Source of the DNA: an uncultured Planctomycetota bacterium
Lineage (GTDB): Bacteria; Planctomycetota; Planctomycetia; Isosphaerales; Isosphaeraceae
Reading direction: 5' to 3'
Length of the DNA stretch: 64,000 nucleotides
Assembly: GCA_963845755.1 (NCBI GenBank)
Contig: CAWJTV010000020.1
Location: forward strand, 672,001 to 736,000
Program-made: the position numbers and the translations under genes
In this document: positions 1-64,000 of the stretch, one piece after another
Numbering within the stretch: the first letter of the stretch is position 1
Layout of the letters: each line of letters starts with the position of its first letter
The notes under the pieces: generated by a model
What the model was told of the DNA's origin: nothing
Databases searched by the model: none
What the model saw: only the letters and a program-made list of their open reading frames with translations

Positions 1-1104
1 CCGACGCTCGAGGCCGAGGCCGAGCGGATGGGCCTCCAGGCGGCGACCGCTCAGGTGCAACCGGCCCTGAGCGTGCAGCGGAAGGCCAACGCATCGGTGC
101 CAACCCCCGTTTCTCCACACCGACCGGCGAAGCCTGGAACGATGCGCTCTTCCGGTGTCATCCAGCGCATGATTTGCATCCCGGAGGAATCGCTCGACGA
201 TTTCGATTTATGGCACCAAGTCCACAATATGCTGAAGAGGCATCCGAACGAGGATGTCCGCATCCTGGAGGACGCAAAGGAGACGGTCAAGCCCGGGGAT
301 CGACTCGCCATCGTCGCGCATGGAAACGCCAAGAAGATCGGGCAGTACTACGACGTAAATACCCTTGCCTATCGGCTCGGCAAGTTGAACCTGCCCAATG
401 ACCTGAAGCGTATCGAATTAATTTCATGCCAATCAGGCTATGGAGACGAACAGTCCTACGCCGCGGCTCTATCAAAACTGCTGAAATTCAAGCACGAGAT
501 AAAAGGCTATAGGGGCATGTCCTATACCACACCCGAGGGCAGGAACCGCGCGGAGGATGTCAAGATCGCAAAATCCAGATCCGTCTTCGATGAGGTGAGA
601 CACCATTTCGCCCAGGCGATTTCCACTCAACCGAACGGTCTAGAGGAGTTGGCAAAAGAGGGCTACGTCGTCAAAACCGGCCAGAATCCCCTCGACGCCA
701 TCCTGGAGGCCTTGCAGATTGACCCAGGTTCATTCGCGCATATCAAGGATGAGGACCAAATCTTGAATCGGATATTTGAACTTATGGAGGAGAGGAAGAA
801 AAAGCTGGTCACGACGAAGTCCGAGGGCAAGCAAGAGTCTGTTTCGACCGAAAAGAGTCCTTACGACAAGTTTCTCGACTACTTCAAGGAGAAGGTGGCC
901 TTGATCCGCACGCAGTTCAACGACAAACTCCGGCCGGACCTCAAGCCAATCCTGATCGAGGTATTCGAGGCTTACGCCAAGATGTTGGGCCCAGAAGTCG
1001 CGTCGTCCTCCGGAAAGAGCGTCCACCAACCGATGGCCGAAGGTCGCGTGACCTTCGCCAAAGAGACGGGTAAAATGGAGATTCGTCCGCACAAGAAGAT
1101 TTAG
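1..1104 (+). CDS. DUF4157 (eCIS-core) family protein, 5'-truncated by the window edge, with a C-terminal caspase-hemoglobinase-fold (peptidase C80/CPD-like) domain
   Basis: The frame from base 1 reads PTLEAEAERMGLQAA, matching PMLETEAERMGMQAA that follows the DUF4157 core in the next gene. A VIQR linker is followed by LAIVAHGN and IELISCQSG (His/Cys dyad). Confidence 0.7.
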   Translation, partial: PTLEAEAERMGLQAATAQVQPALSVQRKANASVPTPVSPHRPAKPGTMRSSGVIQRMICIPEESLDDFDLWHQVHNMLKRHPNEDVRILEDAKETVKPGDRLAIVAHGNAKKIGQYYDVNTLAYRLGKLNLPNDLKRIELISCQSGYGDEQSYAAALSKLLKFKHEIKGYRGMSYTTPEGRNRAEDVKIAKSRSVFDEVRHHFAQAISTQPNGLEELAKEGYVVKTGQNPLDAILEALQIDPGSFAHIKDEDQILNRIFELMEERKKKLVTTKSEGKQESVSTEKSPYDKFLDYFKEKVALIRTQFNDKLRPDLKPILIEVFEAYAKMLGPEVASSSGKSVHQPMAEGRVTFAKETGKMEIRPHKKI

Positions 1105-1383
1105 GATCGCATTTCCGGCAAGGAAGGTTGGAGGGACGGGCAGGTTCAGCCCAGAGGCGTCCCAGGCTTGGGTTGCCACGCGGGAGAGTGGGAACCAGTT
1201 CAGGACCCCGGTCTGACGCCTGAGGTCTGACCCGAACCTCCCTGGCCCGACCCGATTGCCACGGTTGCGTAAGCGTCCGAAATCATTATCCTTGCGGGTT
1301 TTGGTAGCCTGTGCAGCGGACCCATCTGTTTCTTCTCAGGAGCTCGCCCCATATCGGGAATCCCGAACTACCCACTGCACGCG

Positions 1384-1450
1384 CCGTGGCGCGAGTGCCG
1401 GGAGCGGGAGGTCGGTAGCGGACTGACGATCGCCCAATTTTGTGCCTGCG
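1384..1450 (+). pseudogene. Possible IS66 tnpA N-terminal remnant
   Basis: Translates PWRECREREVGSGLTIAQFC, similar to WNALLNDFRRSGLTQAEFC of tnpA at 43173. Confidence 0.3.
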
Positions 1451-1844
1451 CAACCTTTCGCGTCCGATTGCCTGGACGCCCTCCAACCCACCAACTCCTC
1501 TTGGCCCCCGAAGTTCGGTCGATGATGGACCGAGCGAGCCGAATCAGCCGAAACCGGACGAGTCCCTCCTGGCCGAGCGCCGAGCACGCTCGGGAGATCT
1601 GCCATTCGATCTCCACGGGGAGCCCCGATAGATCCTCATCAGGAAATCCCCGATCCCAGTTCCGAGAATCCAGAACGCGGCGTAGGCTTAATTGGGGGAG
1701 TGTGTGATGCGCCCTCCTTTTTAATAACGCCGGCGTTTCTCCAGCGCAAGACCTGAGGCGCTCATCGAGGTCGCTCCAACGAGCCCGATATCCACCGGGT
1801 CGAAACCGCCTCAATTCGGAGACTGTTGTAACGACACCGGGTTA

Positions 1845-1949
1845 TCTCGTTCCCATGCTCGGCGTGGGAATGCCGTCCTGGCCGCTCTGCGGCCCCGGCG
1901 ACGCGGAGCGTCGCACCCAGACGTTCCCACGCAGAGCATGGGAACGAGA
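1845..1949. repeat. REP-like palindromic element
   Basis: Perfect 16-bp terminal inverted repeat TCTCGTTCCCATGCTC / GAGCATGGGAACGAGA with an internal GCGACGC-gga-GCGTCGC hairpin. Confidence 0.75.
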
Positions 1950-2045
1950 ATTCCCCTGGCGTCAGGAAGAGGGCCTCCCTCCAGAGCCCGGTTACGTTGC
2001 GACAGTCTCTCGAGGCGCGTACGGGATTCTTGAGGTAAAGCAGGA

Positions 2046-4631
2046 ATGGCTCTTGTGGGCTACAACATGATGCCTTCGTCAGGTCCGATCACGCCCTTTC
2101 GTCCCGGCGGTCCCTCACGTGTCATCCAGGGCTACTTCCCCGGCGGCCAGCCGCGGATTCCTCAACCGGCCGTGGTCCAGGCAACGCGGCCCGTTGCTCC
2201 ACCGCCGCGGCCTTTACCGGTCCCTGCCCGTCTGGCAGCGGTCCAGCCGGCGATCGTCCCTGGCCGTAGGGTCGCGGTGCCGGCCGCTGGAAGGCCGGGT
2301 AGCCCCGCCAACAAACCCCAGCCGATCTTGCCGACCGCAGCCCGCCGCGGTCCCGTCCAGCCGTTCGCACCGGCCAGGCCGGCGCCTCCCGCCGCGATCC
2401 TCCCTCCGGCACCGTCGACGACACCGATCCAGCTTTCTGCGGGCAATGCCTTTGCCCTGCCGGCCGGTTTCCAGCTTCGGCCCTCCGCGTTGGGTCAGCG
2501 GTTGCCCGAATCGGTGCAGCGGAAGATGGAAGCGTTCTTCCGCGCGGATTTCTCCGATGTCCGGGTGCATGTCGGTCAAGAGGCGTCGTCGATCGGGGCC
2601 CTGGCATTCGCCCATGGCACGGACCTGTACTTCGCCCCCGGCCAGTACAATCCGCAGACGCCGCAAGGTCAGCGACTTCTGGGCCACGAGCTCACACACG
2701 TGGTGCAGCAGCGGGCCGGGCGCGTGCGCAATCCGCTGGGTTCGGGCGTGGCGGTCGTGCAGGATCCGATGCTGGAGACCGAGGCCGAGCGGATGGGGAT
2801 GCAGGCAGCCAGCTCAATCCTCCAAGTGCAGGCCAGGTTAGCGGCTTCGAGTCCGGTCAACCCTCGGAGGCAACTCGGTACCTCCGCGAGCGGGCACGCG
2901 CCCCGAGTCGCCGTGTTACCATGCCGTCCCAATCAGCCGCACGGCGGCATCGATCGATCGACTCAGCGAGCTCCGAGTTTAACCGGCATCGGCGACCGGT
3001 CAATCTTGCCGAAACGACCGCCCGGTCCCCACTCCACAATACAGCTCCTTCCCAACGTACTGGTCGAGGTGTTGCCGGGTACCAACCTGCGTGAGGCCCG
3101 GCATCCCCATTCGCTCAGAGATGCCACCGTATTCCGAGAGATTCCGACACCCGAGAGGCTCACGATCGACAAGGGGGAGATGATCGAATCGGGCCTCCAC
3201 AAGTCTGGTCATCATTCGGCGAGCGCTCAAAATGACTGGTATCGGGTCGTCTCGGATAGCAGCGGCAGTCTGAAGGCTCGTTCGATTTGGGTCCCTGCGG
3301 GAATGTTGAAGCCGGCGACGCGATCGACGCCGGCACGAGCGAGCTCACGACTCGATTGGATGGCGTGCCAACTGACGGACGGAAACCTATATGGCGTAAT
3401 CCCAGGGGATTCCTCTCGTCTGTACGGCCGGCGCGATGCGCCCCATCCCGAGCCACGGGGACTCTATCGCAAGGAGATGACGGTTGATACCTTCGGGCGG
3501 CCTGTCCAGGTCTGGACGCCGAACGTTCGACTCATTCACGATCGAGAGCTCAGCCCATCCGGGGCGGAGGGCGCTGCCGGCGCGGGCGAAGCCAGGAAGT
3601 TCTCCACGCTGAGGACCAGGATCAAGACGCTCCAGAAGGAGATCGATGGTGCAGTCAACCGCAAGGGTCGAGGAGGTCCATCGATGGGGCTTGTCGGGAT
3701 CAATGATTGCGATACCTGGGCGGGGGTGTTGCGAATGCTGATCACGGATGCACTCGCAGTCGAGGGAAAGGGCTCATCGATCAACTACAATCTTACCGAG
3801 GATGAGGACGAACGGTGCCGAGACCCCGGCAACATGGAGGTCGGATACACGATGCTGCAAATCCTCGGCAAGAAGGCCCGCTCGAGGCATCATGCGGCTA
3901 CGGTCGTCGCGAGGGATGGTGTAAGCGTCGTCACCCTGGAAGCTCACGTGGAAAAGTTGGGGCTGACTGCACCCGAGTTCCATATCTACGCCGGCGTCAA
4001 GGGATTCTGCTTTGTCAATAACGAAGGTGTAAAATACCTGAAAGACAATCAGGAGCGAGGGACCGTATATCGCCCTGGTAAGGACTGGATCTACGATGGG
4101 CGGTCGGAGGAACTTCGCAAGCTCCAGAAGGACGTGTCCAAGGCGAAGGACCTGCAATCGCTCCAGAAGATGATGACCCGTTTCATGGAATTCACGGCAC
4201 CTGGCGGCAAGGTACCGGGGTCCGCTGTGGGGTCGGTCCGAACACCGGCCCGTGTGGGAAGTTCTCCCCTGGCCACTGCGCCACCATCTGCGTCCCCGCC
4301 GCCCCGACCGCCGGGGAGCCCACCGACGTTGGTGCCGCCTCCGACAAGTGGCGGTGCCTTGGGTGGTCGCACTCGCTTTCAGGGCAACACCGAGCTGCGC
4401 TGTTACGTTGATCCCGATACGTCGGATCAGTATGACTCACTCGGAAGTTGGCGAGATGAGAGAAGAGGGGGTCGCTACTATCTGCTCAGGCGCCGTCGGG
4501 ACCACTTCCTGCTCAAGATCGACGACGTTACCAAGGAGGTTCTCGATGAGGACGACCATTCGCGAAGGGTTCGCCTCAATCAAGTGCGGTTCGATCCGGC
4601 GCTGTCACGAATCATCGATCCATTAAGTTAG
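2046..4631 (+). CDS. DUF4157 (eCIS-core) protein with Pro-rich N-terminus and a C-terminal putative papain-fold effector domain
   Basis: GQRLPESVQRKMEAFFRADFSDVRVH...GALAFAHGTDLYFAPGQY...LLGHELTHVVQQ (DUF4157, HExxH). C-terminal NDCDTWAG...HHAATVVARDG...TLEAH. Confidence 0.85.
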   Translation: MALVGYNMMPSSGPITPFRPGGPSRVIQGYFPGGQPRIPQPAVVQATRPVAPPPRPLPVPARLAAVQPAIVPGRRVAVPAAGRPGSPANKPQPILPTAARRGPVQPFAPARPAPPAAILPPAPSTTPIQLSAGNAFALPAGFQLRPSALGQRLPESVQRKMEAFFRADFSDVRVHVGQEASSIGALAFAHGTDLYFAPGQYNPQTPQGQRLLGHELTHVVQQRAGRVRNPLGSGVAVVQDPMLETEAERMGMQAASSILQVQARLAASSPVNPRRQLGTSASGHAPRVAVLPCRPNQPHGGIDRSTQRAPSLTGIGDRSILPKRPPGPHSTIQLLPNVLVEVLPGTNLREARHPHSLRDATVFREIPTPERLTIDKGEMIESGLHKSGHHSASAQNDWYRVVSDSSGSLKARSIWVPAGMLKPATRSTPARASSRLDWMACQLTDGNLYGVIPGDSSRLYGRRDAPHPEPRGLYRKEMTVDTFGRPVQVWTPNVRLIHDRELSPSGAEGAAGAGEARKFSTLRTRIKTLQKEIDGAVNRKGRGGPSMGLVGINDCDTWAGVLRMLITDALAVEGKGSSINYNLTEDEDERCRDPGNMEVGYTMLQILGKKARSRHHAATVVARDGVSVVTLEAHVEKLGLTAPEFHIYAGVKGFCFVNNEGVKYLKDNQERGTVYRPGKDWIYDGRSEELRKLQKDVSKAKDLQSLQKMMTRFMEFTAPGGKVPGSAVGSVRTPARVGSSPLATAPPSASPPPRPPGSPPTLVPPPTSGGALGGRTRFQGNTELRCYVDPDTSDQYDSLGSWRDERRGGRYYLLRRRRDHFLLKIDDVTKEVLDEDDHSRRVRLNQVRFDPALSRIIDPLS

Positions 4632-4651
4632 ACTGTTTAGAGTCTTCCTTC

Positions 4652-4945
4652 GTAGGCTCCCCGCGCCGTGCGCGCCTCTGGGGATTCCGAATTCCGGATT
4701 CGAGATTCCCGATTCCGGAATCATGCACCTTCGGGAATCCGGAATCGCGAATCGGGAATCCCTCTTGGATTGCGGCCGAAGGCTGCGTCTGAGTCGTCCT
4801 CTGTAGGATCCCTGCGCCGAGCGCTCATCTGGGGATTCCGAATTCCGGATTCGAGATTCCCGATTCCCGGATCCTTCCCCTTCGGGAATCCGGAATCGCG
4901 AATCGGGAATCCCGATGGGGTTGCGGCCCAAGGCCGCGTTAGGGC
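4652..4945. repeat. Two tandem ~151-bp units built from GATTC/GAATC heptamer hairpins
   Basis: Units start at GTAGG 4652 and 4803. Each has a 7-bp-period NGATTCN run, the inverted GAATC run, then GCGGCCNAAGGCYGCG. Confidence 0.85.
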
Positions 4946-5687
4946 GCGTAGCGAGCGCGTTGCGCACATCTGAGGTCCGAAGCGAATCCACACCCGATCG
5001 CGGGTCTCCGGGTGCTCCGCGAACGAGGGGGCCCGCACCTACCTTCGAGAATCGCCAGACGGGGGTAGACTCCGGGGCGGCTCGAAACGCGGTCACGGGC
5101 CCGAATACCGCTCGAGGGGCGTTGACGCCGTCGTGTTCTACCCTTTCCAAGTGGAGTGGCCGGTCACCGGGAATACGGGTGTCGCGCGTCCCCACCGCGG
5201 ACGGGACCGGGGGCGATGCATCGGCAGGATCCGGCCAGAGGAATCCCGCAGGTGACACGACCCGCAGTGCACGTAAGGTTGCAAATCGAAGAATCTATCT
5301 TTTTTCTTGACAGTACGATTGTTCCATGCGAACTTAAGAAGACGCTTGGCTAAGCGCGATGAATCATTGAGTTGTCCCGCGCGAGTTCCAGTGCTGCGCT
5401 TAGAGGCCGAGCGAATGCGAATGATCGTTGTTGATTCGGCAGCAGTGTCTGCGTGACGCCGGGGCCAGTCGGGGAAGCATGGCCGATCTCGGGTTACCCT
5501 CGGGGCGATCACGCCGGGAACTGTCCAGGCCACGCGACACTTGAACCGTGCGGCATCGCCTGGCGTCCGGTGTCAACGTGTTCATCAAACTTTAAATACG
5601 TGTAGATCCACTGGCGAGTCGTCAACTGGGAGGCCCGGAGTCTCGGTTCTCTCGATGGGCGAGAGAAACGGCAACGGGTAGAAATCG

Positions 5688-6882
5688 ATGCGTTCCCCGA
5701 GCGTTCTCGACATCGCCGCGTTGCTGGCACCGATCGAGGACGATTCGCCCACGGGCTCCGATTTGCGGGCATCGCGCCGCGCCGGCGGCTCGTTCGCGAT
5801 GCTCAAGCAGGCGCGGTCCGCGGCCCGGACGGCGGAACGCAAGACGGCCGTCGCCGAGGATGATTCGCAGGGCATCCGGCCGAACTGGCGCCCGGTGTGC
5901 GACCTGGCCTCGAGAATCCTGTGCGAGGAATCCAAGGATCTGGAGGTGGCGGCCTATCTGATCGAGGCCCTGGTACGGCTCCACGGGTTCGCGGGTTTGC
6001 GCGATGGCTTCCGGTTCTGCCGGGGTCTCGTCGAAGAATATTGGGAGGTGCTGTATCCTCTGCCGGATCAGGATGGCCTGACCGGTCGCGTCGCGTCGCT
6101 GATGAGCCTCAACGGTTACGAGACCGACGGCACGCTCATCGCGCCGATCCTGACGATCCCCTTGACCGGAGGTGAAGCGTCGGGGACGTACTCGCAGGCC
6201 CACTACGAGCAAGCCTTGCGGACCGAGAGCGTCTCGGATGCGGCGGCGAAGAAGCGGCGCGTTCGACCGGGGCGCCGTGACCATGAAGCAGTTCCTCGAT
6301 GCCGTCTCGAAGACGCCGGGTGAGTTCTACGTGCGGCTCGCCGGAGAGATCGAGGAATGCCGGGCGGAATTCGAAGCGTTGCGAATACGGCTCGATGATT
6401 TGTGCGGCGACCAGGCCCCTCACACGTCCCAGATCCGCAACGCGCTGGATAGCTGTCGCGATATCGTCCACTCGGTCGCCAAGGAGAAGCTGGCGGCCGT
6501 CGCGGCGATGGCCGGCAACGGAGCCGGATGGCTGGCTCCCGCCTCGGTCGCTAGCTTCGACGACCTGGACCGTCCCGCGCTGGAAGACCCCGACCGCGGT
6601 TTGAATGGCACGGCGCTGCACCCGCTCGACGGATATGCACCGCCGATCGGCCCGTCCAGCGGCATTCCCTCGCGAGAGCATGCGCTGATCATCCTCCAGG
6701 AGATCGCGGAGTATTTCCGGAGGACCGAGCCGCATTCCCCGATTGCCTATACGATCGAACAGGCCGTCCGGTGGGGACGGACGCCCTTGCCCAAGTTACT
6801 CGAAGAGTTGATCCCCGATCCGGGGGGGAGGGAGCATTTCTTTCGCCTTGTGGGGATCCCGCCGCAGTCGCGGAATCCCTGA
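5688..6882 (+). CDS. tssA: T6SS TssA (ImpA N-terminal family), frameshifted near 6260
   Basis: LLAPIEDDSPTGSDLR, SKDLEVAAYLIEAL, and C-terminal YFRRTEPHSPIAYTIEQAVRWG. Confidence 0.9.
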
Positions 6883-6936
6883 TTTCCTGCGTTTGACTTC
6901 ATAACCTACTCTGCCGTCTCACCGAGAGGCCCATCC

Positions 6937-7548
6937 ATGCTGAGTCAGAGTATCCACTCGAAATTGAGTCGAGTCCGCAAGCCGCGCGTCCATATTACCT
7001 ACGACGTCGAGACCGAAGGCGCCGTGGTCCAGAAAGAACTGCCATTCGTGGTCGGCGTCATCGGCGACTTCACCGGGAAGCCTGCCGAGCCCCTGCCGTC
7101 GCTGAAGGATCGGAAGTTCGTCCAGATCGATCGCGACAACTTCGACGAAGTCATGGCCCGCATGCGGCCCGCGCTGACCTTGAAAGTCGACAACACGCTC
7201 CAGGGGGACGGGACCGAGATGCTGGTCGAGCTCCAGTTCCGGTCGATCGAGGACTTCGAGCCGGGCGCCATCGCGGCGCAAATCCCCGCGATCAAGTCGC
7301 TGCTCGAGGTGCGGAATCGCCTGCGCGACTTGCTGAGCAAGGCCGACCGTTCGGAGGAGCTCGAGAACCTGCTCGAGCGGGTCTTGCAGCACGAGGGCGA
7401 CCTCAAGGAACTGGCGGCCGACCTCGATCACAAGAACGGACAAACCACCGACGGGGCGGCGGCGGCACCGGCCGACGGGCCCGCCGGCGACGCGGGCGGA
7501 GCGGCATCGGGCGACACCAAGGGCAAGGGCGGCAAGAAGGGAGCGTGA
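6937..7548 (+). CDS. tssB: T6SS sheath small subunit TssB
   Basis: [18 protein letters not shown]...[12 protein letters not shown]...[12 protein letters not shown]. Confidence 0.97.
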
Positions 7549-7551
7549 CAC

Positions 7552-9042
7552 ATGAGCACCGGCGAAACCACCATGACCCAGGGCGGCGCCACGGCCGTGG
7601 CCGAAGAGGCCAACCTGCTAGAACAGTGCATCGCGGCCACGAAGCAGACCGAGCGCACCCGCACCGAGGAGCTGCTCAAGGCCTTCACCGACGAGGCGAT
7701 GAAGGGCACCGTCACCTGGGAGAAGAGCCTGACGAATACCATCCAGCAGGCGATCAAGAAGCTGGACGACGCGCTCTCGAAGCAACTGGCGGCCGTGCTC
7801 CATCACCCCGATCTCCAGAAGCTCGAGGGCAGCTACCGCGGACTCCACCACCTGGTGTTCAACTCCGAGACCAGCTCGAAGCTCAAGATCAAGGTCATGT
7901 CGGCCACCAAGCCCGAGGTGGCCAAGGACATGGCCAAGGCGATCGAATTCGATCAGAGCACGATGTTCAAGAAGCTGTACGAGGCCGAGTACGGCTCACC
8001 CGGCGGCGAGCCGTATGGGGCGCTGATCGGCGACTTCGAGTTCGCCAACCATCCCGACGACCTCGAGATGCTCGGCAACCTCTCGAATGTCGCCGCCGCC
8101 GGGTTCTGCCCCTTCATCACGGCCGCCTCGCCGCGCCTGTTGGGGTTCGACGCCTGGACCGACCTGGTCAAGCCGCGCGACCTGGAGAAGATCTTCGACT
8201 CGATCGAGTACGTCCAGTGGCGTTCGCTCCGCGAGACGGAGGACTCGCGCTTCCTCGTCCTCACCCTGCCGCGCGTCCTGTCCCGGCTCCCGTACGGCGA
8301 GGCCACCAAACCTATTGAAGAATTCCACTTCGAGGAAGTCACCCTCGACGAGAAGGGCCGTTCCAAGCCGGTCCCCAACGACGAGTACACCTGGATGAAT
8401 GCAGCCTACGTCCTGGGCACGAAGATGACCGAGGCCTTCGCGCAGTACGGCTGGTGCACGGCGATCCGGGGTGCGGAAGGAGGCGGCAAGGTGGAGGGGC
8501 TGCCGGCCCACATCTTCATCAGCGACGACGGCGATCCGGACCTGAAGTGTCCCACGGAGATCGGCATTACCGACCGTCGCGAGGCGGAGCTCGACAAGCT
8601 GGGTTTCGTGACGCTCTGCCACTACAAGAATACCGATTACGCCGTGTTCTTCGGCTCCCAGACCGTCCAGAAACCCAAGAAGTACGACCGGCCCGAGGCC
8701 ACGGCCAATGCCGTGATCTCGTCACGGCTCACGTACTTGATGGCGGCATCCCGGTTCGCCCACTACATCAAGGTGATTGCCCGGGACAAGATCGGCTCGT
8801 TCGCCGAGGCCACCGACGTGGAAGCCCAGCTCGCGCGTTGGATCCTCAATTATATCAATGCCAATCCGGCGGCCGGCCAGGCCCTCAAGGCGAGATACCC
8901 ACTGGCCGACGCCAAGGTGACCGTGAACGAGATCCCGGGCCGGCCGGGCTCGTACAACGCGATCTTCTGGCTGAGGCCGTGGCTCCAGCTCGAGGAATTG
9001 ACCACCTCGGTGCGGATGGTGGCCCGGATCCCGTCGGCCTGA
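7552..9042 (+). CDS. tssC: T6SS sheath large subunit TssC (copy 1)
   Basis: [61 protein letters not shown]. Confidence 0.97.
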
Positions 9043-9178
9043 TCCTCGGCGCGGCCGGTGGATTGGTTCGCAGTCCCCGGCCGCGCGGTCCGACAGCCGA
9101 GCAACATCGTGAGATCGAACATCGTGAGATCGAACCCTGCCGACGATGGCCAACATGATCCCGGGGTGAAGTGCCTCC

Positions 9179-10745
9179 ATGGAACCGCAACCGGTCGCTT
9201 CTCCTTCCCAGGAAACCCTCGAATCTTCGCCGGGAGGCGGAACCCATCCGGGTTTCGTCGAGCAACTCATCACGGGGGCCCAGGCCACGCCGTCGGCCGG
9301 ATCGCTCCTGGTGCGATTCCTGACCGAGCCGTCCGACGAGATGGCCATCGCACTCTGGCTGAGACATTGGGACCGCGAGGCGCCGCCCCGGTGCGGCGCG
9401 GACATGTTGCAGCAAATGGAACGCGACATCGCCGCGATCGACGGCCGCATCGGCGAGCAGATCGACGCCGTCCTGCATCATGAGGTCTTCCAGGCGTTGG
9501 AAGCCTCATGGCGCGGGCTGGCGGACCTCATCAGTCGCGTCCAGCCGAAGACCAACGTCAAAGTCAAGGTCTTGAGCGTCTCGTGGCGCGAGGTGGTACG
9601 CGACCTGGAGCGGGCCATCGAGTTCGATCAGAGCGCCCTGTTCCGCAAGGTGTATACCGAGGAATTCGATACACCCGGTGGCGAGCCGTTCAGCGTGATC
9701 ATCGGCGACTATGAGATCAGCCATCGCCCGAGCCGTTCGCATCCGACCGATGACGTCGAAGCCCTCGGGGCGATCGCGCAGGTCGCCGCGGCGGCGTTCG
9801 CGCCGTTCATCGCCGGCGGCGCACCCATCGCTGTTCGGCCTGGACGACTTCGCGGGACTCGAGCGCGACCTCGATTTGCGACGAAGCTTCGACCAGCTCG
9901 GATATCTGAAGTGGCGGAATCTCCGCGCGTCCGAGGATGCGCGGTTCGTGGGCCTGACCATGCCGCGCGTCCTGATGCGAGCCCCGTATGAGGGGGGGCA
10001 AGTCCACTGCGGGTTCCCGTATCGCGAGGACGTCTCGGGCCCCGGAATCAAGAAGCATCTCTGGGGAACGGCGGTGTACGCCTACGCCTCCGTGCTCGTG
10101 AGGGCGTTCGTCGCCTCGGGGTGGCTCGAGGACATCGCCGGTGCCGAGCGCGGGTCAATCGGCGGCGGACTGGTGGGCGGCCTGACGGCCCCCTCGTTCC
10201 ACACCGATGCGCCCGGCATCGCGCCGAAGTGCTCGACCGATGTGACCATCGGTGAGGAGCTCGACCGCGAGCTAGGCGAGGTGGGGTTCCTGCCGCTCTG
10301 CGACTGCCCGGAGACCGAGCTCTCGGCGTTCCACCAGACCGGGACCATCCAGGAGCCGGGCGTCTTCGATCGCCCGATCGCCACCGCCAATGCCCACCTC
10401 TCCGCCCAGCTCCCCGTTGTCCTCAACGTCTCACGATTCGCCCATTATTTCAAGGTGATCGCCCGGGATAAGATCGGGTCGTTCCTCGAGCCCCAGGACC
10501 TGGAGTCGATCTTCCGCGACTGGATCGTCCGGTACGTCTCGGCCAGCGAGTCGGCCAGTCCCGAGATGCGGGCGCGCTATCCGTTGCAGGAGGCGAAGGT
10601 CCAGGTGCGGGCGCGAGCGGACCGGCCGGGAAGCTATTACTGCGTGGCTTACCTTCGACCCCGGTTCCAACGTGACGAGACCACGGCCTCGCTGCGACTG
10701 ACGACCGATCTGCCGACCGAATGGCGCCCTCGTCCCGCGGTGTGA
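9179..10745 (+). CDS. tssC: T6SS sheath large subunit TssC (divergent copy 2), frameshift near 9820
   Basis: [57 protein letters not shown]. Confidence 0.9.
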
Positions 10746-10800
10746 CCGCGAGGGAACGTGCTGGCCGGGATGATCCCGTAAACTGCAATGAGGCCCGATC

Positions 10801-11304
10801 GTGAGACGAAGACCACACCCACAGCCCGCGGGGTTGCCCATGCTCGATCGCATGATCGACGAGGATCCCGCCGCCAAGGCCGAGGCACCGGCGCTGTCCG
10901 CCTGGGATCAGCAGACGATCGATCGGGCCATCCGGGAGGCGATCGGCCGGGATCTCGAGATCTTGCTCAACACACGGCAGCGGCTGATTCCATCGCCGCC
11001 GGGCGTGCTCGGACCGACCCGATCGATCATCGATTTCGGATTGCCGTCGGCGCGGGGCACGAACCTGGCGACTGCGGCGGGGCGCAAGGAGTTCGGCCAG
11101 GCGATCGAAGCGGCGATCCGTTGTTTCGAGCCGCGGATCCGGGACGTGCAGGTGACCGTGGAAGCCTCCGTCACACCCCGGGATCCCTTGAAGCTCCTGA
11201 TCGCGGCTCGGCTCGCTTCGGATCCGGACGGCGAGCCGTGGCAACTCGAGGCATCCTGGTCCGCCGGCTCGGGGCGAGTCCGGGTCGAGGAGGTCCGCTC
11301 ATGA
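10801..11304 (+). CDS. tssE: T6SS baseplate TssE (gp25-like)
   Basis: MLDRMID, RDLEILLNTR, SIIDFGLP, IRCFEPRI. Confidence 0.9.
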   Translation: MRRRPHPQPAGLPMLDRMIDEDPAAKAEAPALSAWDQQTIDRAIREAIGRDLEILLNTRQRLIPSPPGVLGPTRSIIDFGLPSARGTNLATAAGRKEFGQAIEAAIRCFEPRIRDVQVTVEASVTPRDPLKLLIAARLASDPDGEPWQLEASWSAGSGRVRVEEVRS

Positions 11305-13141
11305 GCGATGCCCTCCTGGGCTATTACATGCGCGAGCTCGGCATACCTCCGAGAGCAGGGCGTCGATTTCGCCCGACAGTACCCCAAGATCGCCGGCCGC
11401 CTCCGGCTCGGACCGGACCAGTCTGACGATCCGATGGTGGCGCGCCTGGTCGAGTCGATCGCGTTCTTGAACGCCCGAATCCGCCACAAACTCGACGACG
11501 ATTTCCCCGAGATCGCCGAGGCGATGCTCAACGTCCTCTATCCCCATTACTTGCGGCCGGTGCCGACGATGGCCATCGTGCAGTGCACCGTCGACCCGGC
11601 GCAGGGCGGCCTGACCGGCGGCTATACGATCCCGCGCGGGACGATGATCGAGAGCGAGCCGATCGATGGCGAGTCCTGCCGCTTCCGCACCGGCTACCCG
11701 CTGACACTCTGGCCGATCGAGCTCGTCAACGCGCAACTGGTCGGCCGTCCGTTCAAGGCCGCGTACTCGCCGCCGACGAATGCCGGCTGGCTGCTCGATA
11801 TTCACCTGGAGTGCACGACGCCGAAGCAGACGTTCGAAGCCCTCGCGCCCGGCACACTCCGGTTCTTCTTGCTAGGTAAGGCGCAGTACGTGTACGAGCT
11901 GTACGAGGCCCTGTTCGTGAATGTGAAGGACGTGGCCCTGGCGGCCTCGCTCTCCGACACGAATGCGCAGCCAATGGGCAGCGGGTGTCTCCGGCAGGTG
12001 GGCTTCGCGGCCGATGAGGCGATGCTGCCGTATTCCCCGCGGTCCTTCGGCGGCTATCGATTGCTCACCGAGTTCTTCGCGTTCCCGTCGAAGTTTTTGT
12101 TTTTCGACGTCGAGGGCCTCGACGCTCGGGCCTTGCGTGGTGTCGGTTCGTCGCTGCACATCCTGTTCTACTTCGACCGGCTCCCCCGCGGCCTGGAACC
12201 GTCGTTCGTGACTGCCAGCTCGTTTCAGCTCGGCTGCGTCCCGGTGGTAAACCTGTATCGCAAACGGGCCGAACCGGTGCAGTTGACCCAGACACAGACG
12301 GAGGTCCGGGTGAACCCGGACGTCCGGCGGCCGCTCGCCCATGAGGTTTACTCGATCGATCGCGTCACGGCCACGTCGCCGGTCGGGGCGGTGGTCGAGT
12401 ATCAGCCGTTCTACGAACTGAAGGCGCCCCTCCGGACGCCCGAGGAGCAGTCGTATTACTACGCCGCGCGCCGGACACCGCCCCCATCAGACGTACATCG
12501 GGACCCTGGGACTGAGGTCTACTTGACTCTGGTCGATCGCGAGGTGCGGCCGACGGCCCCCGCCGATGAGACGCTGCACGTCGAAACGACCTGCCTCAAT
12601 CGCGACCTCCCGTCCCGACTGCCCTTCGGCGTCGGTCGCCCTCGGCTCCAGCTTACGATCGCTGCGCCGGTGGCTCGCGTCATCTGCTTGACCCCGCCGA
12701 CTCCGACATTGCGACCGCCCCTGGGCCGGGGTGTCCTCTGGCCCTTGATCTCGCATCTGACCTTGAATCACCTCTCGATCTCCGACGCCGAGGATGGGGC
12801 CGCGGCCCTGAGGGCCATCCTGCTGCTTTACGACTTCGCCGACTCGATCGATACTCGCAAGATGATCGAGGGTCTGGTCTCGGTCACGAGCCGGCGCGTG
12901 GTGGGTCGAGCCAATGTCGGCGGGCCAGACGGGGATCGTACGCGGCGTCGAAGTGACCATGGAATTCGACGAGGATCAGTTCACCGGCCATGGATTATTC
13001 ATCCTGGCCAGCGTCCTGGAGCGGTTCCTCGGGCTGTACTGTTCGATCAATTCGTTCACGAAGCTGGTCGCGACCACGCGCCAGCGGGACGGAGAGCTGA
13101 AGCGATGGCCGCCCAGGGCCGGCGAGATGATCCTCCTCTGA
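11301..13141 (+). CDS. tssF: T6SS baseplate TssF (frameshifts near 11340 and 12925)
   Basis: FARQYPKIAGRL, DPMVARLVESIAFL, LYPHYLRPVP, GYRLLTEFFAFPSKFLF, VLERFLGLYCSINSF, WPPRAGE. Confidence 0.93.
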
Positions 13142-14201
13142 TCGAACGGCTCCTGAAGGAGCCGGGGTGTTTCGAGTTCTTCCAGGCGGTCCGCCTGTTG
13201 GAGCGGATGGAGCCCGGCGCGGGCGTGTCGGCGAGGACACACTTCCCGGCCGCGAGGTGGTCATGTTTCGCGCGGCCCCGACCATTCGATTCCCAGCGTC
13301 CGAGATCCTGTCAATCCGCCGGCCTCGCGAGGAACCGATCGAACCATCCTCTTCCTCGTCGCCCTACGACATGATCGTCACCTTCATGGGTCTGACGGGT
13401 CCCAAGGGCGTGCTCCCCGCATATTTCACGCGCCTGCTCCTCCGGCGACTGCGGGCCAAGGACCCGACCCTGCGCGATTTCTTCGACGGCTTGAACCACC
13501 GACGGGTCTCGCTGTTCTATCGCGCCTGGGCGAAATACCGCTTCCCGATCGCGTTCGAGCGGGCGAGACGCCAGGAGATCACGAACGACGATTCCTTTAC
13601 GCGCTGTCTATTCTCGCTGGTCGGCCTGGGCACAGCCGGCCAGCGGGATCGGCACGAGCAGGACGACCATACGTTCATCTACTACGGGGGGCTCTTCGCA
13701 CATCGTCCGCGATCGGCCGTCGCGCTGGAGGGGATCCTGGGCTTCCAGTTCGGGCTGCCCGTCCGGATCGAACAGTTCCAGGGTCAGTGGTTGAACCTCC
13801 CGCGGGCAGACCGTTCGATGTTACCGAGTCGGCGCGAGCCCGGCGGCCGATACAACCACCAGGGCCAGGATGTCGTGCTGGGGCAACGAGCCTGGAACAT
13901 CGAGAGCAAGTTCCGAATCCGCCTGGGTCCGCTGGGTCTGACGGAGTTTTATCGATTCCTCCCGCCCCCCATCGGCGACTGCCTGAACGATCTCGTCGAG
14001 CTCACGCGCACGTACGTCGGCGCGGAGTTCGACTTTGACGTCCAGCTCGTGCTCTCGAGCGGTGAGTGGCCGCGGTGCGAACTGGGCGGCCGGGAGAGGC
14101 AAATGGCCTATCTCGGTTGGAATGTCTGGCTCAGCTCGGGTACGTTCGCCGCGGAGAACGGCGATGCCCTCTTCTCCGGGCAATCGGCCAGAGGGTCTTG
14201 A
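13105..14201 (+). CDS. tssG: T6SS baseplate TssG (frameshift near 13220)
   Basis: FEFFQAVRLLE, FMGLTGPKGVLP, DFFDGLNHRRVSLFYRAWAKYR, KFRIRLGPL, LGWNVWL. Confidence 0.92.
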
Positions 14202-14282
14202 TTAGTCGATAGCTCCGACGGCATGCGGTCGGTCCGCTACAGCCGGAAGGGCAGTTCAACAGAAGCGAGGCGAGACTATCCC

Positions 14283-14808
14283 ATGGGTGCTTATTTGATG
14301 CTCGGCGGCACGGCCGCTTCCCCGACGATCGTGGGTGGAGTCACCGAGTCGACCCATCCGCAGTGGATCCAGATCAATTCCTGGTCGATCAGCGCGGCGC
14401 GGCCCGTGGTTTCCGACCAGGGCTCGGAGGAGTCGCGACACCGCGGCGAATCGCAGGTCGGTGAGATCTCGATCTCGAAGGTGATCGACAAGGCGAGTGT
14501 CTACATCCTCCAGAATCTGCTCCAGGGCAACTCGATCGACAACGCCCAGATCGACATGACCACGACTGAAGGCGACAAGGCAGTCAAGGTTTACTTCACG
14601 CTCAAGATGACGAACGTTCGCATCACGAATCACTCGCTATCGGGTGCCGGTGACGAGGGGTGCGCTGGCTTCGGAGAGTTTCAGCCTGAACCCGACCTCC
14701 GTGACGTGGACCTATAACGAGAAAGTTCCGACCGATGACAAGGATACTCCGCACACGGTTGGTTACAACGTGGACGCGGTCACGGTCGGCGGCGAGGGAG
14801 GGAAGTAA
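14283..14808 (+). CDS. hcp: T6SS tube protein Hcp (frameshift near 14660)
   Basis: HPQWIQINSWSISA, ISISKVIDKAS, LKMTNVRITNHS; the other frame continues ESFSLNPTSVTWTY...VGYNV. Confidence 0.9.
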
Positions 14809-15003
14809 TCGGATCGGCCGCCTGCCCGGATCGATTCGGCCGACCGGGCGGGCGGAACGTTGCTGGGTCGGTTCCTCCCGCGCCGGCCTGGCCGATGTCG
14901 GTTACACCGTTTTCCCTGCACGGACCAGCCCACTCGGACGGAGACTCGCCTTCCCGGTGCGGCGCCGAACGTGTGCGCTCCGGACGCCTAGGGACACGAT
15001 ACC

Positions 15004-16970
15004 ATGCCCCCGGTCAACGACCTCTTCTCCGTCACGACGCCGATCGATGACAGCGGGGCGTTCTCCCTGATCTCGCTCGAAGGCGCGGAAGGGATCTCGC
15101 GGTTGTTCCATTTTCGCCTCGAGCTGGTCTCGTCGAATCTCGCGGTCGCGGCGAGTGACCTGGTCGGCAAGGGGATTACCTTCTCGATCGCCCAAGGGCA
15201 GGGGGGAGACCGCTATTTCCACGGGATCGTCCGCCATCTCGCCGTCGGCGGCCTGCTCGACTCCGCCCGGACCTACATCGTCGAACTTGTGCCCTGGCTC
15301 TGGTTCCTCACGCGTACGGCCAATTGCTGCATCTTCCAGAACCTGTCCACGGTCAACATCGTGGAGAAGATCTTCGGAGACCTGGGCTTCTCGGACTACC
15401 AATCGAAGCTCACCGCGACGTATCCCAAGCGGGTCTACTGCGTCCAGTATCGCGAGTCGGCGTTCCAGTTCATCTCGCGGCTCCTCGAGGAGGAGGGGAT
15501 TTACTACTACTTCAGCCATGCGGATGGCAAACATACGATGATCCTCGCCGATGACGCTTCCGGCTATGTGACGTGCCCGGAATCGAGCGTGGTTTACATC
15601 CCCATCGAGCCGCGCGAACAGCCGAGCGATCGGATCATGGGCTGGCAGCATACGCTACGAGTACCGTTCGGGGAAGTTCACGCTGACGGATTACAACTTC
15701 GAGCAACCGACAAACAACCTGCTCTCGACGACCTCGACCACCGTCTCGCTCCCGAACATCGCGTCCTACGAGGTCTTCGATTACCCGGGGATCTATCTGG
15801 ACACTGCTCGTGGCTCGACCCTGGCCGGTCTCCGCGTCGGGGCCGACGAGTCGGCGTATGAAGTTGTCCGGGCTCGGAGCACTTATCGCACCTTCACACC
15901 CGGGGGGAAGTTCACCGTCACGCGCCACTCCGATCAGTCCGAGGTGAACCAATCCTTCGTCATCTCGTCGATCAATCACTCCGGCTCAGGTCGTGAGATC
16001 TACCAGAACAGCTTCGAGGCGATCCCCGCCGCTGTCGTGTTCCGACCCGAGGCCCTCACGCCCAGGCCGATGATCCGGGGCACCCAGACGGCCGTCGTCG
16101 TCGGATCCTCGGGCGAGGAGATCTGGCCGGACAAGTACGGCCGGATCAAGGTCCAGTTCTACTGGGACCGACTGGGGACGAACGACGAGAACAGCTCCTG
16201 CTGGATCCGCTGCGCCCAGTCGTGGACCGGGAGTACCTGGGGCGTGCTGTTCATCCCGCGGATCGGCCAGGAAGTGGTCGTCAGCTTCCTGGAGGGGAAT
16301 CCGGATCAGCCCCTCATCATCGGCGTCGTCCCCAACGCCAACGAAATGCCCGCCTACGCGCTGCCCGACAACAAGACGCGCAGTTACATCAAGACCCGTT
16401 CGTCGAAACAGGGGGGCGATACGGAGTCCAACGAAATCCGGTTCGAAGACCTGAAGAGCTCCGAGGAGATCTACATCCACGCCCAGAAGGACCTCAACGG
16501 CGTCGTCGAGAATAATGAAACCTTGACCGTCGGCAGCAGTAACGCCGACGATGGTAGCCAGACGATCTCCATCTACAAGAACCGAACGATCACCGTACAG
16601 ACCGGCAACGAATCGACGACCATCAAGCAGGGCAATCGCACGATCGAGATCGACCAGGGCAACGAATCGACGACCATCAAGCAAGGCAATCGGACCGTCG
16701 AGATCGACCAGGGCAACGACACGCTGACGATCAAGCAGGGGAACCTGTCGATCCAGATGAATGCCGGGAGCGGGACGATCGAAGCGGCCCAGACGATCAC
16801 GCTGAAGGTCGGTTCGAACAGCATCGAGATCTCCCAGCAGGGGATCACGGTGAAGGGGGCGATGGTGTCCGTCCAGGGGCAGTCCCAGGTCCAGGTCCAG
16901 GCGCCGAACGTCCAGGTCTCCGCCGACGCCGGCGCTGGTCCTCAAGGGCGGCGTGGTGAATATCAACTGA
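15004..16970 (+). CDS. vgrG: T6SS spike VgrG without a C-terminal effector extension (frameshifted)
   Basis: EGISRLFHFRLEL, YCVQYRESAFQFISRLLEEEGIYYYF, DKYGRIKVQFYWDR, IPRIGQEVVVSFLEGNPDQP, gp5-like GNESTTIKQGNRT repeats, ends GGVVNIN. Confidence 0.95.
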
Positions 16971-17043
16971 CCAAGATAACGCCTTACATGCAGTCCGATG
17001 GTCCCTCCAGCACGACCCGGCCGCCCGGAAACCGAGCTCCGCG

Positions 17044-18475
17044 ATGAGATATCCACCTGTCCATTGGTATGAAGGTCTGTTCCTCCAACCGCACCACTTC
17101 CAGGCGGCGGATCGCAACCTGGCCGAGTTGATGCAAAGCTCGCTGGAGTTCCACCATCCCTACTATTACGGCATCCGCTCGTTGGAGTACGGCCCGGAGG
17201 CGCTGGCAAATCACCAGTTCGAGGTCCGTTCGCTGCGGGCCCGCATGCGCGATGGAACGATCATCGACCTGGGTCCCGGCCAGCAGCTCGATCGGCTCGA
17301 CCTGAAGCGCGCCTTCGAGATCCAGACCAAGGTTCTCATCTACCTGGGTGTGCCGATCGCCCAGTTGGGGATGGAGAACGTGGCGATCGATGGGCAGCGA
17401 GCGCGGGAACATCCCGCGGTTCCGGCAGCAGTTGCGGATGCTCCAGGAGGAGACGCGCGGGGGCAACGACCAGGAGGTCAAATTCAAGGCGCTGAATCTT
17501 CGCCTCTTGCTCTCGACGCAGGACACCAGCGGTTTCGATCTTCTGCCGCTGGTGCAGATCGAGCGAGCCGGGGAACATGGAGCCATGCCCCGGCTGGACG
17601 TGACTTATATCCCGCCTGTCCTGGCCCTCGACGCCTGGCCGGGACTGGGCCGCGACATCGTTCGGGCGATCTCCGACATCCTCGATAAACGGATTGAGAC
17701 GCTCGGCCAGCAAGTGGCCAACCGTGGGATCTCGTTCGATAGCCACGAACCGGGCGACCTGGAGCGATTGCTCCTGCTCGGCCAGCTCCACGATTCCTCC
17801 GCCCTCCTGTCGGTCCTGACCGTCGCGCGCGGCGTCCATCCGTTCGTCGCCTACTGCGAGCTGGCCCGGATCGTCGGCAAGCTCGCGATCTTTGGCAAGG
17901 ATCGCGCCCTCCCCAAGATTCCCCCCTACGATCACGACGACCTGGGCACGATCTTCCGGGAGATGATGCGGCTGATCGATTCGCAGATCAATGCGGTGCG
18001 GGACTACCAGTACGAGCAACGGTACTTCCTCGGCGTCGGACTGGGGATGCAGGTCGCGCTGGAGGCGCGGTGGTTCCACGCCGACTGGGAGTGGTTCGTG
18101 GGTGTCCACAAGAGCGACATCACCGAGGAAGAATGCCAGAAGCTCCTCTCCTCGGGACAGCTCGACTGGAAACTCGGCAGCAGTCGTCAGGTCGAGAACC
18201 TGTACGCCCGAGGCGCCGAGGGGATCAACCTCGTCACACTCCCGCGCCCACCGAGGACCCTGCCCGTCAGCCACGACTGGATCTACTTCGAGGTGAGCCG
18301 CTTGAACCAGGCCTGGCGGGACGTCCAGGAGACCCAGACCCTGGCGATGCGGTTCCGGGAATCGCTCATCCTCAACCTCGATCGCCTCCAGGGCGAGCGT
18401 CAAATTGTCGTGTCGTATAGCGGTCGGCAGATCACGCTGGAATTCGCCCTGTTCGCCGTGCCGAACCTCGCTTGA
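17044..18475 (+). CDS. tssK: T6SS TssK (frameshift near 17400)
   Basis: VHWYEGLFLQPHHFQ, YIPPVL, HPFVAYCELARIVG, PPYDHDDLG, C-terminal LEFALFAV. Confidence 0.92.
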
Positions 18476-18494
18476 GTGGCCGGGCTTTGGATCT

Positions 18495-20067
18495 TCAGGC
18501 CCTCCACATCACGAACACGATCGCCAGGCCGATGAGGACAAGCCCGGCCACGCCGAAGTTTCCCAGGGTGGTCAGACGACGGTAGGCCGTTTCCTGCCGG
18601 ATCGCCTCGGGCGTCCAGGCGACGAAATTCTGGGCGTCGAGCAGGAGTTGGAGCACGCCGCCGACGAAACCTTGTTCGCGCTTGGCATCTCGGCCGGTGC
18701 CTGCCACGAAACAGCCGCCGAGCATCACCTGGCCCCGCGTGTCCAAAGCGACCAACCGTCCGATCAGCCGCCCGAGCCGCCGTGTGCGGCCGTGCATCTC
18801 CGCGAAGAAGCGAAAGAGATGGGAATTGTCGCGGACGCTTTCGAGCAGACCGTCATCGTGGGTGTTGAAACGGATCAGCCGGTAGAACAACGGCATGAAC
18901 AAGGCATGACCGATCCAATCCGCCCCGGATTCCATCTTCTGGACACGCTCGGAGATTTGCAGGTCGGGGACCAGCGGAAACGTTCGTCCCATGGCTTGCA
19001 ACCGCTGCTCCTCGGAGAACTCCTGAAGAAGGCGGTCGAAATGGGGTGCTGTTTCGAGGTCGCACATCAGGGCGAACACGGGGCAGTTGACCAGGATCGC
19101 CTCGCGAATGACCGTCAGATCGAGATGGCAGGCTGTCCCGGCCTGGCGCGCCTCGGCCTCGGAATCCGTCGAGGAATAAGGGATCGCAAGCAGGATTCCA
19201 TTGATCGGACAATAGGGCCGGCGGTCGCGGAGCATCAACTTGCAGAGATGTTTGAGCTTCCGCGTGAGCATTTCGACCTCCGCGGTCTGGCTGAGCAGGA
19301 TGTCGATCGATCGTTTCTTGGCCGTCCGCTGGGCCGGCAACCCGACGGCTACTCGGGCCGGCTCGGCTTCGACGACCGTCGTGGCGGCAATCTGGGTCCC
19401 GGCAGCGTCGGTCGGTGCGACCTCCGGCCGGCTCCGCGATGATGTCCCAGCCTCTGGTGGCGATTCCTCGGTCGCGGGATGAGGGGAAGGAGCGTCCGGC
19501 GAGGTGGCACTCGTCTCGGACGCCCCGGTTCGGGAGGCCACGAGATGTCCCGAGCGCAGAGAGCCCCGGACACGTCACGAAGATCGCTTCATAGGTGGCG
19601 AACACATGGATCGGGGCATCGGGACGGCGCGGGACGTCCGAGACGGCCAGCGCCACTCCGGACGCGTGGAACAAGCCTTGACCGCCACCCACCGGATCGC
19701 CCAGCACCAGGAAGACCGGCAGGTCCTTCAGCTCGACCGCTGCGCGCTGCATCGCCAGCCGGGCTTCGCGCCAGGCCCGATCGATCTCGTAAAAGTCGGA
19801 TGAATCGCCTTCCGCCGCCCAGAGCCTCCAGAGTTTCCCGATCAACCAGGCATTGAGGCACAGGAGCAAGAACAAGAGCGGTAGCCAGAGGTTCCGAATC
19901 GTCGGCGAGTTGAACGCCACGAAGTGATCCAGCCCCAGCCAGGAATTGAGGACCGCCAGCCCGATCGAGATCGCCAGCAGGGCGAGAAGGGCGAGGATTG
20001 TGCGGAGGGGCCCGGGGACCTTGACGGCTGCCACGATGGCGCCGCCCAACTTCTTGAAGAATTTCAT
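18495..20067 (-). CDS. tssM: Short TssM/IcmF-like protein: two N-terminal TMs, cytoplasmic ImcF-N domain, third TM, then stop (frameshift near 19530)
   Basis: LPVFLVLGDPVGG (degenerate Walker A position), RRPYCPINGILLAIP, CPVFALMCDLETAPHF, LGGCFVAGTG; ends GVAGLVLIGLAIVFVMWRA*. Lies directly downstream of tssL. Confidence 0.75.
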
Positions 20068-20076
20068 GGGCTGCCC

Positions 20077-20694
20077 TCATTCACCCAGTCGCGTCATGAC
20101 GAAAAGAATCACGAGCGGGATGACCAGCAGGGCGACGATGCCCAGACTCCTGGCCATCCGGGAGTAACGCCCTCGGGCCGACAACGGGGGCACATGGATG
20201 TGCGGCTCCCGACTGGGCGGGTTCTTCCAGACACGACCCAGCTCGACGTCGATCAGGCGGCGAGCGGCCTCGGTCCATTGGGTCAGCCGAGCCGGATCAT
20301 CGGCGACCTCACCCCGGAAGCCCAGTGCCAGGCACAGCAAGAAGACTTCGACGAGCGCGACATCCCCCTCGGCGAGCGCCCGCCTTGCTTTCTCCCAGAA
20401 CCGGGTCGCCCGCTCGTTGCTTCGAAAAAGCTGGAATTCGAGCTTCGTCTCGTTCCAGCGCTGACGCCAGGGCGAATGGAGGATGAAGAACTCGTCCAGC
20501 CAGCAAGTCAAAGCGTAGCGGACCTCGTCCTCCTTCGCGAAGCTGGTGCGGCTGCCGGCTGTGGGCGTCAACAGTCTCTCGAGCTCGGCGCGGGATCGCT
20601 CCAGGGAGACATCTTCGCCACGGTCGAGGCGCTCCTTGATTTTGAGGGTATAAGCGATGACGGGATGGGCGAGCTTGGCGACTTCGTCCTGCAT
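20077..20694 (-). CDS. tssL: T6SS TssL/DotU (no OmpA domain)
   Basis: VRYALTCWLDEF, WNETKLEFQLF, EVFLLCLALGFRG, C-terminal TM. Confidence 0.9.
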   Translation of the reverse strand: MQDEVAKLAHPVIAYTLKIKERLDRGEDVSLERSRAELERLLTPTAGSRTSFAKEDEVRYALTCWLDEFFILHSPWRQRWNETKLEFQLFRSNERATRFWEKARRALAEGDVALVEVFLLCLALGFRGEVADDPARLTQWTEAARRLIDVELGRVWKNPPSREPHIHVPPLSARGRYSRMARSLGIVALLVIPLVILFVMTRLGE

Positions 20695-20855
20695 CTCACC
20701 AGCCCTCGAGGACCGCTCTCCCCACTCGAATCGACCCGACCGCGCCAGACTCGACCGGAGCCGTCCGATCGACCGATTGTGTCACAATACCGTGCCGTTT
20801 AGAATGGTCCACTGGGGACGCGACGATCATTTCCGGAAACCGGCGGGAGGGCCCG

Positions 20856-21739
20856 ATGCTGAACCCTAACGATTCTTCCTGGTTCGGCAAGGCCCTGCTG
20901 GCCATGCTCGATGACCAGCGGCACACGGCGGCCTCGGAGCTGTTCATCTCATCGATTCGAGCCTTCGGCCGGAATGAGCCGATCGTTTCCAGCGGCGAGC
21001 CCGGCAAGGAAATGTTCGTCATTTGCCGGGGACGAGTCCAGCTCTTTTACGAGAACAATCTCGGTGAGAAGGTCGTCGTGAAGGAGATCGGTGTCGGCGA
21101 ACAGTTCGGCGAGATCGCCCTCATCGACGGCGAGTCCCAGCCCTTCACCGCCACCGCCCTCGACGACACGGAAGTCCTCGTCTTGAGTCGCGACGACCTC
21201 AAGGAGCTCTTGAGCCGTTATCCCCACCTCGCGATTGGTCTGCTGACGGAGATCTCCAGGTGGCTGCGGCGCATCGCCAAGAAACTTCGCGAGCAGTCGT
21301 CCAGGGCCGTTGACGACTCCCTGAAGAAGAACCGATCGTTTGCGGGTCATCTGGCGGACATTCGCGCGCGGCTCATCGGATCGCCGTCGGCCATCCTGGT
21401 CTTCAGCGTCGTCATCGGTGCCTGGATGTACCTCGGCCAGTTCGGGATGCAGGGCCTGTTCGGATTCTTTCCGTTCGATCCCTATCCCTTCACCTCGCTC
21501 CATCTGGTGCTCGCCGTCATCGCGGCGATCCAGGTCCCGATCATCCTGATGGTCCTCAACCGGCTGTCCGCGCGCGAGCGCGCAAATCCGACCTCGACGC
21601 CGAAGCCGACGCACGGCTCGAGATCGAGATGAACCGGCTCCAATCGAAGGTCGATCGGAATTACGAAGAAATCCGCAAGCAACTGGCGAAGATGGAGGCA
21701 TCGCGCGGAAGCGACCCGGCCTCGCGACTCTCGGCCTGA
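20856..21739 (+). CDS. cNMP-binding domain plus DUF1003 membrane protein (frameshift near the 3' end)
   Basis: GEPGKEMFVICRGRV, GEQFGEIALIDG; FDPYPFTSLHLVLAVIAAIQVPIILM. Confidence 0.85.
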
Positions 21740-21778
21740 GCCGGTCCCCGGGAATCGGACTCTCCGAGATCGCTCCAG

Positions 21779-24700
21779 TCACTGATAGAACAGTTCGACC
21801 TCGGCCTTCGTGGTGACGTCGGCCTTGACCTCGACCTCCAGCCGGCCGGTCCGCTTCGAAGTCGACTTATAACTGGCGACGAGGTACTTGCCCACGGGCA
21901 CGTCCGTGAAACCGAAGATGCCGTCATTGTCCGTCTTGGTCTCGAGCTTCTCGCCTTTCGCATTAACCAGGACGACGTCAAGCCCCGCCTGGGGTAGCTC
22001 TCCTTCGCGGACCCGTCCTCGGATCGATCCGGTGAGAATCGGATCCGTATCGATGAGCTCGATGCGGCCGGTGTCGAAGGTGCTCAGTCCCACGTTGCTG
22101 ACGAACTGGACGGAGACATCGATCGGCCCCTTGGACTCGGCGGGTAGGGGAAGCGTCGCGGACCACGTCTTCGCGTCAGAGGGCGACGGCAGGCCGGTCG
22201 CGGTCGCCCCGGCGGGGGGCAGCTTGCCGTCCGGCGCCGGCTTGCCCACGAAGAATGTGACTTCGCGGATCCCCGATGCCGGAACCTGTCCGGCGGCCCG
22301 GATCGCCAGGGGTGTGCCGCGCCTGGCCTGCTTCGGCAGCCGCGCCAACTTGACCCATCGCGGAGGTGCATCGTCGATGATGATCGGTTGCGATGCGGAC
22401 TCGACCCAGCGCCCCGCGGCGTCTCGGAGCTGGGCTCGTACCTCGTAGGTGCCATGGATCCCGGTGGTCGGGAATCCGACGCTCCAGTCCTGGAGACTCG
22501 CATCAACCCACGGCGAGCCGCCCGGGCCCGTCGGCAGGAAGCCAACCCGCCCGTGGCGCGGCCGGTCAAACTTTCGCGTGACCAGGGGCTCGAACGGGCC
22601 GTTATCCGCCCGCCCGAGGCTCAATTCGAGCGTTGCGTCGTCGGGCGCATTATCGACTTCGACCACGACCGCGAGCGTTTCGCCGCTCCGGACGGCCTTC
22701 GGCATGCGCAGCCCGACGACCGTCTCGATCGCCCGTTCAGCAATCGTCGGCCCTCCTTCGCTGCTGAATCGGACGTGGAACGTCTGGGCACGCGGAACGC
22801 CGTCGATGTTCAGCTCGACGGTTCCGATCCCGTCGATCCCTTCCTCGAATCGAATCGCCTCGGCGAACAGCGTCATCTCCTTCCCATCGGCTGGCAGCTC
22901 GCCCCGGAACAGTCCCGACTCGACCGAGAGGAAGCCGGGAATCCGGTCGGTGCGCCAGGACCAGCTCGACGGGGCAGGGGGGACCGACATCCATCGGCCT
23001 GGACCTGACCCGAACCGACAGGCGGTTCGGCTCGCCGACGGCGACGCGGGGCGGTGTGTAGAGGAGCTCGACGACCTGGATATAGTGCGTCACCGGCAGG
23101 ACCGCGGCCTCGAACACCTGTTCTCCGAGGATCACTCCAGGGCGATCGACATCCAGCACGCGGAACCGCGGTGAGCTCGTCGGCGAGGGCAGCACGCCCT
23201 GGGGGAGCGGACCGGGTGGGAAGGTCACCGGCTGAAGGGCGCCGGCCTCCACCGCCTGTTTCAGCGAGACCACGGGCGCGGAGGACTCGCCGGAGCGGAT
23301 CTCGACGACGATCGTTCGCGCTGATTTCGTCGGGTTCCACACCCGAACGGGCAACGGCCGCGGTGCCGTCCCTGGTCGGACCAGCAGCCGGCCGGGCGGC
23401 TCGCCGGGAGTCTGGCCCAACAGGACCCGAAAGAGTTCGGGGTCGGAGGGCATGGCGATCGGCAGCTTGCTCGTGAAGGTCCAGTCCCCAACTCGGTACT
23501 GTACCAGGCAGCCGGAGGCTTTCGGATCGAGGAATCGGCCCGATTCCGGCCGCTCGAACAAGACGGGCAATCTAAAATGGGGCGACTTCGGCGAGATCGG
23601 CTGCAAGGAGTAACTCCAGCCCGGTTGGTCGTGCGGCTCGGCCCGCTCCTTCGAGGTGCCCGAAATCGGGCCGAATCACTGGCGACTCGCGCGATGTCGC
23701 GAGGAATCGGAGGCCGATCGAACCGCTGCCTCCGTTCGAACTGAGCTGAAGATTCACGGTCGCCGATCGATCTCGTGACGTGAGTGTCAAGGATGACGGG
23801 TCCGTGGCCAGTCGAACCTCGGGGAGTGGCGAGTTGCGGCCCGGTGGGTTGTAACCGCGTCCGGCCTCGGCGTGGAACGCCAGGCCGTGGAGGTCGCGTG
23901 CTTCGTAGAGCATGCGGTCCGAGAGCCACGACCAGAGCGCCGTCCATTCGCGGACTTGCCGGGAGGAGACCGGGTCGTGGGACCCGCGGCCTAACATCGC
24001 GTGGCCGAACTCCAGCGGGACGACGCGAGCCCAGCTTTCCTCCCGGCGCGGCTCGATCGGATCCGGCGAGATCGCCTGGGGCTCCAACCACGCCCGATGG
24101 AGGTCCTGGCCGAGTTTCGGCCAGTCGACTTCTCCTTGCTCGACGTTGCGGGTCTCCCGCTCCAGTGCCTCGAGACGCCGGGAATCCTGCCCGCCCAGAT
24201 GGAGCAAACCGATCGTCCGGCGCGACCTGCGCCGCCGCTTCCTTCCCGATCGCCTGGCGCGGACCGGTCTCAGCCGGACCATGCTCCTGTCCGAGGGCCT
24301 GACGATCGGCATCCTCCGGCTCGGTGTCCAGAATGACCCCCTGGAGCCGGCGGTCCAGGTCCCTCCCCGCCGTCCAGAGCGCCTCGCGATCCTTCGCGGC
24401 CAGGAACGGAGTCGCCAGCACGGCATCGATTTGACGCGCAGTCTGTGCGTCCGATTGCCGCGATTGCGCCCGAGCGATCAGCTCCTTCACGGCCGTGACC
24501 GATGTCGATTGGCGCAACTGGGCGAGCTGCTCCTCCAGGGCTTCCATCCGGCTCCGGATCGGCGCGAACGGCGGCGAGCAGATCGGGAATCGCCGCGTCC
24601 TCGGTCGCTGCGCCCGCCCGGGGACTTGCGCCGTACAACTGCCGGTCGAGGTCGATCGTCTCGCGGATCGCCGACTCCCAGGTCGCATCGAGATGGCGGT

Positions 24701-26578
24701 TGGACTCGAGCACCGGAAGCGCCGAGGGCAGAAACGCCAGGGCTTCGTCCCGCAGATCCCACGAATGTTCGACGATTTCCTGGCACGTCGAGATTTCGGC
24801 GTAGAGCTCGGTGGCGCGCCTGAGCCGGGCATCGGCTTCATGAGCCGGCGCGAAGCCGGACGAGAAGAGGGCGATTTCACCCAGGTGACGCTCCCGTGCG
24901 GCCGTATCGAGCCAGGGACGGAGTAGTGAGAACGACCGCGGCCGGCTGTATGCCGGCTCTCCGAAGCGAGCCGCCTCGAGAGCCAGTCGAGCCGGATCGG
25001 CTAGCCACTCCGTGCCGGACTCTGCGGACCCCGCGCGATCGGCCAGCCGTCGCAATAGCAGCGTCTCAATATAGAGTGGATCCGACTGTCGCCCGCGCAG
25101 CAGTCCATCGTAGAAGACCAGATCGGCCGGAGTGGGGTGCACGACCATCGCGGCGGCGTGAAAGACGGCCCACGCCAGCGCGAATTCCGACGCGCCCGCT
25201 GTCGCCTTCTGAAACTCGGCGGCCTGCTTGGTTCTTGCCGCTGCGAGCTCCTCGGGTTTCTGACCCTGTCCCGGGTCGGCCCGATCCTGGAGCAGCTTGA
25301 CCATGGCCTGTGACACGCGTTCGTCGGGTTTCTCGCCAAGGGCCAAGGCCAGTGCGAGCGATCGCGGTATCGGATGCGGGGACGATCGAGCCGTCTCGAA
25401 CTCTCGGGTGGAGGAAGCGACCGCCCGCTCCAGCTCCGTGCGGACCCGATCGGGATCGACGCCGCCGCGCCAGCCGCGTTCGGCATCCATCAGGGCCGCC
25501 TCCAACCCTCGCAAGGCCCACGGCGCAACGCGAAGGGCATGCTCGCCCTGCCATCGATCGCGGCGCGCCCATCCCTCGATCAACCAGCTCGGATACACTC
25601 GATCCTCGGGAAGCGCCGGCCGCAACTCGAGCGCCCTCTTTCGCCGGGGAGCGATCGAAAAGTCGTCCCGAGAGCCGAGGAGCACGGGCGTCTGCCGGAC
25701 GCCTCGGCACGCGACGGCCCAGCGATTGACCCGGGGCACTACGTAATCAACCAGCTCGATCAGAGTGACGCGGCCATCGCGGTTGCCCGTAACTGGCTCG
25801 AGATCGGCCCAGCCGCTCAGCCCCTCCTCAGCGTAGGCCAGGAAGACGGATCGCCCCCAGACTTCCGACGCCCAGGAGACCTGGCCTGTGCCCGCCGCGC
25901 AGAGGACAGCCAGACGATCGGGGGGTATTACCTGGCTCGAACCAGCCAGCTCCGCTTCGATGCGGGCTGTTACATCGTCAACGAGCTGGCCGTGGAGCGG
26001 ATCGGCCATGGGCCGCATCACATCGAGCAAGAGCAAGACACGCTTGGCGGGACTCCGCGCAGCGCCCCAAGCACGTCGCGGAGCCGAATCCAACCGGCCA
26101 GTCCTTCGGCGCGACCGCCGGGCAAGACGAACACTTCGGCCGATTCCCCTGAGCCCGTCGAGCCAATCCCGACCCGCGCCGGCGAACAGAGCACCACTAC
26201 CAACGTCTCGTCCGACCGCAGACCGGCCATGGACTCGAGCGCGGCGCCGAGACGACCCGCGGTGATCGTCGGGTCGCCGGCCCCGATGGTGCGGGAGAAC
26301 CATCGTCCGGCCCGTAGACTGACGGCGTCCCCCGGCGCCTGGGCGGTCACGGACCCGGCTCCCCGATCGCCCGTGTCGAAAACCAGGGGTAACAGCACGG
26401 GGAACGGATGAGGCCGGAACCACGAGGCCACCCCCAACAGACATCCGAGTGCGATCCCAGCCGCGACGATCAGGCCCAACCACCTCGGCGGCGCCACCGC
26501 GCGATCGGAATCCGCGCCGACCAGCGAGGGCCTCGCGCGCCAGACCGGTTCGATCTCCCGTGCCGTGGATTCGCTCAT
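21779..26578 (-). CDS. Giant (~1600 aa) membrane-anchored protein: N-terminal TM, inactive caspase-like domain, helical region, beta-rich domains, C-terminal carboxypeptidase-regulatory-like domain (several frameshifts)
   Basis: Stitched from ORFs 26018-26590, 24270-26672, 23261-24880, 23572-24426, 22737-23606 and 21779-22990. Motifs KRVLLLLDV, AVLCAAGTGQVSW, SVFLAYAEEGLSGWAD...DGRVTLIELVDYV...QTP; C-terminal TGSIRGRV...TDNDGIFGFTDVPVGKY. Confidence 0.7.
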
Positions 26579-26602
26579 GGCGTCCACCATCCAGGGTGAG
26601 GC

Positions 26603-26992
26603 TCACGCGACGTTCGTCTTGACGGTTCCTGCCATCGTGATCGTGATCACGCCGGCCCAGGAACACAGACACTTGGACGTGCTATTGAGCGCCGGCATCT
26701 TGCCGATCATCACGGTTGGCGAACCGGGCGTCCACGGGGCGGGGATGACTGGAACGCACGGCATCGGCGTCAGAACGCCGAGCGCCGCCGCCGTCGCCGC
26801 CGCCACTTGCGGATTGGTGATCGAGCTGCACATCCCGAACGGCGGGATGTTCTGGATCGGCACGTTGTCCATGATATTGGCCGCGGGCATGTTTTCGGCG
26901 ATGGTCTTGTTCACGGGCGGAACGATCAGCTTTGACGGGGCCGCGCCGAAACTGCACGTCATCGTCGCATTCATCGCCACGAGTTGGGGCAT
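26603..26992 (-). CDS. DUF4280 PAAR-like spike-tip protein
   Basis: ATMTCSFGAAPSKL, NIPPFGMCSSITNPQVAAATAAALGVLTPMPCVP, WTPGSPTV, CLCSWAGVITIT. Confidence 0.93.
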   Translation of the reverse strand: MPQLVAMNATMTCSFGAAPSKLIVPPVNKTIAENMPAANIMDNVPIQNIPPFGMCSSITNPQVAAATAAALGVLTPMPCVPVIPAPWTPGSPTVMIGKMPALNSTSKCLCSWAGVITITMAGTVKTNVA

Positions 26993-27253
26993 GGTCGTTC
27001 GTCCTCCGAGAGGTGAACCTAGTCATAACATGGACCATCGCGCCGGCCTTGTCAATGGAAAAGGAAGTCCGATCCGGCGAGAGGTCGGCTCAAGCCGGCT
27101 CGAGCCCCGCCATGGCCCTTCGACTCTATGGATCGCACCGGCTGCGATTCCCGCCCGGAGGAAATCCGCGGTGGTCGCGTGCATCCCAAGAGCACGACGT
27201 GTAAAGTTGTCTGTTGATGATCACCATCGAGTCGACTTCCGGGCGGTGCTGGC

Positions 27254-30200
27254 ATGGCGGATGAAACGACGCTGGGGACTGTGGTCACCTGGAGGGTTGG
27301 GGGCAGCCCGCGAGGGATCGACCCCTCCGGACGATTCTGGCGCCGCGCGCCGTCGCATCGTCACGGCGAGGCGTCGCGGAACGGGCGTGCGGCGCGGATC
27401 GTGGCCGCTGCACTGGCCCTTTTCGTGGGCGTCGGGGCGTGCCTCTGGCTGATTTCCTTGCTGCGCCTGCCCCGACCGGCCCGGCTGGTCCTTGTCGGGG
27501 CCGGCTATGAGGCCAACCTGCAAATCCCTCACAATGCCTACGGTTGGCGCAGTCTGCAAGCCCTCAAGTCGTTGAGCGAACAGCCCGTCTCCTCCTGGAT
27601 GGCGAGGCTCTGTTCGGCTCGATACCAGCCGGCGGGCGAACCCAGCCTGCTCGACACCGGGCGCTCGAGCGATGGGGTCTCGTGCTAAAGGAACTCCCGG
27701 AGCCGACGATCGTCGTGGTCATGGCCCTGCACGGCGGGGTGGATGCTGAAGGTCCCTATCTGCTCCCACAGGATGCGAAGGCCGTTCCCGAGTCGCGAGA
27801 TCGGCTCCGAATGACCGACGTTTTGCGCGTCTTCAGTGGCCTGCCTCGATACAAGAAAAAGATCCTGATCCTCGACGCGACCGGACTTCCCTATCACTGG
27901 GAACTGGGCATGTTGCGGAACGATTTCGCCCGCGAGCTGAAAAAGCTCGATGCGGAGATCAAGAAGATCCACAACTTCGTGGTAGTCTGCGCGAGTGGTG
28001 AGGGTCAGCGCTCCTGGGTCAACGAGTCTGCGGGACGGACGGCCTTCCTTCATTTCTTGATCAGGGCTCTGAGCGGAACGGCCACTCGTGCGAGCGTGGG
28101 ATCGGCCTGGCCTCCGAGCAAGCGGGTGAACCTCGAGGAGGTTTTCGACGACGTCGCACGGGAGGTCAATAGCTGGGCGGCCATCCATTGTAACGCCGCT
28201 CAGGAGCCCTTCATCCTCCCCTCGGGGGACGACGGGAGGCGGCTGGCGCGTTCCATCGAGCTCCCTCCGGTCCGCCCTCTGGTCGATCCGGAAGCGCCGG
28301 TCGAAGATGAGCGGAGATCGATCGAGCAAGCCCTTGCGAGCCGCTGGGGTGCATTCCGCGATCTCGCGACATCGCCGGTTCCGATCGGCGTCGCGGACCC
28401 GATTGGGTGGCGGCACTACCAGAAGCTCCTGCGGCGCTACGACGAGTTGCTCCGCATCGTCGGCACGAGGGGCGAGGCCGAGTATGGCGAGGTTCTGGCG
28501 GAACTGAAGGCGAAACGGCTTCAGATCGCGGAGAGTCGGACGACGCCGCTGACGAAGGCACGGGCCGCGACGTTGACCGTTGCACTGGCGGAAGGGGTCA
28601 CCCATGCCGTTTCGCCGGCGGACGGGACCACGCCGACCCCTGGCCGGCCGCTCGACCCCGCGGCGCCCGACAAGGAGGTCCAGACCTGGTTCGACAAGGA
28701 GTGGTGGCCGGCCGCCGAGGACCAGGAGCAGATCATCTGGAAGACCCGCAAGAATCAGGAGCGGGACGGCGACGCGCGGGATCTGGCGGCGCAGCTCGGC
28801 GACCTGCTCCTGGGCAGGGCCATCGATAATCCGTCGGGAAACCTCGACCATGCCGCGCGACTCGCCAAGCGGCTCGATCTGCCGTCTCAGCGGCCGGCCG
28901 AGCTGAATCTCCTCATCATGCTCCAGCGCGCCCTGAACGAGTGGAAGAGCCCCGGCGATCCGGAGCTGATCCGCATGGCGCTGCGGGTCCGCCGCCTGGC
29001 CGAACGGGCAGCGCTCGGCTTGCCCGAACAGGCCGCCGCGCCGGACAAGGTGGTGGCCGGCACGTTGGTCGCGCCCTGGGTCCGCGACAAGGTCGACGAG
29101 GGTGACCGCCATCGCCGGCAGGCTGAGGACCTGCTCTTTGCCTCCGACCGTCGGGAACAGGCCAGAGTCGCCTACGCCGGCGCCGAGCGTGTCTATCGCG
29201 ACGCGATCGAGGCGGCCGAAACGGTCCGCCGGGCCGTCCTGGAGGCGCGAACGAGCCCAGTCCGACCTCGTCCCGATCACCGAGTGGCTCGCCACCTGGT
29301 ATCCTCCGCCAGACCAGGTCAACCTGATGGAGGCGTTCGTCGCGCGCACCGTGGATCTCTGGGAGAAGGTCCACGCCGTGAGCCGGATCCTGGAGACACC
29401 CAATCCCTCCAGGATCGGCCCAAATTCGACAGGCCCGAAAGGACCCGATGCCGACGTCGATACCGCTTCGAGGGAGGTCACTCAGGCACACGACCAGTTA
29501 AAGACGCAAATCGATGATATTCTGGGTTCCTGGATCTTGAGTACCGGCAGTCCATCGGTCACGCCCCAGTCCATCTTCGAGGTCCGGGCCCTCACCAATG
29601 CGCTGACCCTCCCATGGCTCGGCGAGAACGACGCAGCGCGATGCTCGAGCGCACACAATCGCAGCTCCACACCGGTGCTCAAGACGGCTCGGGGACGGGC
29701 GGCGGGGGATCGAACCGTGCATTCCCCGAGGACGACGGTCATACGGAGGATTCCCTCATCGGCTTCCGCCGCAGTCTCGCCGTGGCCATGCTGGGTACCC
29801 ACGCGGACGGCACAGAGCCGTCGGACTTGCCCGGGAGCCCGGCGGGCGATCCGGTTGAGGATGGCCGGAGGATCGGCAGGGGGTTGGCGAATCGCGTGGA
29901 GGCGATCGGAAGCCTGATCGGGAAACCGGATTCTCCAAGAGGACCCGAATGGGCGCACCAACTGGCTACTGCCGACCGCCTCGTCCGCATGCTGGACGGT
30001 GTCTCGATCGAGCAGCTCGATCGCAACTCGGGACTCGACGACGCGTTAAGCTCACTCCGCCTGCAAGACTACCTCGTGGAACAAGCCCGCCGCACGCGGC
30101 GAGATCTCTGGCACGACGAGGGCGACCAGGACGTGCCCTATGACCGTCGGGTCGCCGGGGCTTACCTCGACGACGCCGGGGCCATCGACCAGTCGTTGCA

Positions 30201-32501
30201 TGAGCTACGCCACAAGGAGATCGATACGATCCGCGCGGACCTCAATCGGGGCGATGCGATCCGCCTCACAGGACCGCAGGTGCTGGTCGTGACCAGTGAG
30301 GACGCGCGGTGCCCTGACTTACCAGGTCAAAGCCGATAACCTGCCCGAACTACGTGAGGGTCAGGCGGTTGTCTGGTTCGAGGGTGATGAATCCTCGACG
30401 ATCGAACAACCGGCTCCGCCGGAGCGTCGGCAAGCCGTGCCGCTGGGCGATTCGGCACCGAATCCGCTCGAGATCCGACTGAGATTCCCGAACCTCACGC
30501 CCGATAACGGTACGGCGCTCTCGCGATCGAAGGCCCTCGCGCATGCGTATTTCCGGGGCCGCTCCATCCGCACGGAGACGGTCATCGAGCGCCACCCGAC
30601 GCCGACCCGGCTCATCGTGAGGACCAGGCCACCATCCGGCGGGGCCCTCACACTGCGGGCGGAACCCGAGGCAATCCGCGGCCTGGGCGTGGGCGCCGGC
30701 GCGATCGCGATCGTGCTCGACGCCTCGGGTAGCATGCGGGCCTCGCCGGGGCAGAATGGGCCTTCGAAATTTCAGGAGGCGACCAAGGCGCTGCGGGACG
30801 TACTGGCCAAACTCCCGCCGGACACCATCGTTAGCCTCTGGATCTTCGGCGAGGCGATCGGCGAGGCCAAGAAGACCGACATCGCCGAACGAACGATCCG
30901 TCCCCTACAGAAGCCAGTGGCGTGGAAACCCGAGCTGTTGGACGCGCTAATGAAGGAGGTGGACCGGGTCGAGCCCTGGAATCACTCGCCGATCCTGCGG
31001 ACGATGCTTCAGGCCGCGAACGACCTCCGCGGGACCGCCGGGCCGAAATCGTTGCTCGTGCTGACCGACGGGATGGATAACCGCTGGACGAACGACCGCC
31101 AGGCCAATCCCAGCGGGCTCGACGTGGCAACCTCGCTGCGATCGTCCTTCGACGGGTCGGACATCGCCGTGAACGTCATCGGCTATCGCCCCGACCCGGC
31201 GGAGCAGGACCAGGTTCGGGCTCAATTCGAGGCGGTCGAGCGGTTTCGCGTCCCGGGTCTGTTCGCGACCGCCCAGGCTGCCGGCGAACTGATCGCTACG
31301 CTCGATCGCGCGATGCGGCCGGCCCTCCGATATGCGATCACTACGGGCGAGAATCGCCCCGTGCTCACGTCGCCACTGGGATTCGAGGTACAGCCCGCGC
31401 AGGCCGGCTCGCTGGGAGAACCCCACGAACTTCAGGCCGACACATATCAACTCCGCCTCCGAACGGCCAACGAGCCCTCTTGCCGCTTCCTCGTCAACGA
31501 TGGCGACTGGCTGCTCGCCAGGGTTACGAACCCGCCGACCGGACCGAGGTTCGAGCGAGAGCTCTACTCCCGCGTGGTCTTCGGACTGCGGCCGGCGCGC
31601 GAGGACAAACTCTCGGGCTGGCGACTTTCGGCCATCCAGAACCAGCTCGTCGACTCCTCGAAGGTGCAGATGACGGCGACGTTCGAAAAACGTTTTGATC
31701 TCGTCGGTGAACCGATCCTTCAGGTCTACCGGCCCCGCGAGATCTGGTTCGATGTCAAGGTCGCCGGCGGCGACCTCCTTCGTCCCGGGACGTCTCTCAA
31801 GGTGGCCGACCAGTGGGGGTATCCCGCCCCCGCCTGGAAGATCGACGTATCGGGTTGGCCCTCAACGCCCGGGATTTCCTCGTCGGCAATCCCCGTGCTC
31901 GAGGTCTGGTGGGACGCCGAAAACGAGGCCGTCCCGGCCGTCCTGGTCGAACGCAGACGGGACCTCACGCTCGGCGACGACCTCCGCGGTTACCGGTTCT
32001 CCATCGATGGATTGCCAGGCACCATCGAGAGCGTCCAGGTCGAAGACCATGAGGTCGATGTCGGCAAGGCGACGAAGGAGACGCGCCCCTGCCTCGTTCT
32101 CCGCGTGGCTTATCCGAAGAACCGTCCGGTCTGGGCCAGGCCGTATGGTCTCGCCATCGAGGGCTCGGAGCATCGTTTCTACGAGGATGTCGACAAGTAT
32201 ACCGGGCTCTTCTGGCCGGCGACGCTGCGCCCAGGCCGATATGGTCCTCCAGCGGCTCGGCTTGATCTCCGTGGTGGACTTCCGGCGCGACGCACAGCGT
32301 CGCGGCGCGATGCTCCGCCTGGATAATCTCGAAGCACCGAACCCGCAGGACATCCCTCTTCCACCGGTCGGCAAGGCGTCGGTGGTGCGCCCTCCCGATC
32401 CGGCAGTCGCCCTCCTCCGTTGCTCCTCAACAACCGACCGGAGCCAGGTAGAAGGCCCACAACGGGGCGGCGCCAATAATCCGGGCGGATTGGCGAAGTA
32501 A
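27254..32501 (+). CDS. Giant (~1750 aa) membrane-anchored protein with an inactive caspase-like domain and a vWA (MIDAS) domain (several frameshifts)
   Basis: TM IVAAALALFVGVGACLWLISLL; VVVMALHGG...KKILILDATG...CASGEGQRSW; AIVLDASGSM...LLVLTDGMDN. Confidence 0.72.
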
Positions 32502-32615
32502 AGGGGGCTCGAGACTTCCGGTAGAGGATCGGGTTCGCTACAGTGCACGAGATGGCCGAACGCGACAGCCGCGAGTGAGCCGTGCTGTTCCCGCGATTCC
32601 ACCTCCATCGATGAG

Positions 32616-35046
32616 ATGACGATGAGCGAAGCACCCGACGACTCGCCCGAATACCAAGTGACCCACCCCCCGTCGCCGCGGGCCAGTGATGCGGTCGCGT
32701 CCTCGAATCCTTCGCCGGCACCCGATTCGTCCTCGGCCAACCAGCGCGAGCCGGAAACCGGGGCGACATCGACCGTGCCCGCATCCGCTTCGCCGCAGCC
32801 CGACACCCAGGCGATGCCTCAGACAGGCTCCACCGGCTCGGCGACCACGGAGCCCCAGTCCGCCAGTACCGATTGGGACAAGCTCCCCGCTCCCGTTCTC
32901 GAGGTGGACCGGGTCGTCTTCGGTAAATACCGGCTCCTGGAGAAGATCGGCGAAGGCGGCATGGGCGAGGTGTGGAAGGTGCACAACGTCGAGCTCGACC
33001 GCACCAGCGCACTGAAGCTGATCAAGCCCGAGATCGCCCAGAACGACAAGGGCTGGACACGATTCCAGCGCGAAGCCCGACTGATGGCCAAACTCAATCA
33101 TCCCAACGCCGTGGCCGTCTACGATTTCCGGCGGACGCACTCGATGGGATACATCGAGATGGAATTCATTCGGGGCCGAAGCCTGGATCAGGTCCTCAAG
33201 GAACATCCTGAACAACCCCTGCCGCTGGACTGGACCGTCCAGATCCTCGACCAACTCTGCTCGGTACTCCAGGAGGCGCATGGCCACGAAGATGAGAAGA
33301 CCGGCAAGTCCAAGCCGATCATCCATCGCGACCTCAAGCCCTCGAACCTGATGCTCGCCGACCGCAAGCAGCCGGGACCTGGAATCCAGCTCAAGGTCCT
33401 CGATTTCGGTATCGCCAAGATGGTCGAGGATGAGGGCAACCCCGAGGTCACCGGCGCCAACGACATCATCGGGACTCCGGCCTATATGAGTCCCGAGCAG
33501 ATCCGGGGTGGATTTCGAACCCGACGACGAGGAAGGGCATGACCTTGACGGGCGGAGCGACCTCTATTCCACGGGCGTCGTGCTCTACCAGCTCGTGGCC
33601 GGTGTCCTCCCGTTCCGCGGGAGCAAGATGGCCATCCTGTCGTCCCACCTCAATAACAAGCCCCCCCCCATCAAGGACGCCAACCCGAAGTGCGACGTAT
33701 CCTCCGCGGTCGAGCGGGTGATCATGCAATGTCTGGAGAAACAGCCCGCCCAGCGGCCTCAGTCGGCTCGCGAACTCGCCGAGACGTTCCGGAAGGCCGC
33801 CGGCACCTCGGGCAGTCCCGGACTTGCCCAGCCCTCGCGATCCCTCACCCGGCCGAAAATGGCGGCGGCCTTCGTCCTGCTGACCTTGGCCGCCGGCGCC
33901 TTGATCCCGATTGCCGGGATGCTCCGCAAGCCGTCGCCCGCAACGGGTGGCGCCCCGTCGAACGAAGAGACCGCTTCGGTCCCGATTACCAAACCGGTAG
34001 ACACCGCTCCAAAATCCACGGCTCGCCCCGAGACCGGAATGCCCGCCGGCTTCGCGGCCGCTGAGCCGAAGGATGTGGACAAGGCAACTGGCCTCCCGAA
34101 GAAAATCCAGCGCAAGGATGGCTCCCTGTTCACGCACTACGAAGACAGGATGTATCTTCCCGACGGCTACCAACCGGACGATCCCGGGAGGACCGCGGGA
34201 CAATGGCCCGGGGCGATCGTGCGCACGTCGGACCAGGTGCGATTCATCCGGATCGATGGCGGCACGTTCCTTCGCGGTGACCCGCGCCGTCGGCCGACAC
34301 CCGACCTGGACGCCCCGGGCAATCCGCTCACTCCTCATTACGTACGCGTCGCCAGCTTCTACATCCAGGAAGCCGAGGTCACCAACGGCGAGATCCAGAA
34401 ATACCGGGATTCCCACCCCGATGATGAGAATGGCTTGAGAAAGTGGAGTCAATGTTACGAGGACTTCCGGAAGGATAAGAACCTGGATGACAAGGCCATG
34501 AGCCGTTTTCCGGCCGTCTGCGTCGATTATCGCCTGGCGAGCCGGTTCGCCGCATCGGTCGGGGGACATCTGCTGACCGAGGCGCAATGGGAATACGCGG
34601 CGAAGTCGCGCCAGAACGATAACCTCTCCGCCTGGGGTAAGGATCCTCCCGGGCCGGAGTGGCGCCAGGCCGCTCTCGACAATCCCCTGGAAGGCCCCAC
34701 CCCGGGCAAGGAGCACCCCAAGGACAAGACCGGCCAGGGCGTCTACGACATGACCGGAAACGTGCGCGAGCTCTGCGCCGATGCCTACCGGTCCTACGCC
34801 GAGCTCGACCTCAATGGCAATACGTCCGACCATCCCTACATCGACCACCGTGAGGAAATCGACTTGAATTCGAGCGGGTCCGGCCAGATCAAGGTCGTCG
34901 TGCGGGGAGGCTCGTTCATGGACCAGCCCCGGAAGGCGTTGACCTTCATGCGGGACCGGGTGGCCGTCGATGACGACGTGCCGAGTTACGTCGGATTCCG
35001 AGTGGTCATCGAGTGTCCGTCGTGGGCGGATCGCCCCGGCCACTGA
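32616..35046 (+). CDS. Ser/Thr protein kinase, TM helix and FGE-sulfatase (SUMF1) domain (frameshift near 33510)
   Basis: IGEGGMGEVW, ALKLI, IIHRDLKPSN, KVLDFGIAK, GTPAYMSPEQ; EVTNGE, LLTEAQWEYAAK, GVYDMTGNVRELC, VVRGGSF, VGFRVV. Confidence 0.93.
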
Positions 35047-35056
35047 ATCGCCCGAT

Positions 35057-35207
35057 GCGGCCTTGGCCGCAACGCAGGAGAGATTCGAGATTCCCGATTC
35101 AGGATTCGAGATTCCCGATTCAGGATTCGAGAATCGAGATTCCCGATTTTCGATTCAGGATTTTTTTTTCGATCTTGAACCCGGAATTCTGGAATCTTGA
35201 ATCCCGG
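35057..35207. repeat. GATTC-heptamer repeat of the same family as 4652-4945, inverted
   Basis: GCGGCCTTGGCCGCAAC followed by AGATTCG AGATTCC CGATTCA GGATTCG... and a short GAATC return arm. Confidence 0.8.
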
Positions 35208-35294
35208 ACCCTCGGTGCTTCGTGCAACGACGCGGAGAGAGATGAGACGCTTTCGTCAGGGAATCCCCGATCCGGCTTGCGGAGGCTTCAGGCG

Positions 35295-38200
35295 ATGGGA
35301 CACGCGATGCGGCGTCGGTGCGGACTCGGCCTGGCCCTGATCCTCAGTCTGGGAGCGTCCTTCGCATCCGCCCAACCGTCGCGGCGGCCGGAGATCTGGG
35401 CCATCCTCGTGGGAGTCAACCGGTACGATCGGTCCATGAGCACGACGGTGGGCCCGACGACCGCCCGGGGAGCCAAGCAGGTCCTGCACTGGCTTCGTCA
35501 AGCCGGCTGGGATGATGGACGGCATCAGCTCCTCTTGACCGACTACGGCGCGGCGGATCCCGGCCGGCCCGACGACCCCGCCCCCAACATCCTGCCGCGC
35601 AGGCAGAACCTCGATTGGGCGTTCCGAAACTGGCTCTTCTCGAGGGCGAAGCCGGGCGATTTGGTGGTCTTCTATTTCGCAGGGCGTAGCCGGGCCGTCG
35701 TGAAGCCCCAGGGTGAGCGGGTCGACCCGCGGGTGGACTACTACCTCCTGCCGGCCGATGCCGCGCCCGACTCCACCGAGAAGACGGGCTGGGCCCTGGA
35801 CCGGGCCATCGACGATTGCGCGGAGGAAGCTCCAGGTCGTTTGCTGGCTGTCAACGTCGCTCGATGGCCAGGACATCCCGACCGATCCCGCCAAGGGCCG
35901 TCCTCAGGTGTCGATCCCGGATGGGATGGATTGGCTGGGCCGGCTGGCCCGCTGGCCGGGGATCACCGCGTGGCTGGCGTCCGACCGGCCGCAGAGTCCG
36001 GTCCCGGCGGAGGACCCGGGCAGTCGGTTCACCCGGGCGCTCCTGGAGGGACTGGGCCGGCCGGACGACGAGACGAAGCGAAACCTGGCGGCCTGCCTCA
36101 AGGACCTCCAGCAGGACCCGCGGCTCATGCGCCAGGGATTTCGTTCGCTGGGTGGCGTACCGCCTTCGCTCACCCTGTTGAAGGAGAGGTTCGGCCGAGA
36201 GGACGTGGAACCACCTCCCGAGTTGGTGCTCCAGGCCGGACATGCCGAGGGACTGACCGCCATGGTTGCACCGGCCGATGGCCGGCAGATCATCACGGCC
36301 AGCAAGGACTCGACCGTCCGAGTCTGGTCGGCGCAGGAGGGATCGCTGCTCCGCGTCTTGCCCGGTTATTCCGCCGAGGTGGGTGTGACCGCCCTGGGAC
36401 TGAGCCACGACGATCGCTGGCTGATCACAGGCGGCGGACGCGGGCGGATCATGGTCTACGACCGGGAGCGCGACTTCGCAATCAAGCTGATTCCCCGACA
36501 GCCGCACAACCGAAGGATCGAGCAGCTCGCCATGCTCCCCGATGGGTCCCATTTCGTCTCGATCGATAACTCCGGCCGCGGTTATCTCTGGGATCTGCGG
36601 AAATCACCGATGGCCGCTCAACCCTGGCTCGAAGGCCAGACCTTCAAGCGGGTGGCATGCGGCGACCGATTCGTACGAGCCGGTAAGCAGAACGACGCCG
36701 GCGGGGTCGTTGCCTGGTGCACCGACGGGCGGCTCCGGACCTTCGACGCGACAGGGGTCCGGAGGCGACGTGCTGGAGATCCCCAGTGGCACGCTCACGG
36801 CGATGGCCGTCTCGCCCGACGGCGAATCCCTGGCCCTGGGATTCGTCGATGGCAAGGTCGTCGTCCGCGAGGGGATTCGCAAGCCCCGCCGTCAGGCCGA
36901 ATACAGGGCTACGGACGGCCCCGTCGCGGTTCGCCGGCTGACATTCTCCGACGCGGGCATCCTGGCGATCGAGCACGAGAAGGGAATACGACTGGTGACG
37001 TTGGTGCCCGAGTCGGAGAAGGCCGCCGCATCGGTGACCGAGCTCGTCGCCGGACCGCTTCAGGCGATGGCCTTCTCGCGCGGCGGCGGATACGTGGCGG
37101 CGTCCACCGAGAATATCGGAATCCTGAAAGTCTGGCGGATCGGAAACGGCGGAGCACCCCTAGTCCCGTCCTGGAACTGCCCCAGGCTGGGGCGTCACTG
37201 CTGGGCTTCACCGGCGATAACCGATCGCTGATCTGGGGCACGTTCAACGGGGATGTGGCCTTACGGCCCCTGGATCCCCGCAGCGACCTCCCGCACTGGA
37301 ACTTTCCCGCCCGCGACGGCAAGATCCAGGAGATCAGCGCCTCACCCAACCGTCGCTCACTGCTCCTGCTCGACCGGAAGGGTTCGGTCCGTCAAGCCCG
37401 CGTCTGGGACCTCCAGGACCGCATCTGCCGCCTGCTGCCGGGGACCTGGAGCTCTGGAGTCTTCCTCGACGACGATCGACTGATCATGGTCGCCGACTCT
37501 CGGGCGAAGGAGCAGGCCGGTCGCGTCGTCCGGCTCGATCGAAACGCCGCTGGGTTTCAAGCCAATGCTCTTCGAGCGAGCGTCGGGCGCTTTCCAGGTC
37601 CCCGAGACGCTGGGCTTCGAGCGGCTGACCGCCTCGGCCGACGGGAAATGGGTCGCGGCCGCGGCCGACGCGTCCAAGATTCCGCTGGTCTGCGTCTGGG
37701 AGGCCGAAACCGGAAAAATGACGCACTGGATCACCGCCGCGGGACTGAACGATGCCGCCGTCGCTCTGAGCTTCTCGTCCGATTCCCGGTATCTGCTGAC
37801 CGGTGGCAATTCCTCCGAGGCGAGACTCTGGGACCTCTCCGCGCGCCGCGGGAGTCTCGAGACGCCGTCCGTTCGCTTTTCGGACCGGTCGATTCGAAAG
37901 GACATCACCTGCGTCGCCATCCGCCCCGACCACGCGTCCCAGGTCGTCACCGGCCACAGCGACGGCCAGGTCCATCTCTGGACCTGGACCGGCGGGACGG
38001 CCAGGCTGGAGATCCCCGGTCTGATTCAGGGAGAATTCGCCGGCGCGGTCAAATCGGTCTGCTTCACATCCGACGGCGGCTATCTCGCCGCGGCGGGCGA
38101 CGGGCTCTCGATCTGGGTCGGCGCCATGGAGCCCCGGCCGAGGCCGATCGACGGCCTGGACAAGCTGCGTCCACATCATTTCGAGCAGATCAATACGCTC

Positions 38201-39722
38201 ACCGCCTGGAAGGGTCTACCGATCTTGATCAGCGGCGGAGACGACACCTCCGTCCGGTTCTGGGACCTCAAGAACGGGCGGCTGTGGGGGACCTTCTCGG
38301 CAACCACCGCACCGATCGTCGCCGACGCGACAGCAGCCCGCGAGGTGGACTGGGTCCTCTACACTCCCGAGGGGCTCTACGATGCTCCTCCGACCGCGAC
38401 CCGCTTGGTCCAGTATCGCCGTCATGACCGGCCTCAGCGGATCGAACAGTTCGAATCGACCCAGAGTGACTACCGGCTGAGCGAGCGGCTCCTGGCCGGC
38501 GAGAACCCCCGATCGGTCCCGAAGACCGACGAGCCGTTCCCGATCTCGATCAGCCTACCTCCCCGGTTCGATCCGAAGCTGCCGGCGTCGAGGCTCACCA
38601 TTGTGCTGGGGGCGAAGGATCTCAAGGACATCCGGCTCTACCACAACGACGTCCTGGTCCCTTGCGCCGGGCCGTCGAAGCCGGAAGACCTGAGCTTCGA
38701 GGTCGAAGTCCGGCTGATGCCGGACCGCAATCGGTTCTACGCCATGGCCAGTCAAGAGAAGGCCTATGATGCCTGTTCCCAGGTCGTCGAGGTCGACTAT
38801 GTGGCCAACCCGACACGCGGCCGACTGCACATCCTCGCGGTCGGGGTGGGAAACTACGCCGCACCGTCCGGTCCCTTATGCATCCGCGGACGCTCAGCAG
38901 CTCAGCGACGTCCTTAACCAACGAGGGACCGACGCGAACGGCCAGCCAGGCACGAGCATCGTACTTCACGATGACCAGGTGACTGTGGAGAACGTCGAAA
39001 AGGCTTTCGACCAGCTCGCCCGGCTCGTCGAGGATCGTCCCCAGGACACGGTTGTCGTTTTCCTGGCCGGTCACACCGAGGTCTTCCAGGAGCCCGAAGG
39101 CTTCTGCCTGCTGCTGCCGGCCTATCCCATGCCCAACGCCTCGCCACCAATCCGCGACGGGGCACGCAGCCCAGTCGACGGTGTTGACGTCAAGGCCGAC
39201 CCGAAGTTCGTCCTGCCCTACTCATTGATCGCCTCGAACCTGGCACGGATGCGAGCCCTCCAGCGGCTGGTGATCGTCAACGCCTGTCAGGCCGGGGCGA
39301 TCCTCCAGGACAAGCGGGTCCGCGCGATTCAGAGGTGGGTTGAGATCTCCTCGCGCCGGGTCCGAACGTCCTACCTCATGGCCGCCCGTCCGGGCGAGCC
39401 GGCGCTGGGGGTGGAGGCTCTCCGCCACGGCCTGCTCACCTACGCTCTGCTCCGCGGGATGCGGGCCGTATCCACCAAGGATGAACCCAAGTCGGTGGCG
39501 GATCTGGCCTTGCCAGCCGATGCCGACTTCAATCAGGACGGCTTCCTCTCCACCGCTGAGCTGGACGCCTATACCCAGCGTGTGCTGCCCAGGCTCGCAA
39601 GCCTTCTCCCTTCGATGACGACATACGTCCGAGGCTCAGTCCGGGAATCTGGCGCCGCATCGCCGCGGGAAATGGGCGACCGAGCCACGAACTCGTCGTT
39701 CAATCTCGTGCCGATGCGATAG
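35295..39722 (+). CDS. Secreted caspase-like / WD40 propellers / caspase (peptidase C14) protein (frameshifted)
   Basis: Signal peptide ending ASFASA. N-terminal WAILVGVNRY...VFYFAGRS; WD repeats IITASKDSTVRVW and LISGGDDTSVRFWD; C-terminal LHILAVGVGNY...VFLAGHT...IVNACQAG. Confidence 0.85.
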
Positions 39723-39873
39723 ATGAACCGCTCGGTCGAGATCTTGCCGTCATCACGCCTTGGGGCGACGACACTGATCCCAATCACGTCGGTGGGAGTC
39801 CGGTGACCACTTATCGCGGCCGATGCTAGGATCGCGTCACGGCCGAAGGGAGTGAACCATCGCCTGGTTCCGA

Positions 39874-39922
39874 TTGACGGCCCCAGGACCGCACCCCATA
39901 TTAGTTCGGCTGCCGAATTATT
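39874..39922 (+). promoter_or_regulatory. Sigma70-like promoter with a MarR-type operator
   Basis: TTGACG-17 bp-CATATT, overlapped by the inverted repeat TAGTTCGGC-t-GCCGAATTA upstream of marR. Confidence 0.6.
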
Positions 39923-39933
39923 CCGGGGGCGAC

Positions 39934-40389
39934 ATGAAAGCCATCGACCGCAGGGCCGCCGAGTTCCGTGCCCTCCAGGAGGGTATCCTCGCGCGCTTGC
40001 GGGACCTGGACCTCTCAGCTATGGGCGACCTCTCTTTGGCTCTGACCGTCCAGGAATTCCGCTCCCTCGAATTCCTCGCAACCGTCGAGCCCAGGAAGAC
40101 CAAGGAGCCGGCCGAGTACCTCGGCCTGGCCGTGAACTCGGTCACCGACGTGGTCGATTCCCTCGAACGGAAGGGCCTCGCACGGCGGCAGCGGGACGAC
40201 GCCGACCGAAGGGTTGTGCGTATCGAGCTGACGAAGGCGGGCCGGGACGCGGCCCAAGCCATGATGGCCGGCTTCTTGGACATCTACCACTCTTACCTCG
40301 GTGCCCTGACAGTCGAGGAGCAAGAGACCCTCCTGGCCCTCTACCCCTAGATTGCCCGCGTCGGGCAGACGGAACCGCGTCCCGCCTGA
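39934..40389 (+). CDS. MarR family regulator (3' end uncertain; in-frame stop at 40350)
   Basis: LTVQEFRSLEFL, AEYLGLAVNSVTDVVDSLERKGLARRQRDDADRRVVRIELTKAG. Confidence 0.9.
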
Positions 40390-40394
40390 CTTTT

Positions 40395-40535
40395 TTGGCT
40401 CATGGGCCGAAATGGGTAATCGCCCGCGTCAAAGAGATTTGTAGCGTGGGTGCAACCCACCATCGGACCTGGGGTTATGGTGAGTTGCACCCACCGTACA
40501 CCAAAGGTCATTACCAATTTGAGCCCATGAGCCAA
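40395..40535. repeat. MITE-like element enclosing a GTAG-type REP doublet
   Basis: Terminal IR TTGGCTCATGGGC...GCCCATGAGCCAA (~26 bp, imperfect); inner GTAGCGTGGGTGCAACCCACC / GGTGAGTTGCACCCACCGTAC. Confidence 0.65.
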
Positions 40536-40613
40536 CCGTGGAACCTCTCGGACACTTGTGGTATTATCGATCCGCGGTTAGGGAAGCGGGTTTGAACGAT
40601 TGAGGGCCGAACG

Positions 40614-42624
40614 ATGGGCGCCACGGGTTGGGTCGGGGTCATCGCGCTGGTCAGCCTGGTCGGGTCGGGCGAACCGGCGAAGCCGACGGTCGGTTTCCGA
40701 CTCCAGGACCACCGGGGAGCCTGGCACACGCTCGATGAGGCCCGCGACCGAAAGGTCGTCGTCCTGGCCTTCGTCGGGACCGAGTGTCCCCTCGCCGAGG
40801 CCTATGCCCCGAGGCTCGCCGAGCTCGCCCGCGAGTTCGGGAAGCGAGGTGTCGGCTTCTTCGGCGTCGACGCCAACCAGCAGGATGGGCCGGTCGCGAT
40901 CGGCCGGTTCGCCGAGAAGCATGGACTGCCATTCCCGATCCTGAAGGACGTCGGCAACAGCCTGGCCGACCACTTCGGGGCCGAGCGGACGCCCGAAGTC
41001 TTCGTCCTGGATGAGTCGCGGGCCGTGGTCTACCGAGGCCGGATCGACGACCAGTACGCCATCGGCATCCATCGACCCTCGTCCACCCGGCACGACCTGG
41101 TCGACGCCCTCGATGCGGTCCTCGCCGGGCGGCCGGTCGCGGCGCCGAGGACCGAAGCGGTCGGCTGCAAGATCGGCCGTGTTGCGAAGTCGGCCCAGGG
41201 TGGCGCCGTGACGTACGCGAAAGAGGTCGCTCGCATCCTCCAGTCGCACTGTGTCACCTGCCACCGACCCGGCGAGATCGCCCCGTTCTCCCTGACCGAC
41301 TACCGCCAGGCGGCCGGCTGGTCGAGCATGATCGCCGAGGTCGTCGATGAGGGTCGAATGCCCCCATGGCACGCCTCGCCCGAGCACGGCAAGTTCGCCA
41401 ACGACGCCCGGCTTTCCGCCGACGAGAAGAAGGCAATTCGCGACTGGGTCAACGCCGGCTCGCCCGAAGGAGACCCGGCCGACCTACCCCCGCCGCCCCA
41501 ATTCGTCGAGGGATGGCAGATCCCCCGGCCCGACGTCGTCCTGGAAATGCCCCGCGCGATCGAGATCCCGGCCGAGGGGTCGATGCCTTACCAGCTCGTC
41601 GAGATCAATCCGAAGTTCACGCGCGACGTCTGGGTCCGCGCCTCGCAGGTCCGGCCCGGGAACCCGGCGGTCGTCCACCACGCGGTCGTCCTTGTCCTGC
41701 CGCCCGGCGTCGAGAAGATCGACGAGGCCGGCGGCGACTTCCTCGCCGCCTACGCACCCGGCCTGCCGGCCCGCGTCATGCCCGACGGCGTGGCGAAGCG
41801 CATCCCGGCCGGATCGAAGATCGTCCTCCAGCTCCACTACACCCCCCGAGGAACGAAGCAAGTTGACCGGAGTCGGATCGGCCTCCTCTTCGCCGACCCG
41901 GCGATGGTCCACAAAGAACTGATGTCGGGCATGGCGCATGAACTTCCGCCTCCAGATCCCGCCCGGAACGTCCGACTACGTCTCGCGGGCCGATTTCCGG
42001 TTCTCGCAGCCCTCGTTGCTCCTCGCGCTGATGCCGCACATGCACCTGCGGGGCAAGTCGATGCGGTTCGTTGCCGAATACCCCGACGGCCGCCGCGAAG
42101 TCCTCCTCGACGTACCCCGATACGAGTTCGACTGGCAGAACCTCTACACTCTCGACCAGCCCAAGCCGATGCCCGAAGGGACGATCCTCCACACCGAAGC
42201 CCACTTCGACAACTCGGACGAGAACCCGAACAACCCGGACCCGAGGCGTGCCATCACCTTCGGCGAGCAGACCTGGGATGAGATGCACGTCGGATACCTC
42301 AACTTTGCCCTCGCCGACCAGGACCTCACCCTCGGCAGGCCCACCTCGAAGCGACTCCCAAACGGCCAGTACGAGGTCACCTTCCACCACCACCCCCCTG
42401 CGCCGGCGAAGTCGGTCGCCCTCGTCGGCACGTTCACGGACTGGAAGGAACGGCCTCTCGCCATGCCCGGTCCGGACGCCCAGGGGAACTACTCGACGAC
42501 AGTCGCGCTCGACGCCGGGTCGCACGAGTACAAGTTCCTCATCGATGGCGAGACCTTCCGCCATGACCCCGGCAACCCCGAATCCGCCGGCTTCTTCCAC
42601 AACAGCCTGATCCGGCTGCCCTGA
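40614..42624 (+). CDS. Secreted redoxin / c-type heme / Cu-monooxygenase-like / CBM48-like protein (frameshift near 41935)
   Basis: FVGTECPLA, AERTPEVFVLD...YRGRIDDQ, CVTCH, VVHHAVV, MPHMHLRGK, DEMH, SVALVGTFTDW...YKFLIDG. Confidence 0.85.
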
Positions 42625-42784
42625 GAGGGTCTGGGACGGGGCTCCTCAATCGCTATGACCGACCCAAGTGCGGATCCAAGGGATTTGAATCGATTCCGGC
42701 GGATGATTCCTGGCCTTCGCTGAAGGCCACATTTCATACTGAGGTTGATTCACTGAGTTATGTGCCCTTTTCGGGTCTCCGATT

Positions 42785-43079
42785 TCGACGATCGACAACA
42801 ATGTCTCAGAACGGACGTTACGGCTCCAAGCCATAGGTCGGAACAACTGGCAGTTCCTCGGGAGTGAGGAGGCGGGCTCGCGCGCGGCGGTGCTGTTCAC
42901 CATCCTGGCGGGAGCGAAGCGCCATCACCTGGAGCCATGGGCGTATCTCCGGGACGTGCTGCTACGGCTGAGCGCGGGGGAGACCGAGTTGGAGCCTTTG
43001 CTGCCGGACCGGTGGGCCGCCAGCCATCCGGAGCACGTGCTCCAGCACCGCATCGATGAGTCGCGGCGCAAGGCGGCTC
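42785..43079 (+). pseudogene. IS66 tnpC C-terminal remnant
   Basis: IDNNVSERTLRLQAIGRNNWQFLGS...LEPWAYLRDVL...LLPDRW. Confidence 0.85.
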
Positions 43080-43172
43080 GTGTCCGTCCGGTGAAGTGCA
43101 TCTACAAAGCGGCGTGACTCCCCGCGATGATAGTGCTGTCGGGGCCAGTGGTCCCGTCAGGGAGATCACGCC

Positions 43173-43538
43173 GTGTCTCGAAGCCGAACCATCGATCTAC
43201 GATGGAATGCCCTCCTCAACGATTTCCGCAGGAGCGGTCTGACTCAAGCCGAGTTCTGCCGCCTTCGCCAAATCTCGCTTCACTCCTTCCGAAAGCATCT
43301 CTACCAGCCCGCCCCGGCCGATCGCACTCCCAGCGACGATCGTCCTTTCGCCAGTGCCGACCGCCATTTCCTCCCGGTCACTATCCTTCCCGATCCCATC
43401 CCGCCGAGCGCCGCCTCGGGACCCCACCTCGAACTCATCCTCTCCAACGGACGTCGGATCGCCGTCGCCCCCGGATTCGACCCCCTGACCCTCCGCCATC
43501 TCATCGCGGTCGTGGAGGGACGCCCATGTTCGGACTGA
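43173..43538 (+). CDS. tnpA: IS66 TnpA
   Basis: WNALLNDFRRSGLTQAEFC, FLPVTI, LELILSNGRRIAVAPGFD. Confidence 0.88.
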   Translation: MSRSRTIDLRWNALLNDFRRSGLTQAEFCRLRQISLHSFRKHLYQPAPADRTPSDDRPFASADRHFLPVTILPDPIPPSAASGPHLELILSNGRRIAVAPGFDPLTLRHLIAVVEGRPCSD

Positions 43539-43860
43539 GCGCCGCGGTCCGCGTCTATCTCGCCAAACAGCCGGCCGACATGCGCAAGAGCTTTGACGGC
43601 CTGGCCGCCCTGGCATCAGGCAGCCTGGCGCTAGATCCCCTCTCCGGTCATCTCTTCGTCTTCGTCAACAAGCGCCGCGACCGCATCAAGATCCTGTACT
43701 GGGATCGCGATGGCCTGGCCGTCTGGGCCAAGAAGTACGAGTAAGACTGCCCCCATCCTCTCGACTTTACAGGAATCGTCGGACACCCCCATAATCGCGC
43801 TGGCCGGCCTGATGCGGCTGGCGGAATGGATCGAAGCTCAACACCCCGTGATCCAAGGAG

Positions 43861-44058
43861 GTGCCCCATGTCGCGAGACGCCGGACTCGTTGCTCCCCCC
43901 CGCGCACGTCGGTCGTTCGGCCGTCGGTGCTGGACCAACTCTGGAGCCGACTGACGGACGAGCAGCGTCAACGAACGCTGCTCACCCTCAGCGACATCGT
44001 GACTCGACAACTCGGCGCGCCTCGCACCGCTCAGGAGGTGCGCGATGAAATCTCGTGA
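43861..44058 (+). CDS. Small hypothetical protein overlapping the recombinase start
   Basis: AAGGAGGT RBS near 43855; QLWSRLTDEQRQRTLLTLSDIV; GGAGGTG precedes the recombinase ATG. Confidence 0.45.
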   Translation: MPHVARRRTRCSPPRTSVVRPSVLDQLWSRLTDEQRQRTLLTLSDIVTRQLGAPRTAQEVRDEIS

Positions 44059-46225
44059 TGCACGGGCCGTCAATCGCACGGACAGATCAATCGACGAGAC
44101 TCCATCGACCTCCACCTTCGGCCAGAGGTCGAGCTCGAAGATTGGCGATCGGCATCTCGATCGACTCGCGATCGTGTACGTGCGGCAGTCGACGCCGCAG
44201 CAAGTCCTCGAGAACCGCGAGTCTCGCGAACGGCAGTATGCTCTGGCGCAGTTCGCGCAACGGCTCGGTTGGCCCGCAGAGCGGGTGGTGATCATCGACG
44301 AGGATCAGGGCCACGGCGGCAAGTTGACCGACCATCGCACGGGCTTCCAGCGGTTGATGACGGAAGTGAGCTTGAACCACGTGGGGATCGTGCTGGGGTT
44401 GGAGCTTAGCAGGGTGTCGCGGTCGAATACCGAATGGCATCGTCTTATCGACGTCTGCGGCATCTTTCGCACCCTGCTATGCGATCAAGATGGCGTCTAC
44501 GATGCCTTGGACAGTAACGATCGTCTCCTCCTTGGCATGAAAAGCGCAATGAGCGAATACGAATTGATTACTATGTACAATCGTTTGCTTCGAGGCAGTC
44601 GGAACAAAGCGGAGCGCGGCGAGCTGTTCCTGGCCGTTCCGCTGGGATACCTCAAGACGGCCACGGGCGAGATCATTCAAGAGCCTGACGAGCAGGCGCG
44701 TGGAATGATTCAGTTGGTGTTCGAGAAGTTCGAGGAACTCGGTTCCGCCTACGCGGTCTTCCGTTACCTGGTCGTGAACAACCTGCAACTGGGATTTCGC
44801 CGTCATCGCGGTGGGCGCATTGGGGAGCTGGAGTGGAAGCCAGCCTCTCCCAGTCGAGTCCTGTCGATCTTGCGACACCCCATCTATGCGGGGGCATACG
44901 CTTATGGCCTACATCGCGCGGGGACGAAGAATCCCACGACGGGTCGAGCCGAAGGCGGCAAGTGGTTCGTGCCGCCCGAGGAGTTGGCCGTGTTCCTGCC
45001 GGATCGGCTCCCAGCGTACATTAGCTGGGATCGCTATCTCGCGAATCAGGAACGCCTCAAACAGAATCGATCGCTCCACGACACGCGGGGCGTGCCCAAA
45101 CGCGGCGAGGCCTTGCTGCCCGGCCTGGTCGTCTGTGGGAAATGCGGCCGCCACATGACGACGCGATACAAGGCCGACAAGAAGCCCGGCTATCACTGCG
45201 GCGAGTATTGGCGGCTGGCCCTGGACGAGCCGTGCGGGTGCATCTCGGCAAAGACGCTGGACGACCTGGTCGCGAAGGAAGTGCTCCGCGCGTTGGAGCC
45301 CGCTGCGCTGGACCTGAGCCTACGCGCGATCGAGAACGCCGAGCGAGAGCGCAAGCGCCTCCACGACCATTGGCGTCAGACTCTGGAACGCGCACGCCAG
45401 GAGGTCGAGAGGGCCGAGCGGCAGTATCAGGCCGTGGAGCCCGAGAACCGACTCGTGGCGCGGACACTCGAGGCGCGGTGGGAGGACGCGCTGAAGAAGC
45501 AGCGTCAAACGGAGGAGGATTACCATCGGTTCCTGACGAGACTGCCGGCGACGCTGAACGACGCCGATCGCCAACGGATTCGATCGCTCTCCGAGAGCGT
45601 CGCCGCGCTCTGGCACGCACCAGGCACGTCGGCGATGGATCGCAAGCAGATCGTGCGCTGCGCGGTGGAGCGGGTCATTGTCGTGGCCGACAAGGCGACT
45701 GAGCTCAACGAGGTAACGATCGTTTGGCTCGGCGGCATGACAACCCAACAGCAGGTCGCGAGGCCAGTCGGCAGGTATGAGCAATTGAAGGATTTTCGAC
45801 GCCTCACGGAACGAATCAAGCAACTCCATCGAGAAGGACTTCACCTGTCGCAGATCGCCGCGCGGCTCAATGCCGAGGGCTTCGTCCCGCCGCGCCGTCG
45901 CGGCGTGTTCACGGCGGGAACGATCGGGGCGTTGGTCCGTGAACTTGGGCTGGTCGGAGAACTGTTCCGCGACGACCTCGTCGGCCAGGACGAGTGGTGG
46001 ATCCCCGACTTGGCCGGGAAACTCGGCGTCATCGCCCAGAAGGTCCATTATTGGATCAAGCAGGGTTGGGTCCATTCGCGGCGTACGCCTTCGGGAAAGC
46101 ATCTGATCGTGTGGGCCGACAAGGACGAGGTTCGTCGCCTGCGACAACTGGCCAGACGAAAGAACTCCTGGATCGCCGCCCGGCACCCTGAGTTGGTCGT
46201 TCCCAAGGACCGTCCCGACCGGTAG
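44045..46225 (+). CDS. Large serine recombinase (resolvase, recombinase, Zn ribbon, coiled coil, C-terminal HTHs)
   Basis: AIVYVRQST (catalytic Ser), IDEDQG, LSRVSRS, ILRHPIYAG, LLPGLVVCGKCGRHM, VEPENRLVARTLEARWE. Confidence 0.93.
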   Translation: MKSRDARAVNRTDRSIDETPSTSTFGQRSSSKIGDRHLDRLAIVYVRQSTPQQVLENRESRERQYALAQFAQRLGWPAERVVIIDEDQGHGGKLTDHRTGFQRLMTEVSLNHVGIVLGLELSRVSRSNTEWHRLIDVCGIFRTLLCDQDGVYDALDSNDRLLLGMKSAMSEYELITMYNRLLRGSRNKAERGELFLAVPLGYLKTATGEIIQEPDEQARGMIQLVFEKFEELGSAYAVFRYLVVNNLQLGFRRHRGGRIGELEWKPASPSRVLSILRHPIYAGAYAYGLHRAGTKNPTTGRAEGGKWFVPPEELAVFLPDRLPAYISWDRYLANQERLKQNRSLHDTRGVPKRGEALLPGLVVCGKCGRHMTTRYKADKKPGYHCGEYWRLALDEPCGCISAKTLDDLVAKEVLRALEPAALDLSLRAIENAERERKRLHDHWRQTLERARQEVERAERQYQAVEPENRLVARTLEARWEDALKKQRQTEEDYHRFLTRLPATLNDADRQRIRSLSESVAALWHAPGTSAMDRKQIVRCAVERVIVVADKATELNEVTIVWLGGMTTQQQVARPVGRYEQLKDFRRLTERIKQLHREGLHLSQIAARLNAEGFVPPRRRGVFTAGTIGALVRELGLVGELFRDDLVGQDEWWIPDLAGKLGVIAQKVHYWIKQGWVHSRRTPSGKHLIVWADKDEVRRLRQLARRKNSWIAARHPELVVPKDRPDR

Positions 46226-46541
46226 CAAGAGAGGCCGCCGATTCGTGGCGGCAGTAGCCCAACGTCTCAGGATTTGTGTAACGCCACAAGAACGAGGGTC
46301 CTGTGATGCCAGCATCAAGAGGCTCGAACGCGGCACCTTCCGCATCCCGGACGCGGCGGCCGATCGCGTCGAGATGACCACCGCCGAACTCGCCGCCCTC
46401 CTGGCCGGCATCGATCTGGACAAGGCCCGACGGCGCGTCCGCTACTCGCGGCCCGCCACTCCCCTTCGAAATTCGGAGAATAATCTACCGACAGGAGCAT
46501 AATGCGCCAACAATCGAGCACCCGTCAACGTAGTATAGGGT

Positions 46542-48118
46542 ATGATCACCCTCGCGGACCCACTCCCGGACGACCTGGAGGCGGCCCATCAGCTCATCCG
46601 TGAGCTGCTCAAGTCGCTCGCCCAGCAGGTCCATCTCAACGAGAAGCTCCAGCACCAGCTCGAGCAGCTCCTCCGCCAGCGCGACGGTCCCAAAGGGGAG
46701 CGGATCGACCCGGCCCAGCTCTTGCTCTTCGCCCGGGAGATCCTGGAGCAGGCCGAGGCGGCGCCGACACCCGCCCCGACCCCGGAGCCGGCCCCGGCCC
46801 CGACGCCCGCTCCGAGTGCGGCCCAGAAGAAGGGCCACGGACGCAAGCCGTTGCCGGCGAGCCTGCCCCGAGTGCCGGTCTTGCACGACGTCCCGCCCGA
46901 ACAACGCACTTGCCCCGACTGCGGCGCCGACGCGCACCTGCATCGGCCGGGAAGTCCGCGAGCAACTCGAATTCATCCCCGCCCGCCTGGTCATCCTCGA
47001 ACACATCCGCCCCAAGTACGCTTGCCAGGACTGCCAGGCCAACGTCGTGATCGCCGACGTGCTCCCCGAGCCGATCGACAAGGGCCTGCCAGGCCCGGGG
47101 CTGCTGGCTTACGTCGCCGTCAGCAAATATGCCGATCACTTGCCGCTCTATCGCCTCGAGGGAATCCTCGATCGCTCGGGCGTCGAGTTGTCGCGGTCGA
47201 CGATGTGCGACTGGATGGCCACGATCGCCGATCTGCTCAAGCCGATCGTCGATCTGATGCTGAAGAAGATCCTCAGCTCCAGGGTCGTCCAGAACGACGA
47301 CACGACGGTGCCGGTGCAGGACCACGACGGCAAGGGGATCAAGACCGGCCGGCTCTGGGTCTCCGTCGGCGACCGCGGCCATCCTTACGTGGTCTATCGC
47401 TACACGCCGGACCGCAGCGCCACCGGGCCCCGGGAGATCTTCAAGGACTTCCAGGGTTATCTCCAGGCCGACGCCTATTCGGCCTACGACGGCCTGTACA
47501 AGTCGGGCGAGATTATCGAGGTCGGCTGCATGATGCACGCGCGACGGAAGTTCTACGAGGCGCGGACCGTTCGACCCGCAACGGTCCCATCAGGCGCTGG
47601 CATGGATCAGCCTGCTCTACGACGTCGAACGCGACGCCAAGAAGCGCGCGACCGCGGACTACGAGGCCTTCGTCGCGTTCCGGCACGAACTGCGAAACGA
47701 GCGATCGCGTTCGATCTTCGACAAGTTTCACGCCTGGCTGGAAGCCGAGCAGCCCAAGGTTCTGCCCAAGAGTCCGATCGGCGAAGCGATCCAGTATGCC
47801 TTGAACCATTGGGAGGCCCTGAAGCGTCCGTTGGAGGCCGGGTTCCTCGAACTGGACAACGGTGCGTGCGCGTGCGCGTTCAAGCCCGTGGCGCTGGGAC
47901 GGAAGAACTGGTTATTCGCGGGGAGCGACCAGGGAGGCCAGACGGCGGCCGTGTTGATGAGCTTGTGCACGACCTGCAAGAATCTGGGGATCGACCCCCA
48001 GGCTTACCTCCGCGATGGGCTCGATCGGATCAGCACGCACCCGGCGAAGCGGATCGACGAACTGCTGCCGGACCGCTGGCAGGAGTTGCACCAGGCCGGC
48101 GCCGACGGGACTGAGTGA
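46542..48118 (+). CDS. tnpC: IS66 TnpC transposase (frameshifted)
   Basis: CPDCG, RPKYACQDC, KYADHLPLYRL, NDDTTVPV, YLQADAYSAY, CMMHARRKF, LDNG...GRKNWLFAGS. Confidence 0.93.
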
Positions 48119-48474
48119 CCGCACCCGAGCCCCGCGCTCCTCGTCACCCCGGACGAGCGCGGGGCGATTGCGCGCGCCCTCAAGGTTTGTCCCGCCCCAA
48201 GTTCGTCTCGGCCCGGCGCGAGCGCGGGATGATCGCGTGCGCCGAGCACAGTGAAAGAATCAAGACGGTGCCCCGAACATCATCTCACGCCCGTGAACCG
48301 CTTTGAAGATGTGGTTCACCGGACGCACTCGACCAGTTTGTATGCTCTGGCGGTCGGATGCGGGTCTCCGGCACGTCCGAGTGTGACCTCGGCTCATGCG
48401 GGAATTCAGACGCATGACGCTGCGAGGATGTTCGCGCCAGGGAAGATTATTTGAGACAGGCCGTGGCCTGAGCC

Positions 48475-49536
48475 TCACTCGGCCGCCCTCGCCGAAAGTA
48501 CGGGCTCCGTCGCTTCATGACGGCCGTTCTGATAGACGGCTCGCTCGGCGGTCGCTGAGAACGTTCTCACAGCCGGCGTTGACGTGGTCCGGCCAGGAAT
48601 CCACGCTTCCACAACCCGTCTCACCGCTTCGGCGGGCAGGAACGACGCACAGCCGACCAGCATGATGAGCCCGAACGTCCACATTCCGAGGCAGGCACCG
48701 ATCCCGATGTGGAGCGCAACCCCCAAGGTGAGGACGAGAGGCCGCAGTCTCGGCACCCAGATCAGGGCGCAAAAAGACAATTCCCAGAGGACCGAGACGT
48801 GAGTCATGAAATCCAGGAGCCGTGGGTGCCAGGCGAGCCAGGTCATGTCGATCGACTGGTACTCCAGGTTGGCGAACGCCCGCCACATCGCCTCGCCATT
48901 CCACCAGGCCGGGCCCTGGAGCTTGGAAATGCCGGCGAAGAAATAGATGACGCACATGTGGACGTTGATCAGTCGCAACCCCAGGTTTGCTCCGGCACTC
49001 GGCGCCGGACGCCCGGCCGGGGCCCCGCTCCGTCGTAGGGCCAGCCAGCGATCCAGCGAGAGCGCCGCTCCGCTGGGTCCGATGGTCAGGTACAGGGTGA
49101 GCATCGCGTTGATCTGGTCGAGACCGAACGTGGCCGCCGGAACCCGGTGCGCGAAGGAGAGCGTGACCACCAGCGCCAGGATCGAGGTCACGCGCGTCCA
49201 CAGGCCGAACGTGAATAACGCGAGGACGACCATCGAAAGGCCCCAGGCGATCCAGATCCACCCTTGGGGAACGAGCCACCAGAAGGAATAGATGTACGAT
49301 CCTTGCTGGAGCGTTCGCACGAGACGTTCGCTCAGCCAGCTCCCTGGTCCGAAGAAATCGCCCAGCACCAGGCCCCAGACCGCGTGCGTGTAGAGCAGCA
49401 TCAAGCCCGTCAGGACGCGCAGAACTCCGAGGAGTGTCGGGTCGGCCGGGGTAAACCAGAAGGCATTCCACGCCTCCGCCGTCGCCTGGGCGGACTCTTC
49501 CACATAGCGGAAGACCGGGTTCAGTAACCTTCGCAT
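48475..49536 (-). CDS. HTTM-domain membrane protein (SdpB / gamma-carboxylase-like)
   Basis: WNAFWFTPADPTLLGVLRVLTG, FTFGLWTR, FGLDQI, ALSLDRW, IYFFAGISKLQGPAWWNGEA, LHIGIGACLGMWTFGLIML. Confidence 0.88.
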   Translation of the reverse strand: MRRLLNPVFRYVEESAQATAEAWNAFWFTPADPTLLGVLRVLTGLMLLYTHAVWGLVLGDFFGPGSWLSERLVRTLQQGSYIYSFWWLVPQGWIWIAWGLSMVVLALFTFGLWTRVTSILALVVTLSFAHRVPAATFGLDQINAMLTLYLTIGPSGAALSLDRWLALRRSGAPAGRPAPSAGANLGLRLINVHMCVIYFFAGISKLQGPAWWNGEAMWRAFANLEYQSIDMTWLAWHPRLLDFMTHVSVLWELSFCALIWVPRLRPLVLTLGVALHIGIGACLGMWTFGLIMLVGCASFLPAEAVRRVVEAWIPGRTTSTPAVRTFSATAERAVYQNGRHEATEPVLSARAAE

Positions 49537-50102
49537 CGGAACGTCCCCAAGGACTCCTCTTCGTAACTCTCCGGATCCGACAGGCGTCCGCCGTCGCGGA
49601 CGCGCTCCATGGTCGGCAGGTTGTGCGTCTGCTGGAACAGCGTTACCTGAGTTGCGCCGAACTTCCGGCCGATGTGTTGAGCATACGAATCATACCACAA
49701 AGGCTCGAGCTCCTCCGACGCGTCGTTCATGTGCTCCGTCAGCATGAAGTAACGGTGATAAAGCAGCCGGGGTTGCGTCGCGCGATCGGGGATCCGGCCG
49801 TGGACGACTGTGCCATCCGGGCGCTCCGCGACATATCTCAGGAGTGTGCTCTCCGCCGGCTCGGGGGCGAAGAAGTGGTATCCATGGTCGAGATACAAGA
49901 GTTCGATGTACGGCTGGAACCAACCCCACGTTTCGCGGATCAGGTCGGATGACGGCTCCACTACGGCCGGGGCGATGATCACGGCGGCAACGTGAAAGAT
50001 CAGCCAGAAATTCAGCAGCCTCCGGAGAAAACGGGGACTCGGCCAGGAGACGGGTATGGCTTCTCCGGGAATGACCAGCTCGGGATCCCTGACGTTGTTC
50101 AC
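49521..50102 (-). CDS. SdpA/DUF5819-like membrane-anchored protein
   Basis: One TM with FHVAAV; FQPYIELLYLDHGYHFFAPEP resembles the (W/Y)xxFAPxP motif. The stop overlaps the HTTM start; GTG start after GAGGTG. Confidence 0.65.
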   Translation of the reverse strand: MNNVRDPELVIPGEAIPVSWPSPRFLRRLLNFWLIFHVAAVIIAPAVVEPSSDLIRETWGWFQPYIELLYLDHGYHFFAPEPAESTLLRYVAERPDGTVVHGRIPDRATQPRLLYHRYFMLTEHMNDASEELEPLWYDSYAQHIGRKFGATQVTLFQQTHNLPTMERVRDGGRLSDPESYEEESLGTFRCEGY

Positions 50103-50197
50103 AAACTCACCTCGCTCTCCCAGTACCAGAAGGAGAAACGGCCCGGGAAGACGCACGAAGTGGTCTGCCCGGGACGTTTCGCCCTTGACCCACATTG

Positions 50198-50213
50198 TGC
50201 CAGCCCGCTGGCA
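50198..50213 (-). terminator. Short hairpin after the precursor gene (possible attenuator)
   Basis: TGCCAGC-cc-GCTGGCA about 30 bp downstream of the precursor stop; no clear U-tract. Confidence 0.3.
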
Positions 50214-50240
50214 GAGGCCCAGGGACGGCAATCATTCAGT

Positions 50241-50678
50241 TCAATACGAGCCGCCGGAACCCCAAACGGGACCGGTGCTGTACGAAGCCCCACCGCTCGA
50301 GCCGCCGCTCGAACCCTGGCTACGCTTGTGCTTGCTCATGAAGCCGCCACTGGATCCACCGCTCGAACCCTGGCCACCATGATGCTTGCTGAAGAAGCCG
50401 GCGGAGCTGCCGCCGCTCGAACCTCCGGAAGAACCACCGCTGGAACCGTGGCCGAGCTTGTGCTTGCTCATGAACCCGCCGCCGCTCGAGCCGTGGCCGA
50501 GCTTGTGCTTGCTCATGAACCCGCCGCCGCTGGAACCACCACCACCGCTGGAACCACCACCACCGCTGGAACCGCCACCACTGGAACCGTGGCCAGCGAA
50601 GGCCGTCCCTGTCCCGCAGAACAGGACCATGGCGCTCAGGGCAGCGCCGGTGAAGAAGAACCGACGAAACGTGCTCAT
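50241..50678 (-). CDS. Exported Gly/Ser-rich repeat protein (145 aa), putative precursor peptide
   Basis: AAGGAG RBS; signal peptide MSTFRRFFF...TAFA; mature region of GSSGG repeats with four F(M/F)SKH(K/H) units. Confidence 0.8.
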   Translation of the reverse strand: MSTFRRFFFTGAALSAMVLFCGTGTAFAGHGSSGGGSSGGGGSSGGGGSSGGGFMSKHKLGHGSSGGGFMSKHKLGHGSSGGSSGGSSGGSSAGFFSKHHGGQGSSGGSSGGFMSKHKRSQGSSGGSSGGASYSTGPVWGSGGSY

Positions 50679-51248
50679 GGGAACTCCTTGTGAGTTGCGA
50701 ACCGCTCTTGATGAAAACGCCAGGTAACTCCCAGGGCGTATCCGGCCCCGCCTGCCCGTCTTGTACCTCGTCACGTGCCTGCGATAACCTCCGAATCAGG
50801 TTAATTTCAGGACGTCCGATTCAAGCCAGGACCGGCACCCTTGGGGTGCACCGTTCAGCCCAGACCCGCAAATCAACGCCGCCCTCAAGGAGTGAGGAGC
50901 CGAACCATGGAGTCTCCCTCTGATAAGAACAGTAAACTGTTCGCTCTACAGAGACTGTTGGGTCTGTGAAGGCTGGTCGGTAAAAAGATACTGGATAATT
51001 TGGGAAAATCAAATAGTTAATGTCAACTTGGCAGAACTAAGACTCTCTCCTGCCTCTCTTCCACTCCTGGGCTGGCAAAGTAAGACCAGGTAGGCAATGT
51101 AAGCTAAATGTGAGGGGACTGGATCCGTTCGCGTGAACTGGCGTTGAGTCGCACGATTTCGCCCATTCGATTGGCTTCACGTTCTTGGAATCCGAATCGA
51201 GCCGTGCGGGGACGTAAGGCGGCACTGCGTTCTTCACGAACACCGTTC

Positions 51249-51284
51249 TTGACGAACACTGTTCGTTACAATAAACTGTTTGGC
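51249..51284 (+). promoter_or_regulatory. tetR promoter with a palindromic operator, probably leaderless
   Basis: TTGACG-17 bp-TAAACT, ending 7 nt before the ATG; perfect palindrome ACGAACA-c-TGTTCGT at 51252-51266. Confidence 0.65.
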
Positions 51285-51378
51285 ATGAGCGACAGAATCC
51301 CTCGCGAAATCATCAGCCGCCGGAACCGGCCAGCGAAGGCTCCCTTGAGCCGGGACATTATTGTTTCGACAGCACTAG

Positions 51379-54320
51379 TGCTCTGTCACAGCTTAATTTT
51401 GGGGTAGATCGACTTCAATTTGGAGCGGGCATCGTCGATCTTCATCTGCCAATCCACTCCGCGCTGGGTGCTGTTGACGTCGGTTGACCAAGCGGTGGTC
51501 TCCACTCGCAGCGCCTGGGCATCACCGAAGCGGCGGCCGGCTATACACTGCCGCGTCAACGAGCTGAGCTCGTTCTCGGCGATGTTCAGCCAACTGCCGT
51601 GCTTGGGGGTGTAGCAGAACTCGATGCGGCGGACCAACTGGCGAGCACGGGGCGGTGCAAAGACTTCGTAGAAGGCACCCTTGGTGTGCGTGTTCAAGTT
51701 GTCGCATACCACGATCACTCGCTCGGCACTGGCATAACGGCCCTCCAACAGCGCGGCCATCTCGATCGCCCAGTCGACCTTGGTCTTGGTATCCCGGACG
51801 GCCACCTCGCGCCAGCCCGCCAGCGGCTCGGTGAACATAAAGATGTTCGCCGTCCCGGCACGCTCGTATTCGTAGTCGAACGCGCTTGGCGTGTCGGCGC
51901 GTGGCAGGGATCGGCACGCGGGACTCCTTCAGCAATTGCACCGGCTGTTCGTCCATGGACAGGATCGGCCGCATCGAGTCGTAAGGCTTGGCGTAGGTCT
52001 CCAGCACCTCTTCCATGTGGGCCACGAACTCGCCGTCGGCCTCGGGCGGGATGACCCAGTACTCGATCTTGCGGTTGGTCATCCCGTTTTTTTCTAGGCT
52101 GGCAAAGTTAGCTGGAGGCAGCGGTGCTCCAAGTCCTTGAGGTAGGCCTCGGGATTGTGGCGGAACCGGCGTTGCTTCCGCCGCGATTCCCGCCGCACCT
52201 CCAGTTCCGCGCCAGTTCCTTCCAATCCTCAACATAGCCCGGGCTCAACACCAAGCCTTCGTCCGGCCGCAGCCGCGTCGCCAGCCCCGAGATCACCCGC
52301 GCCGAGCCCATCACCACCAGGCCCGGCGACCCCCGACGCCGACCGCTGGCCCGGCGCTCGTGGTAGCGATGACTGCCGAAGGTGTGCTCCAGGTCGTTAT
52401 TCGTCCGCGGCAGATCCGACGACTCGTAGCAGGCAAACAAGCCCGGCCAGTAGCTCCGGGTCACCTTCACGAACTGCTTCAAACCCGCCCGCACCGTGGG
52501 CTCGGTCTGTCGTCGCCGCCGCCCGGCGCATCCGCGCCAGCAGTTGCACCAGCCGCCGCCGCACTTTCTTCGCCGGCAGCCCCTCCTCGTTCTTGAGGAT
52601 CCGGGCGGCGCCGCTTGACCCATTGGTACGACTCCCGCACCGCCGGGAACAGCGCGGCCGTCTCCTCCAGCCCGCGCCGCAGCAATTGCCTCAGCCGTTT
52701 CAAGCCCCCGGGCAGGTCGCCCGCCGTGGCGACGACATGGTCCAGGCTGGCGGCAATCCGGCTCAATCGATCCTGCCGCTTCAGCCCGGAGGCCGACAGC
52801 GGTGGCAGTCCGTCGTCGGTCAAGGCCCCGCGCACCGCGGCGCAGTAGTCCCGCACCACCTCCGCCTCCGCGTCCTCCGCGTCGTCCTCCAGCGTCCTTC
52901 TCCGCCGCACGCTCGATCTTCCGGATGCCCCGCACCCGCTTCTTCAACTCTTTCTTGGCGTGGCGATCCGCCTCGTAGATCGGCTTGGCCGCCTCGCGGA
53001 GGTAGTGGAAATGGCAGAGCTGATGGGGGACACCTTTGAGGGCCATAGCCACGGCGTTGCGGATGCTCTCCTGACCGTCGGAGACCACGCCGGTGATCGG
53101 CACCGGCAGGGCCTTCCGCACCTGGTCGATCAGGCCGGCCAGGTCCTGGGCCGTGGACGACAGCAGGCTCTTGGCCAGGAGGATCTCGCCGGAGAGGCAG
53201 TCGCGCAGCACCCAGAGGACCTCGTGGCCGACATCCGGCTGCAGGCCGTCGATGGCCAGGATGACGCGGCCCTGCGGGCGCAACAGCGGACCGAGTCGCT
53301 GGGGATCGGCCGTGGCCAGGGACCGCAGCTCGTCGTAGCGGTCCAACAGGTTGGTGACGGTGCGTTCGGCCAGGATGAGCCCGCGGTGCGTGAGCTCGCG
53401 GTGGATCTCGGGGATGCTGCGGTGCTCGGCATAGCGGAGCCGGCCCACCAGGGCCATGACGTCGAGGCCGAACTCGTGATAGGGCAAGGCGAAGTGGGGC
53501 TCAGCCTCGGGGCGGTAGGGTCGGAGGAAGCGGGAGCAGGCGGGATTGGGGCAGCGTCGGATCGTCAGGGTCAGCCGGAAGACGCCGTCGAGGGTGCTGA
53601 TGGTGCGAAAGTTGTTGTAGTCGGCACCGGTCCGGTGCCGGCACTCGGGGCAGTTCAAGAGGACCGGGGTGAGGGTTAGGTCGCGATCGGGTTGCGGTCG
53701 AGGTCGTCGTCGTTTGTGGTTGCGCATGGAAAGCCTCCTCTGCTCTGTTCTGTTCTTACGTCCATTATACCAAGCCGAGGGGCTTCCCAGCTACTTTTGC
53801 TATCCTAGTTTTTTTCAGAGTCCGCCGCACCGTCTCGTAACTGACGGTTTCGACGATCCCCAGTTCCACCACCTTTCGAGCTAAGAGCCGCAGCGTCCAG
53901 TTGGCATAACCCGGGGGCGGTGACCCGAGCCGTGTGGCGATGATCTTCGCCTCCTGTTCGCCGTTGAGTCGCTTCTCGACCGGCGGCATCTGGCGCCTGC
54001 TGCGGTCCAATGCCTCTCGAAAGCCGTACTCCACGAGACGCTGACGAATGTTCTCGACGGTCTGCGTTCGGCATCCGAACGCCTCGGCGATGCGACGATC
54101 GGTCCAGTTCGGACCGTCCGCATCGGCCTTGAACAGGATCTGGGCGCGTCGAACCTTCTCGCTGGTTCCCTTCAACTTCTTGATCACGGCCGCCAACTCG
54201 TCCCGTTCCTCAGCCGTAAGCCGGACAATGTACTTCTTGTTCATGGGGGCCTCCTTGTTCCCCGTATCATCCACGGTCGCGGAGGTTTCCCCAACCCCAA
54301 TTTTTAGCTGTGACAAAGCA
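51379..54320 (-). mobile_element. IS630-family element (OrfA 54244-53817, OrfB to 51386), interrupted
   Basis: TIRs TGCTCTGTCACAGCTTAATTTTGGGGT / TGCTTTGTCACAGCTAAAAATTGGGGT with CTAG on both sides; MNKKYIVRLT...WTLRLLA; MDEQPVQL, VCDNLNTH, YTPKHGSWLNIAENE. Confidence 0.93.
52095..53807 (-). mobile_element. IS with a CxxH-type (IS256/Mutator-like or ISNCY) DDE transposase, nested in IS630
   Basis: TIRs TAGGCTGGCAAAGTTAGCTGG / TAGGATAGCAAAAGTAGCTGG; 9-bp TSD GTTTTTTTC at 52086-52094 and 53808-53816. Transposase 53727-52108 has LAIDG, VVSDG, HQLCHFH, RTNNDLE. Confidence 0.85.
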
Positions 54321-54972
54321 CTAGTCATTCTTGAGAAAGACGGCCTTGCCGGATTGAGCCTTCGGCGAGTTGCGACCGCATTGGATACTGGCGCGGCATC
54401 GCTTTATGTCTACCTGGCAAATCTCGACGAGCTGTATGCCCTGATGCTCGACGAAGCACTGGCGGCGGTCAAATTGCCCGAAGCTCTCGACCTACCCTGG
54501 CGGGATCGGTTGAAGACAATTCTCCTATCATATTTCTATGTTCTCAATGAACGGCAGGGCTTGGCTCAACTTGCCATGTCGACAATTGCCACTGGCCCCA
54601 ATTCACTGCGCATTTGGGAACGCCTCCTTGGTATTCTCAAGGAGGGCGGAGTGGATGATGTACGAGCCGTTTGGGTTGTAAACCTGTTACTCTTGTACGT
54701 CACGGCCATTGTCGCCGAACAGAGCAATTGGCGCGCGATTGGCCAAGACCTTGGGCGAGTGAAGAGCGCGTTATCTAATATATCTGTGGAGCAGTTTCCC
54801 ATCGTATCCGCGCTTTTTCGGGGGGGAATTCTCTCAGGCGGTGGCGACAGCGAAAGCCGCGTACTGTGGGCGCTCGATGTCATCATCAACGGCATCAAGG
54901 CCGACCACGCGCCGCCGCCTCGTATCGCCACGTAACGAAGACCACCGAGTACACGAACTCTGGAGAACTCCC

Positions 54973-55118
54973 GTGAAGCAGTCCGCGCCCACCGCAATCG
55001 CCGACTTCGATCGAGCCTATCGTTTCCCCTTCACGTTCTGGGGCGACATTCGCATTCCCAAGGAGGTCGAAGCACTGTTCAGTTGGAACCTGCGGGCAGC
55101 GTCCTGGAACTGGGATGT
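54973..55118 (+). pseudogene. N-terminal fragment of a class I SAM methyltransferase
   Basis: DFDRAYRFPFTFWGDIRIPKEV, then after a 1-base shift EPAGSVLELGC (motif I), where similarity stops. Confidence 0.55.
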
Positions 55119-56236
55119 CTTACTGCCGGTGGCGGTAGCTCGACGTTCCGATCCGCTGGAGCCGTGTAGATGCCTGGCTTGCCATCGATCGTGTAGACGA
55201 TAATCAAGGTCTTCTTGACCCCGAAGTCGGCGTCGGGTTGGAAGTCGTATTCGGGGGAGGCGACCTTCAGTCGGTTCTCACGGACGAGGTTCCGGGCTGG
55301 CACCGTGATGTCGTTCCATTGATCGCCTACGCCGATCTCTGCGCGGATAATGTGAAATCCCCGAGGGTCGCTGGTCTCGGAGTCACCGAGATTGGCGCGG
55401 TCGGCCTCTGCAACGATTTCCTGGCGCCTGGCGGCGTCCTTCTTCGAGATCGCCTTGCTCGCTCTGTCAAGTTCTTCGAGATACTTGCGACGAGTCATTT
55501 TAATGTCGTTGTCGTAACGCTCGTTCAGCTTTTTGAGGGAAGCCTGGAACGTGCCCCGCGCCGCCTGCAACGCAGGGGTGTGCGGTGGTTCGGCCGTCTC
55601 GAGTGGTTCGATCCGGACTCTGACAAAGATCGGCCAGCGGTGGTCCGACTTGAAGTCAAACCACACGACATACTCCTTCCCCGCCTGAAGCTTGCGGCCA
55701 TAGAGTCGATAATGCGTCCAGAGATTCGGCTGCGGAAGGTCGAGGCCGGGGATCGTGACGTTCATCTTGTCTGAGGGATAGGTAAACATCATATCTTCGC
55801 CGTTGACTTCCACGATACCGAGCGCTCGGAACGGCTGATCCTCGAAGCTTTCGCCTGAAACAGCGAACGACCAGAACAGTTGATACGTTCGACCCGCCGA
55901 AGGAACGCGAAAACGGAACGCGTCGAAGCCGCCGCCACGGGCATTCATCGTCACTTTCGCGTATCGTGCCTTGCCGCCGACCATCGCCGGGATCTCGGCG
56001 AATGACGCACGATACTGGGAGACCAGCGCCTTGAACTCCTGTTCCGCCGCGACCCTGGTCGACTGATCCTGAAGGTTGCTGATCCGTAAGCGGAATTCAT
56101 GGGCTTTGGCAAGGGCCGCTCTCACCTCGCGAGGGCCGCGATTGCTCTGTTTTTTCGGGACCTGGCCCACGCTATTCGAGGCGAACACCAGAGAGGCCGT
56201 CGTCACCAGGGCGAGCGTCTTGTGAGTTACCGACAT
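55079..56236 (-). CDS. Secreted protein with a C-terminal SUEL/DUF3395-like lectin domain (paralog A; 3' end uncertain)
   Basis: Signal peptide; GFDAFRFRVP; coiled coil; FHIIRAEIG...DIT...DADFGVKKTLIIVYTIDG. Confidence 0.65.
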   Translation of the reverse strand: MSVTHKTLALVTTASLVFASNSVGQVPKKQSNRGPREVRAALAKAHEFRLRISNLQDQSTRVAAEQEFKALVSQYRASFAEIPAMVGGKARYAKVTMNARGGGFDAFRFRVPSAGRTYQLFWSFAVSGESFEDQPFRALGIVEVNGEDMMFTYPSDKMNVTIPGLDLPQPNLWTHYRLYGRKLQAGKEYVVWFDFKSDHRWPIFVRVRIEPLETAEPPHTPALQAARGTFQASLKKLNERYDNDIKMTRRKYLEELDRASKAISKKDAARRQEIVAEADRANLGDSETSDPRGFHIIRAEIGVGDQWNDITVPARNLVRENRLKVASPEYDFQPDADFGVKKTLIIVYTIDGKPGIYTAPADRNVELPPPAVRHPSSRTLPAGSN

Positions 56237-56249
56237 GTCTTCGCCCCTT

Positions 56250-57407
56250 TCAAGGTTGGTAAGAGTCGACGGGGGGAATCCGGTCCAGGATTGGGGCCGT
56301 GGGAGGCAACTCGACCCGTTGCTTGTCGGCGGTGATCGAAACGCCCGTGTTGCCATTGAGCGAATAAACGATGATCAAACGCTTGACAACGCCATAAGCA
56401 GGATCGTTCTTGAAGTTGACGTCGGTGCCCAGGCCAAACCTCAAGACATCACCCCGGACCAGCGGCCGGAGTTCGTCGGTAACGTCGTCCCAGCGCTCGT
56501 CGATACCATAACGCGCGCTGAGAATTTGAAATCCACGGCGGTCGGGAACACCGGGGTCGTCGCGAACGATTTCGTCGGCCTCGGCCGCAATCCGATCAGC
56601 TTCTGGTCGATCCTCCCGCTGGGCTGCCGTTCCCGCCTTTTCGAGTTCGGCGAGCTAGACCTTGCGCAGTCCCTTCAGTTCGGTGTCGTACTTCTGGTTG
56701 AGCGACCGAAGCGTGGTCTAATATCTGTCCTGGGCTCTTGGGAGCCCCGCCATCCGCTGCGAGGCCGTCGCTCCGGCGGGGGTCAACGCGAGCTTCACGA
56801 GGGCCGGTGTGACCTGATCATTCTTGAGGTCGATCCAGACGATGTATTCCGAATCCGGCCGAAGCGGCCCACTCATATGCGAGCTGGCGCAGTAGTTCTC
56901 CTCGGGGAAGCCACTGCTTGGGAGATAGAAATCGTCGCGGCGATTAAAGCCGTTGACGACGGGTGCGGGTCCGTCGACGCCCACAAGATCCCAACTCTTC
57001 AGGTTCCTGGTCTGATCGTTACCCGGGACGACGATTTCCAAACAAAGCGTGTACGTCTCGCCTGTCGCCGGCGTCCGGAATCTGACCGCGTCGAATCCCG
57101 CTCCGGTCGAGTTGAGGACGACTCGGACAAACCGAACCTGATCCCCACGGCCCGCAGGAATCTCCTGGAGTCCCCGTCGTGCCGCGCGGACGATCGGTCC
57201 CAGGGCCGCATCCAGGGTTGCTTTCGCCGTCTCGTCCTTGGTCTGCCACCATTTCGCACGATTTTCGTGGCCCTGCGCGAGGATCTTACGCATCTGATCC
57301 CGATGCGCCTGGAGCTGTTGCAACGGATTCGAATAGGTCACGCCGGATACCAGGACCAGGAATAACGTTGTCGCCGCAAGTGTCAAGGAGCAGGCGCGAG
57401 GTGTCAT
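56250..57407 (-). CDS. Secreted protein with a C-terminal SUEL/DUF3395-like lectin domain (paralog B, frameshifted)
   Basis: Signal peptide; GFDAVRFRTP; ILSARYGIDERWDDVT...DPAYGVVKRLIIVYSLNG. Confidence 0.65.
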
Positions 57408-57832
57408 GGGACTCCTCTCCGGCTAGGTTTTGCTCGGTTTCGTCTCACAAGGTTCAATCGCTCAAGTCTTGACCATTTGCAGGATAGCAAGAGCCACGAG
57501 TAGCTCGCAAATCGCGGCACATCTCGCTCTCGGGTCGTGGAAGGAGCTCCACGATCCCAAGATCCCCTCCGATCTCGCAGCAAAAGACAGGCCAACCAAG
57601 GTGGTGCGCGGGGCCGCTTATCATTCACGGGCGCGGGACTTTATGGCTGCCGGCAGGTCCTGTGACCCACGAGAAACGGAGAGATCGGCGCACGGCCGGC
57701 GTCGCGATCGGGCACTAATCGGTCCGGCCCTCTCTCGTGATGGGTCGGCTCTGGCGGGGGTTGGGTAATCTGGTAGGATGATTGGCCGTTGACAGGTGTC
57801 AGATGGGCCGATCGGATCAGGGTGGGACGGCG

Positions 57833-58543
57833 ATGGGATCGGATTGCGAGGGAGGGGATGGGGTGGCGATCCGGGCAGTCGAGGTACGGAAGGTGTACGG
57901 GACGAAGGACGCCCAGGTCGAGGCTCTGCGGGGGATCTCGATCGAGATCGCGGGCGGTGAGCGGGTGGCGCTGCTGGGCAAGTCGGGGTCGGGGAAGTCG
58001 ACGTTATTGAACCTGCTGGGCGGTCTCGACCGGCCCAGCTCGGGCGGACTGCGGGTCGGCGGCCGGGACCTCCACCAACTCTCGGGGCGCGAGATGGCCC
58101 GGTTCCGGTCGACGACCGTTGGCATGATCTTCCAGTCGTTCAACCTGATCGGCTCGAGGTCGGCTGTTCAGAACGTTGAACTGCCGATGGTCTTCGCGGG
58201 CCGATCGCTGCGCGAACGGCTGGCCGCGGCCCGAGGGGCGCTGGAGGCGGTCGGGCTCGGGGCGAGGCTGAATCATCGGCCGGATCAGTTGAGCGGAGGC
58301 GAGAGCCAGCGGGTCGCCATTGCGCGGGCGCTGGTCAACCGGCCTCGGGTCATTCTGGCCGACGAGCCGACAGGGAACCTTGACAGCCAGACGGCGCAGC
58401 AGGTCATGGCCCTGATCCTCGACCACGTCCGCGAGCACGCCGCCACCCTCGTGCTCGTCACCCACGACGAGGAGCTGGCCGCGAGCTGCACGGACCGGGT
58501 CATCCGGCTGGTCGACGGCCGGATTGCGGCAGCGGGCATTTGA
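57833..58543 (+). CDS. ABC transporter ATP-binding protein (LolD/MacB-like)
   Basis: GKSGSGKST, LSGGESQRVAIARAL, ILADEPTGNLD, VTHD. Confidence 0.95.
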   Translation: MGSDCEGGDGVAIRAVEVRKVYGTKDAQVEALRGISIEIAGGERVALLGKSGSGKSTLLNLLGGLDRPSSGGLRVGGRDLHQLSGREMARFRSTTVGMIFQSFNLIGSRSAVQNVELPMVFAGRSLRERLAAARGALEAVGLGARLNHRPDQLSGGESQRVAIARALVNRPRVILADEPTGNLDSQTAQQVMALILDHVREHAATLVLVTHDEELAASCTDRVIRLVDGRIAAAGI

Positions 58544-58568
58544 TCGGCAGTGGATGGAGGATCGCCTC

Positions 58569-60114
58569 GTGCGTTGGTTCGACTTGCTCCGATTGCCCCT
58601 GGCCTCGCTGGGCCAGCAGAAGATGCGCACATGCCTGACGACCCTGGGTGTCGTCTTCGGCGCGTTTGTACTCGCCGCGAGCCTGTCGATCGACGAGGGG
58701 GTCCAGCAGACGATCGAACGCGAGGCGAACAAGGGAGACGCCTTACGGAAGGTGTCGGTCTCTCCGGGGTGGCGGGCAGTCGAGACCGCGGCGGCGGACG
58801 ACGTGAAGGTTGCCGGGCGGATGTCGCCGGATCGCCGCGAGCGAATCCGCAAGGTCCTCGCCGAGCGTGCCAGGCCGAGTCGTTCCCGCCGGGAGTCGGT
58901 CCCCCTGACCCAGGACCGGCTGGAAACGCTTTCGCGCATCCCTCACGTCCGGCAGATGATCCCGATCGTCGGCAGCCCGGTCGTCGCGACTCTGGGCAAC
59001 AGGCCCGAGGAGGCGAGCGTCTCGTCCGGCGCCGGCGAGGAACCGGAGTTCCGCAAGCGGGTCATCGTCGGCCGGTCGTTCGACTCGGACGACGAGAGAT
59101 CGGTATTGCTCTCGGAGATGTTCGCGTACCGGATCGGGCTGATCGACGACGCGGACCTGGACCAGGTCCTCGGCAAGCCCCTGCGGATCGAGATTCGGGG
59201 CCAGGAAGATGGGCCGAGCTTCCAAGTCGTGCTATCGGATCGGTCGAAAGCCAGCGGCAGCCGAGAGGAGCAAGCGGCGCTGCACCAGCTCGCCTGGCAG
59301 ATCCCGGGGGCGCTCGACAGATTTAGCCTGACCGACGAGGAGAGTGCAGCCCTGCGGAAGGCGATCCGGCGAGAATCGGCGAAGGTTGACTCGGTCGTCG
59401 TCGCCGACGACTTCCGGGTCGTCGGGATCTTCCGCGAGTTGACCGACGATGAGGAGAAGGACGCCTGGAGCCAAATTCCCGCCTACACGGACCTTGTGCT
59501 GCCCCGGCGAACGGCGGTCGACCTGATGTTCCGCGACCCAGCCCGTCGCGAGGGGGGTGTCGACCGGGCGGTCCTGCTTGTCGACGAGATGAGTAACGCC
59601 AAGGAGGTCCTCAACACGGTCGAATCGCTCGGCATGGACGGCAGTTCGATCGTCGGTCGCATCGAGCGCGAGCGGCTGACTTACCTGCTCATCTTCGGCG
59701 GGATGACGTGCGTGGCCGCGGTGGCCCTGCTCGTGTCGTCGCTCGGGATCGCCAACACGATGCTGATGAGCGTCCTGGAACGGCGGAGGGAGATCGGCAT
59801 CATGAAGGCCGTCGGCGCGGCGAACTGGCAGCTCCAGGCCGTGTATGTCATCGAGGGGGGCCTGATCGGCCTGATCGGCGGGTTGCTCGGCCTGGGGCTG
59901 GCCTGGTTGATCTCGTTCCCGGGCGACGGGTGGGTTCGCTCGATGGTCCACCGCGACATGAACATTGAGCTCTCGGGCTCGATCTTCGCCTTCCCGCGCC
60001 TGGATCGGCGTGACGGTCCTCGTGTTCACCGTCGGCGTGACAATCGTCGCGGCGCTTTATCCCTCCCGGCGCGCGGCGATGCTTGACCCTGTCTCGGCGC
60101 TCCGGCACGACTGA
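58569..60114 (+). CDS. ABC transporter permease (MacB/FtsX-like; frameshift near the 3' end)
   Basis: KMRTCLTTLGVVFG, GIANTMLMSVLERRREIGIMKAVGA, YPSRRAAMLDPVSALRHD. Confidence 0.93.
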
Positions 60115-60535
60115 TCGGCCCGACCGGGCCCGGCACGTCACGGTACCCGTTCTCGAGTCGAGGGTGAGAAGCGTAGAGAATTACGTCGAGCCGCGAGCGT
60201 GCTCTGAAGGTGCGTCGGTCGATCGGACCGAATCCGGTTAGAACCCTGCGACGGCACCACCGGTGACGAGCGCAGGTTCAAGTCCGCGACGCGGCTCCGT
60301 TTGGGCTCGGCGTTGGTCTGGCACCCGGACACGGATCCTGGGCGAGGCCGAATCTCGGCCCAAACGAAACCTTACCGCTGTCGGGCGGGACGTGGGAGGT
60401 GGTCAAATCGACATGCGTCCCCGTTCCCGTTCCCGGCGGAGCCGCCGTGCGCCTCCCGGGCGCTTGCGGCGGCGGTGGGGCAACTGACATTCCCGCCCGT
60501 GACCGTCGGGGATATAATGCCGCTGGAGGTGCCTT

Positions 60536-60784
60536 ATGCTTTCTCACGAAGCCTTGGCCCTGTTTCGCCAGCACATCGAGCGTCACGGGGATATTGAGGT
60601 GGATGATTCCAACCGCGAAACGTACCGCGAGCTGGCCCGCGCCGGGCTGATGGTCGTCGGCAATAGCTTCGCCCGAGGTGAAGAACGCGCGTATCACGTG
60701 ACCAAGACCGGCTTCGAGCGGAAGGCCGAGCTGCTGGCCGCTACCGCGCCCTCGCCCGGTTCAGCCGCCGCGCCTCGTCGCTGA
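60536..60784 (+). CDS. Small hypothetical protein (possibly winged-helix-like)
   Basis: GGAGGT RBS; YRELARAGLM...YHVTKTG. Confidence 0.5.
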   Translation: MLSHEALALFRQHIERHGDIEVDDSNRETYRELARAGLMVVGNSFARGEERAYHVTKTGFERKAELLAATAPSPGSAAAPRR

Positions 60785-61113
60785 TCGGCAGTTCCTTCTT
60801 CGCGGCGTTCTTGATCGCCTCGGCGTGCTCACCGCCCGCGCGGATGTCATCATACTCAGGCGCGATGATCGCATCGACGCGGTCCTTCAGCTTCATCTTG
60901 GGCCCGATGCGTCCGCCCTTCTGACCCTTCAGCAGCTCAGGATTCCTCCGAGGGCTGACCTGGCCTACGACGGCGATGAGCGCTTGGCCGTCTACAGTGA
61001 CCGTGAACTCGGAGCGTGGTTGTATCCACGTGGCTTGACCGGAATCCCGGTGCACGGGACAATAACACTTGGACAGTTGGGTCGTGACCCCGCCCCTCTC
61101 GGAGGAGTCTGCG

Positions 61114-61791
61114 ATGGACGGCGTCCAAGCGGTTGATCTGATCGCTTCCTGGCGGAGAATCCTCATCGAGGGGAAAGCCGAGCAGGTCACCTCGATGCTC
61201 GAAGACCTGGAGGAGAGGCTCAAGAGTAAGGGATTCGAACGCGATGCGGAAGCGGAAAAGAAAATGAACTGGCACTCCTACCAGAGGAACAGGGTGCTTT
61301 GCTTCGCGGGCGGCCCCAAGGGAGGCCCACGCCTTCTGCTCTGCCTGAATCGCGCGACAGATCGCAGGGTCCGCGGGGGGACGTACGAACTGATCGACGG
61401 CTCTTCCGATGCCGGTCCTGTCGAGGTGGCCGCGGTGGTCGACGACGTTATCAGGAACGTGATCGTCCCGTCCACACAAAGCTTCGGCCTCAAGGTGACG
61501 CGCCCGCGTCTCGGTCCCAACAGCCTCGTGCAGCCCAGGACGATGGCAGCTCTTCTTGCCTTCAGCGACGTTGCGACCGGTGGAGGACTCCCGCTCTCTG
61601 AGACATCGGAAGCCGCTTGGCGGAAGTTCCTTATCACCGCGTCCCAGGAAGACGTTGCTTTCGACAAGGAGGAACTGCGGGACTGGTTCCTCGATAATGG
61701 CCGGGAGTCCGAGGACGCTAGCATTCTGACAGAGCGGTTCGTCCGGGAGGCAAGTCTGCTCGCCGAATACTCCGAGGCCGGTGGGAACTGA
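61114..61791 (+). CDS. Hypothetical protein
   Basis: GGAGGAG RBS; ~225-aa ORF with globular-looking composition; no family recognised. Confidence 0.6.
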   Translation: MDGVQAVDLIASWRRILIEGKAEQVTSMLEDLEERLKSKGFERDAEAEKKMNWHSYQRNRVLCFAGGPKGGPRLLLCLNRATDRRVRGGTYELIDGSSDAGPVEVAAVVDDVIRNVIVPSTQSFGLKVTRPRLGPNSLVQPRTMAALLAFSDVATGGGLPLSETSEAAWRKFLITASQEDVAFDKEELRDWFLDNGRESEDASILTERFVREASLLAEYSEAGGN

Positions 61792-61999
61792 CCGGCATGC
61801 CCGATGTCGCCGCGGCTGCCGCCCATATCAAGCGGGCGGTCGCTCCCGTCGTCTTTCCGATGACCCCAAACGGTTCCCGAACCCTTTCCGATTCGGACCC
61901 GCCGATTCACCCTTCTTCTCCCGGCGCGATGCTCATATTATGGAGAGAGGAGGAGCCAGATCGATTCGAACCGCGCGGTCCGAGACGAGGAATGACCCG

Positions 62000-62212
62000 A
62001 TGAGCGCCATCCCGAAATCGCCGACCATTCCACCTGAGCTCAGGGCGGAGTTGCAGGAACGCGCCGAGCTTGCCGCCCGCGGCCTCATCGATCCGGAAAC
62101 ACGGCGGATCGCTCGTGAGCGTCTGGACCGGATGCGCGAAGAATTCCGCCGCAGGCACGGCGAGGTAAATTTGGCCGTCGAGCTCATCCGCGAAGTCCGG
62201 GACGGCGCATGA
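62000..62212 (+). CDS. Putative antitoxin (VapB-like)
   Basis: 70 aa ending AVELIREVRDGA, with an ATGA overlap to the PIN gene. Confidence 0.65.
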   Translation: MSAIPKSPTIPPELRAELQERAELAARGLIDPETRRIARERLDRMREEFRRRHGEVNLAVELIREVRDGA

Positions 62213-62486
62213 AATACGTGCTGGATTCCTGCGTGGCGGTCAAATGGTTCCTCGCCGAGCCCGATTCGGCGAAGGCCATCCGGGTCCTGGATGAGTACAA
62301 CCGCCAGATCCATGAGCTCCTGGCTCCGGACGTCTTCCCGATCGAGGTCGCACATGCGCTGTCGCGCGCGGAGCGGCGCGGCCTGATCACACCGCCCGCC
62401 GGTTCGCAGCACCTATCGGACCTCCTCGCCTCGCTCGGGCGCTGACACCGACGTTTCCCTTCATCACGTTGCTCGACTCGATCTGA
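62209..62486 (+). pseudogene. vapC: VapC PIN toxin with an internal deletion
   Basis: MKYVLDSCVAVKW...APDVFPIEVAHAL; stops at 78 aa; an out-of-frame tail LTPTFPFITLLDSI* follows. Confidence 0.75.
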
Positions 62487-62827
62487 TCGCGAATCGAGCG
62501 CGGGCCCGGCTTCCCGTGGGAGCCGGTAGGCGGCCGCCGTCGCGCAGGCGAACGGCCTGGACAGGAGGCCCGCCCATCATCACACGGGTCCAGGTCCGAT
62601 GGCTCCCGCCGGCAGAGCGCCCGCGGCGAGCCCGGGGGCAACGATCCGCCAGAGGTGGTTCCGGGCCCCCGAGCCACTTCGGACCCGGAGAGGCGATGCC
62701 GGCCCCGGCCACCGCCCGACTCGGCCCGGACCGGCCGCGGTCGGGCGATGCGAGCGGGTCGGATCGGCGGCGGACGGCCGGAGTACGGGCCCCGGATCGG
62801 ATGCGGGTCCCTGCATCGCCGAAATCA

Positions 62828-62871
62828 TGAAGCGACACCAATTTCGGCCTGAAGCGACACCAATTTCGGCC
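62828..62871. repeat. 22-bp perfect tandem duplication
   Basis: TGAAGCGACACCAATTTCGGCC x2, at a GC-to-AT transition. Confidence 0.8.
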
Positions 62872-62965
62872 CTAACTTACACAGGGCGTTTTTTTTCCTC
62901 ACGCTTGTTTTGGGTCTAGGGCGTAGAAAATCCCTTTTGTTACCCGCTACTCCCTTGCGGCGTCC

Positions 62966-63867
<902 letters not shown>

Positions 63868-64000
63868 GAAATCCAGCCTCTTTTCAAGGGGTTCGCGTCA
63901 TTTTTTCCAATGGCTCTGGGAAATCTACATGCTCGAGGCTCAGTAGACTGGCATGACCGCAACCGAATTGGCGTTTCTTGGTCTGCTTGCGGCGTGGTGG

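Follow-up and report, generated by a model that had tools for sequence, protein, structure and literature searches.

The T6SS locus of an uncultured planctomycete of the family Isosphaeraceae encodes a TssM that stops directly after its third transmembrane (TM) helix, and the periplasmic domains of TssM and the TssJ lipoprotein are absent from this genome and its clade. The locus lies in a stretch of 64,000 nucleotides, hereafter the window, to which positions refer. To our knowledge, TssJ-TssL-TssM counts as the envelope-spanning part that defines a T6SS-i, and we know of no conduit other than the periplasmic domain of TssM together with TssJ. As the whole periplasmic half of TssM and TssJ are missing in many related planctomycetes, the envelope would be crossed in a way that is not yet described. 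We propose that the locus is undamaged and encodes the ordinary T6SS of this planctomycete class, with an inner-membrane module as its anchor and lineage-specific proteins to cross the envelope, the best candidates being two giant membrane proteins, A and B. We give this reading a probability of about 0.55. The linkage of A and B with tssL-tssM in this clade is new here.

The short TssM and the T6SS locus

The gene tssM (18495..20067, minus strand) is located directly downstream of tssL. It starts with an ATG at 20067, and its stop codon occupies 18495-18497. The assignment comes from a PF14331 match, the TM helices, an hhalign alignment with long TssM and the model of an orthologue. Once a single-base frame break at ~19549-19552 is read through, the product has ~523 amino acids and can be described as TM1, TM2, a GTPase-like cytoplasmic domain and TM3, followed by 4 residues and the stop. 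The translation contains the motifs CPINGILLAIP, CPVFALMCD and LGGCFVAG and ends in FVMWRA*; hydropathy gives two N-terminal helices and a C-terminal one (residues 337-355 of the 359-residue C-terminal piece). IcmF-related_N (PF14331) is the sole Pfam match (E 1.3e-13, 51.4 bits with a cut-off of 25, profile positions 6-171 of 259), and the score on the TIGR03348 equivalog, 28 bits over model positions 192-361 of 1168, is below the curated cut-off of 388. Like canonical TssM, the protein has an N-terminal TM hairpin, a cytoplasmic NTPase-fold domain and TM3. The TssM periplasmic domains IcmF-related (PF06761) and IcmF_C (PF06744) were not found in the window protein, which ends 4 residues past TM3. 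The tssK frame ends at 18475, and there is no space for a continuation of tssM because merely 19 nt separate the two convergent stops. The original prediction had described a TssM of ~520 residues with two N-terminal TM helices, ImcF-N motifs and an end after TM3, ~20 bp from the tssK stop and with no room for a continuation. Sequence, hydropathy and Pfam agree with it in all these respects, and the frame break is what it had overlooked.

The cytoplasmic domain of the short TssM is a GTPase fold that has neither the lysine of Walker A nor the aspartate of DxxG. The orthologue from relative G021 was modelled with a pLDDT of 82.7, and small GTPases fill the 50 highest places in a structure search with this model (Z 8.9-10.6, rmsd 3.0-3.9 over 150-185 residues). 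Foldseek with the TssM model gave zero matches at E<=0.001, and the short-TssM profile gave nothing relevant when searched against PDB sequences. The Walker A motif GxxGxGK[ST] was not found in TssM: the window sequence is LGDPVGGGQG and the short-family consensus LGxPxxxE, where long planctomycete TssM has GEPGSGKT. The long and short forms were aligned by hhalign with a probability of 99.3 (long residues 104-470 with short residues 104-531), and the alignment pairs GEPGSGKT with GSPIGTEE and DTAG with TCPG. Walker A is also missing from some canonical TssMs.

In the assembly, tssM is split across two frames, the interval 20067..18495 being 1573 nt (3n+1) in length. The break lies just past VTCPGLSALG, and the N- and C-terminal parts are in different frames. 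One short-read metagenome contig (run X1, 227 nt, 19526-19753, depth 3.4) has one letter fewer at 19552 and is otherwise identical, so the split most likely arose from a base wrongly inserted during assembly, the real product being the ~523-residue protein; this evidence is a single contig, and X1 possibly comes from the genome's own source sample. Over 6 kb, which the comparison covered in part, short-read contigs differ from the assembly at three sites with one letter fewer at each (15655, 16931 and 19552), and no difference was reported at the tssK break. Two of the three sites fall exactly on the frame breaks of vgrG (15655, in contigs of runs X1 and X2) and tssM.

The gene tssL (20077..20694, minus strand) encodes a DotU protein of 205 amino acids (PF09850, E 3.7e-20), which can be taken as the inner-membrane anchor; its TIGR03349 score of 63.3 bits is under the cut-off of 89.95. 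DotU is the sole domain and the chain stops 4 residues beyond the C-terminal TM helix, leaving TssL with no periplasmic or peptidoglycan-binding domain, as had been predicted. On the other side, tssK (17044..18475, plus strand) is read in two frames (17044-17688 and 17306-18475), which match PF05936 positions 1-101 and 106-417. The main operon (5682..17047, plus strand), assigned by Pfam matches, is composed of tssA (5682-6882; ImpA_N, two frames), tssB (6883-7548; VipA), tssC1 (7549-9042; VipB+VipB_2), tssC2 (9170-10745; VipB+VipB_2, two frames), tssE (10792-11304; GPW_gp25), tssF (11305-13374; TssF), tssG (13131-14201; TssG), hcp (14223-14717; HCP) and vgrG (14992-17047; Phage_GPD+Gp5, two frames). 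The core set of TssA, TssB/TssC, TssE/F/G/K, Hcp and VgrG is encoded together at 5682-18475, with Pfam E-values from 3.4e-15 (GPW_gp25/TssE) to 3e-183 (TssF). The parts onto which a baseplate docks, namely TssK and the cytoplasmic domains of TssL and TssM, had been predicted to be kept, and Pfam and the model confirm this.

A clpV candidate is located on the same contig, 62 kb from tssM (G000:C20:755009-757650, minus strand, three frames). TIGR03345 is the best model for all three of its pieces, with 627.8, 524.2 and 100.7 bits, versus 363 and 358 bits for the ClpB model on two pieces and no match on the third, and the gene can be assigned to ClpV/TssH. The original prediction had noted no tssJ, fha or clpV in the window. 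TssJ, ClpV and TagH-type FHA indeed gave no match inside the window, but the absence of ClpV did not hold beyond it, the true clpV having been overlooked.

Absence of the TssM periplasmic domains and TssJ

The genome (14.27 Mb, 87.9% complete) contains one IcmF-related_N locus and one TssC locus, and hence a single T6SS locus. Six-frame searches of this genome with IcmF_C, IcmF-related and T6SS-SciN (TssJ) gave no match; at this completeness, their absence from this one organism, taken by itself, is not proven. The search was extended to 61 related genomes, of which 35 have a completeness of 90% or more. IcmF_C was found in none of the 61, and neither was TssJ (PF12790), a profile that matched its E. 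coli control. A homologue of the short TssM is present in 30 of these genomes; the frames that are intact have 490-611 aa, and the match reaches the end of the query. At all 19 loci inspected, TssM terminates after the C-terminal TM helix with a tail of at most ~60 residues. The seven aligned orthologues all terminate after TM3, five of them within 2-5 residues of the stop position in the window, and two (L035 and L036) have longer tails past TM3. The expectation that neither a full-length tssM nor a tssJ nor a separate gene for the TssM periplasmic domain would be present elsewhere, and that close relatives would carry no full-length TssM, is thus supported by the genome itself and by its relatives.

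The short form is also widespread. A TssM profile search over 1.84 billion representatives gave at least 1016 matches, counted as 50%-identity clusters, at E<=1e-30. The lengths among the best 150 of these are 418-633 aa, and the best 120 90%-identity clusters, of 480-592 aa, have PF14331 alone. A homologue search restricted to longer proteins found no longer relatives of the short TssM, which is weak evidence. In a sample of the phylum, the six TssC-positive genomes of the same class all have the short TssM, and IcmF_C is found in none of them. Other Planctomycetota classes have TssM-like proteins of 1400-1740 aa with C-terminal halves that lack a Pfam match. A large and widespread family keeps every cytoplasmic part of the machine and has lost the known conduit, which raises the testable question of how a contractile injector crosses a Gram-negative-type envelope without the known channel. 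For annotation, ~540-aa proteins of this type should be treated neither as truncated TssM nor as pseudogenes, and the T6SS of these genomes should not be scored as incomplete for want of TssJ.

Two other explanations of the short TssM have to be weighed against these data. The T6SS might be decaying, with tssM truncated and frameshifted, other genes broken and nothing working, and the number of genes that are read in two or more frames in this assembly (tssA, tssC2, vgrG, tssK, tssM, A, B, the kinase gene and clpV) is what such decay would produce. We reject this explanation as very improbable: the short-read contigs are one letter shorter at three sites in 6 kb, two of them exactly at the vgrG and tssM breaks; the identical short end is found in the high-quality genomes G021 (99% complete), G041 and G053 (single contigs) and G038; the broken gene pieces retain a coding-type GC3 of 0.73-0.90; and similar breaks are common to other low-completeness relatives (G001, G008, G012 and G014), as would be expected from a shared sequencing method and not from biology. 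The short form of TssM is not decay. A canonical TssM periplasmic domain and/or TssJ might instead exist and have been missed, either because they lie in the 12% of the genome that is not assembled or because they are too divergent for Pfam. The completeness of the genome allows for this, TssJ is small and divergent, and the Pfam-unmatched halves of the 1400-1740-aa proteins indicate that undetectable periplasmic domains do exist in long planctomycete TssMs. Nevertheless, we consider it improbable, given that IcmF_C and TssJ are missing from all 61 related genomes, closed ones included, that 19 nt separate the tssM stop from tssK and the relatives' TssM ends after TM3 in the seven aligned and 19 inspected cases, and that neither A nor B has profile similarity to the extension of long TssM.

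Two giant proteins linked to tssL-tssM

Giant A (~1600 aa; 21782..26602, minus strand) is spread over about four frames here and was delimited by tblastn of intact orthologues with 37-41% identity. Its cytoplasmic tail has a WR motif and is followed by a single TM helix, a caspase-like domain, a helical region and beta domains, with CarboxypepD_reg as the C-terminal domain. Giant B (~1700 aa; 27254..32369, plus strand), which is spread over several frames and was recognised from a VWA match and a structure model, has two WR motifs in its tail, then a single TM helix and a caspase-like domain, and beyond these a helical stalk of ~480 aa that is followed by a beta-sandwich, a VWA domain with MIDAS residues, and beta domains. 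The gene directly after B encodes a Ser/Thr kinase with an FGE-sulfatase domain (32502..35046, plus strand, two frames; 59-64% identity to the G032 and G029 orthologues), and the same order of B and kinase is found in G175 (L094:16928-19639). Directly upstream of A there is a gene for a DUF4280 (PAAR-like spike-tip) protein (26606..26992, minus strand; PF14107, E 1.2e-34), which was not found beside A in any other fetched locus.

Both giants are single-pass membrane proteins of ~1650 aa that travel with tssL-tssM in this clade. B is present in 26 of the 61 genomes, 25 with the short TssM and the 26th (G017) with TssC; A is present in 24, and 22 of these have the short TssM. An A or B match lies at most 5 kb from tssM in 13 genomes, the second tssM loci of G021, G033 and G041 are flanked by A/B-like genes of their own, and giant single-TM genes abut tssM in G175 and G237. 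The linkage concerns the entire T6SS locus, and the related genomes are non-independent samples. Neither A nor B had a match in four TssM-positive genomes (G005, G018, G024 and G025) or within 16 kb of tssM in G226, and in G038 B and A are 420 kb away from tssM. A single N-terminal TM helix is found in 21 screened A/B-type frames, and one frame (L046:686-5614) has none. Of 21 cytoplasmic tails, 20 contain WR; its density is 2.2 per 100 aa in the tails, versus 0.20 in the remainder of the proteins. Gene linkage thus makes A and B the best candidates for the missing periplasmic part.

The predicted model of B has a pLDDT of 88.8, and a structure search with it identified the VWA fold (Z 20.8, rmsd 2.1-2.2 over 171-180 residues); the Pfam VWA_2 match in the window piece of B is weak (E 1.6e-5). 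In 10 orthologues, D1149, S1151, M1154, D1267, G1268 and D1270 (D..S..M, T-D-G-x-D) are invariant and G1152, S1153 and T1266 nearly invariant, which corresponds to a MIDAS (DxSxS ... T ... D). The sequence matches of the N-terminal domains of A and B to caspase/Peptidase C14 are weak (NF047832, E 2.6e-5; PF00656, E 0.023). When the consensus was inspected by eye for the caspase dyad, B had H-G but S-A-S-D at the expected Cys strand, and A had the Cys and no H-G. No Pkinase domain was found in window B or in three scanned orthologues (L044, L040 and L048), and one of 22 homologues, P0283 (2038 aa), is fused to Pkinase domains. The distal part of B can be likened to adhesin or sensor VWA modules, and is unlike a channel. 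The ESM Atlas gave no usable match for B, and for A it gave leads below 0.9 to CarboxypepD_reg/Fn3 and caspase clusters. A complex prediction for TssM, TssL and residues 3-110 of A (tail and TM helix) scored 0.03, versus a mark of 0.32, and weighs neither for nor against such a complex.

Two further relationships were considered and rejected. The C-terminal 1000 aa of long planctomycete TssMs gave no sign of being a fused A/B-like module: there were no HMM matches and the hhalign probability was at most 2.9%. For B as a hidden TssM periplasmic domain, no TssM is among the top 50 rows of either of two structure searches with the B model; VWA fills these rows, so that the result bears little on the helical stalk.

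Possible routes across the envelope

The membrane anchor is reduced to an inner-membrane module made of a tail-anchored TssL and the ~523-aa TssM. In the reading that we prefer, and by analogy with T6SS-i, the TssEFGK-VgrG baseplate would dock onto the cytoplasmic faces of TssL and TssM in the canonical way, and the distant ClpV would recycle the sheath. Lineage-specific proteins, as gene linkage suggests, would supply the envelope-crossing part. A and B would each present a short Arg-rich cytoplasmic tail with the conserved W-R motif, followed by one TM helix and ~1600 residues that are predicted to be periplasmic. In this periplasmic part, a pseudo-caspase domain would be followed by a long helical stalk and by distal beta/VWA modules, which possibly reach the wall or the outer membrane. 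On this reading the system would fire, these proteins would cross the periplasm, and there may be a link to the enlarged planctomycete periplasm. A more specific model, which we put forward tentatively, is that of a distinct Planctomycetia membrane complex, in which a pseudo-GTPase TssM stub and TssL form the dock. The paralogous pseudo-caspase giants A and B would be recruited through their W-R tails and would replace the TssM pillars and TssJ, and their stalks, with VWA and transthyretin-like tips, would span the wide periplasm.

A role of A and B as sensors is a serious rival to this structural role. In the H1-T6SS of Pseudomonas, the kinase PpkA has a VWA domain in the periplasm. In a system controlled in this manner, there would be no dedicated trans-periplasmic structure; the sheath would be anchored to the inner membrane alone, via TssK-TssL-TssM(short), the spike would pierce the wall and the outer membrane unaided, and A, B and the kinase would form a PpkA-like firing-control module. 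B resembles PpkA-type regulators in being single-pass, in its predicted periplasmic VWA, which carries the invariant MIDAS-type residues at the end of the stalk, and in the adjacent Ser/Thr kinase gene. The kinase fusion of P0283 and the kinase gene after B, which is found in the window as well as in G175, point towards signalling and away from a structural role, and kinase and phosphatase are listed as accessory regulators in the available part of a review (PMC13584744). However, window B differs from PpkA in having no kinase domain of its own and in having a putative pseudo-caspase domain and the ~480-aa stalk, and no TagH-type FHA target was found above the cut-off genome-wide. Moreover, known sensors are far smaller than these two paralogous giants of ~1650 aa with their long helical stalks, a VWA domain is missing from A, and A/B-like genes abut tssM itself in many genomes. 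We regard a firing-control module without a trans-periplasmic structure as somewhat unlikely. For the structural role, A and B are named candidate genes, and cultured relatives are available for tests.

A literature search found no paper on the short TssM or on planctomycete T6SS architecture; the available part of Boedeker 2017 (PMC5394234) reports many T6SS genes in R. baltica and nothing further on T6SS. The canonical T6SS-i membrane complex, TssJ-TssL-TssM, is that of Sci-1 from enteroaggregative E. coli, as described in the accessible parts of PMC6517824 and PMC3213119. The planctomycete system is like it in that TssA, B, C, E, F, G, K, Hcp, VgrG, ClpV and TssL(DotU) are all present, and unlike it in that there is no periplasmic helical domain, IcmF_C or TssJ and that Walker A is degenerate. 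According to the available parts of PMC10564176 and PMC13584744, the T6SS-i of Acinetobacter functions in the absence of TssJ and depends on the lineage-specific accessory proteins TsmK, TslA and TagX at its membrane complex; its TssM retains a periplasmic portion, which binds TslA (PMC13584744). The Acinetobacter system shares the lack of TssJ with the planctomycete one. The two differ in that the planctomycete TssM has lost its whole periplasmic portion and in that the linked accessory proteins are unrelated giants of ~1650 aa. T6SS-iii (Bacteroidota) and T6SS-iv (Amoebophilus) are not known to have a TssJ-TssM channel and have other envelope proteins or none; nor are they known to have TssL and TssM. 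The planctomycete locus likewise encodes a contractile injection system that dispenses with this channel, but it has retained TssL and, of TssM, the half with the cytoplasmic domain and the TM helices. Within the phylum, the long-TssM T6SSs of other classes belong to the same TssC clade as the short-TssM systems. The N-terminal halves of these long TssMs are homologous to the short TssM, the ~1000 extra residues past TM3 match neither IcmF_C nor A or B and, unlike the short TssM, the long proteins keep GxxGSGKT and DTAG.

The T6SS locus and its frame breaks

The plus strand of the window holds a complete type VI secretion (T6SS) operon, from tssA to tssK, whose genes were identified with Pfam: tssA (5682-6882), tssB (6883-7548), tssC1 (7549-9042), tssC2 (9170-10745), tssE (10792-11304), tssF (11305-13374), tssG (13131-14201), hcp (14223-14717), vgrG (14992-17047) and tssK (17044-18475). 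Convergent with this operon, on the minus strand, tssL (20077-20694) encodes 205 residues that terminate four residues past their own transmembrane (TM) helix and have a DotU domain only, which agrees with the original prediction that TssL lacks a peptidoglycan-binding domain. The tssM-like gene, on the same strand, has its ATG at 20067, 10 nt beyond tssL, and its stop codon at 18495-18497. This stop had been placed close to that of tssK, and the measured distance is only 19 nt. The sole Pfam match of the tssM-like gene is IcmF-related_N (E 1.3e-13, profile positions 6-171 of 259), and the NCBIfam TssM equivalog scores 28 bits on it vs a cut-off of 388.

The canonical periplasmic parts were sought in the whole genome (14.27 Mb, 49 contigs, completeness 87.9%). 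In a six-frame search IcmF_C, IcmF-related and TssJ (T6SS-SciN) had no match, while an E. coli control was matched; the genome has a single IcmF-related_N locus and a single TssC locus. As predicted, clpV is absent from the window. A true TssH is encoded on the minus strand of the same contig (C20:755009-757650), 62 kb away from tssM, where no other T6SS genes adjoin it. It is in three pieces, for which TIGR03345 gives 627.8, 524.2 and 100.7 bits; with the ClpB model, two pieces reach 363 and 358 and the remaining one has no match. No TagH-type FHA protein was found above the cut-off. The T6SS is complete apart from TssJ and the periplasmic half of TssM, and the reduced anchor keeps the parts that sit in the inner membrane or on it.

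The tssM-like gene had been read as one gene. Its quoted motifs, three TM helices and end, FVMWRA*, are all in the sequence, but the single open frame is not: segment 20067..18495 has 1573 nt (3n+1), and the N-terminal ~170 and C-terminal ~350 residues occupy different frames. When seven intact orthologues are aligned with it, the break falls at ~19549-19552, in a variable linker just past VTCPGLSALG. Single-base breaks pervade the assembly, and at least two frames are also needed for tssA, tssC2, vgrG, tssK, clpV, the genes of the giant proteins A and B, and the kinase gene next to B. Contigs from four soil-metagenome runs were compared with window segment 15000-21000 and showed three single-letter differences, each a letter absent from the metagenome contigs. 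The letter at 15655, inside the frame-overlap zone of vgrG, is left out in runs X1 and X2, and those at 16931, in the C-terminal part of vgrG, and at 19552 are left out in X1. The last site is exactly the tssM break; the contig that covers it (227 nt, depth 3.4) has no other difference, and without one letter there the frame measures 1572 nt, or 523 codons and a stop. Since these letters are absent from the metagenome contigs and the removal at 19552 restores the tssM frame, we read the frame breaks as insertion errors of the assembly, with one low-depth contig per site and X1 perhaps the sample of origin. At the tssK break the metagenome contigs reported no difference. Split tssM genes of the same kind are found in the low-completeness relatives G001, G008, G012 and G014, and single-base breaks in these assemblies probably also lower the completeness estimates of the relatives.

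The short TssM and its relatives in the phylum

A homologue of the C-terminal piece of TssM was found in 30 of 61 related genomes, the window's own genome included. The intact frames have 490-611 residues, and the match extends to the last residues of the query. All seven aligned orthologues stop past TM3; for five of these the end lies within 2-5 residues of where the gene of the window stops, and the other two (L035 and L036) have longer tails. In 19 of 19 further loci the protein likewise extends no more than ~60 residues past the C-terminal TM helix. Five orthologues were scanned with Pfam, which matched IcmF-related_N only; tssL precedes the gene in all five, and tssK-tssL in four. A profile made from 15 short TssM proteins was compared with 1.84 billion representatives: 3917 proteins matched at E<=1e-3, of which 1016 reached E<=1e-30. 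The top 150 matches have 418-633 residues and are aligned to their C-terminus. Furthermore, the best 120 90%-identity clusters around one short TssM have 480-592 residues and PF14331 only, under source names such as 'hypothetical protein', 'VasK' and 'type VI secretion system protein [Planctomycetia bacterium]'. No relative of greater length came from the homologue search, which is weak evidence.

IcmF_C and TssJ, whose search had been proposed with the original prediction, have no match in any of the 61 related genomes, 35 of which are at least 90% complete, and the proposed comparison of TssM length gave the short end in all aligned or inspected loci and no full-length form. We put the probability that the short TssM is a native, conserved form at about 0.9. 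It is not a product of decay but the rule within its clade, and the absence of TssJ and of the periplasmic half of TssM is a conserved state.

The phylum was surveyed with an even sample of 201 genomes. TssC was found in 45 of them and IcmF_C in 12 (8 above the cut-off), all from other classes than that of the window; nine of the 13 IcmF_C matches lie in frames of 1017-1321 residues, and the other four, which are weaker, in frames of 333-492 residues. Six genomes of the window's class are TssC-positive (G000, which is the window's own genome, G038, G059, G175, G226 and G237), and these are exactly the ones with a strong short-TssM match. A TssC tree of 33 rows, built without reference T6SS subtypes and possibly blurred by tandem tssC paralogues, groups the genomes with IcmF_C-type TssM in one clade (support 100/100). 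In the other clade (100/100), short and long TssM are interleaved, with at least three changes for the short form.

The long proteins are TssM-like, have 1400-1740 residues and a full IcmF-related_N domain (179-229 bits), and occur in other classes of Planctomycetota. Their C-terminal ~1000 residues match no Pfam family, IcmF_C included. With this extension, the long planctomycete TssM is a third, undescribed TssM architecture. Examples with an intact Walker A motif are found at L054:5509-10011, L058:3180-7928 and L056:4593-9572, among others. The extension is unrelated to the giant proteins A and B.

The AlphaFold model of the short TssM of G021, a related genome, was made with 36 aligned sequences (pLDDT 82.7, pTM 0.75). 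From the N-terminus, it runs through a helix, a TM hairpin [32-57 and 69-97] and an alpha/beta domain [126-498], which a disordered linker [200-263] interrupts, to a terminal helix [501-537] that is TM3. The best 50 structural matches are all small P-loop GTPases (Z 8.9-10.6), such as 8yl2_A (Z 10.6, rmsd 3.5 over 168 residues) and 2q3f_B (Z 10.2, rmsd 3.2 over 160 residues). With hhalign, residues 104-470 of the long form align to residues 104-531 of the short one (probability 99.3, E 8.8e-21), from before the P-loop through TM3. In this alignment GEPGSGKT and LDTAG of the long form are paired with GSPIGTEE and LTCPG of the short form, and the TssM of the window has LGDPVGGGQG at the place of the P-loop. 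From the GTPase-like model and this alignment, the short TssM consists of just the TM and cytoplasmic half, and it very probably does not bind nucleotide.

The support found for the originally predicted non-canonical subtype is that the short form is conserved and the canonical periplasmic parts are absent. The locus is a variant of T6SS-i, common in its class and, as far as we searched, undescribed in print. A full-text literature search retrieved no description of a TssM that lacks its periplasmic domain, nor one of how the T6SS is built in planctomycetes. Boedeker et al. 2017 (PMC5394234), in the portion available, reports many T6SS genes in R. baltica and nothing further on the T6SS. The accessible part of a 2026 review of accessory factors (PMC13584744) lists TsmK, TslA, TagV and TagX as membrane-complex helpers, and nothing among those listed there resembles a short TssM with giant proteins.

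The giant proteins A and B, a possible periplasmic part

Two giant proteins are encoded beside tssL-tssM. A, the product of a convergent gene that adjoins tssM in G021 and G033, has ~1625 residues and a C-terminal CarboxypepD_reg domain. B, of ~1700 residues with a VWA motif, lies beyond A, or directly after tssM in G041. In the window, tblastn located A at 26602..21782 (minus strand) and B at 27254..32369 (plus strand), each in several frames and with 31-41% identity to orthologues. A screen of A/B-type frames found 21 in which an Arg-rich tail precedes a single TM helix at the N-terminus, and one (L046:686-5614) that shows no TM helix. By the positive-inside rule, ~1600 residues of A and B should lie in the periplasm. 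The two proteins share a homologous N-terminal module of ~350 residues with weak caspase similarity (NF047832 E 2.6e-5; PF00656 E 0.023), in which, by eye, the catalytic dyad appears incomplete in both. In the model of B [503-1701] (pLDDT 88.8), long helices make up ~480 residues and are followed by a beta-sandwich, a VWA domain and further beta domains. The VWA domain has structural matches with Z 20.8 (rmsd 2.1-2.2 over 171-180 residues) and invariant MIDAS-type residues; Foldseek ranks pilus-tip adhesins, ArnB, integrins and ITIH1 highest. In 20 of the 21 proteins, the Arg-rich cytoplasmic tail has one to three copies of a W-R dipeptide directly ahead of the TM helix (2.2 per 100 residues vs 0.20 in the rest of the proteins, ~11-fold), and this dipeptide may be a docking motif. 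In the window, PVWRARP is found in A (tail at 26500-26602), and VTWRVGG and RFWRRAP in B (27254-27400); further tails with W-R are those of loci L040, L044 and L093-L095.

A and B accompany the short TssM. B was found in 26 of the 61 related genomes, 25 of which have the short TssM, and A in 24, of which 22 have it; the exceptions are the fragmented genomes G017 for B, in which TssC is present, and G006 and G017 for A. Among the 31 genomes without the short TssM, B is found in one and A in two. An A or B match lies within 5 kb of tssM in 13 genomes (G000, G001, G008, G010, G011, G012, G013, G014, G021, G032, G033, G041 and G051), and G021, G033 and G041 have second tssM loci with their own A/B-like neighbours. 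Two single-TM genes that the A/B profiles missed, of 1612 and 1658 residues, flank tssM in G237; the second has a VWA_2 match (E 4.8e-5). Against the link, TssM-positive G005, G018, G024 and G025 have no A or B match, G226 has neither within 16 kb of tssM, and in G038 a B-A pair lies 420 kb from tssM. In the phylum sample, B-like matches occur in four of the six short-TssM genomes, with two weak ones in the caspase region alone, and in none of the genomes with long or canonical TssM; this link is confounded by phylogeny, as the short form is confined to one class.

In established T6SS-i systems (PMC4604203, PMC6517824), the cytoplasmic faces of TssL and TssM recruit the baseplate through TssK. 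By analogy, the baseplate would dock via TssK on the same faces here, and because recruitment occurs through these faces, assembly and contraction could proceed from the inner-membrane anchor alone. The periplasmic part might be supplied by A and B, a tentative assignment that we draw from gene linkage only. As the main rival reading, A, B and the kinase encoded beside B would act together as a PpkA-like sensor. In the window (32502-35046) as in G175 (L094:16928-19639), where the order is tssM, a B-like gene, kinase, the gene immediately after B encodes a Ser/Thr kinase with an FGE-sulfatase domain. Of 22 B homologues, one (P0283) is a kinase fusion.

Tandem tssC and other neighbours of the locus

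The tandem tssC paralogues of the window (7549-10745) recur in G059:C7, G226:C115, G237:C2, G087:C30, G157:C76 and G251:C8, and the pairing is common to many genomes of the planctomycete T6SS clade. This recurrence suggests a sheath made of two large-subunit paralogues. In G041, a 599-residue open frame (L031:4968-6764, minus strand) with VipA (TssB) and VipB (TssC) matches lies beside a normal tssC and is possibly a fused sheath subunit.

Between tssL and A, on the opposite strand, the window has a gene for a membrane protein with a cNMP-binding domain and DUF1003 (20856-21632, plus strand); the relatives that were inspected showed no such gene at this position. Directly upstream of A, on the same strand, is a DUF4280 (PAAR-like spike-tip) gene (26606-26992, minus strand; E 1.2e-34), with no homologue in the other loci compared. 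Farther downstream (37484-39722 and 44003-46225, and C20:736001-756000) there are WD40 and caspase/CHAT genes, a large serine recombinase and several transposase genes (IS66, IS1-like, DDE_Tnp_1), and the interval from the T6SS locus to clpV is rich in mobile elements.

Follow-up and report, generated by a model that had tools for sequence, protein, structure and literature searches.

The window analyzed here (64,000 nt of DNA from an uncultured planctomycete) contains an IS66-family insertion sequence (IS) whose tnpB gene is interrupted after codon 69 by a 2587-bp insert, which raises the question of what entered this gene and how it came to lie at this codon. An earlier note on this DNA had read the insert as a cargo-free, IS-sized element of a large serine recombinase (LSR) with a conserved tnpB motif as its attB site. 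This reading is supported by 13 other assemblies and by a pair of empty and filled sites; we consider it very likely that the insert is autonomous, an integrative element of ~2.6 kb that carries no cargo, is moved by its own LSR and targets IS66 tnpB.

A split tnpB gene, its insert and its copies

The composite consists of the following features.

43080..48330, plus strand: IS66-family host IS with the insert, a composite of 5251 bp; ends GTGTCCGTCCGGTGAA... and ...TTCACCGGACGCACTC
43173..43538, plus strand: IS66 tnpA-like ORF of 121 aa, upstream of and overlapping tnpB, as in IS66
43526..43732, plus strand: tnpB 5′ part, codons 1-69, ending ...G-L-A-V-W-A-K
43733..46319, plus strand: inserted LSR element of 2587 bp, delimited by the copies in this genome, an empty/filled pair and ends conserved among relatives
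44045..46225, plus strand: LSR of 726 aa, assigned from Pfam, the invariant S49, the AlphaFold model and Foldseek
46320..46502, plus strand: tnpB 3′ part, beginning R-L-E-R-G-T-F
46542..48118, plus strand: IS66 transposase tnpC, assigned from Pfam domains; three frames in the window as assembled

The gene breaks between W-A-K and R-L-E. The pentamer CAAGA lies at 43729-43733 and is repeated at 46316-46320, a spacing of 2587 bp, and the shared AAG leaves the boundary ambiguous by up to 3 bases. When compared with the Pfam profile TnpB_IS66 (PF05717), the left piece of tnpB (43526-43741) matched positions 2-64 of 101 (E 4.7e-25) and the right piece (46320-46499) matched positions 63-100 (E 1.7e-6); on the profile the two pieces abut. 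The claims that tnpB is split between GLAVWAK and RLERGTF, 2587 bp apart, and that removal of the insert returns ...GLAVWAK-RLERGTF... in frame were both borne out. Inside the insert are ORFs of 726 aa (44045-46225) and 65 aa (43861-44058), and according to the ORF list and Pfam the 2587 bp contain the LSR and a partner frame and no cargo. The element had been described as free of terminal inverted repeats, and indeed no inverted pair among the 25 longest (of 194) connected its two termini.

The host has the tnpA-tnpB-tnpC row, the terminal inverted repeats and the 8-bp duplication of an IS66 element. Its tnpA-like ORF gave no Pfam match, and tblastn found a counterpart at the same place in loci L020-L023, L037 and L038 (25-54% identity). 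The tnpC domains (LZ_Tnp_IS66, zf-IS66, DDE_Tnp_IS66 and DDE_Tnp_IS66_C) are spread over three frames in the window; the majority of 7 copies gives a single frame of 524 aa, which is intact in the C22 and C21 copies (2 of 7). Logan contigs have single bases missing or added relative to the window at 46931, 47570 and 48176, and the tnpC frameshifts of the window therefore look like assembly errors. The 726-aa LSR frame is uninterrupted as assembled in the window copy alone, 1 of 7 aligned copies. We attribute the frame breaks in the other copies to assembly errors at GCGC-like motifs, an attribution for which the window copy is the one checked.

This genome contains eight near-identical 5.25-kb composites and one diverged copy, all of them filled and none empty. 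By blastn of the flanks, eight copies begin and terminate at identical bases. The C22 copy is flanked by the 8-bp duplication GCTCACGC and the C19 copy by TCACAAGA, while the duplications of the two C20 copies are swapped (GGCGGCTC / GACCAGTT). The distinct flanks and the 8-bp duplications indicate that the composite moves as one unit, and the nine copies most plausibly arose when the filled composite transposed as an IS66 element, not through nine integrations. One locus, at the end of contig C13, stands in an odd truncated tandem arrangement.

That tandem locus, and the many single-base errors among the repeat copies, might suggest that long-read assembly had chimerically joined a recombinase gene into a repeated IS. 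We regard such an artefact as hardly credible. Logan contigs from soil runs span both junctions with 0-2 differences; the four runs (X1-X4) stem from a single study, possibly with the source sample among them, and therefore represent a second assembly and not necessarily a second sample. Record 2 of X1 covers 43205-46759 with 2 differences and 0 gaps, record 25 of X4 covers 43080-43987 and record 12 of X2 covers 45907-46776. Furthermore, identical junctions occur in 13 other assemblies made by different methods. With 8 further copies in the same genome and 15 loci in other assemblies, the break in tnpB recurs more often than chance would allow.

Target sites in relatives and sister lineages

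We compared the element with 19 related loci (clade A) from 15 other assemblies, in which the LSR is 56-83% identical; the loci are from metagenome bins throughout, several of them on short contigs. The insertion lies at tnpB ...W-x-K | R-L-E... in 15 of the 19, representing 13 other assemblies, with the LSR always in the same orientation as tnpB. Other copies are thus found at the same codon, as the earlier interpretation implied. Of the remainder, three are at non-IS sites (L028, L029 and L030, between ordinary genes and with the element ends unchanged) and one lacks a flank. The 5′ part of tnpB is 43-69% and tnpA 25-54% identical in amino acids across these loci, and the host genes have therefore diverged far more than the element they carry.

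A single ancient insertion that has since co-diverged with IS66, carried by it and not independently mobile, would also place every copy at one codon, by descent. Several features of the present genome fit this idea: every IS copy is filled and the copies barely differ, in the diverged copy both parts have diverged (element 97.3%, IS 95.6% identity), and the composite travels as a unit. Comparisons within other genomes argue against it. The elements of L020 and L023, from one genome, are 99.7% identical in IS flanks of 74.7% and 80.7% identity, and those of L021 and L022, again from one genome, are 99.3% identical in flanks of 81.2% and 63.7%. Near-identical elements within one genome thus sit in IS66 backbones that are just 64-81% identical, which argues for independent insertions. 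Empty and filled copies of the same IS also coexist. The empty site L044 and the filled site L022, from one genome, match at 99% and 100% of positions in the 200 bp to either side, differ in length by exactly 2587 bp and have AAG in common. In addition, three copies are outside any IS, and LSR identity (67-83%) greatly exceeds that of the host tnpA and tnpB (25-69%). Co-divergence is already contradicted as a complete explanation, and we give it very little credence. These data support, as judged from sequence comparison, the view that the LSR element moves independently between different IS66 types inside a cell. A census of tnpB in five other genomes found uninterrupted and split genes together, for example about 12 uninterrupted and 2 split in G002.

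A sister clade (clade B, LSR identity ~46%) is found at a different target. Within a single genome, its loci L040-L043 interrupt four different genes, each at R-W-x-I/V-E |. Pfam places the flanks in DDE_Tnp_1, with profile positions 5-165 on the left (L041) and 161-200 on the right (L042), and supports the assignment at 3 of the 4 loci. From these matches the clade B target reads as the catalytic-Glu codon in the R-W-x-I/V-E motif of DDE_Tnp_1 transposase genes. More distantly, an element on contig C9, with approximate boundaries and an LSR that is 35% identical, adjoins a tnpB gene at codon ~20. Frames flanking 17 distant LSR homologues, which came from 400 sampled genomes of the phylum, were scanned where they reach at least 130 aa (111 of 317), a length limit that shorter gene fragments escape.

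Recombinase, probable crossover site and junction-spanning frame

The LSR begins with a catalytic domain (Resolvase, PF00239, residues 42-193, E 5.5e-16), followed by Recombinase (PF07508, residues 221-341, E 6.6e-12) and Zn_ribbon_recom (PF13408, residues 357-413, E 1e-9), in agreement with the claim that the insert encodes an intact enzyme. In an alignment of 10 sequences, S49 of the motif Y-V-R-Q-S is invariant, as are other residues of the catalytic domain and the zinc-ribbon cysteines C364, C367, C385 and C397. An AlphaFold model (mean pLDDT 69.1) places a coiled-coil within the zinc ribbon, with helices at residues 402-463 and 469-499 (pLDDT ~80-90). Approximately 220 additional C-terminal residues follow and are conserved in all clades. 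The earlier note had proposed extra HTH-like domains here; the sequence matches are weak, with Rv2175c_wHTH (E 0.0057) and MerR_1 (E 0.0029) both below cut-offs, whereas the AlphaFold model does contain helix/strand modules at residues 506-640 and 650-705. Foldseek returned 25 matches to the model at E <= 0.001, the matches listed being serine integrases throughout; the best, with solved structures, were 9dxf_A (E 1.8e-14), 9tep_A, 9iu2_A, 4kis_B, phiC31 and Bxb1. Differences in the placement of the domains keep the TM-scores low (0.13-0.22 of the query).

The shared core CAAGA proposed previously is present at both junctions of the window copy. Across relatives it does not extend beyond AAG at tnpB sites and AA at the three non-tnpB sites. 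At L028 and L029 the base that follows AA is G on the left and A on the right, a pattern that fits a crossover at AA, and on this basis the crossover dinucleotide is probably AA. The left junction of L037 counts against this, as it has A in place of the G predicted by the model. Dyad symmetry of attB within 24 bp on either side of AA was uninformative (7.0 of 24 against ~6 expected).

The small upstream ORF of ~65 aa is present as described, at 43861-44058, although it is not free-standing. It appears from the sequence to be the 3′ part of a frame of ~110 aa whose start lies at the opposite end of the element, such that the frame would be complete in the excised circle alone. The features concerned are as follows.

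43734..43901, plus strand: left-end segment of the frame that spans the junction (codon start mod 0), with the stretch P-I-I-A-L-A-G-L-M-R-L-A-E-W-I
43766..43795, plus strand: putative promoter-like site TTTACA-18-CATAAT in the left end, 10/12 consensus matches
43894..44058, plus strand: downstream conserved part of the junction ORF (codon start mod 1), ...L-D-Q-L-W-S-R-L-T-D-E-Q-R-Q-R-T-L...
46306..46308, plus strand: ATG conserved within motif GTGATGCCA of the right end, 14 nt ahead of the junction; proposed start of the junction ORF

The left-end part is open and conserved at the protein level in all 9 loci tested. Its substitutions follow a 3-base period (for example 0.14/0.10/0.31 at 43793-43822), as do those of the downstream part (0.49/0.15/0.18 at 43957-43986), and this codon periodicity supports the view that the frame is coding. 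The downstream part ends at a stop codon 11 nt past the LSR start codon. In 10 of 11 rebuilt circle junctions of clade A, including those of L028 and L029, the right-end ATG is the first in-frame ATG. Similarly, the right end of clade B has AGGAGG-N5-ATG at -16 and that of a third lineage (C48, in the genome of the window) has GGAGGG-N4-GTG at -13; in all three lineages the frame is open across the rebuilt junction from a conserved right-end start. A start codon supplied by the left flank was considered and rejected, the ATG formed by GAT-GGN in 6 of 11 left flanks being a matter of codon choice alone.

The left-end part terminates in a run of seven C residues (43895-43901). This C7 run, found here and in assemblies of short-read type, puts the two conserved halves of the junction ORF out of phase, so that a full-length product would require a +1 shift or a C6 variant. 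The region has three promoter-like sites where 0.6 are expected. Both hexamers of the site listed above are conserved in 13 aligned left ends, where the same bases also belong to the conserved reading frame, and there is an internal AAGGAGG-N6-ATG within the junction frame. Given these two signals, translation from the right-end ATG may not include the upstream conserved stretch.

The partner ORF matched no Pfam family at E <= 0.01 and gave noise at E <= 5 (PCM1_C, WH_CYT4); in the ESM Atlas its best score was 0.79, to unnamed clusters and below the 0.9 level. A predicted complex of the LSR and the partner scored 0.71, compared with 0.00 for the best of 3 controls; the mark for this score is reached by 116 of 157 solved complexes and by 2 of 215 mismatched pairs, figures that are roughly valid with self-made alignments. 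Agreement between runs was at least 2% of contacts, and partner pLDDT was at least 44 and below 50 in one run. Contacts are predicted between ORF residues 63-95 and LSR residues 416-440, 503-544 and 565-571 (L032 numbering). The model thus docks the conserved C-terminal half of the partner on the foot of the coiled-coil. Directionality factors, small proteins that switch an integrase to excision, bind at DBD2 and at this foot, and we infer that the partner may be such a factor. The prediction could be wrong, and the fold modeled for the partner itself is uncertain.

A model for movement and its relation to known systems

Based on these results we propose that the LSR recombines attP with attB. 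In the excised circle, attP would consist of the right end of the element (~46270-46319) joined to the left end (~43733-43790), while attB would be the tnpB stretch that encodes ...D-G-L-x-x-W-x-K-R-L-E-x-G-x-F. Strand exchange would take place at the AA of the Lys codon; since AA is non-palindromic it would fix the orientation, with the LSR gene pointing the same way as tnpB. Excision would restore tnpB exactly and would join the right-end start codon to the left-end frame, giving a protein of ~110 aa whose conserved C-terminal half is predicted to attach to the coiled-coil foot of the LSR. Within a cell the element hops between different IS66 types, and in the present genome it has gained copies by riding the filled IS66 as the IS transposed. 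The sister lineage uses the catalytic-Glu codon of DDE_Tnp_1 transposase genes, and this other target suggests that, across the wider family, conserved codons in other transposons are what is sought. Across 42900-48500 the X1-X4 contigs, a form of data that loses rare forms, contain neither a joint that skips the element nor a circle joint.

The same features could be read as a reversible switch that serves the IS or the host, in which excision and re-integration toggle tnpB and hence IS66 activity, much as in the intervening elements with recombinase genes that split sporulation or heterocyst genes. Excision would return tnpB in frame, the filled IS is present at 8-9 copies in a genome without an uninterrupted tnpB of its own type, and a frame complete in the circle alone would make expression dependent on state. 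On the other hand, most tnpB copies in other genomes are empty (~12 of 14 in G002), the soil contigs gave no excision product, and the non-IS sites, together with a sister clade in unrelated transposase genes, fit selfish target choice. We therefore judge a switch of this kind unlikely and favor a selfish integrative element.

Of the characterized systems, Tn4451/Tn4453 (TnpX) and Tn5397 (TndX) likewise have an LSR of ~700 aa as the mover and no inverted repeats. They form a circular intermediate, as we infer here, but carry cargo and mobilization genes, whereas the present element is cargo-free at 2.6 kb. They also use many GA-containing sites; the low specificity typical of TnpX and TndX is not seen here, with 15 of 19 clade A loci at one codon of another transposon. 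The circle junction of Tn4451 reportedly creates a signal for expression of the recombinase; here it would bring together a whole reading frame, one with a translational link to the LSR gene. According to part of the preprint by Durrant et al. (10.1101/2021.11.05.467528), the TnpX/TndX clade usually has DUF4368. No DUF4368 match was found in the LSR, either at E <= 0.01 for the whole protein or at E <= 5 for residues 501-726.

The integrases of SPbeta, phiC31 and Bxb1 share with this LSR the domain order, the zinc ribbon with its inserted coiled-coil, and the fold; integrases of phages and integrative and conjugative elements (ICEs) also insert precisely by attP x attB recombination over a tiny shared core. 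The recombination directionality factor of SPbeta binds its integrase at the foot of the coiled-coil, the place predicted for the small partner here (PMC11722253). In contrast to these systems, the element has no phage or conjugation cargo, its LSR has the ~220 extra C-terminal residues, its partner gene is split by integration and its target is a multi-copy transposon gene.

Other elements resemble it in where they land. phiRv1 of Mycobacterium tuberculosis, a prophage-like element of ~9 kb with an LSR and a separate gene for its directionality factor, has its target in REP13E12, a repeated element that makes up a single repeat family of one species. Its attB in a repeated sequence likewise offers several alternative sites per genome; the present target, by contrast, is a motif in protein-coding sequence that is conserved throughout an IS family. 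The skin element in sigK (SpoIVCA) and the fdxN element (XisF) are intervening elements that similarly carry a serine recombinase gene inside the gene they split and restore it on excision. They are large, mostly immobile, developmentally controlled and located in host genes, whereas the present element is small, recently mobile and located in transposon genes. The Tn5053/Tn402 'res hunters' and the group II introns found within ISs likewise seek out a feature that is conserved in other mobile elements, sharing the strategy of a harmless, multi-copy and horizontally travelling landing site. The former do so with a DDE transposase and TniQ at res sites and the latter with a ribozyme and reverse transcriptase at homing sites. 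The IS607 family uses a small serine recombinase with N-terminal DNA-binding and C-terminal catalytic parts; the LSR here has 726 aa and an N-terminal catalytic domain.

In the full-text literature searched, which includes part of the preprint cited above, we found no description of LSR elements inside IS genes, and the arrangement would accordingly be a layer of parasitism among bacterial mobile elements that this literature does not describe. Its landing pad, a conserved codon in a gene of another transposon, does the cell no harm, exists in many copies and itself travels between genomes. As filled and empty sites reveal both attP and attB directly, this LSR and those of its sister lineages are testable integrases with natural targets of 40-50 bp. 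The junction-spanning partner gene, if real, would be a compact way for the element to know whether it is integrated or free. More tentatively, and as a possibility that we do not favor over its negation, the element may be one branch of a broad guild, not yet described, of IS-sized LSR elements that home to conserved codons in genes of other transposons, sense their own state, act as reversible switches of the transposons they parasitize and constitute widespread natural integrases. Targets of this guild would be, in IS66 tnpB, the Lys codon of W-x-K-R-L-E and, in DDE_Tnp_1, that of the catalytic Glu, with others possible. State sensing would follow from an excision that relocates a start codon and completes a recombinase-binding partner, the C7 run would set the dose by its need for a +1 frameshift, and the attB sites of these integrases would be pre-installed in thousands of genomes.

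We also considered whether the element might make the split TnpB functional and rejected the idea: the tnpB frame enters the left end for 3 to >30 codons with no conserved stop, and no start is conserved in the frame that precedes the right junction. In IS679 all three genes are reportedly needed for transposition. An IS66 with a split tnpB that is present at 8-9 copies bears on the question of what purpose IS66 TnpB serves.

The split tnpB and its insert

The tnpB gene of the IS66-family element in the window is interrupted by a 2587-bp insert encoding a large serine recombinase (LSR). The features are as follows.

43080-48330, plus strand: IS66-family element, its tnpB cut after codon 69
43526-43732, plus strand: 5′ piece of tnpB, ending G-L-A-V-W-A-K (Pfam TnpB_IS66 profile positions 2-64)
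Directly upstream of the LSR ORF and overlapping its start, plus strand: 65-aa ORF (ORF listing)
44045-46225, plus strand: LSR ORF, 726 aa, with Resolvase, Recombinase and Zn_ribbon_recom domains (Pfam)
46320-46502, plus strand: 3′ piece of tnpB, beginning R-L-E-R-G-T-F (Pfam TnpB_IS66 profile positions 63-100)

The break and the insert that the earlier note had described are borne out by these two Pfam halves and by the sequence CAAGA, which stands at 43729-43733 and again, 2587 bp on, at 46316-46320. The ORFs and Pfam domains likewise agree with its account of the content, a 726-aa LSR preceded by an ORF of about 65 aa, and a search of the insert for terminal inverted repeats found none, as it had stated. 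That reading had been made to depend on read support for the junctions; contigs assembled from four soil runs span each of them with 0-2 differences. All four runs come from a single study, and the source sample is possibly among them. Directly left of the left end of the composite of IS66 and insert, at 42890-43117, is the C-terminal part of a different IS66-type transposase (DDE_Tnp_IS66_C, E 1.2e-6, slightly below the cut-off); the IS thus landed beside or in this older remnant.

Mobility of the insert and its copies

A scan of one genome per species yielded 24 loci encoding relatives of the LSR. Nineteen of them (L020-L038, from 15 assemblies, LSR identity 56-83%) form a close clade, here clade A. 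The expectation that other copies would lie at the same tnpB codon held in this sequence search for 15 of the 19: tnpB is broken exactly between the K and R of W-x-K-R-L-E, always in the same orientation as the LSR, with both junctions visible at seven loci, the left only at four and the right only at four. The remaining loci comprise one that lacks flanks and three (L028, L029 and L030) between ordinary genes. The host IS66s are highly diverged (25-54% amino acid identity to the window's in TnpA and 43-69% in the 5′ part of tnpB); conservation is seen at the ends of the element. Two pairs of loci were compared within single genomes: the elements of L020 and L023 share 99.7% identity and their IS66 backbones 75-81%, and the elements of L021 and L022 share 99.3% identity and their backbones 64-81%. 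Furthermore, the IS of L022 has an empty counterpart in the same genome (L044): over 200 bp to either side the two match at 99-100%, and L044 lacks exactly 2587 bp, AAG being the shared bases. A survey of PF05717 across five of these genomes found uninterrupted and split tnpB genes side by side, one genome (G002) having about 12 uninterrupted and 2 split. A single ancient insertion is ruled out as a complete explanation by these observations, since it cannot produce the mismatch of elements and backbones within a genome, the empty copy or the coexistence of split and whole genes. Taken together, the sequence comparisons support the view that the insert is a mobile element of its own. The interpretation in the earlier note, an LSR element with a tnpB motif as its landing site, therefore stands, with corrections to its core, to the spread of its copies and to the small ORF.

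The first correction concerns the core of 5 bp, CAAGA. This sequence is present at both window junctions but is particular to this copy, and only AAG is common to both junctions at tnpB sites. The junctions of L028 and L029, which lie outside tnpB, have only AA in common; the next base is G on the left and A on the right, the pattern predicted by strand exchange at AA. An exception is L037, with A where this model expects G. The dinucleotide AA is non-palindromic, which is consistent with the fixed orientation.

In the genome of the window (14.3 Mb in 49 contigs, 87.9% complete) the insert occurs in eight copies at 99.65-100% identity and one at 97.3%. All sit at the same place in the same IS66, so that the repeated unit is the 5.25-kb composite, and no empty copy of this IS66 is present in the assembly. 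Clean 8-bp duplications flank two composite copies (GCTCACGC and TCACAAGA); three copies have no matching duplication. The two copies on the window's contig (window 43080-48330 and G000:C20:738505-743758, just past the window end) are mutually inverted with their duplications swapped (GGCGGCTC / GACCAGTT), which indicates that the segment of about 18 kb between them was inverted by recombination between the copies. The shared position of all copies in one IS type, the repeated unit of 5.25 kb and the duplications at its flanks indicate that the element has multiplied here mainly by riding the transposing IS66.

The copies differ mostly by single-base indels, with some substitutions, clustered at GCGC-, GTCGAC- and CGCGCG-like motifs (variable columns in 43900-48180). 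As assembled, the 726-aa frame is present in the window copy only, one of seven aligned copies, and the majority sequence encodes an intact 524-aa transposase and a 726-aa recombinase. At 46931, 47570 and 48176, where tnpC is broken in the window, the short run contigs read differently, and we therefore regard these breaks as assembly errors. The differences between copies look like systematic long-read consensus error, perhaps at methylated motifs.

Several loci show irregular arrangements. L019, at a contig end in the window's genome (G000:C13, 343104-351972), runs IS-left, element, IS-right 1-1085, a diverged element from base 37 (97%) and a diverged IS-right (95.6%); IS-right 1089-2015, absent there, is found at G000:C9:1396-2321. 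Either rearrangement between copies or misassembly would account for this. L056 (G001:C19:2972120-2972620) is an uninterrupted tnpB in which an extra heptamer, AAGCAAA, stands precisely where the Lys codon meets R-L-E and puts the gene out of frame; its first five bases are those of the element's left end, and the heptamer may be the footprint of an imprecisely lost element or a sequencing error. In G002, which holds L021, L022 and L045, L021 has a left IS flank like that of L022 (81%) and a right flank like the uninterrupted IS in L045, a chimera that could reflect recombination between elements in two different IS66 types. Five clade A loci (L025, L027, L034, L036 and L038) are on short contigs binned outside the Planctomycetota, as Gemmatimonadaceae, Acidobacteriota, Alcaligenaceae or Actinomycetes, either because a repeat was mis-binned or because the element has truly spread between phyla.

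A frame across the rebuilt circle junction

Thirteen aligned left ends show a conservation rhythm of three bases that begins close to the left end. It runs initially in the frame of codon start mod 0 (P-I-I-S-L-A-G-L-L-R-L-A-E-W-I) and then, past a run of C, in mod 1 (L-D-Q-L-W-x-x-L-T-D-E-Q-R-Q-R-T-L). The upstream frame is open and conserved in nine of nine loci, and no conserved start for it was found inside the left end. Circle junctions were rebuilt computationally by joining the two element ends in the order that excision would give. In these the frame extended backwards into the right end, as far as a conserved ATG that lies in the motif GTGATGCCA and precedes the junction by 14 nt. This ATG is reached directly in 8 of 11 clade A loci, and in two more (L028 and L029) once the AA-only core is allowed for. 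Similarly, the sister lineage, clade B (L040-L043), has AGGAGG-N5-ATG at -16, in frame with its own version of the peptide, and a third lineage, on contig C48 of the window's genome, has GGAGGG-N4-GTG at -13, likewise in frame. These starts place the start signal at one element end and the gene body at the other in all three lineages. Judged from sequence, the 65-aa ORF is thus part of a larger frame crossing the circle junction.

The two halves are in phase with a run of six C only, as in L021, L029, L032 and L041; in L041 the frame is continuous for 113 aa and stops 11 nt after the recombinase start. The run is C7 in the window, where run contig X1 agrees, and in L024, L025, L027, L028 and L038, whose contig names suggest short-read assemblers. 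With C7, joining the halves would need a +1 shift on CCC-C; otherwise the frame would end at the TGA of the ATGA at the recombinase start. L022 reaches the downstream frame despite a run counted as C7, so another indel is likely there. The run may reflect programmed frameshifting, phase variation or homopolymer error. Inside the frame lie a conserved promoter-like TTTACA-18-CATAAT and an internal AAGGAGG-N6-ATG, from which a shorter product could be made in the integrated state.

The complex of the L032 pair was predicted for residues 345-729 of the LSR with the contiguous 107 aa of the ORF, using an alignment for each. It scored 0.71, the best of three controls scoring 0.00; 116 of 157 solved complexes attain this score mark, as do 2 of 215 mismatched pairs, counts that are only rough with our own alignments. 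Runs agree in at least 2% of contacts, and the partner pLDDT is at least 44. The predicted contacts join ORF residues 63-95, the conserved helix region, to LSR residues 416-440, 503-544 and 565-571, which correspond to the foot of the coiled-coil, on both its outgoing and its returning segment, and to the adjoining domain. The model lends support to, rather than establishes, binding of the junction-frame product to the LSR, and would fit a partner resembling a directionality factor; it is harder to reconcile a gene that only the circle makes whole with a factor required for excision.

The recombinase, its lineages and known systems

The chemistry is that of serine integrases. Across ten sequences, with identities down to 45%, there is no variation at S49, at the other catalytic-domain residues or at four cysteines of the zinc ribbon, and the best Foldseek matches of the AlphaFold model (mean pLDDT 69.1, pTM 0.37) are solved serine integrases. 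The model comprises a catalytic domain, a recombinase domain, a zinc ribbon carrying a long coiled-coil (402-499) and an extension of about 220 residues, kept in all three lineages, with a helix/sheet module (506-640) and a winged-helix-like module (650-705). The latter weakly resembles MerR-type winged helices (RacA, Foldseek E 0.13; Pfam MerR_1, E 0.0029, under the cut-off). Pfam scans of the whole protein and its C-terminal part found no DUF4368.

Clade B comes from one Gemmataceae bin, with LSRs 36-48% identical and one element type with identical ends. Its four sites lie in different genes, each cut after the E of R-W-x-I/V-E, with GA of the Glu codon shared. Pfam DDE_Tnp_1 supports three of the four loci (profile positions 5-165 at the left flank of L041 and 161-200 at the right of L042); the wider family thus hunts conserved codons of more than one kind of transposase gene. 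These data support a site-specific LSR element specialised on transposon genes. The C48 element (2614 bp, LSR 49% identical) is bounded by a 7-bp repeat.

In life style the window element is closest to the clostridial serine transposons Tn4451/Tn4453, whose circle junction reportedly forms a promoter for TnpX. In contrast to these, it lacks cargo and DUF4368 and has one strongly preferred site. Its split gene for the putative partner is unusual. Homing to other mobile elements is known from Tn5053-type 'res hunters', group II introns in IS elements and phiRv1 in REP13E12. In the literature searched we found no description of IS-sized LSR elements inserting into conserved codons of IS genes. 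The LSR survey of Durrant et al. does not mention IS genes as targets in the parts consulted, and its supplement might include such targets.

More distant homologues (E ≤ 1e-40) occur in 17 of 400 other sampled genomes of the phylum, all at 33-45% identity, and an HTH_28/HTH_32 gene lies beside the recombinase in 6 of these 17 loci. Among L063-L069 (LSR homologues 35-40% identical) such a gene precedes the recombinase, L063 adding a DUF5372 gene; this is an accessory set different from that of the window element. By eye, the upstream ORFs of two loci in the window's genome, L015 (G000:C26) and L017 (G000:C6), look similar. At L069 (G077:C84, 515-710 and 986-3623) an LSR 36% identical, with an HTH_28/HTH_32 gene and in opposite orientation, adjoins a tnpB (W-L-C-H-K subtype) whose break falls at this same Lys codon, which hints at convergent use of the site by another LSR lineage. 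Finally, L013 (G000:C9, 4527-7200, minus strand) encodes another LSR (35% identical), which has a small upstream ORF of its own and an SD and ATG at its far end. On one side it meets, at about codon 20, the tnpB of a different IS66, a gene otherwise without interruption; on the other lies a tnpA-like tail. It may be a related element using another tnpB site.

Follow-up and report, generated by a model that had tools for sequence, protein, structure and literature searches.

Introduction

HTTM proteins are widespread in bacteria, and in the literature that we found a reaction has been defined only for the vitamin K-dependent carboxylase GGCX, which acts on Glu, and for MloH, which acts on an aspartyl residue of a small molecule. 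In GGCX, Lys218 is described as the general base and Trp223 as a stacking residue, with Asp263 in the neighbourhood and Phe299 stacking against CO2 (PMC12647623). MloH, from malonomycin biosynthesis (Law et al. 2018, as related in PMC12647623, PMC12186529 and 10.64898/2026.08.19.745780), is presented by these sources as a bacterial VKDC-type carboxylase that acts on a carbon other than the gamma-carbon of Glu. More recently, DUF5819 proteins and HTTM proteins encoded by adjacent genes have been predicted with high confidence to form complexes resembling the whole of GGCX, the DUF5819 partner being a protein of ~190 residues with one N-terminal transmembrane (TM) helix and a soluble domain; the preprint's account of these pairs names no substrate (10.64898/2026.08.19.745780).

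Other HTTM proteins are encoded beside exported proteins. In the SdpABC and YitPOM systems of Bacillus subtilis, the genes of a small TM protein and an HTTM protein accompany that of the exported protein which requires them (PMC6818787). In the accounts cited here, the role of the HTTM protein in the Sdp and linaridin systems is only loosely described or called unclear (PMC6818787, PMC9927463). Our literature searches returned no papers that connect HTTM proteins with planctomycete repeat proteins.

Here we analyse a three-gene locus from an uncultured planctomycete of the Isosphaeraceae, contained in a stretch of 64,000 nucleotides (the window; all coordinates refer to it). The trio comprises an exported GSSGG-repeat protein, a small membrane protein that we call MID, and an HTTM protein. 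At roughly 60% probability, we favour the reading that MID and HTTM are the two parts of a split GGCX-like enzyme, dependent on quinol and facing the periplasm, which modifies the acid-free repeat protein encoded upstream.

Results

Organisation of the locus

An earlier note on this DNA had described three co-oriented genes, and all of their elements were found on the minus strand: the repeat-protein gene (50241-50678), the MID gene (49521-50102) and the HTTM gene (48475-49536). The strong ribosome-binding site ascribed to the first gene is read directly as a Shine-Dalgarno-like AAGGAG (50684-50689, minus strand), separated by 5 nt from the ATG at 50678. The start of MID is likely the GTG at 50102, which we prefer to that of a longer ORF because the resulting 193 residues match the length of the orthologues. 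A GAGGTG ribosome-binding site lies 5 nt before this GTG, within the 138-nt spacer that separates the first two genes (50103-50240, minus strand). The stop codon of MID (49521-49523) lies inside the HTTM gene, whose ATG is at 49536, producing a 16-nt overlap (49521-49536, minus strand) suggestive of translational coupling; in orthologous loci the two genes likewise overlap by 16 nt, or by 4-13 nt.

The spacer also contains stem-loops, and in this sense the short hairpin reported earlier is present. Its predicted fold (minimum free energy -61.5 kcal/mol) is nevertheless not distinct from that of shuffled sequences (z = -1.61). With no terminator-like site between the genes and no Rfam match, we rejected the hairpin as a terminator or attenuator. 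When the 2.4-kb stretch was looked for in public data sets, no RNA sets were listed, and the only DNA sets were soil metagenomes of small share.

The repeat protein

The first gene encodes 145 residues, beginning MSTFRRFFF...TAFA and continuing into GSSGG units. By eye, its translation shows the n-, h- and c-regions of a signal peptide at residues 1-28 (MSTFRRFFFTGAALSAMVLFCGTGTAFA; 50595-50678, minus strand), with an A-x-A site before GHG. The mature region (50241-50594, minus strand) is as had been described, GSSGG repeats punctuated by FMSKHKLGH (twice), FFSKHH and FMSKHKRS, and its C-terminus, GGSY, directly precedes the stop codon. At the DNA level these repeats appear as tandem arrays with a period of 45 (92% matches) and further periods of 54 and 18. 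The mature protein contains no Cys, Glu or Asp. The earlier argument from composition thus stands: a substrate with neither Glu nor Cys is suited neither to carboxylation at Glu nor to the formation of disulfides.

The RR noted in the signal peptide is present in the window protein, within TFRRFFF, but twin arginine is not conserved, many orthologues having a single Arg or R-x-S instead. The Tat motif is S/T-R-R-x-F-L-K. Given this lack of conservation, export through Sec appears more likely than export through Tat.

Pfam and NCBIfam scans of the window protein gave no family matches, TIGR03000 (cut-off 43.1 bits) included. BLASTP aligned only 14 residues with the orthologue from the same genus (E = 3.7), and orthology within this family is therefore assigned by position, composition and motifs. 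Across the repeat regions of 65 orthologues, composition was strongly constrained: 41% Gly, 32% Ser, 6.4% His, 0.2% Asp plus Glu and 0.2% Cys, with Asp and Glu entirely missing from the repeat region in 57 of the 65. Gly preceded SSGG at 560 of 576 sites. Only aromatic or hydrophobic residues and GSSGG itself were universal; Lys and His, which the earlier note had named beside Ser-Ser as putative sites of the modification, were not, and one orthologue (L029) has repeats with neither.

One or two TIGR03000 domains follow the GSSGG repeats in 24 of the 65 orthologues (above cut-off; 26 at E <= 0.001), and some others carry a different C-terminal domain. The window protein lacks this domain, which marks a planctomycete-specific protein family. 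The sole TIGR03000 protein found in the genome of the window (contig C47) has neither GSSGG repeats nor a MID or HTTM neighbour. A full-text literature search on TIGR03000 found no papers.

These features bear on the suggestion that the first gene encodes a multi-core precursor in the RiPP sense, to be cut after export and modification at its Lys/His-rich motifs into small bioactive or signalling peptides. In its favour, the short window protein has its four near-identical motifs lined up in tandem, 17 of the 65 orthologues are likewise short forms ending in GGSY, and linaridin RiPP clusters are known to contain HTTM proteins (PMC9927463). Against such a role, however, stand the folded TIGR03000 domains and alternative C-terminal domains of other orthologues, the make-up of the supposed cores (73% Gly plus Ser), and the freedom with which motif number and spelling vary between close relatives. 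The neighbourhood of the gene (below) argues in the same direction, and we regard a RiPP precursor as very unlikely.

Conservation of the trio

The earlier note had staked its proposal on a conserved adjacent repeat protein. Defined as a same-strand ORF upstream of MID with at least four GSSGG-type motifs, such a gene was present at 65 of 75 related loci, against 0/75 on the opposite strand, 0/61 in downstream control windows and 0/63 in far-upstream ones; these loci come from related genomes and are not independent samples. HTTM lay directly 3' of MID at all 20 loci from relatives and at all 79 public loci, across which the identity of MID to that of the window ranged from 39% to 72%. When ORFs were grouped among the 20 relatives' loci, HTTM was common to 19, MID to 15 and the repeat protein to 5, the last figure having been obtained with the BLAST low-complexity filter on. 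No further gene was common to more than two of 13 orthologue loci, and no protease, transporter/ABC exporter or immunity gene was conserved beside the trio at these 13. This absence counts against a RiPP precursor and, together with the 24 TIGR03000-bearing orthologues, leaves the multi-core interpretation doubtful.

The trio is one conserved module, its arrangement being far beyond chance, and is known so far mainly from the class holding Isosphaeraceae, Planctomycetaceae and Pirellulales. Gene adjacency of this kind demonstrates functional linkage, which falls short of an enzyme-substrate relation. As had been proposed, the best candidate for a substrate of the enzyme pair is the exported repeat protein encoded next to it.

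A looser association could also be envisaged, in which the repeat protein, with its His-rich, cohesive Gly/aromatic repeats, is a structural or metal-binding component of the periplasm or surface; the quinone-dependent membrane enzyme would share its transcript but be unrelated to it and would not act on it. The His-rich repeat regions with their regularly placed aromatic residues would suit such a protein, and the TIGR03000 fusions suggest a structural role. Moreover, the adjacent GSSGG gene is absent from 10 of the 75 enzyme loci, and also from one complete genome (G210). Mere co-transcription is difficult to reconcile, however, with same-strand adjacency maintained at 65 loci at which all other neighbours change, or with the duplication of the entire trio as a unit in one genome (G017), where one copy has a short and the other a long repeat protein. 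Furthermore, a paralogous MID-HTTM pair adjoins a different exported low-complexity protein, with SCYS repeats and a GGLF...HK motif, at 7 of 7 paralogue loci, and His and Lys are not universal in this family. We consider this the least probable of the explanations weighed here.

The HTTM protein retains equivalents of catalytic residues of GGCX

The third gene encodes a polytopic membrane protein of 353 residues (48475-49536, minus strand). It matches the Pfam HTTM model (PF05090) over positions 1-256 of 259 with E = 1.7e-6, scoring 28.2 bits against a gathering cut-off of 27.7, a narrow margin; most of its close relatives carry precomputed PF05090 annotation. In a genome-wide scan for HTTM at E <= 0.001, the one gene listed was a different, canonical one (65.4 bits); that of the window was absent. 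A profile of the family picked up residues 57-329 of human GGCX with E = 3.5e-4, and the earlier identification of the third gene as an HTTM protein related to the membrane domain of GGCX is thereby upheld.

Six residues are invariant in 29 HTTM sequences: Lys205, Trp211, Glu252, Arg265, His276 and Phe288. In the profile alignment they correspond to Lys218, Trp223, Asp263, Arg276, His287 and Phe299 of GGCX, so that the general base and the CO2-stacking Phe both have counterparts. The Lys/Trp/Phe spacing also recurs in the DUF5819-linked protein of the preprint (Lys189/Trp195/Phe273; 10.64898/2026.08.19.745780), and conservation of these three residues may be a general HTTM trait, SdpB included. 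In contrast, Asn159 and His160, which bind the Glu carboxylate in GGCX, are replaced by Gly138 and Leu139, a loss that fits a substrate other than Glu. The region of Tyr395, a further Glu-carboxylate binder of GGCX, is missing from the HTTM protein of the window, and the luminal/clamp domain, with which GGCX binds the propeptide of its substrate, is absent from the HTTM chain.

The same residues help to weigh a further explanation, that MID and HTTM are a maturation, processing or anchoring factor: the pair would add no new covalent group to the repeat protein but assist in its cleavage, release, folding or attachment to the membrane. SdpA and SdpB are themselves reported only as required for SdpC to be processed into SDP (PMC6818787), the SdpB family (TIGR04033) is the best NCBIfam match of the HTTM protein, and the hydrophobic-basic motifs of the repeat protein might serve as cleavage or membrane-interaction sites. 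The linkage of the genes (65/75 and 79/79 loci) would serve this explanation equally well. Yet the SdpB match, at 43.6 bits, is far under the cut-off of 178.4, the trio has no conserved protease gene beside it, and a purely chaperone-like role would need none of the invariant residues that in GGCX deprotonate the quinol and position CO2. A maturation factor is, in our estimation, the foremost competitor of the split GGCX-like enzyme, albeit an unlikely one.

MID is predicted to cap the HTTM protein

MID (49521-50102, minus strand) has one TM helix (~23-46) and a putative periplasmic alpha/beta domain (85-189) with the motif YLDHGYHFFAPEP; the single-TM protein with YHFFAPEP, its stop overlapping the HTTM gene, had been correctly recognised, the peptide occurring as GYHFFAPEP. 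The family comprises 1821 clusters at 50% identity and is without a Pfam model. The HMM comparisons that the earlier note had proposed for the two membrane genes came out differently for each, with HTTM recovered for the third gene and neither SdpA nor DUF5819 for MID. Against the SdpA model (TIGR04034), MID gave nothing at E <= 0.1 and the whole genome nothing at E <= 10. Against DUF5819 (PF19136), the window MID was unmatched and did not reach the gathering score; of 74 family members, none matched at E <= 0.01 and only two at E <= 10, the better of them with 0.02, and none of 151 planctomycete genomes searched had a DUF5819 protein above cut-off.

A more distant relationship emerged from comparison of families. 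The same genome's canonical HTTM gene is preceded by a TM protein in whose family 18 of 19 members match DUF5819 below the cut-off, and hhalign aligned the MID family with that family over 140 columns at 95.5% probability (E = 1.5e-8). Used against the single DUF5819-like ORF, the MID alignment gave 0.15%, and the signal appeared only once that ORF's family had been aligned. By these profiles, MID is a remote relative of the DUF5819-like HTTM partners.

Comparison with known structures was less informative. The MID profile had no matches among PDB sequences at E <= 10, a Foldseek search of the PDB with the full MID model had no match at E <= 0.001, and a wide VIA-align comparison with solved structures gave best Z scores of 5.4 (full model) and 5.2 (soluble domain), none of them convincing. 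GGCX was not among the structure matches listed for MID; this is evidence neither of a difference between the two folds nor of a new fold in MID. A query of the protein atlas returned only planctomycete clusters without a name.

Co-folding nevertheless predicts that MID binds HTTM. The complex had an ipSAE of 0.92 in three runs, against 0.01 for the best control, with contact agreement of at least 98% and partner pLDDT of at least 85; in calibration, 116 of 157 solved complexes attained the ipSAE mark, as did 2 of 215 mismatched pairs, and these counts apply here only roughly, the alignments being self-made. The predicted interface joins HTTM residues 200-211, which include Lys205, and 132-141 to His37, residues 111-121 and His160 of MID. 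In this model the HTTM protein is capped by MID, whose domain found no significant counterpart among PDB folds.

Discussion

We propose that MID and HTTM together would constitute a two-subunit inner-membrane enzyme, a divergent split form of the architecture of the vitamin K-dependent carboxylase. HTTM would contribute the quinol-deprotonating Lys and the CO2-stacking Phe, and MID one TM helix and a periplasmic domain capping an active site on the periplasmic side. Menaquinol and O2 would be used to generate a strong base, which would act on the protein encoded directly upstream: a probably Sec-exported, intrinsically disordered chain without acidic residues, built of [aromatic/His]-GSSGG units. 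The hydrophobic-basic motifs between the units (GG-F/L-F/L/M-x-K/H-H) are probable docking sites, comparable to the propeptide recognised by GGCX. The case for a split GGCX draws on its HTTM half, on the complex predicted with MID and on analogy. We count the presence of MqnA-family (futalosine pathway) genes in favour of the cofactor; the MenA model was unmatched in this genome, which is 87.9% complete.

The proposed enzyme resembles GGCX (PDB 9bvk, 9l54) in its HTTM membrane domain, where the counterparts of Lys218, Trp223, Asp263 (as Glu), His287 and Phe299 are invariant, in the presumed placement of its active side away from the cytoplasm, and in having an exported protein, probably with a docking motif, as its candidate substrate. 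It differs in being split over two genes, in having a MID domain without a fold match where the luminal domain of GGCX is undetectable, and in combining the loss of the Glu-binding residues with a candidate substrate that has no Glu or Asp. DUF5819 pairs share the paired arrangement and the predicted complex; however, MID falls below the DUF5819 model, the window HTTM protein has no DCC1-like domain, and a candidate protein substrate can be identified for MID-HTTM.

The likeness to SdpABC is looser. The earlier note had called the locus an SdpABC-like operon, a label that we do not retain: the HTTM protein does not reach the SdpB cut-off, MID matches neither SdpA nor DUF5819, and the putative substrate comes first, unlike the A-B-C order of the Bacillus genes. 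The candidate substrate is a Gly/Ser repeat protein rather than one bearing a hydrophobic toxin core, its lack of any Pfam or NCBIfam match leaves nothing to tie it to SdpC, and immunity or regulator genes are not found alongside. The Sdp analogy holds loosely, at the level of the superfamily only.

If this enzyme modifies the repeat protein, the modified atom would be other than the Glu gamma-carbon. Most likely, the base would drive the carboxylation of a different carbon, such as the C-alpha of Gly or Ser, with epimerisation or elimination as alternatives. Non-Glu chemistry has a precedent in MloH as its citing papers describe it, although MloH is a single fused protein that acts on a polyketide-nonribosomal peptide intermediate in a cytoplasmic pathway of a Streptomyces. 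The specific proposal of menaquinol/O2-driven carboxylation of the alpha-carbon of Gly (or Ser) in the GSSGG units is speculative, and on present evidence we think it improbable.

A GSSGG gene directly before a GGCX-related enzyme in many planctomycetes points to an undescribed protein modification outside the cytoplasm. What had been missing for a bacterial GGCX-like enzyme, a candidate protein substrate that is genetically obvious, simple and repetitive, is offered by this module, which also provides a first functional context both for the MID family and for the GSSGG-repeat/TIGR03000 proteins typical of planctomycetes. It occurs in cultured strains: Tautonia sp. JC769 has the complete trio, and Aquisphaera giovannonii encodes an orthologue of MID (OJF2_03990) with 64% identity. 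Any mass shift would recur many times per molecule and should be easy to detect. A carboxylation, epimerisation or elimination of a new kind, taking place outside the cytoplasm and without ATP, would be of enzymological and possibly biotechnological interest.

Should alpha-carbon carboxylation prove correct, the products would be aminomalonate-type residues, Ca2+-binding and acid-labile, and would represent a new post-translational modification. Bacterial vitamin K-type carboxylases would then have, in the repeat protein, their first protein substrate made on ribosomes. Aminomalonate has been reported in hydrolysates of bacterial protein (reports cited in PMC12186529), and the pathway would supply an enzymatic source for it. 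In the organism itself, a cationic disordered repeat would become a component of the planctomycete envelope that is polyanionic and binds calcium.

Results

The minus strand of the window carries a compact trio of genes. The first (gene 1, 50241-50678) has AAGGAG placed 5 nt ahead of its ATG start and encodes a 145-residue repeat protein. Its first 28 residues (MSTFRRFFF...GTGTAFA) read as a signal peptide, while the mature part is built from GSSGG units, broken up by FMSKHKLGH (twice), FFSKHH and FMSKHKRS segments, and ends in GGSY. The underlying DNA contains tandem repeats with periods of 45 (92% matches), 54 and 18. A 138-nt spacer separates gene 1 from gene 2 (MID), whose start is most likely the GTG at 50102, preceded by GAGGTG; this gives a product of 193 residues, the length of its orthologues, with one TM helix and the motif YLDHGYHFFAPEP. 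The end of MID overlaps the ATG of gene 3 (48475-49536, 353 residues) by 16 nt, and the gene 3 product scores 28.2 bits against Pfam HTTM (cut-off 27.7). The earlier note described this arrangement correctly, including the signal peptide, the repeats and the overlap, and was also right that the mature repeat protein contains no Cys or Glu; Asp is absent too. The 'short hairpin' that it placed after gene 1 carries no weight, as the stems in the spacer are no more stable than those of shuffled sequence (z = -1.61) and the 138 nt contain no terminator-like site on scanning and no Rfam match.

Mobile-element genes lie on both sides of the trio (44045-48118 and 51386-54328). These comprise a large serine recombinase (44045-46225) and pieces of an IS66-family transposase in two frames (46542-48118) on one side, and DDE_3 and HTH_32 pieces of an IS630-like element (51386-51838, 53765-54328) with an ORF weakly matching IS66 (52108-53727) on the other.

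MID relatives are present in 24 of 41 related genomes, and an HTTM gene directly follows MID at all 20 loci fetched from them. Thirteen of these loci (L022-L034) are orthologous, and at 12 the same-strand gene just upstream of MID encodes a signal peptide, GSSGG repeats and hydrophobic-basic motifs (GGFLSKHH, GGFFGHH, SLFSHG and GGLFSKHH, among other spellings). At the exception, L031, the HTTM gene is broken as well. In an all-against-all comparison of flanking ORFs, those common to the orthologous loci were HTTM, MID and the repeat protein alone; every other gene was shared by two of these loci at most.

Scanning a single genome for each prokaryote species returned 424 loci with MID relatives, of which the best 80 were kept (39-72% MID identity to the window; labelled Isosphaeraceae, Planctomycetaceae, Pirellulales, Tautonia, Alienimonas, Fuerstiella and others). 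Within this best 80, HTTM directly follows MID in 79/79 loci, and of the 75 loci where 900 nt or more of upstream sequence is available, 65 have a same-strand ORF within 1.8 kb containing at least four GSSGG-type motifs. No such ORF was found on the opposite strand (0/75), in downstream windows (0/61) or in far-upstream windows (0/63), which bears out the expectation of a conserved adjacent repeat protein; two of the ten remaining loci (L059, L079) have weaker repeat versions. The loci are mutually related, so these counts are not independent samples, but even so synteny beyond the trio is not retained. In genome G017 the complete trio occurs twice, and in an even sample across the phylum MID occurred in 4/201 genomes, all of the window's own class. 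Three loci fall outside the groups of the other 77, one in a MAG labelled Solirubrobacteraceae (L076, where the repeat-protein gene is absent) and two labelled Candidatus Kuenenia (L086, L108); these labels could reflect mis-binning or rare transfer.

The repeat regions of the 65 upstream ORFs are composed of 41% Gly, 32% Ser and 6.4% His, with Phe, Tyr, Lys, Leu, Trp and Arg at around 2-3% each, Asp and Glu together at 0.2% and Cys at 0.2%. Acidic residues are wholly absent from this region in 57 ORFs, and Gly immediately precedes 560 of 576 SSGG sites. Seventeen ORFs are short forms ending in GGSY, as in the window (50241-50255), which suggests a conserved C-terminal feature that may serve recognition, anchoring or processing. 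In 24, one or two TIGR03000 domains follow the repeats above cut-off (26 at E <= 0.001), and in L103, L104 and L115, from MAGs labelled Planctomyces sp., TIGR03000 is replaced by another conserved domain (...EISVS...VEDEAGHFDELEGYFGDDDKWHFE...RLRLIP..) that matched no NCBIfam family. Since the C-terminal domains differ, the constant part of the family is the exported GSSGG region, with aromatic or His residues and one or more hydrophobic-basic segments. A true multi-core RiPP precursor, for which the repeated units speak and against which these C-terminal domains count, is in our judgement highly improbable. Orthologues do not consistently keep the twin arginine seen in the window's signal peptide, and we read the export route as Sec. 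One other TIGR03000 protein in the window's genome has neither GSSGG repeats nor a MID or HTTM neighbour. Runs of GGGLFG or SLFxGHGSSGG occur in the repeat proteins of L101 (Alienimonas sp. DA493), L117 and L072-L074; we take these to resemble nucleoporin GLFG repeats, a possible hint that the proteins are cohesive and form gels.

The HTTM family profile aligns with residues 57-329 of human GGCX, the vitamin K-dependent carboxylase (E = 3.5e-4), and with the Pfam match this upholds the relationship proposed earlier. Lys205, Trp211, Glu252, Arg265, His276 and Phe288, invariant in 29 aligned sequences, align respectively with GGCX Lys218 (the general base), Trp223, Asp263, Arg276, His287 and Phe299. 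In GGCX, as described in the accessible part of PMC12647623, Trp223 stacks on Lys218, Asp263 lies beside Lys218 and CO2 is stacked by Phe299. In its spacing, the Lys-Trp-Phe set agrees with the conserved Lys189/Trp195/Phe273 of a bacterial HTTM protein, as given in the available text of a 2026 preprint (10.64898/2026.08.19.745780). In contrast, Asn159/His160, which hold the substrate Glu carboxylate in GGCX, are replaced by Gly138/Leu139.

The MID family contains 712 clusters at 90% identity and 1821 at 50% identity (E <= 0.001). No precomputed Pfam domain appears among the 120 members listed, none of 74 diverse members matches any family at E <= 0.01, and DUF5819 exceeds its cut-off in 0/151 planctomycete genomes searched. 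At E <= 10, DUF5819 is the sole family matched by more than one member (2/74, best E 0.02). Outside the window, the same genome has a canonical HTTM gene (L042, C20:424299-428108; Pfam 65.4 bits); the gene before it encodes a ~180-aa single-TM protein, and no repeat-protein gene lies alongside this pair. In this single-TM family, 18/19 aligned members match DUF5819 just under its cut-off. Because the MID family aligns to it with 95.5% probability (E = 1.5e-8, 140 columns, among them the FAPxP and PR..Y.R motifs and the TM helix with its conserved His), MID is, on sequence grounds, a remote relative of DUF5819-like HTTM partners. Predicted models (pLDDT 80.9 for full MID, 86.6 for the soluble domain alone) contain two helices, the first of them the TM helix, and an alpha/beta domain of four strands, and neither had a convincing solved structural relative.

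The earlier description of the operon as SdpABC-like is therefore only partly sustained: the remote kinship with DUF5819-like partners stands, whereas MID has no match to the SdpA or DUF5819 model and the window's HTTM protein reaches 43.6 bits against the SdpB model, far under its 178.4 cut-off. An SdpAB-like role for MID-HTTM as a processing or anchoring factor seems unlikely.

Co-folding of HTTM with MID gave an ipSAE of 0.92 in three runs (best control 0.01), with contact agreement of at least 98% and partner pLDDT of at least 85. The ipSAE mark is reached by 116/157 solved complexes and 2/215 mismatched pairs, counts that are only a rough guide here because custom alignments were used. 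In the predicted interface, His37 and nearby residues of the MID TM helix contact HTTM 189-200, while MID 63-85 and 105-175 contact HTTM 49-83, 125-148 and 204-238. Applying the positive-inside rule by eye, we read these HTTM segments as periplasmic loops, with Lys205 at the periplasmic end of its helix, and the MID soluble domain as periplasmic, because Arg residues precede its TM helix. This topology would fit an exported substrate. Futalosine-route menaquinone synthesis is plausible since MqnA-family genes are present; MenA was not found in the genome (87.9% complete).

A second, more distant MID-HTTM pair lies on contig C19 of the window's genome (~42.6-46.2 kb; L039, L050) and in six other genomes (L035-L038, L040, L041). 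In 7/7 loci it is divergent to a lipoprotein-like exported protein with SCYS/GCYG-type repeats; in most loci this protein again carries a GGLF...H/K/R motif, usually one, along with a Pro/Ala-rich tail. Nearby are a GT2 polyprenyl-phosphate glycosyltransferase-like gene (four loci) and a small conserved downstream gene (four loci). Genes named by eye as encoding a sulfate ABC transporter and an Rrf2-like regulator follow at three loci. The GSSGG protein might instead be structural or metal-binding and merely co-located with the enzyme pair, and one complete genome (G210) does have a MID-HTTM pair without a repeat gene. However, the presence of a different low-complexity exported protein beside the paralogous pair strengthens the enzyme-substrate reading, and we consider simple co-location highly improbable.

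Discussion

We propose, with a probability of roughly 0.6, that the module couples a divergent GGCX-like enzyme, split over two proteins and facing the periplasm, to a dedicated protein substrate whose gene lies directly upstream. HTTM and MID, as a DUF5819-like cap, would form the two-part enzyme and the GSSGG repeat protein would be its substrate. Within that protein, the hydrophobic-basic motifs are the likeliest places for docking, and the GSSGG units the likeliest for modification. Among candidate chemistries we infer non-Glu carboxylation to rank first, because the residues that deprotonate the quinol and position CO2 are kept, the Glu binders are lost and the substrate is acid-free. The VKDC-related MloH, an alpha-carboxylating enzyme in the accessible parts of PMC12186529 and PMC12647623, offers a precedent. 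Alternatively, the same strong base could drive epimerisation or elimination.

The enzyme class is already known at family level, DUF5819+HTTM-type pairs having been predicted as GGCX-like complexes in the available text of 10.64898/2026.08.19.745780. A full-text literature search, with most subscription journals outside its scope, found nothing linking MID-HTTM to GSSGG-repeat/TIGR03000 proteins. What is new is the divergent MID family, its conserved link to these proteins as candidate substrates and, by implication, a modification of residues other than Glu.
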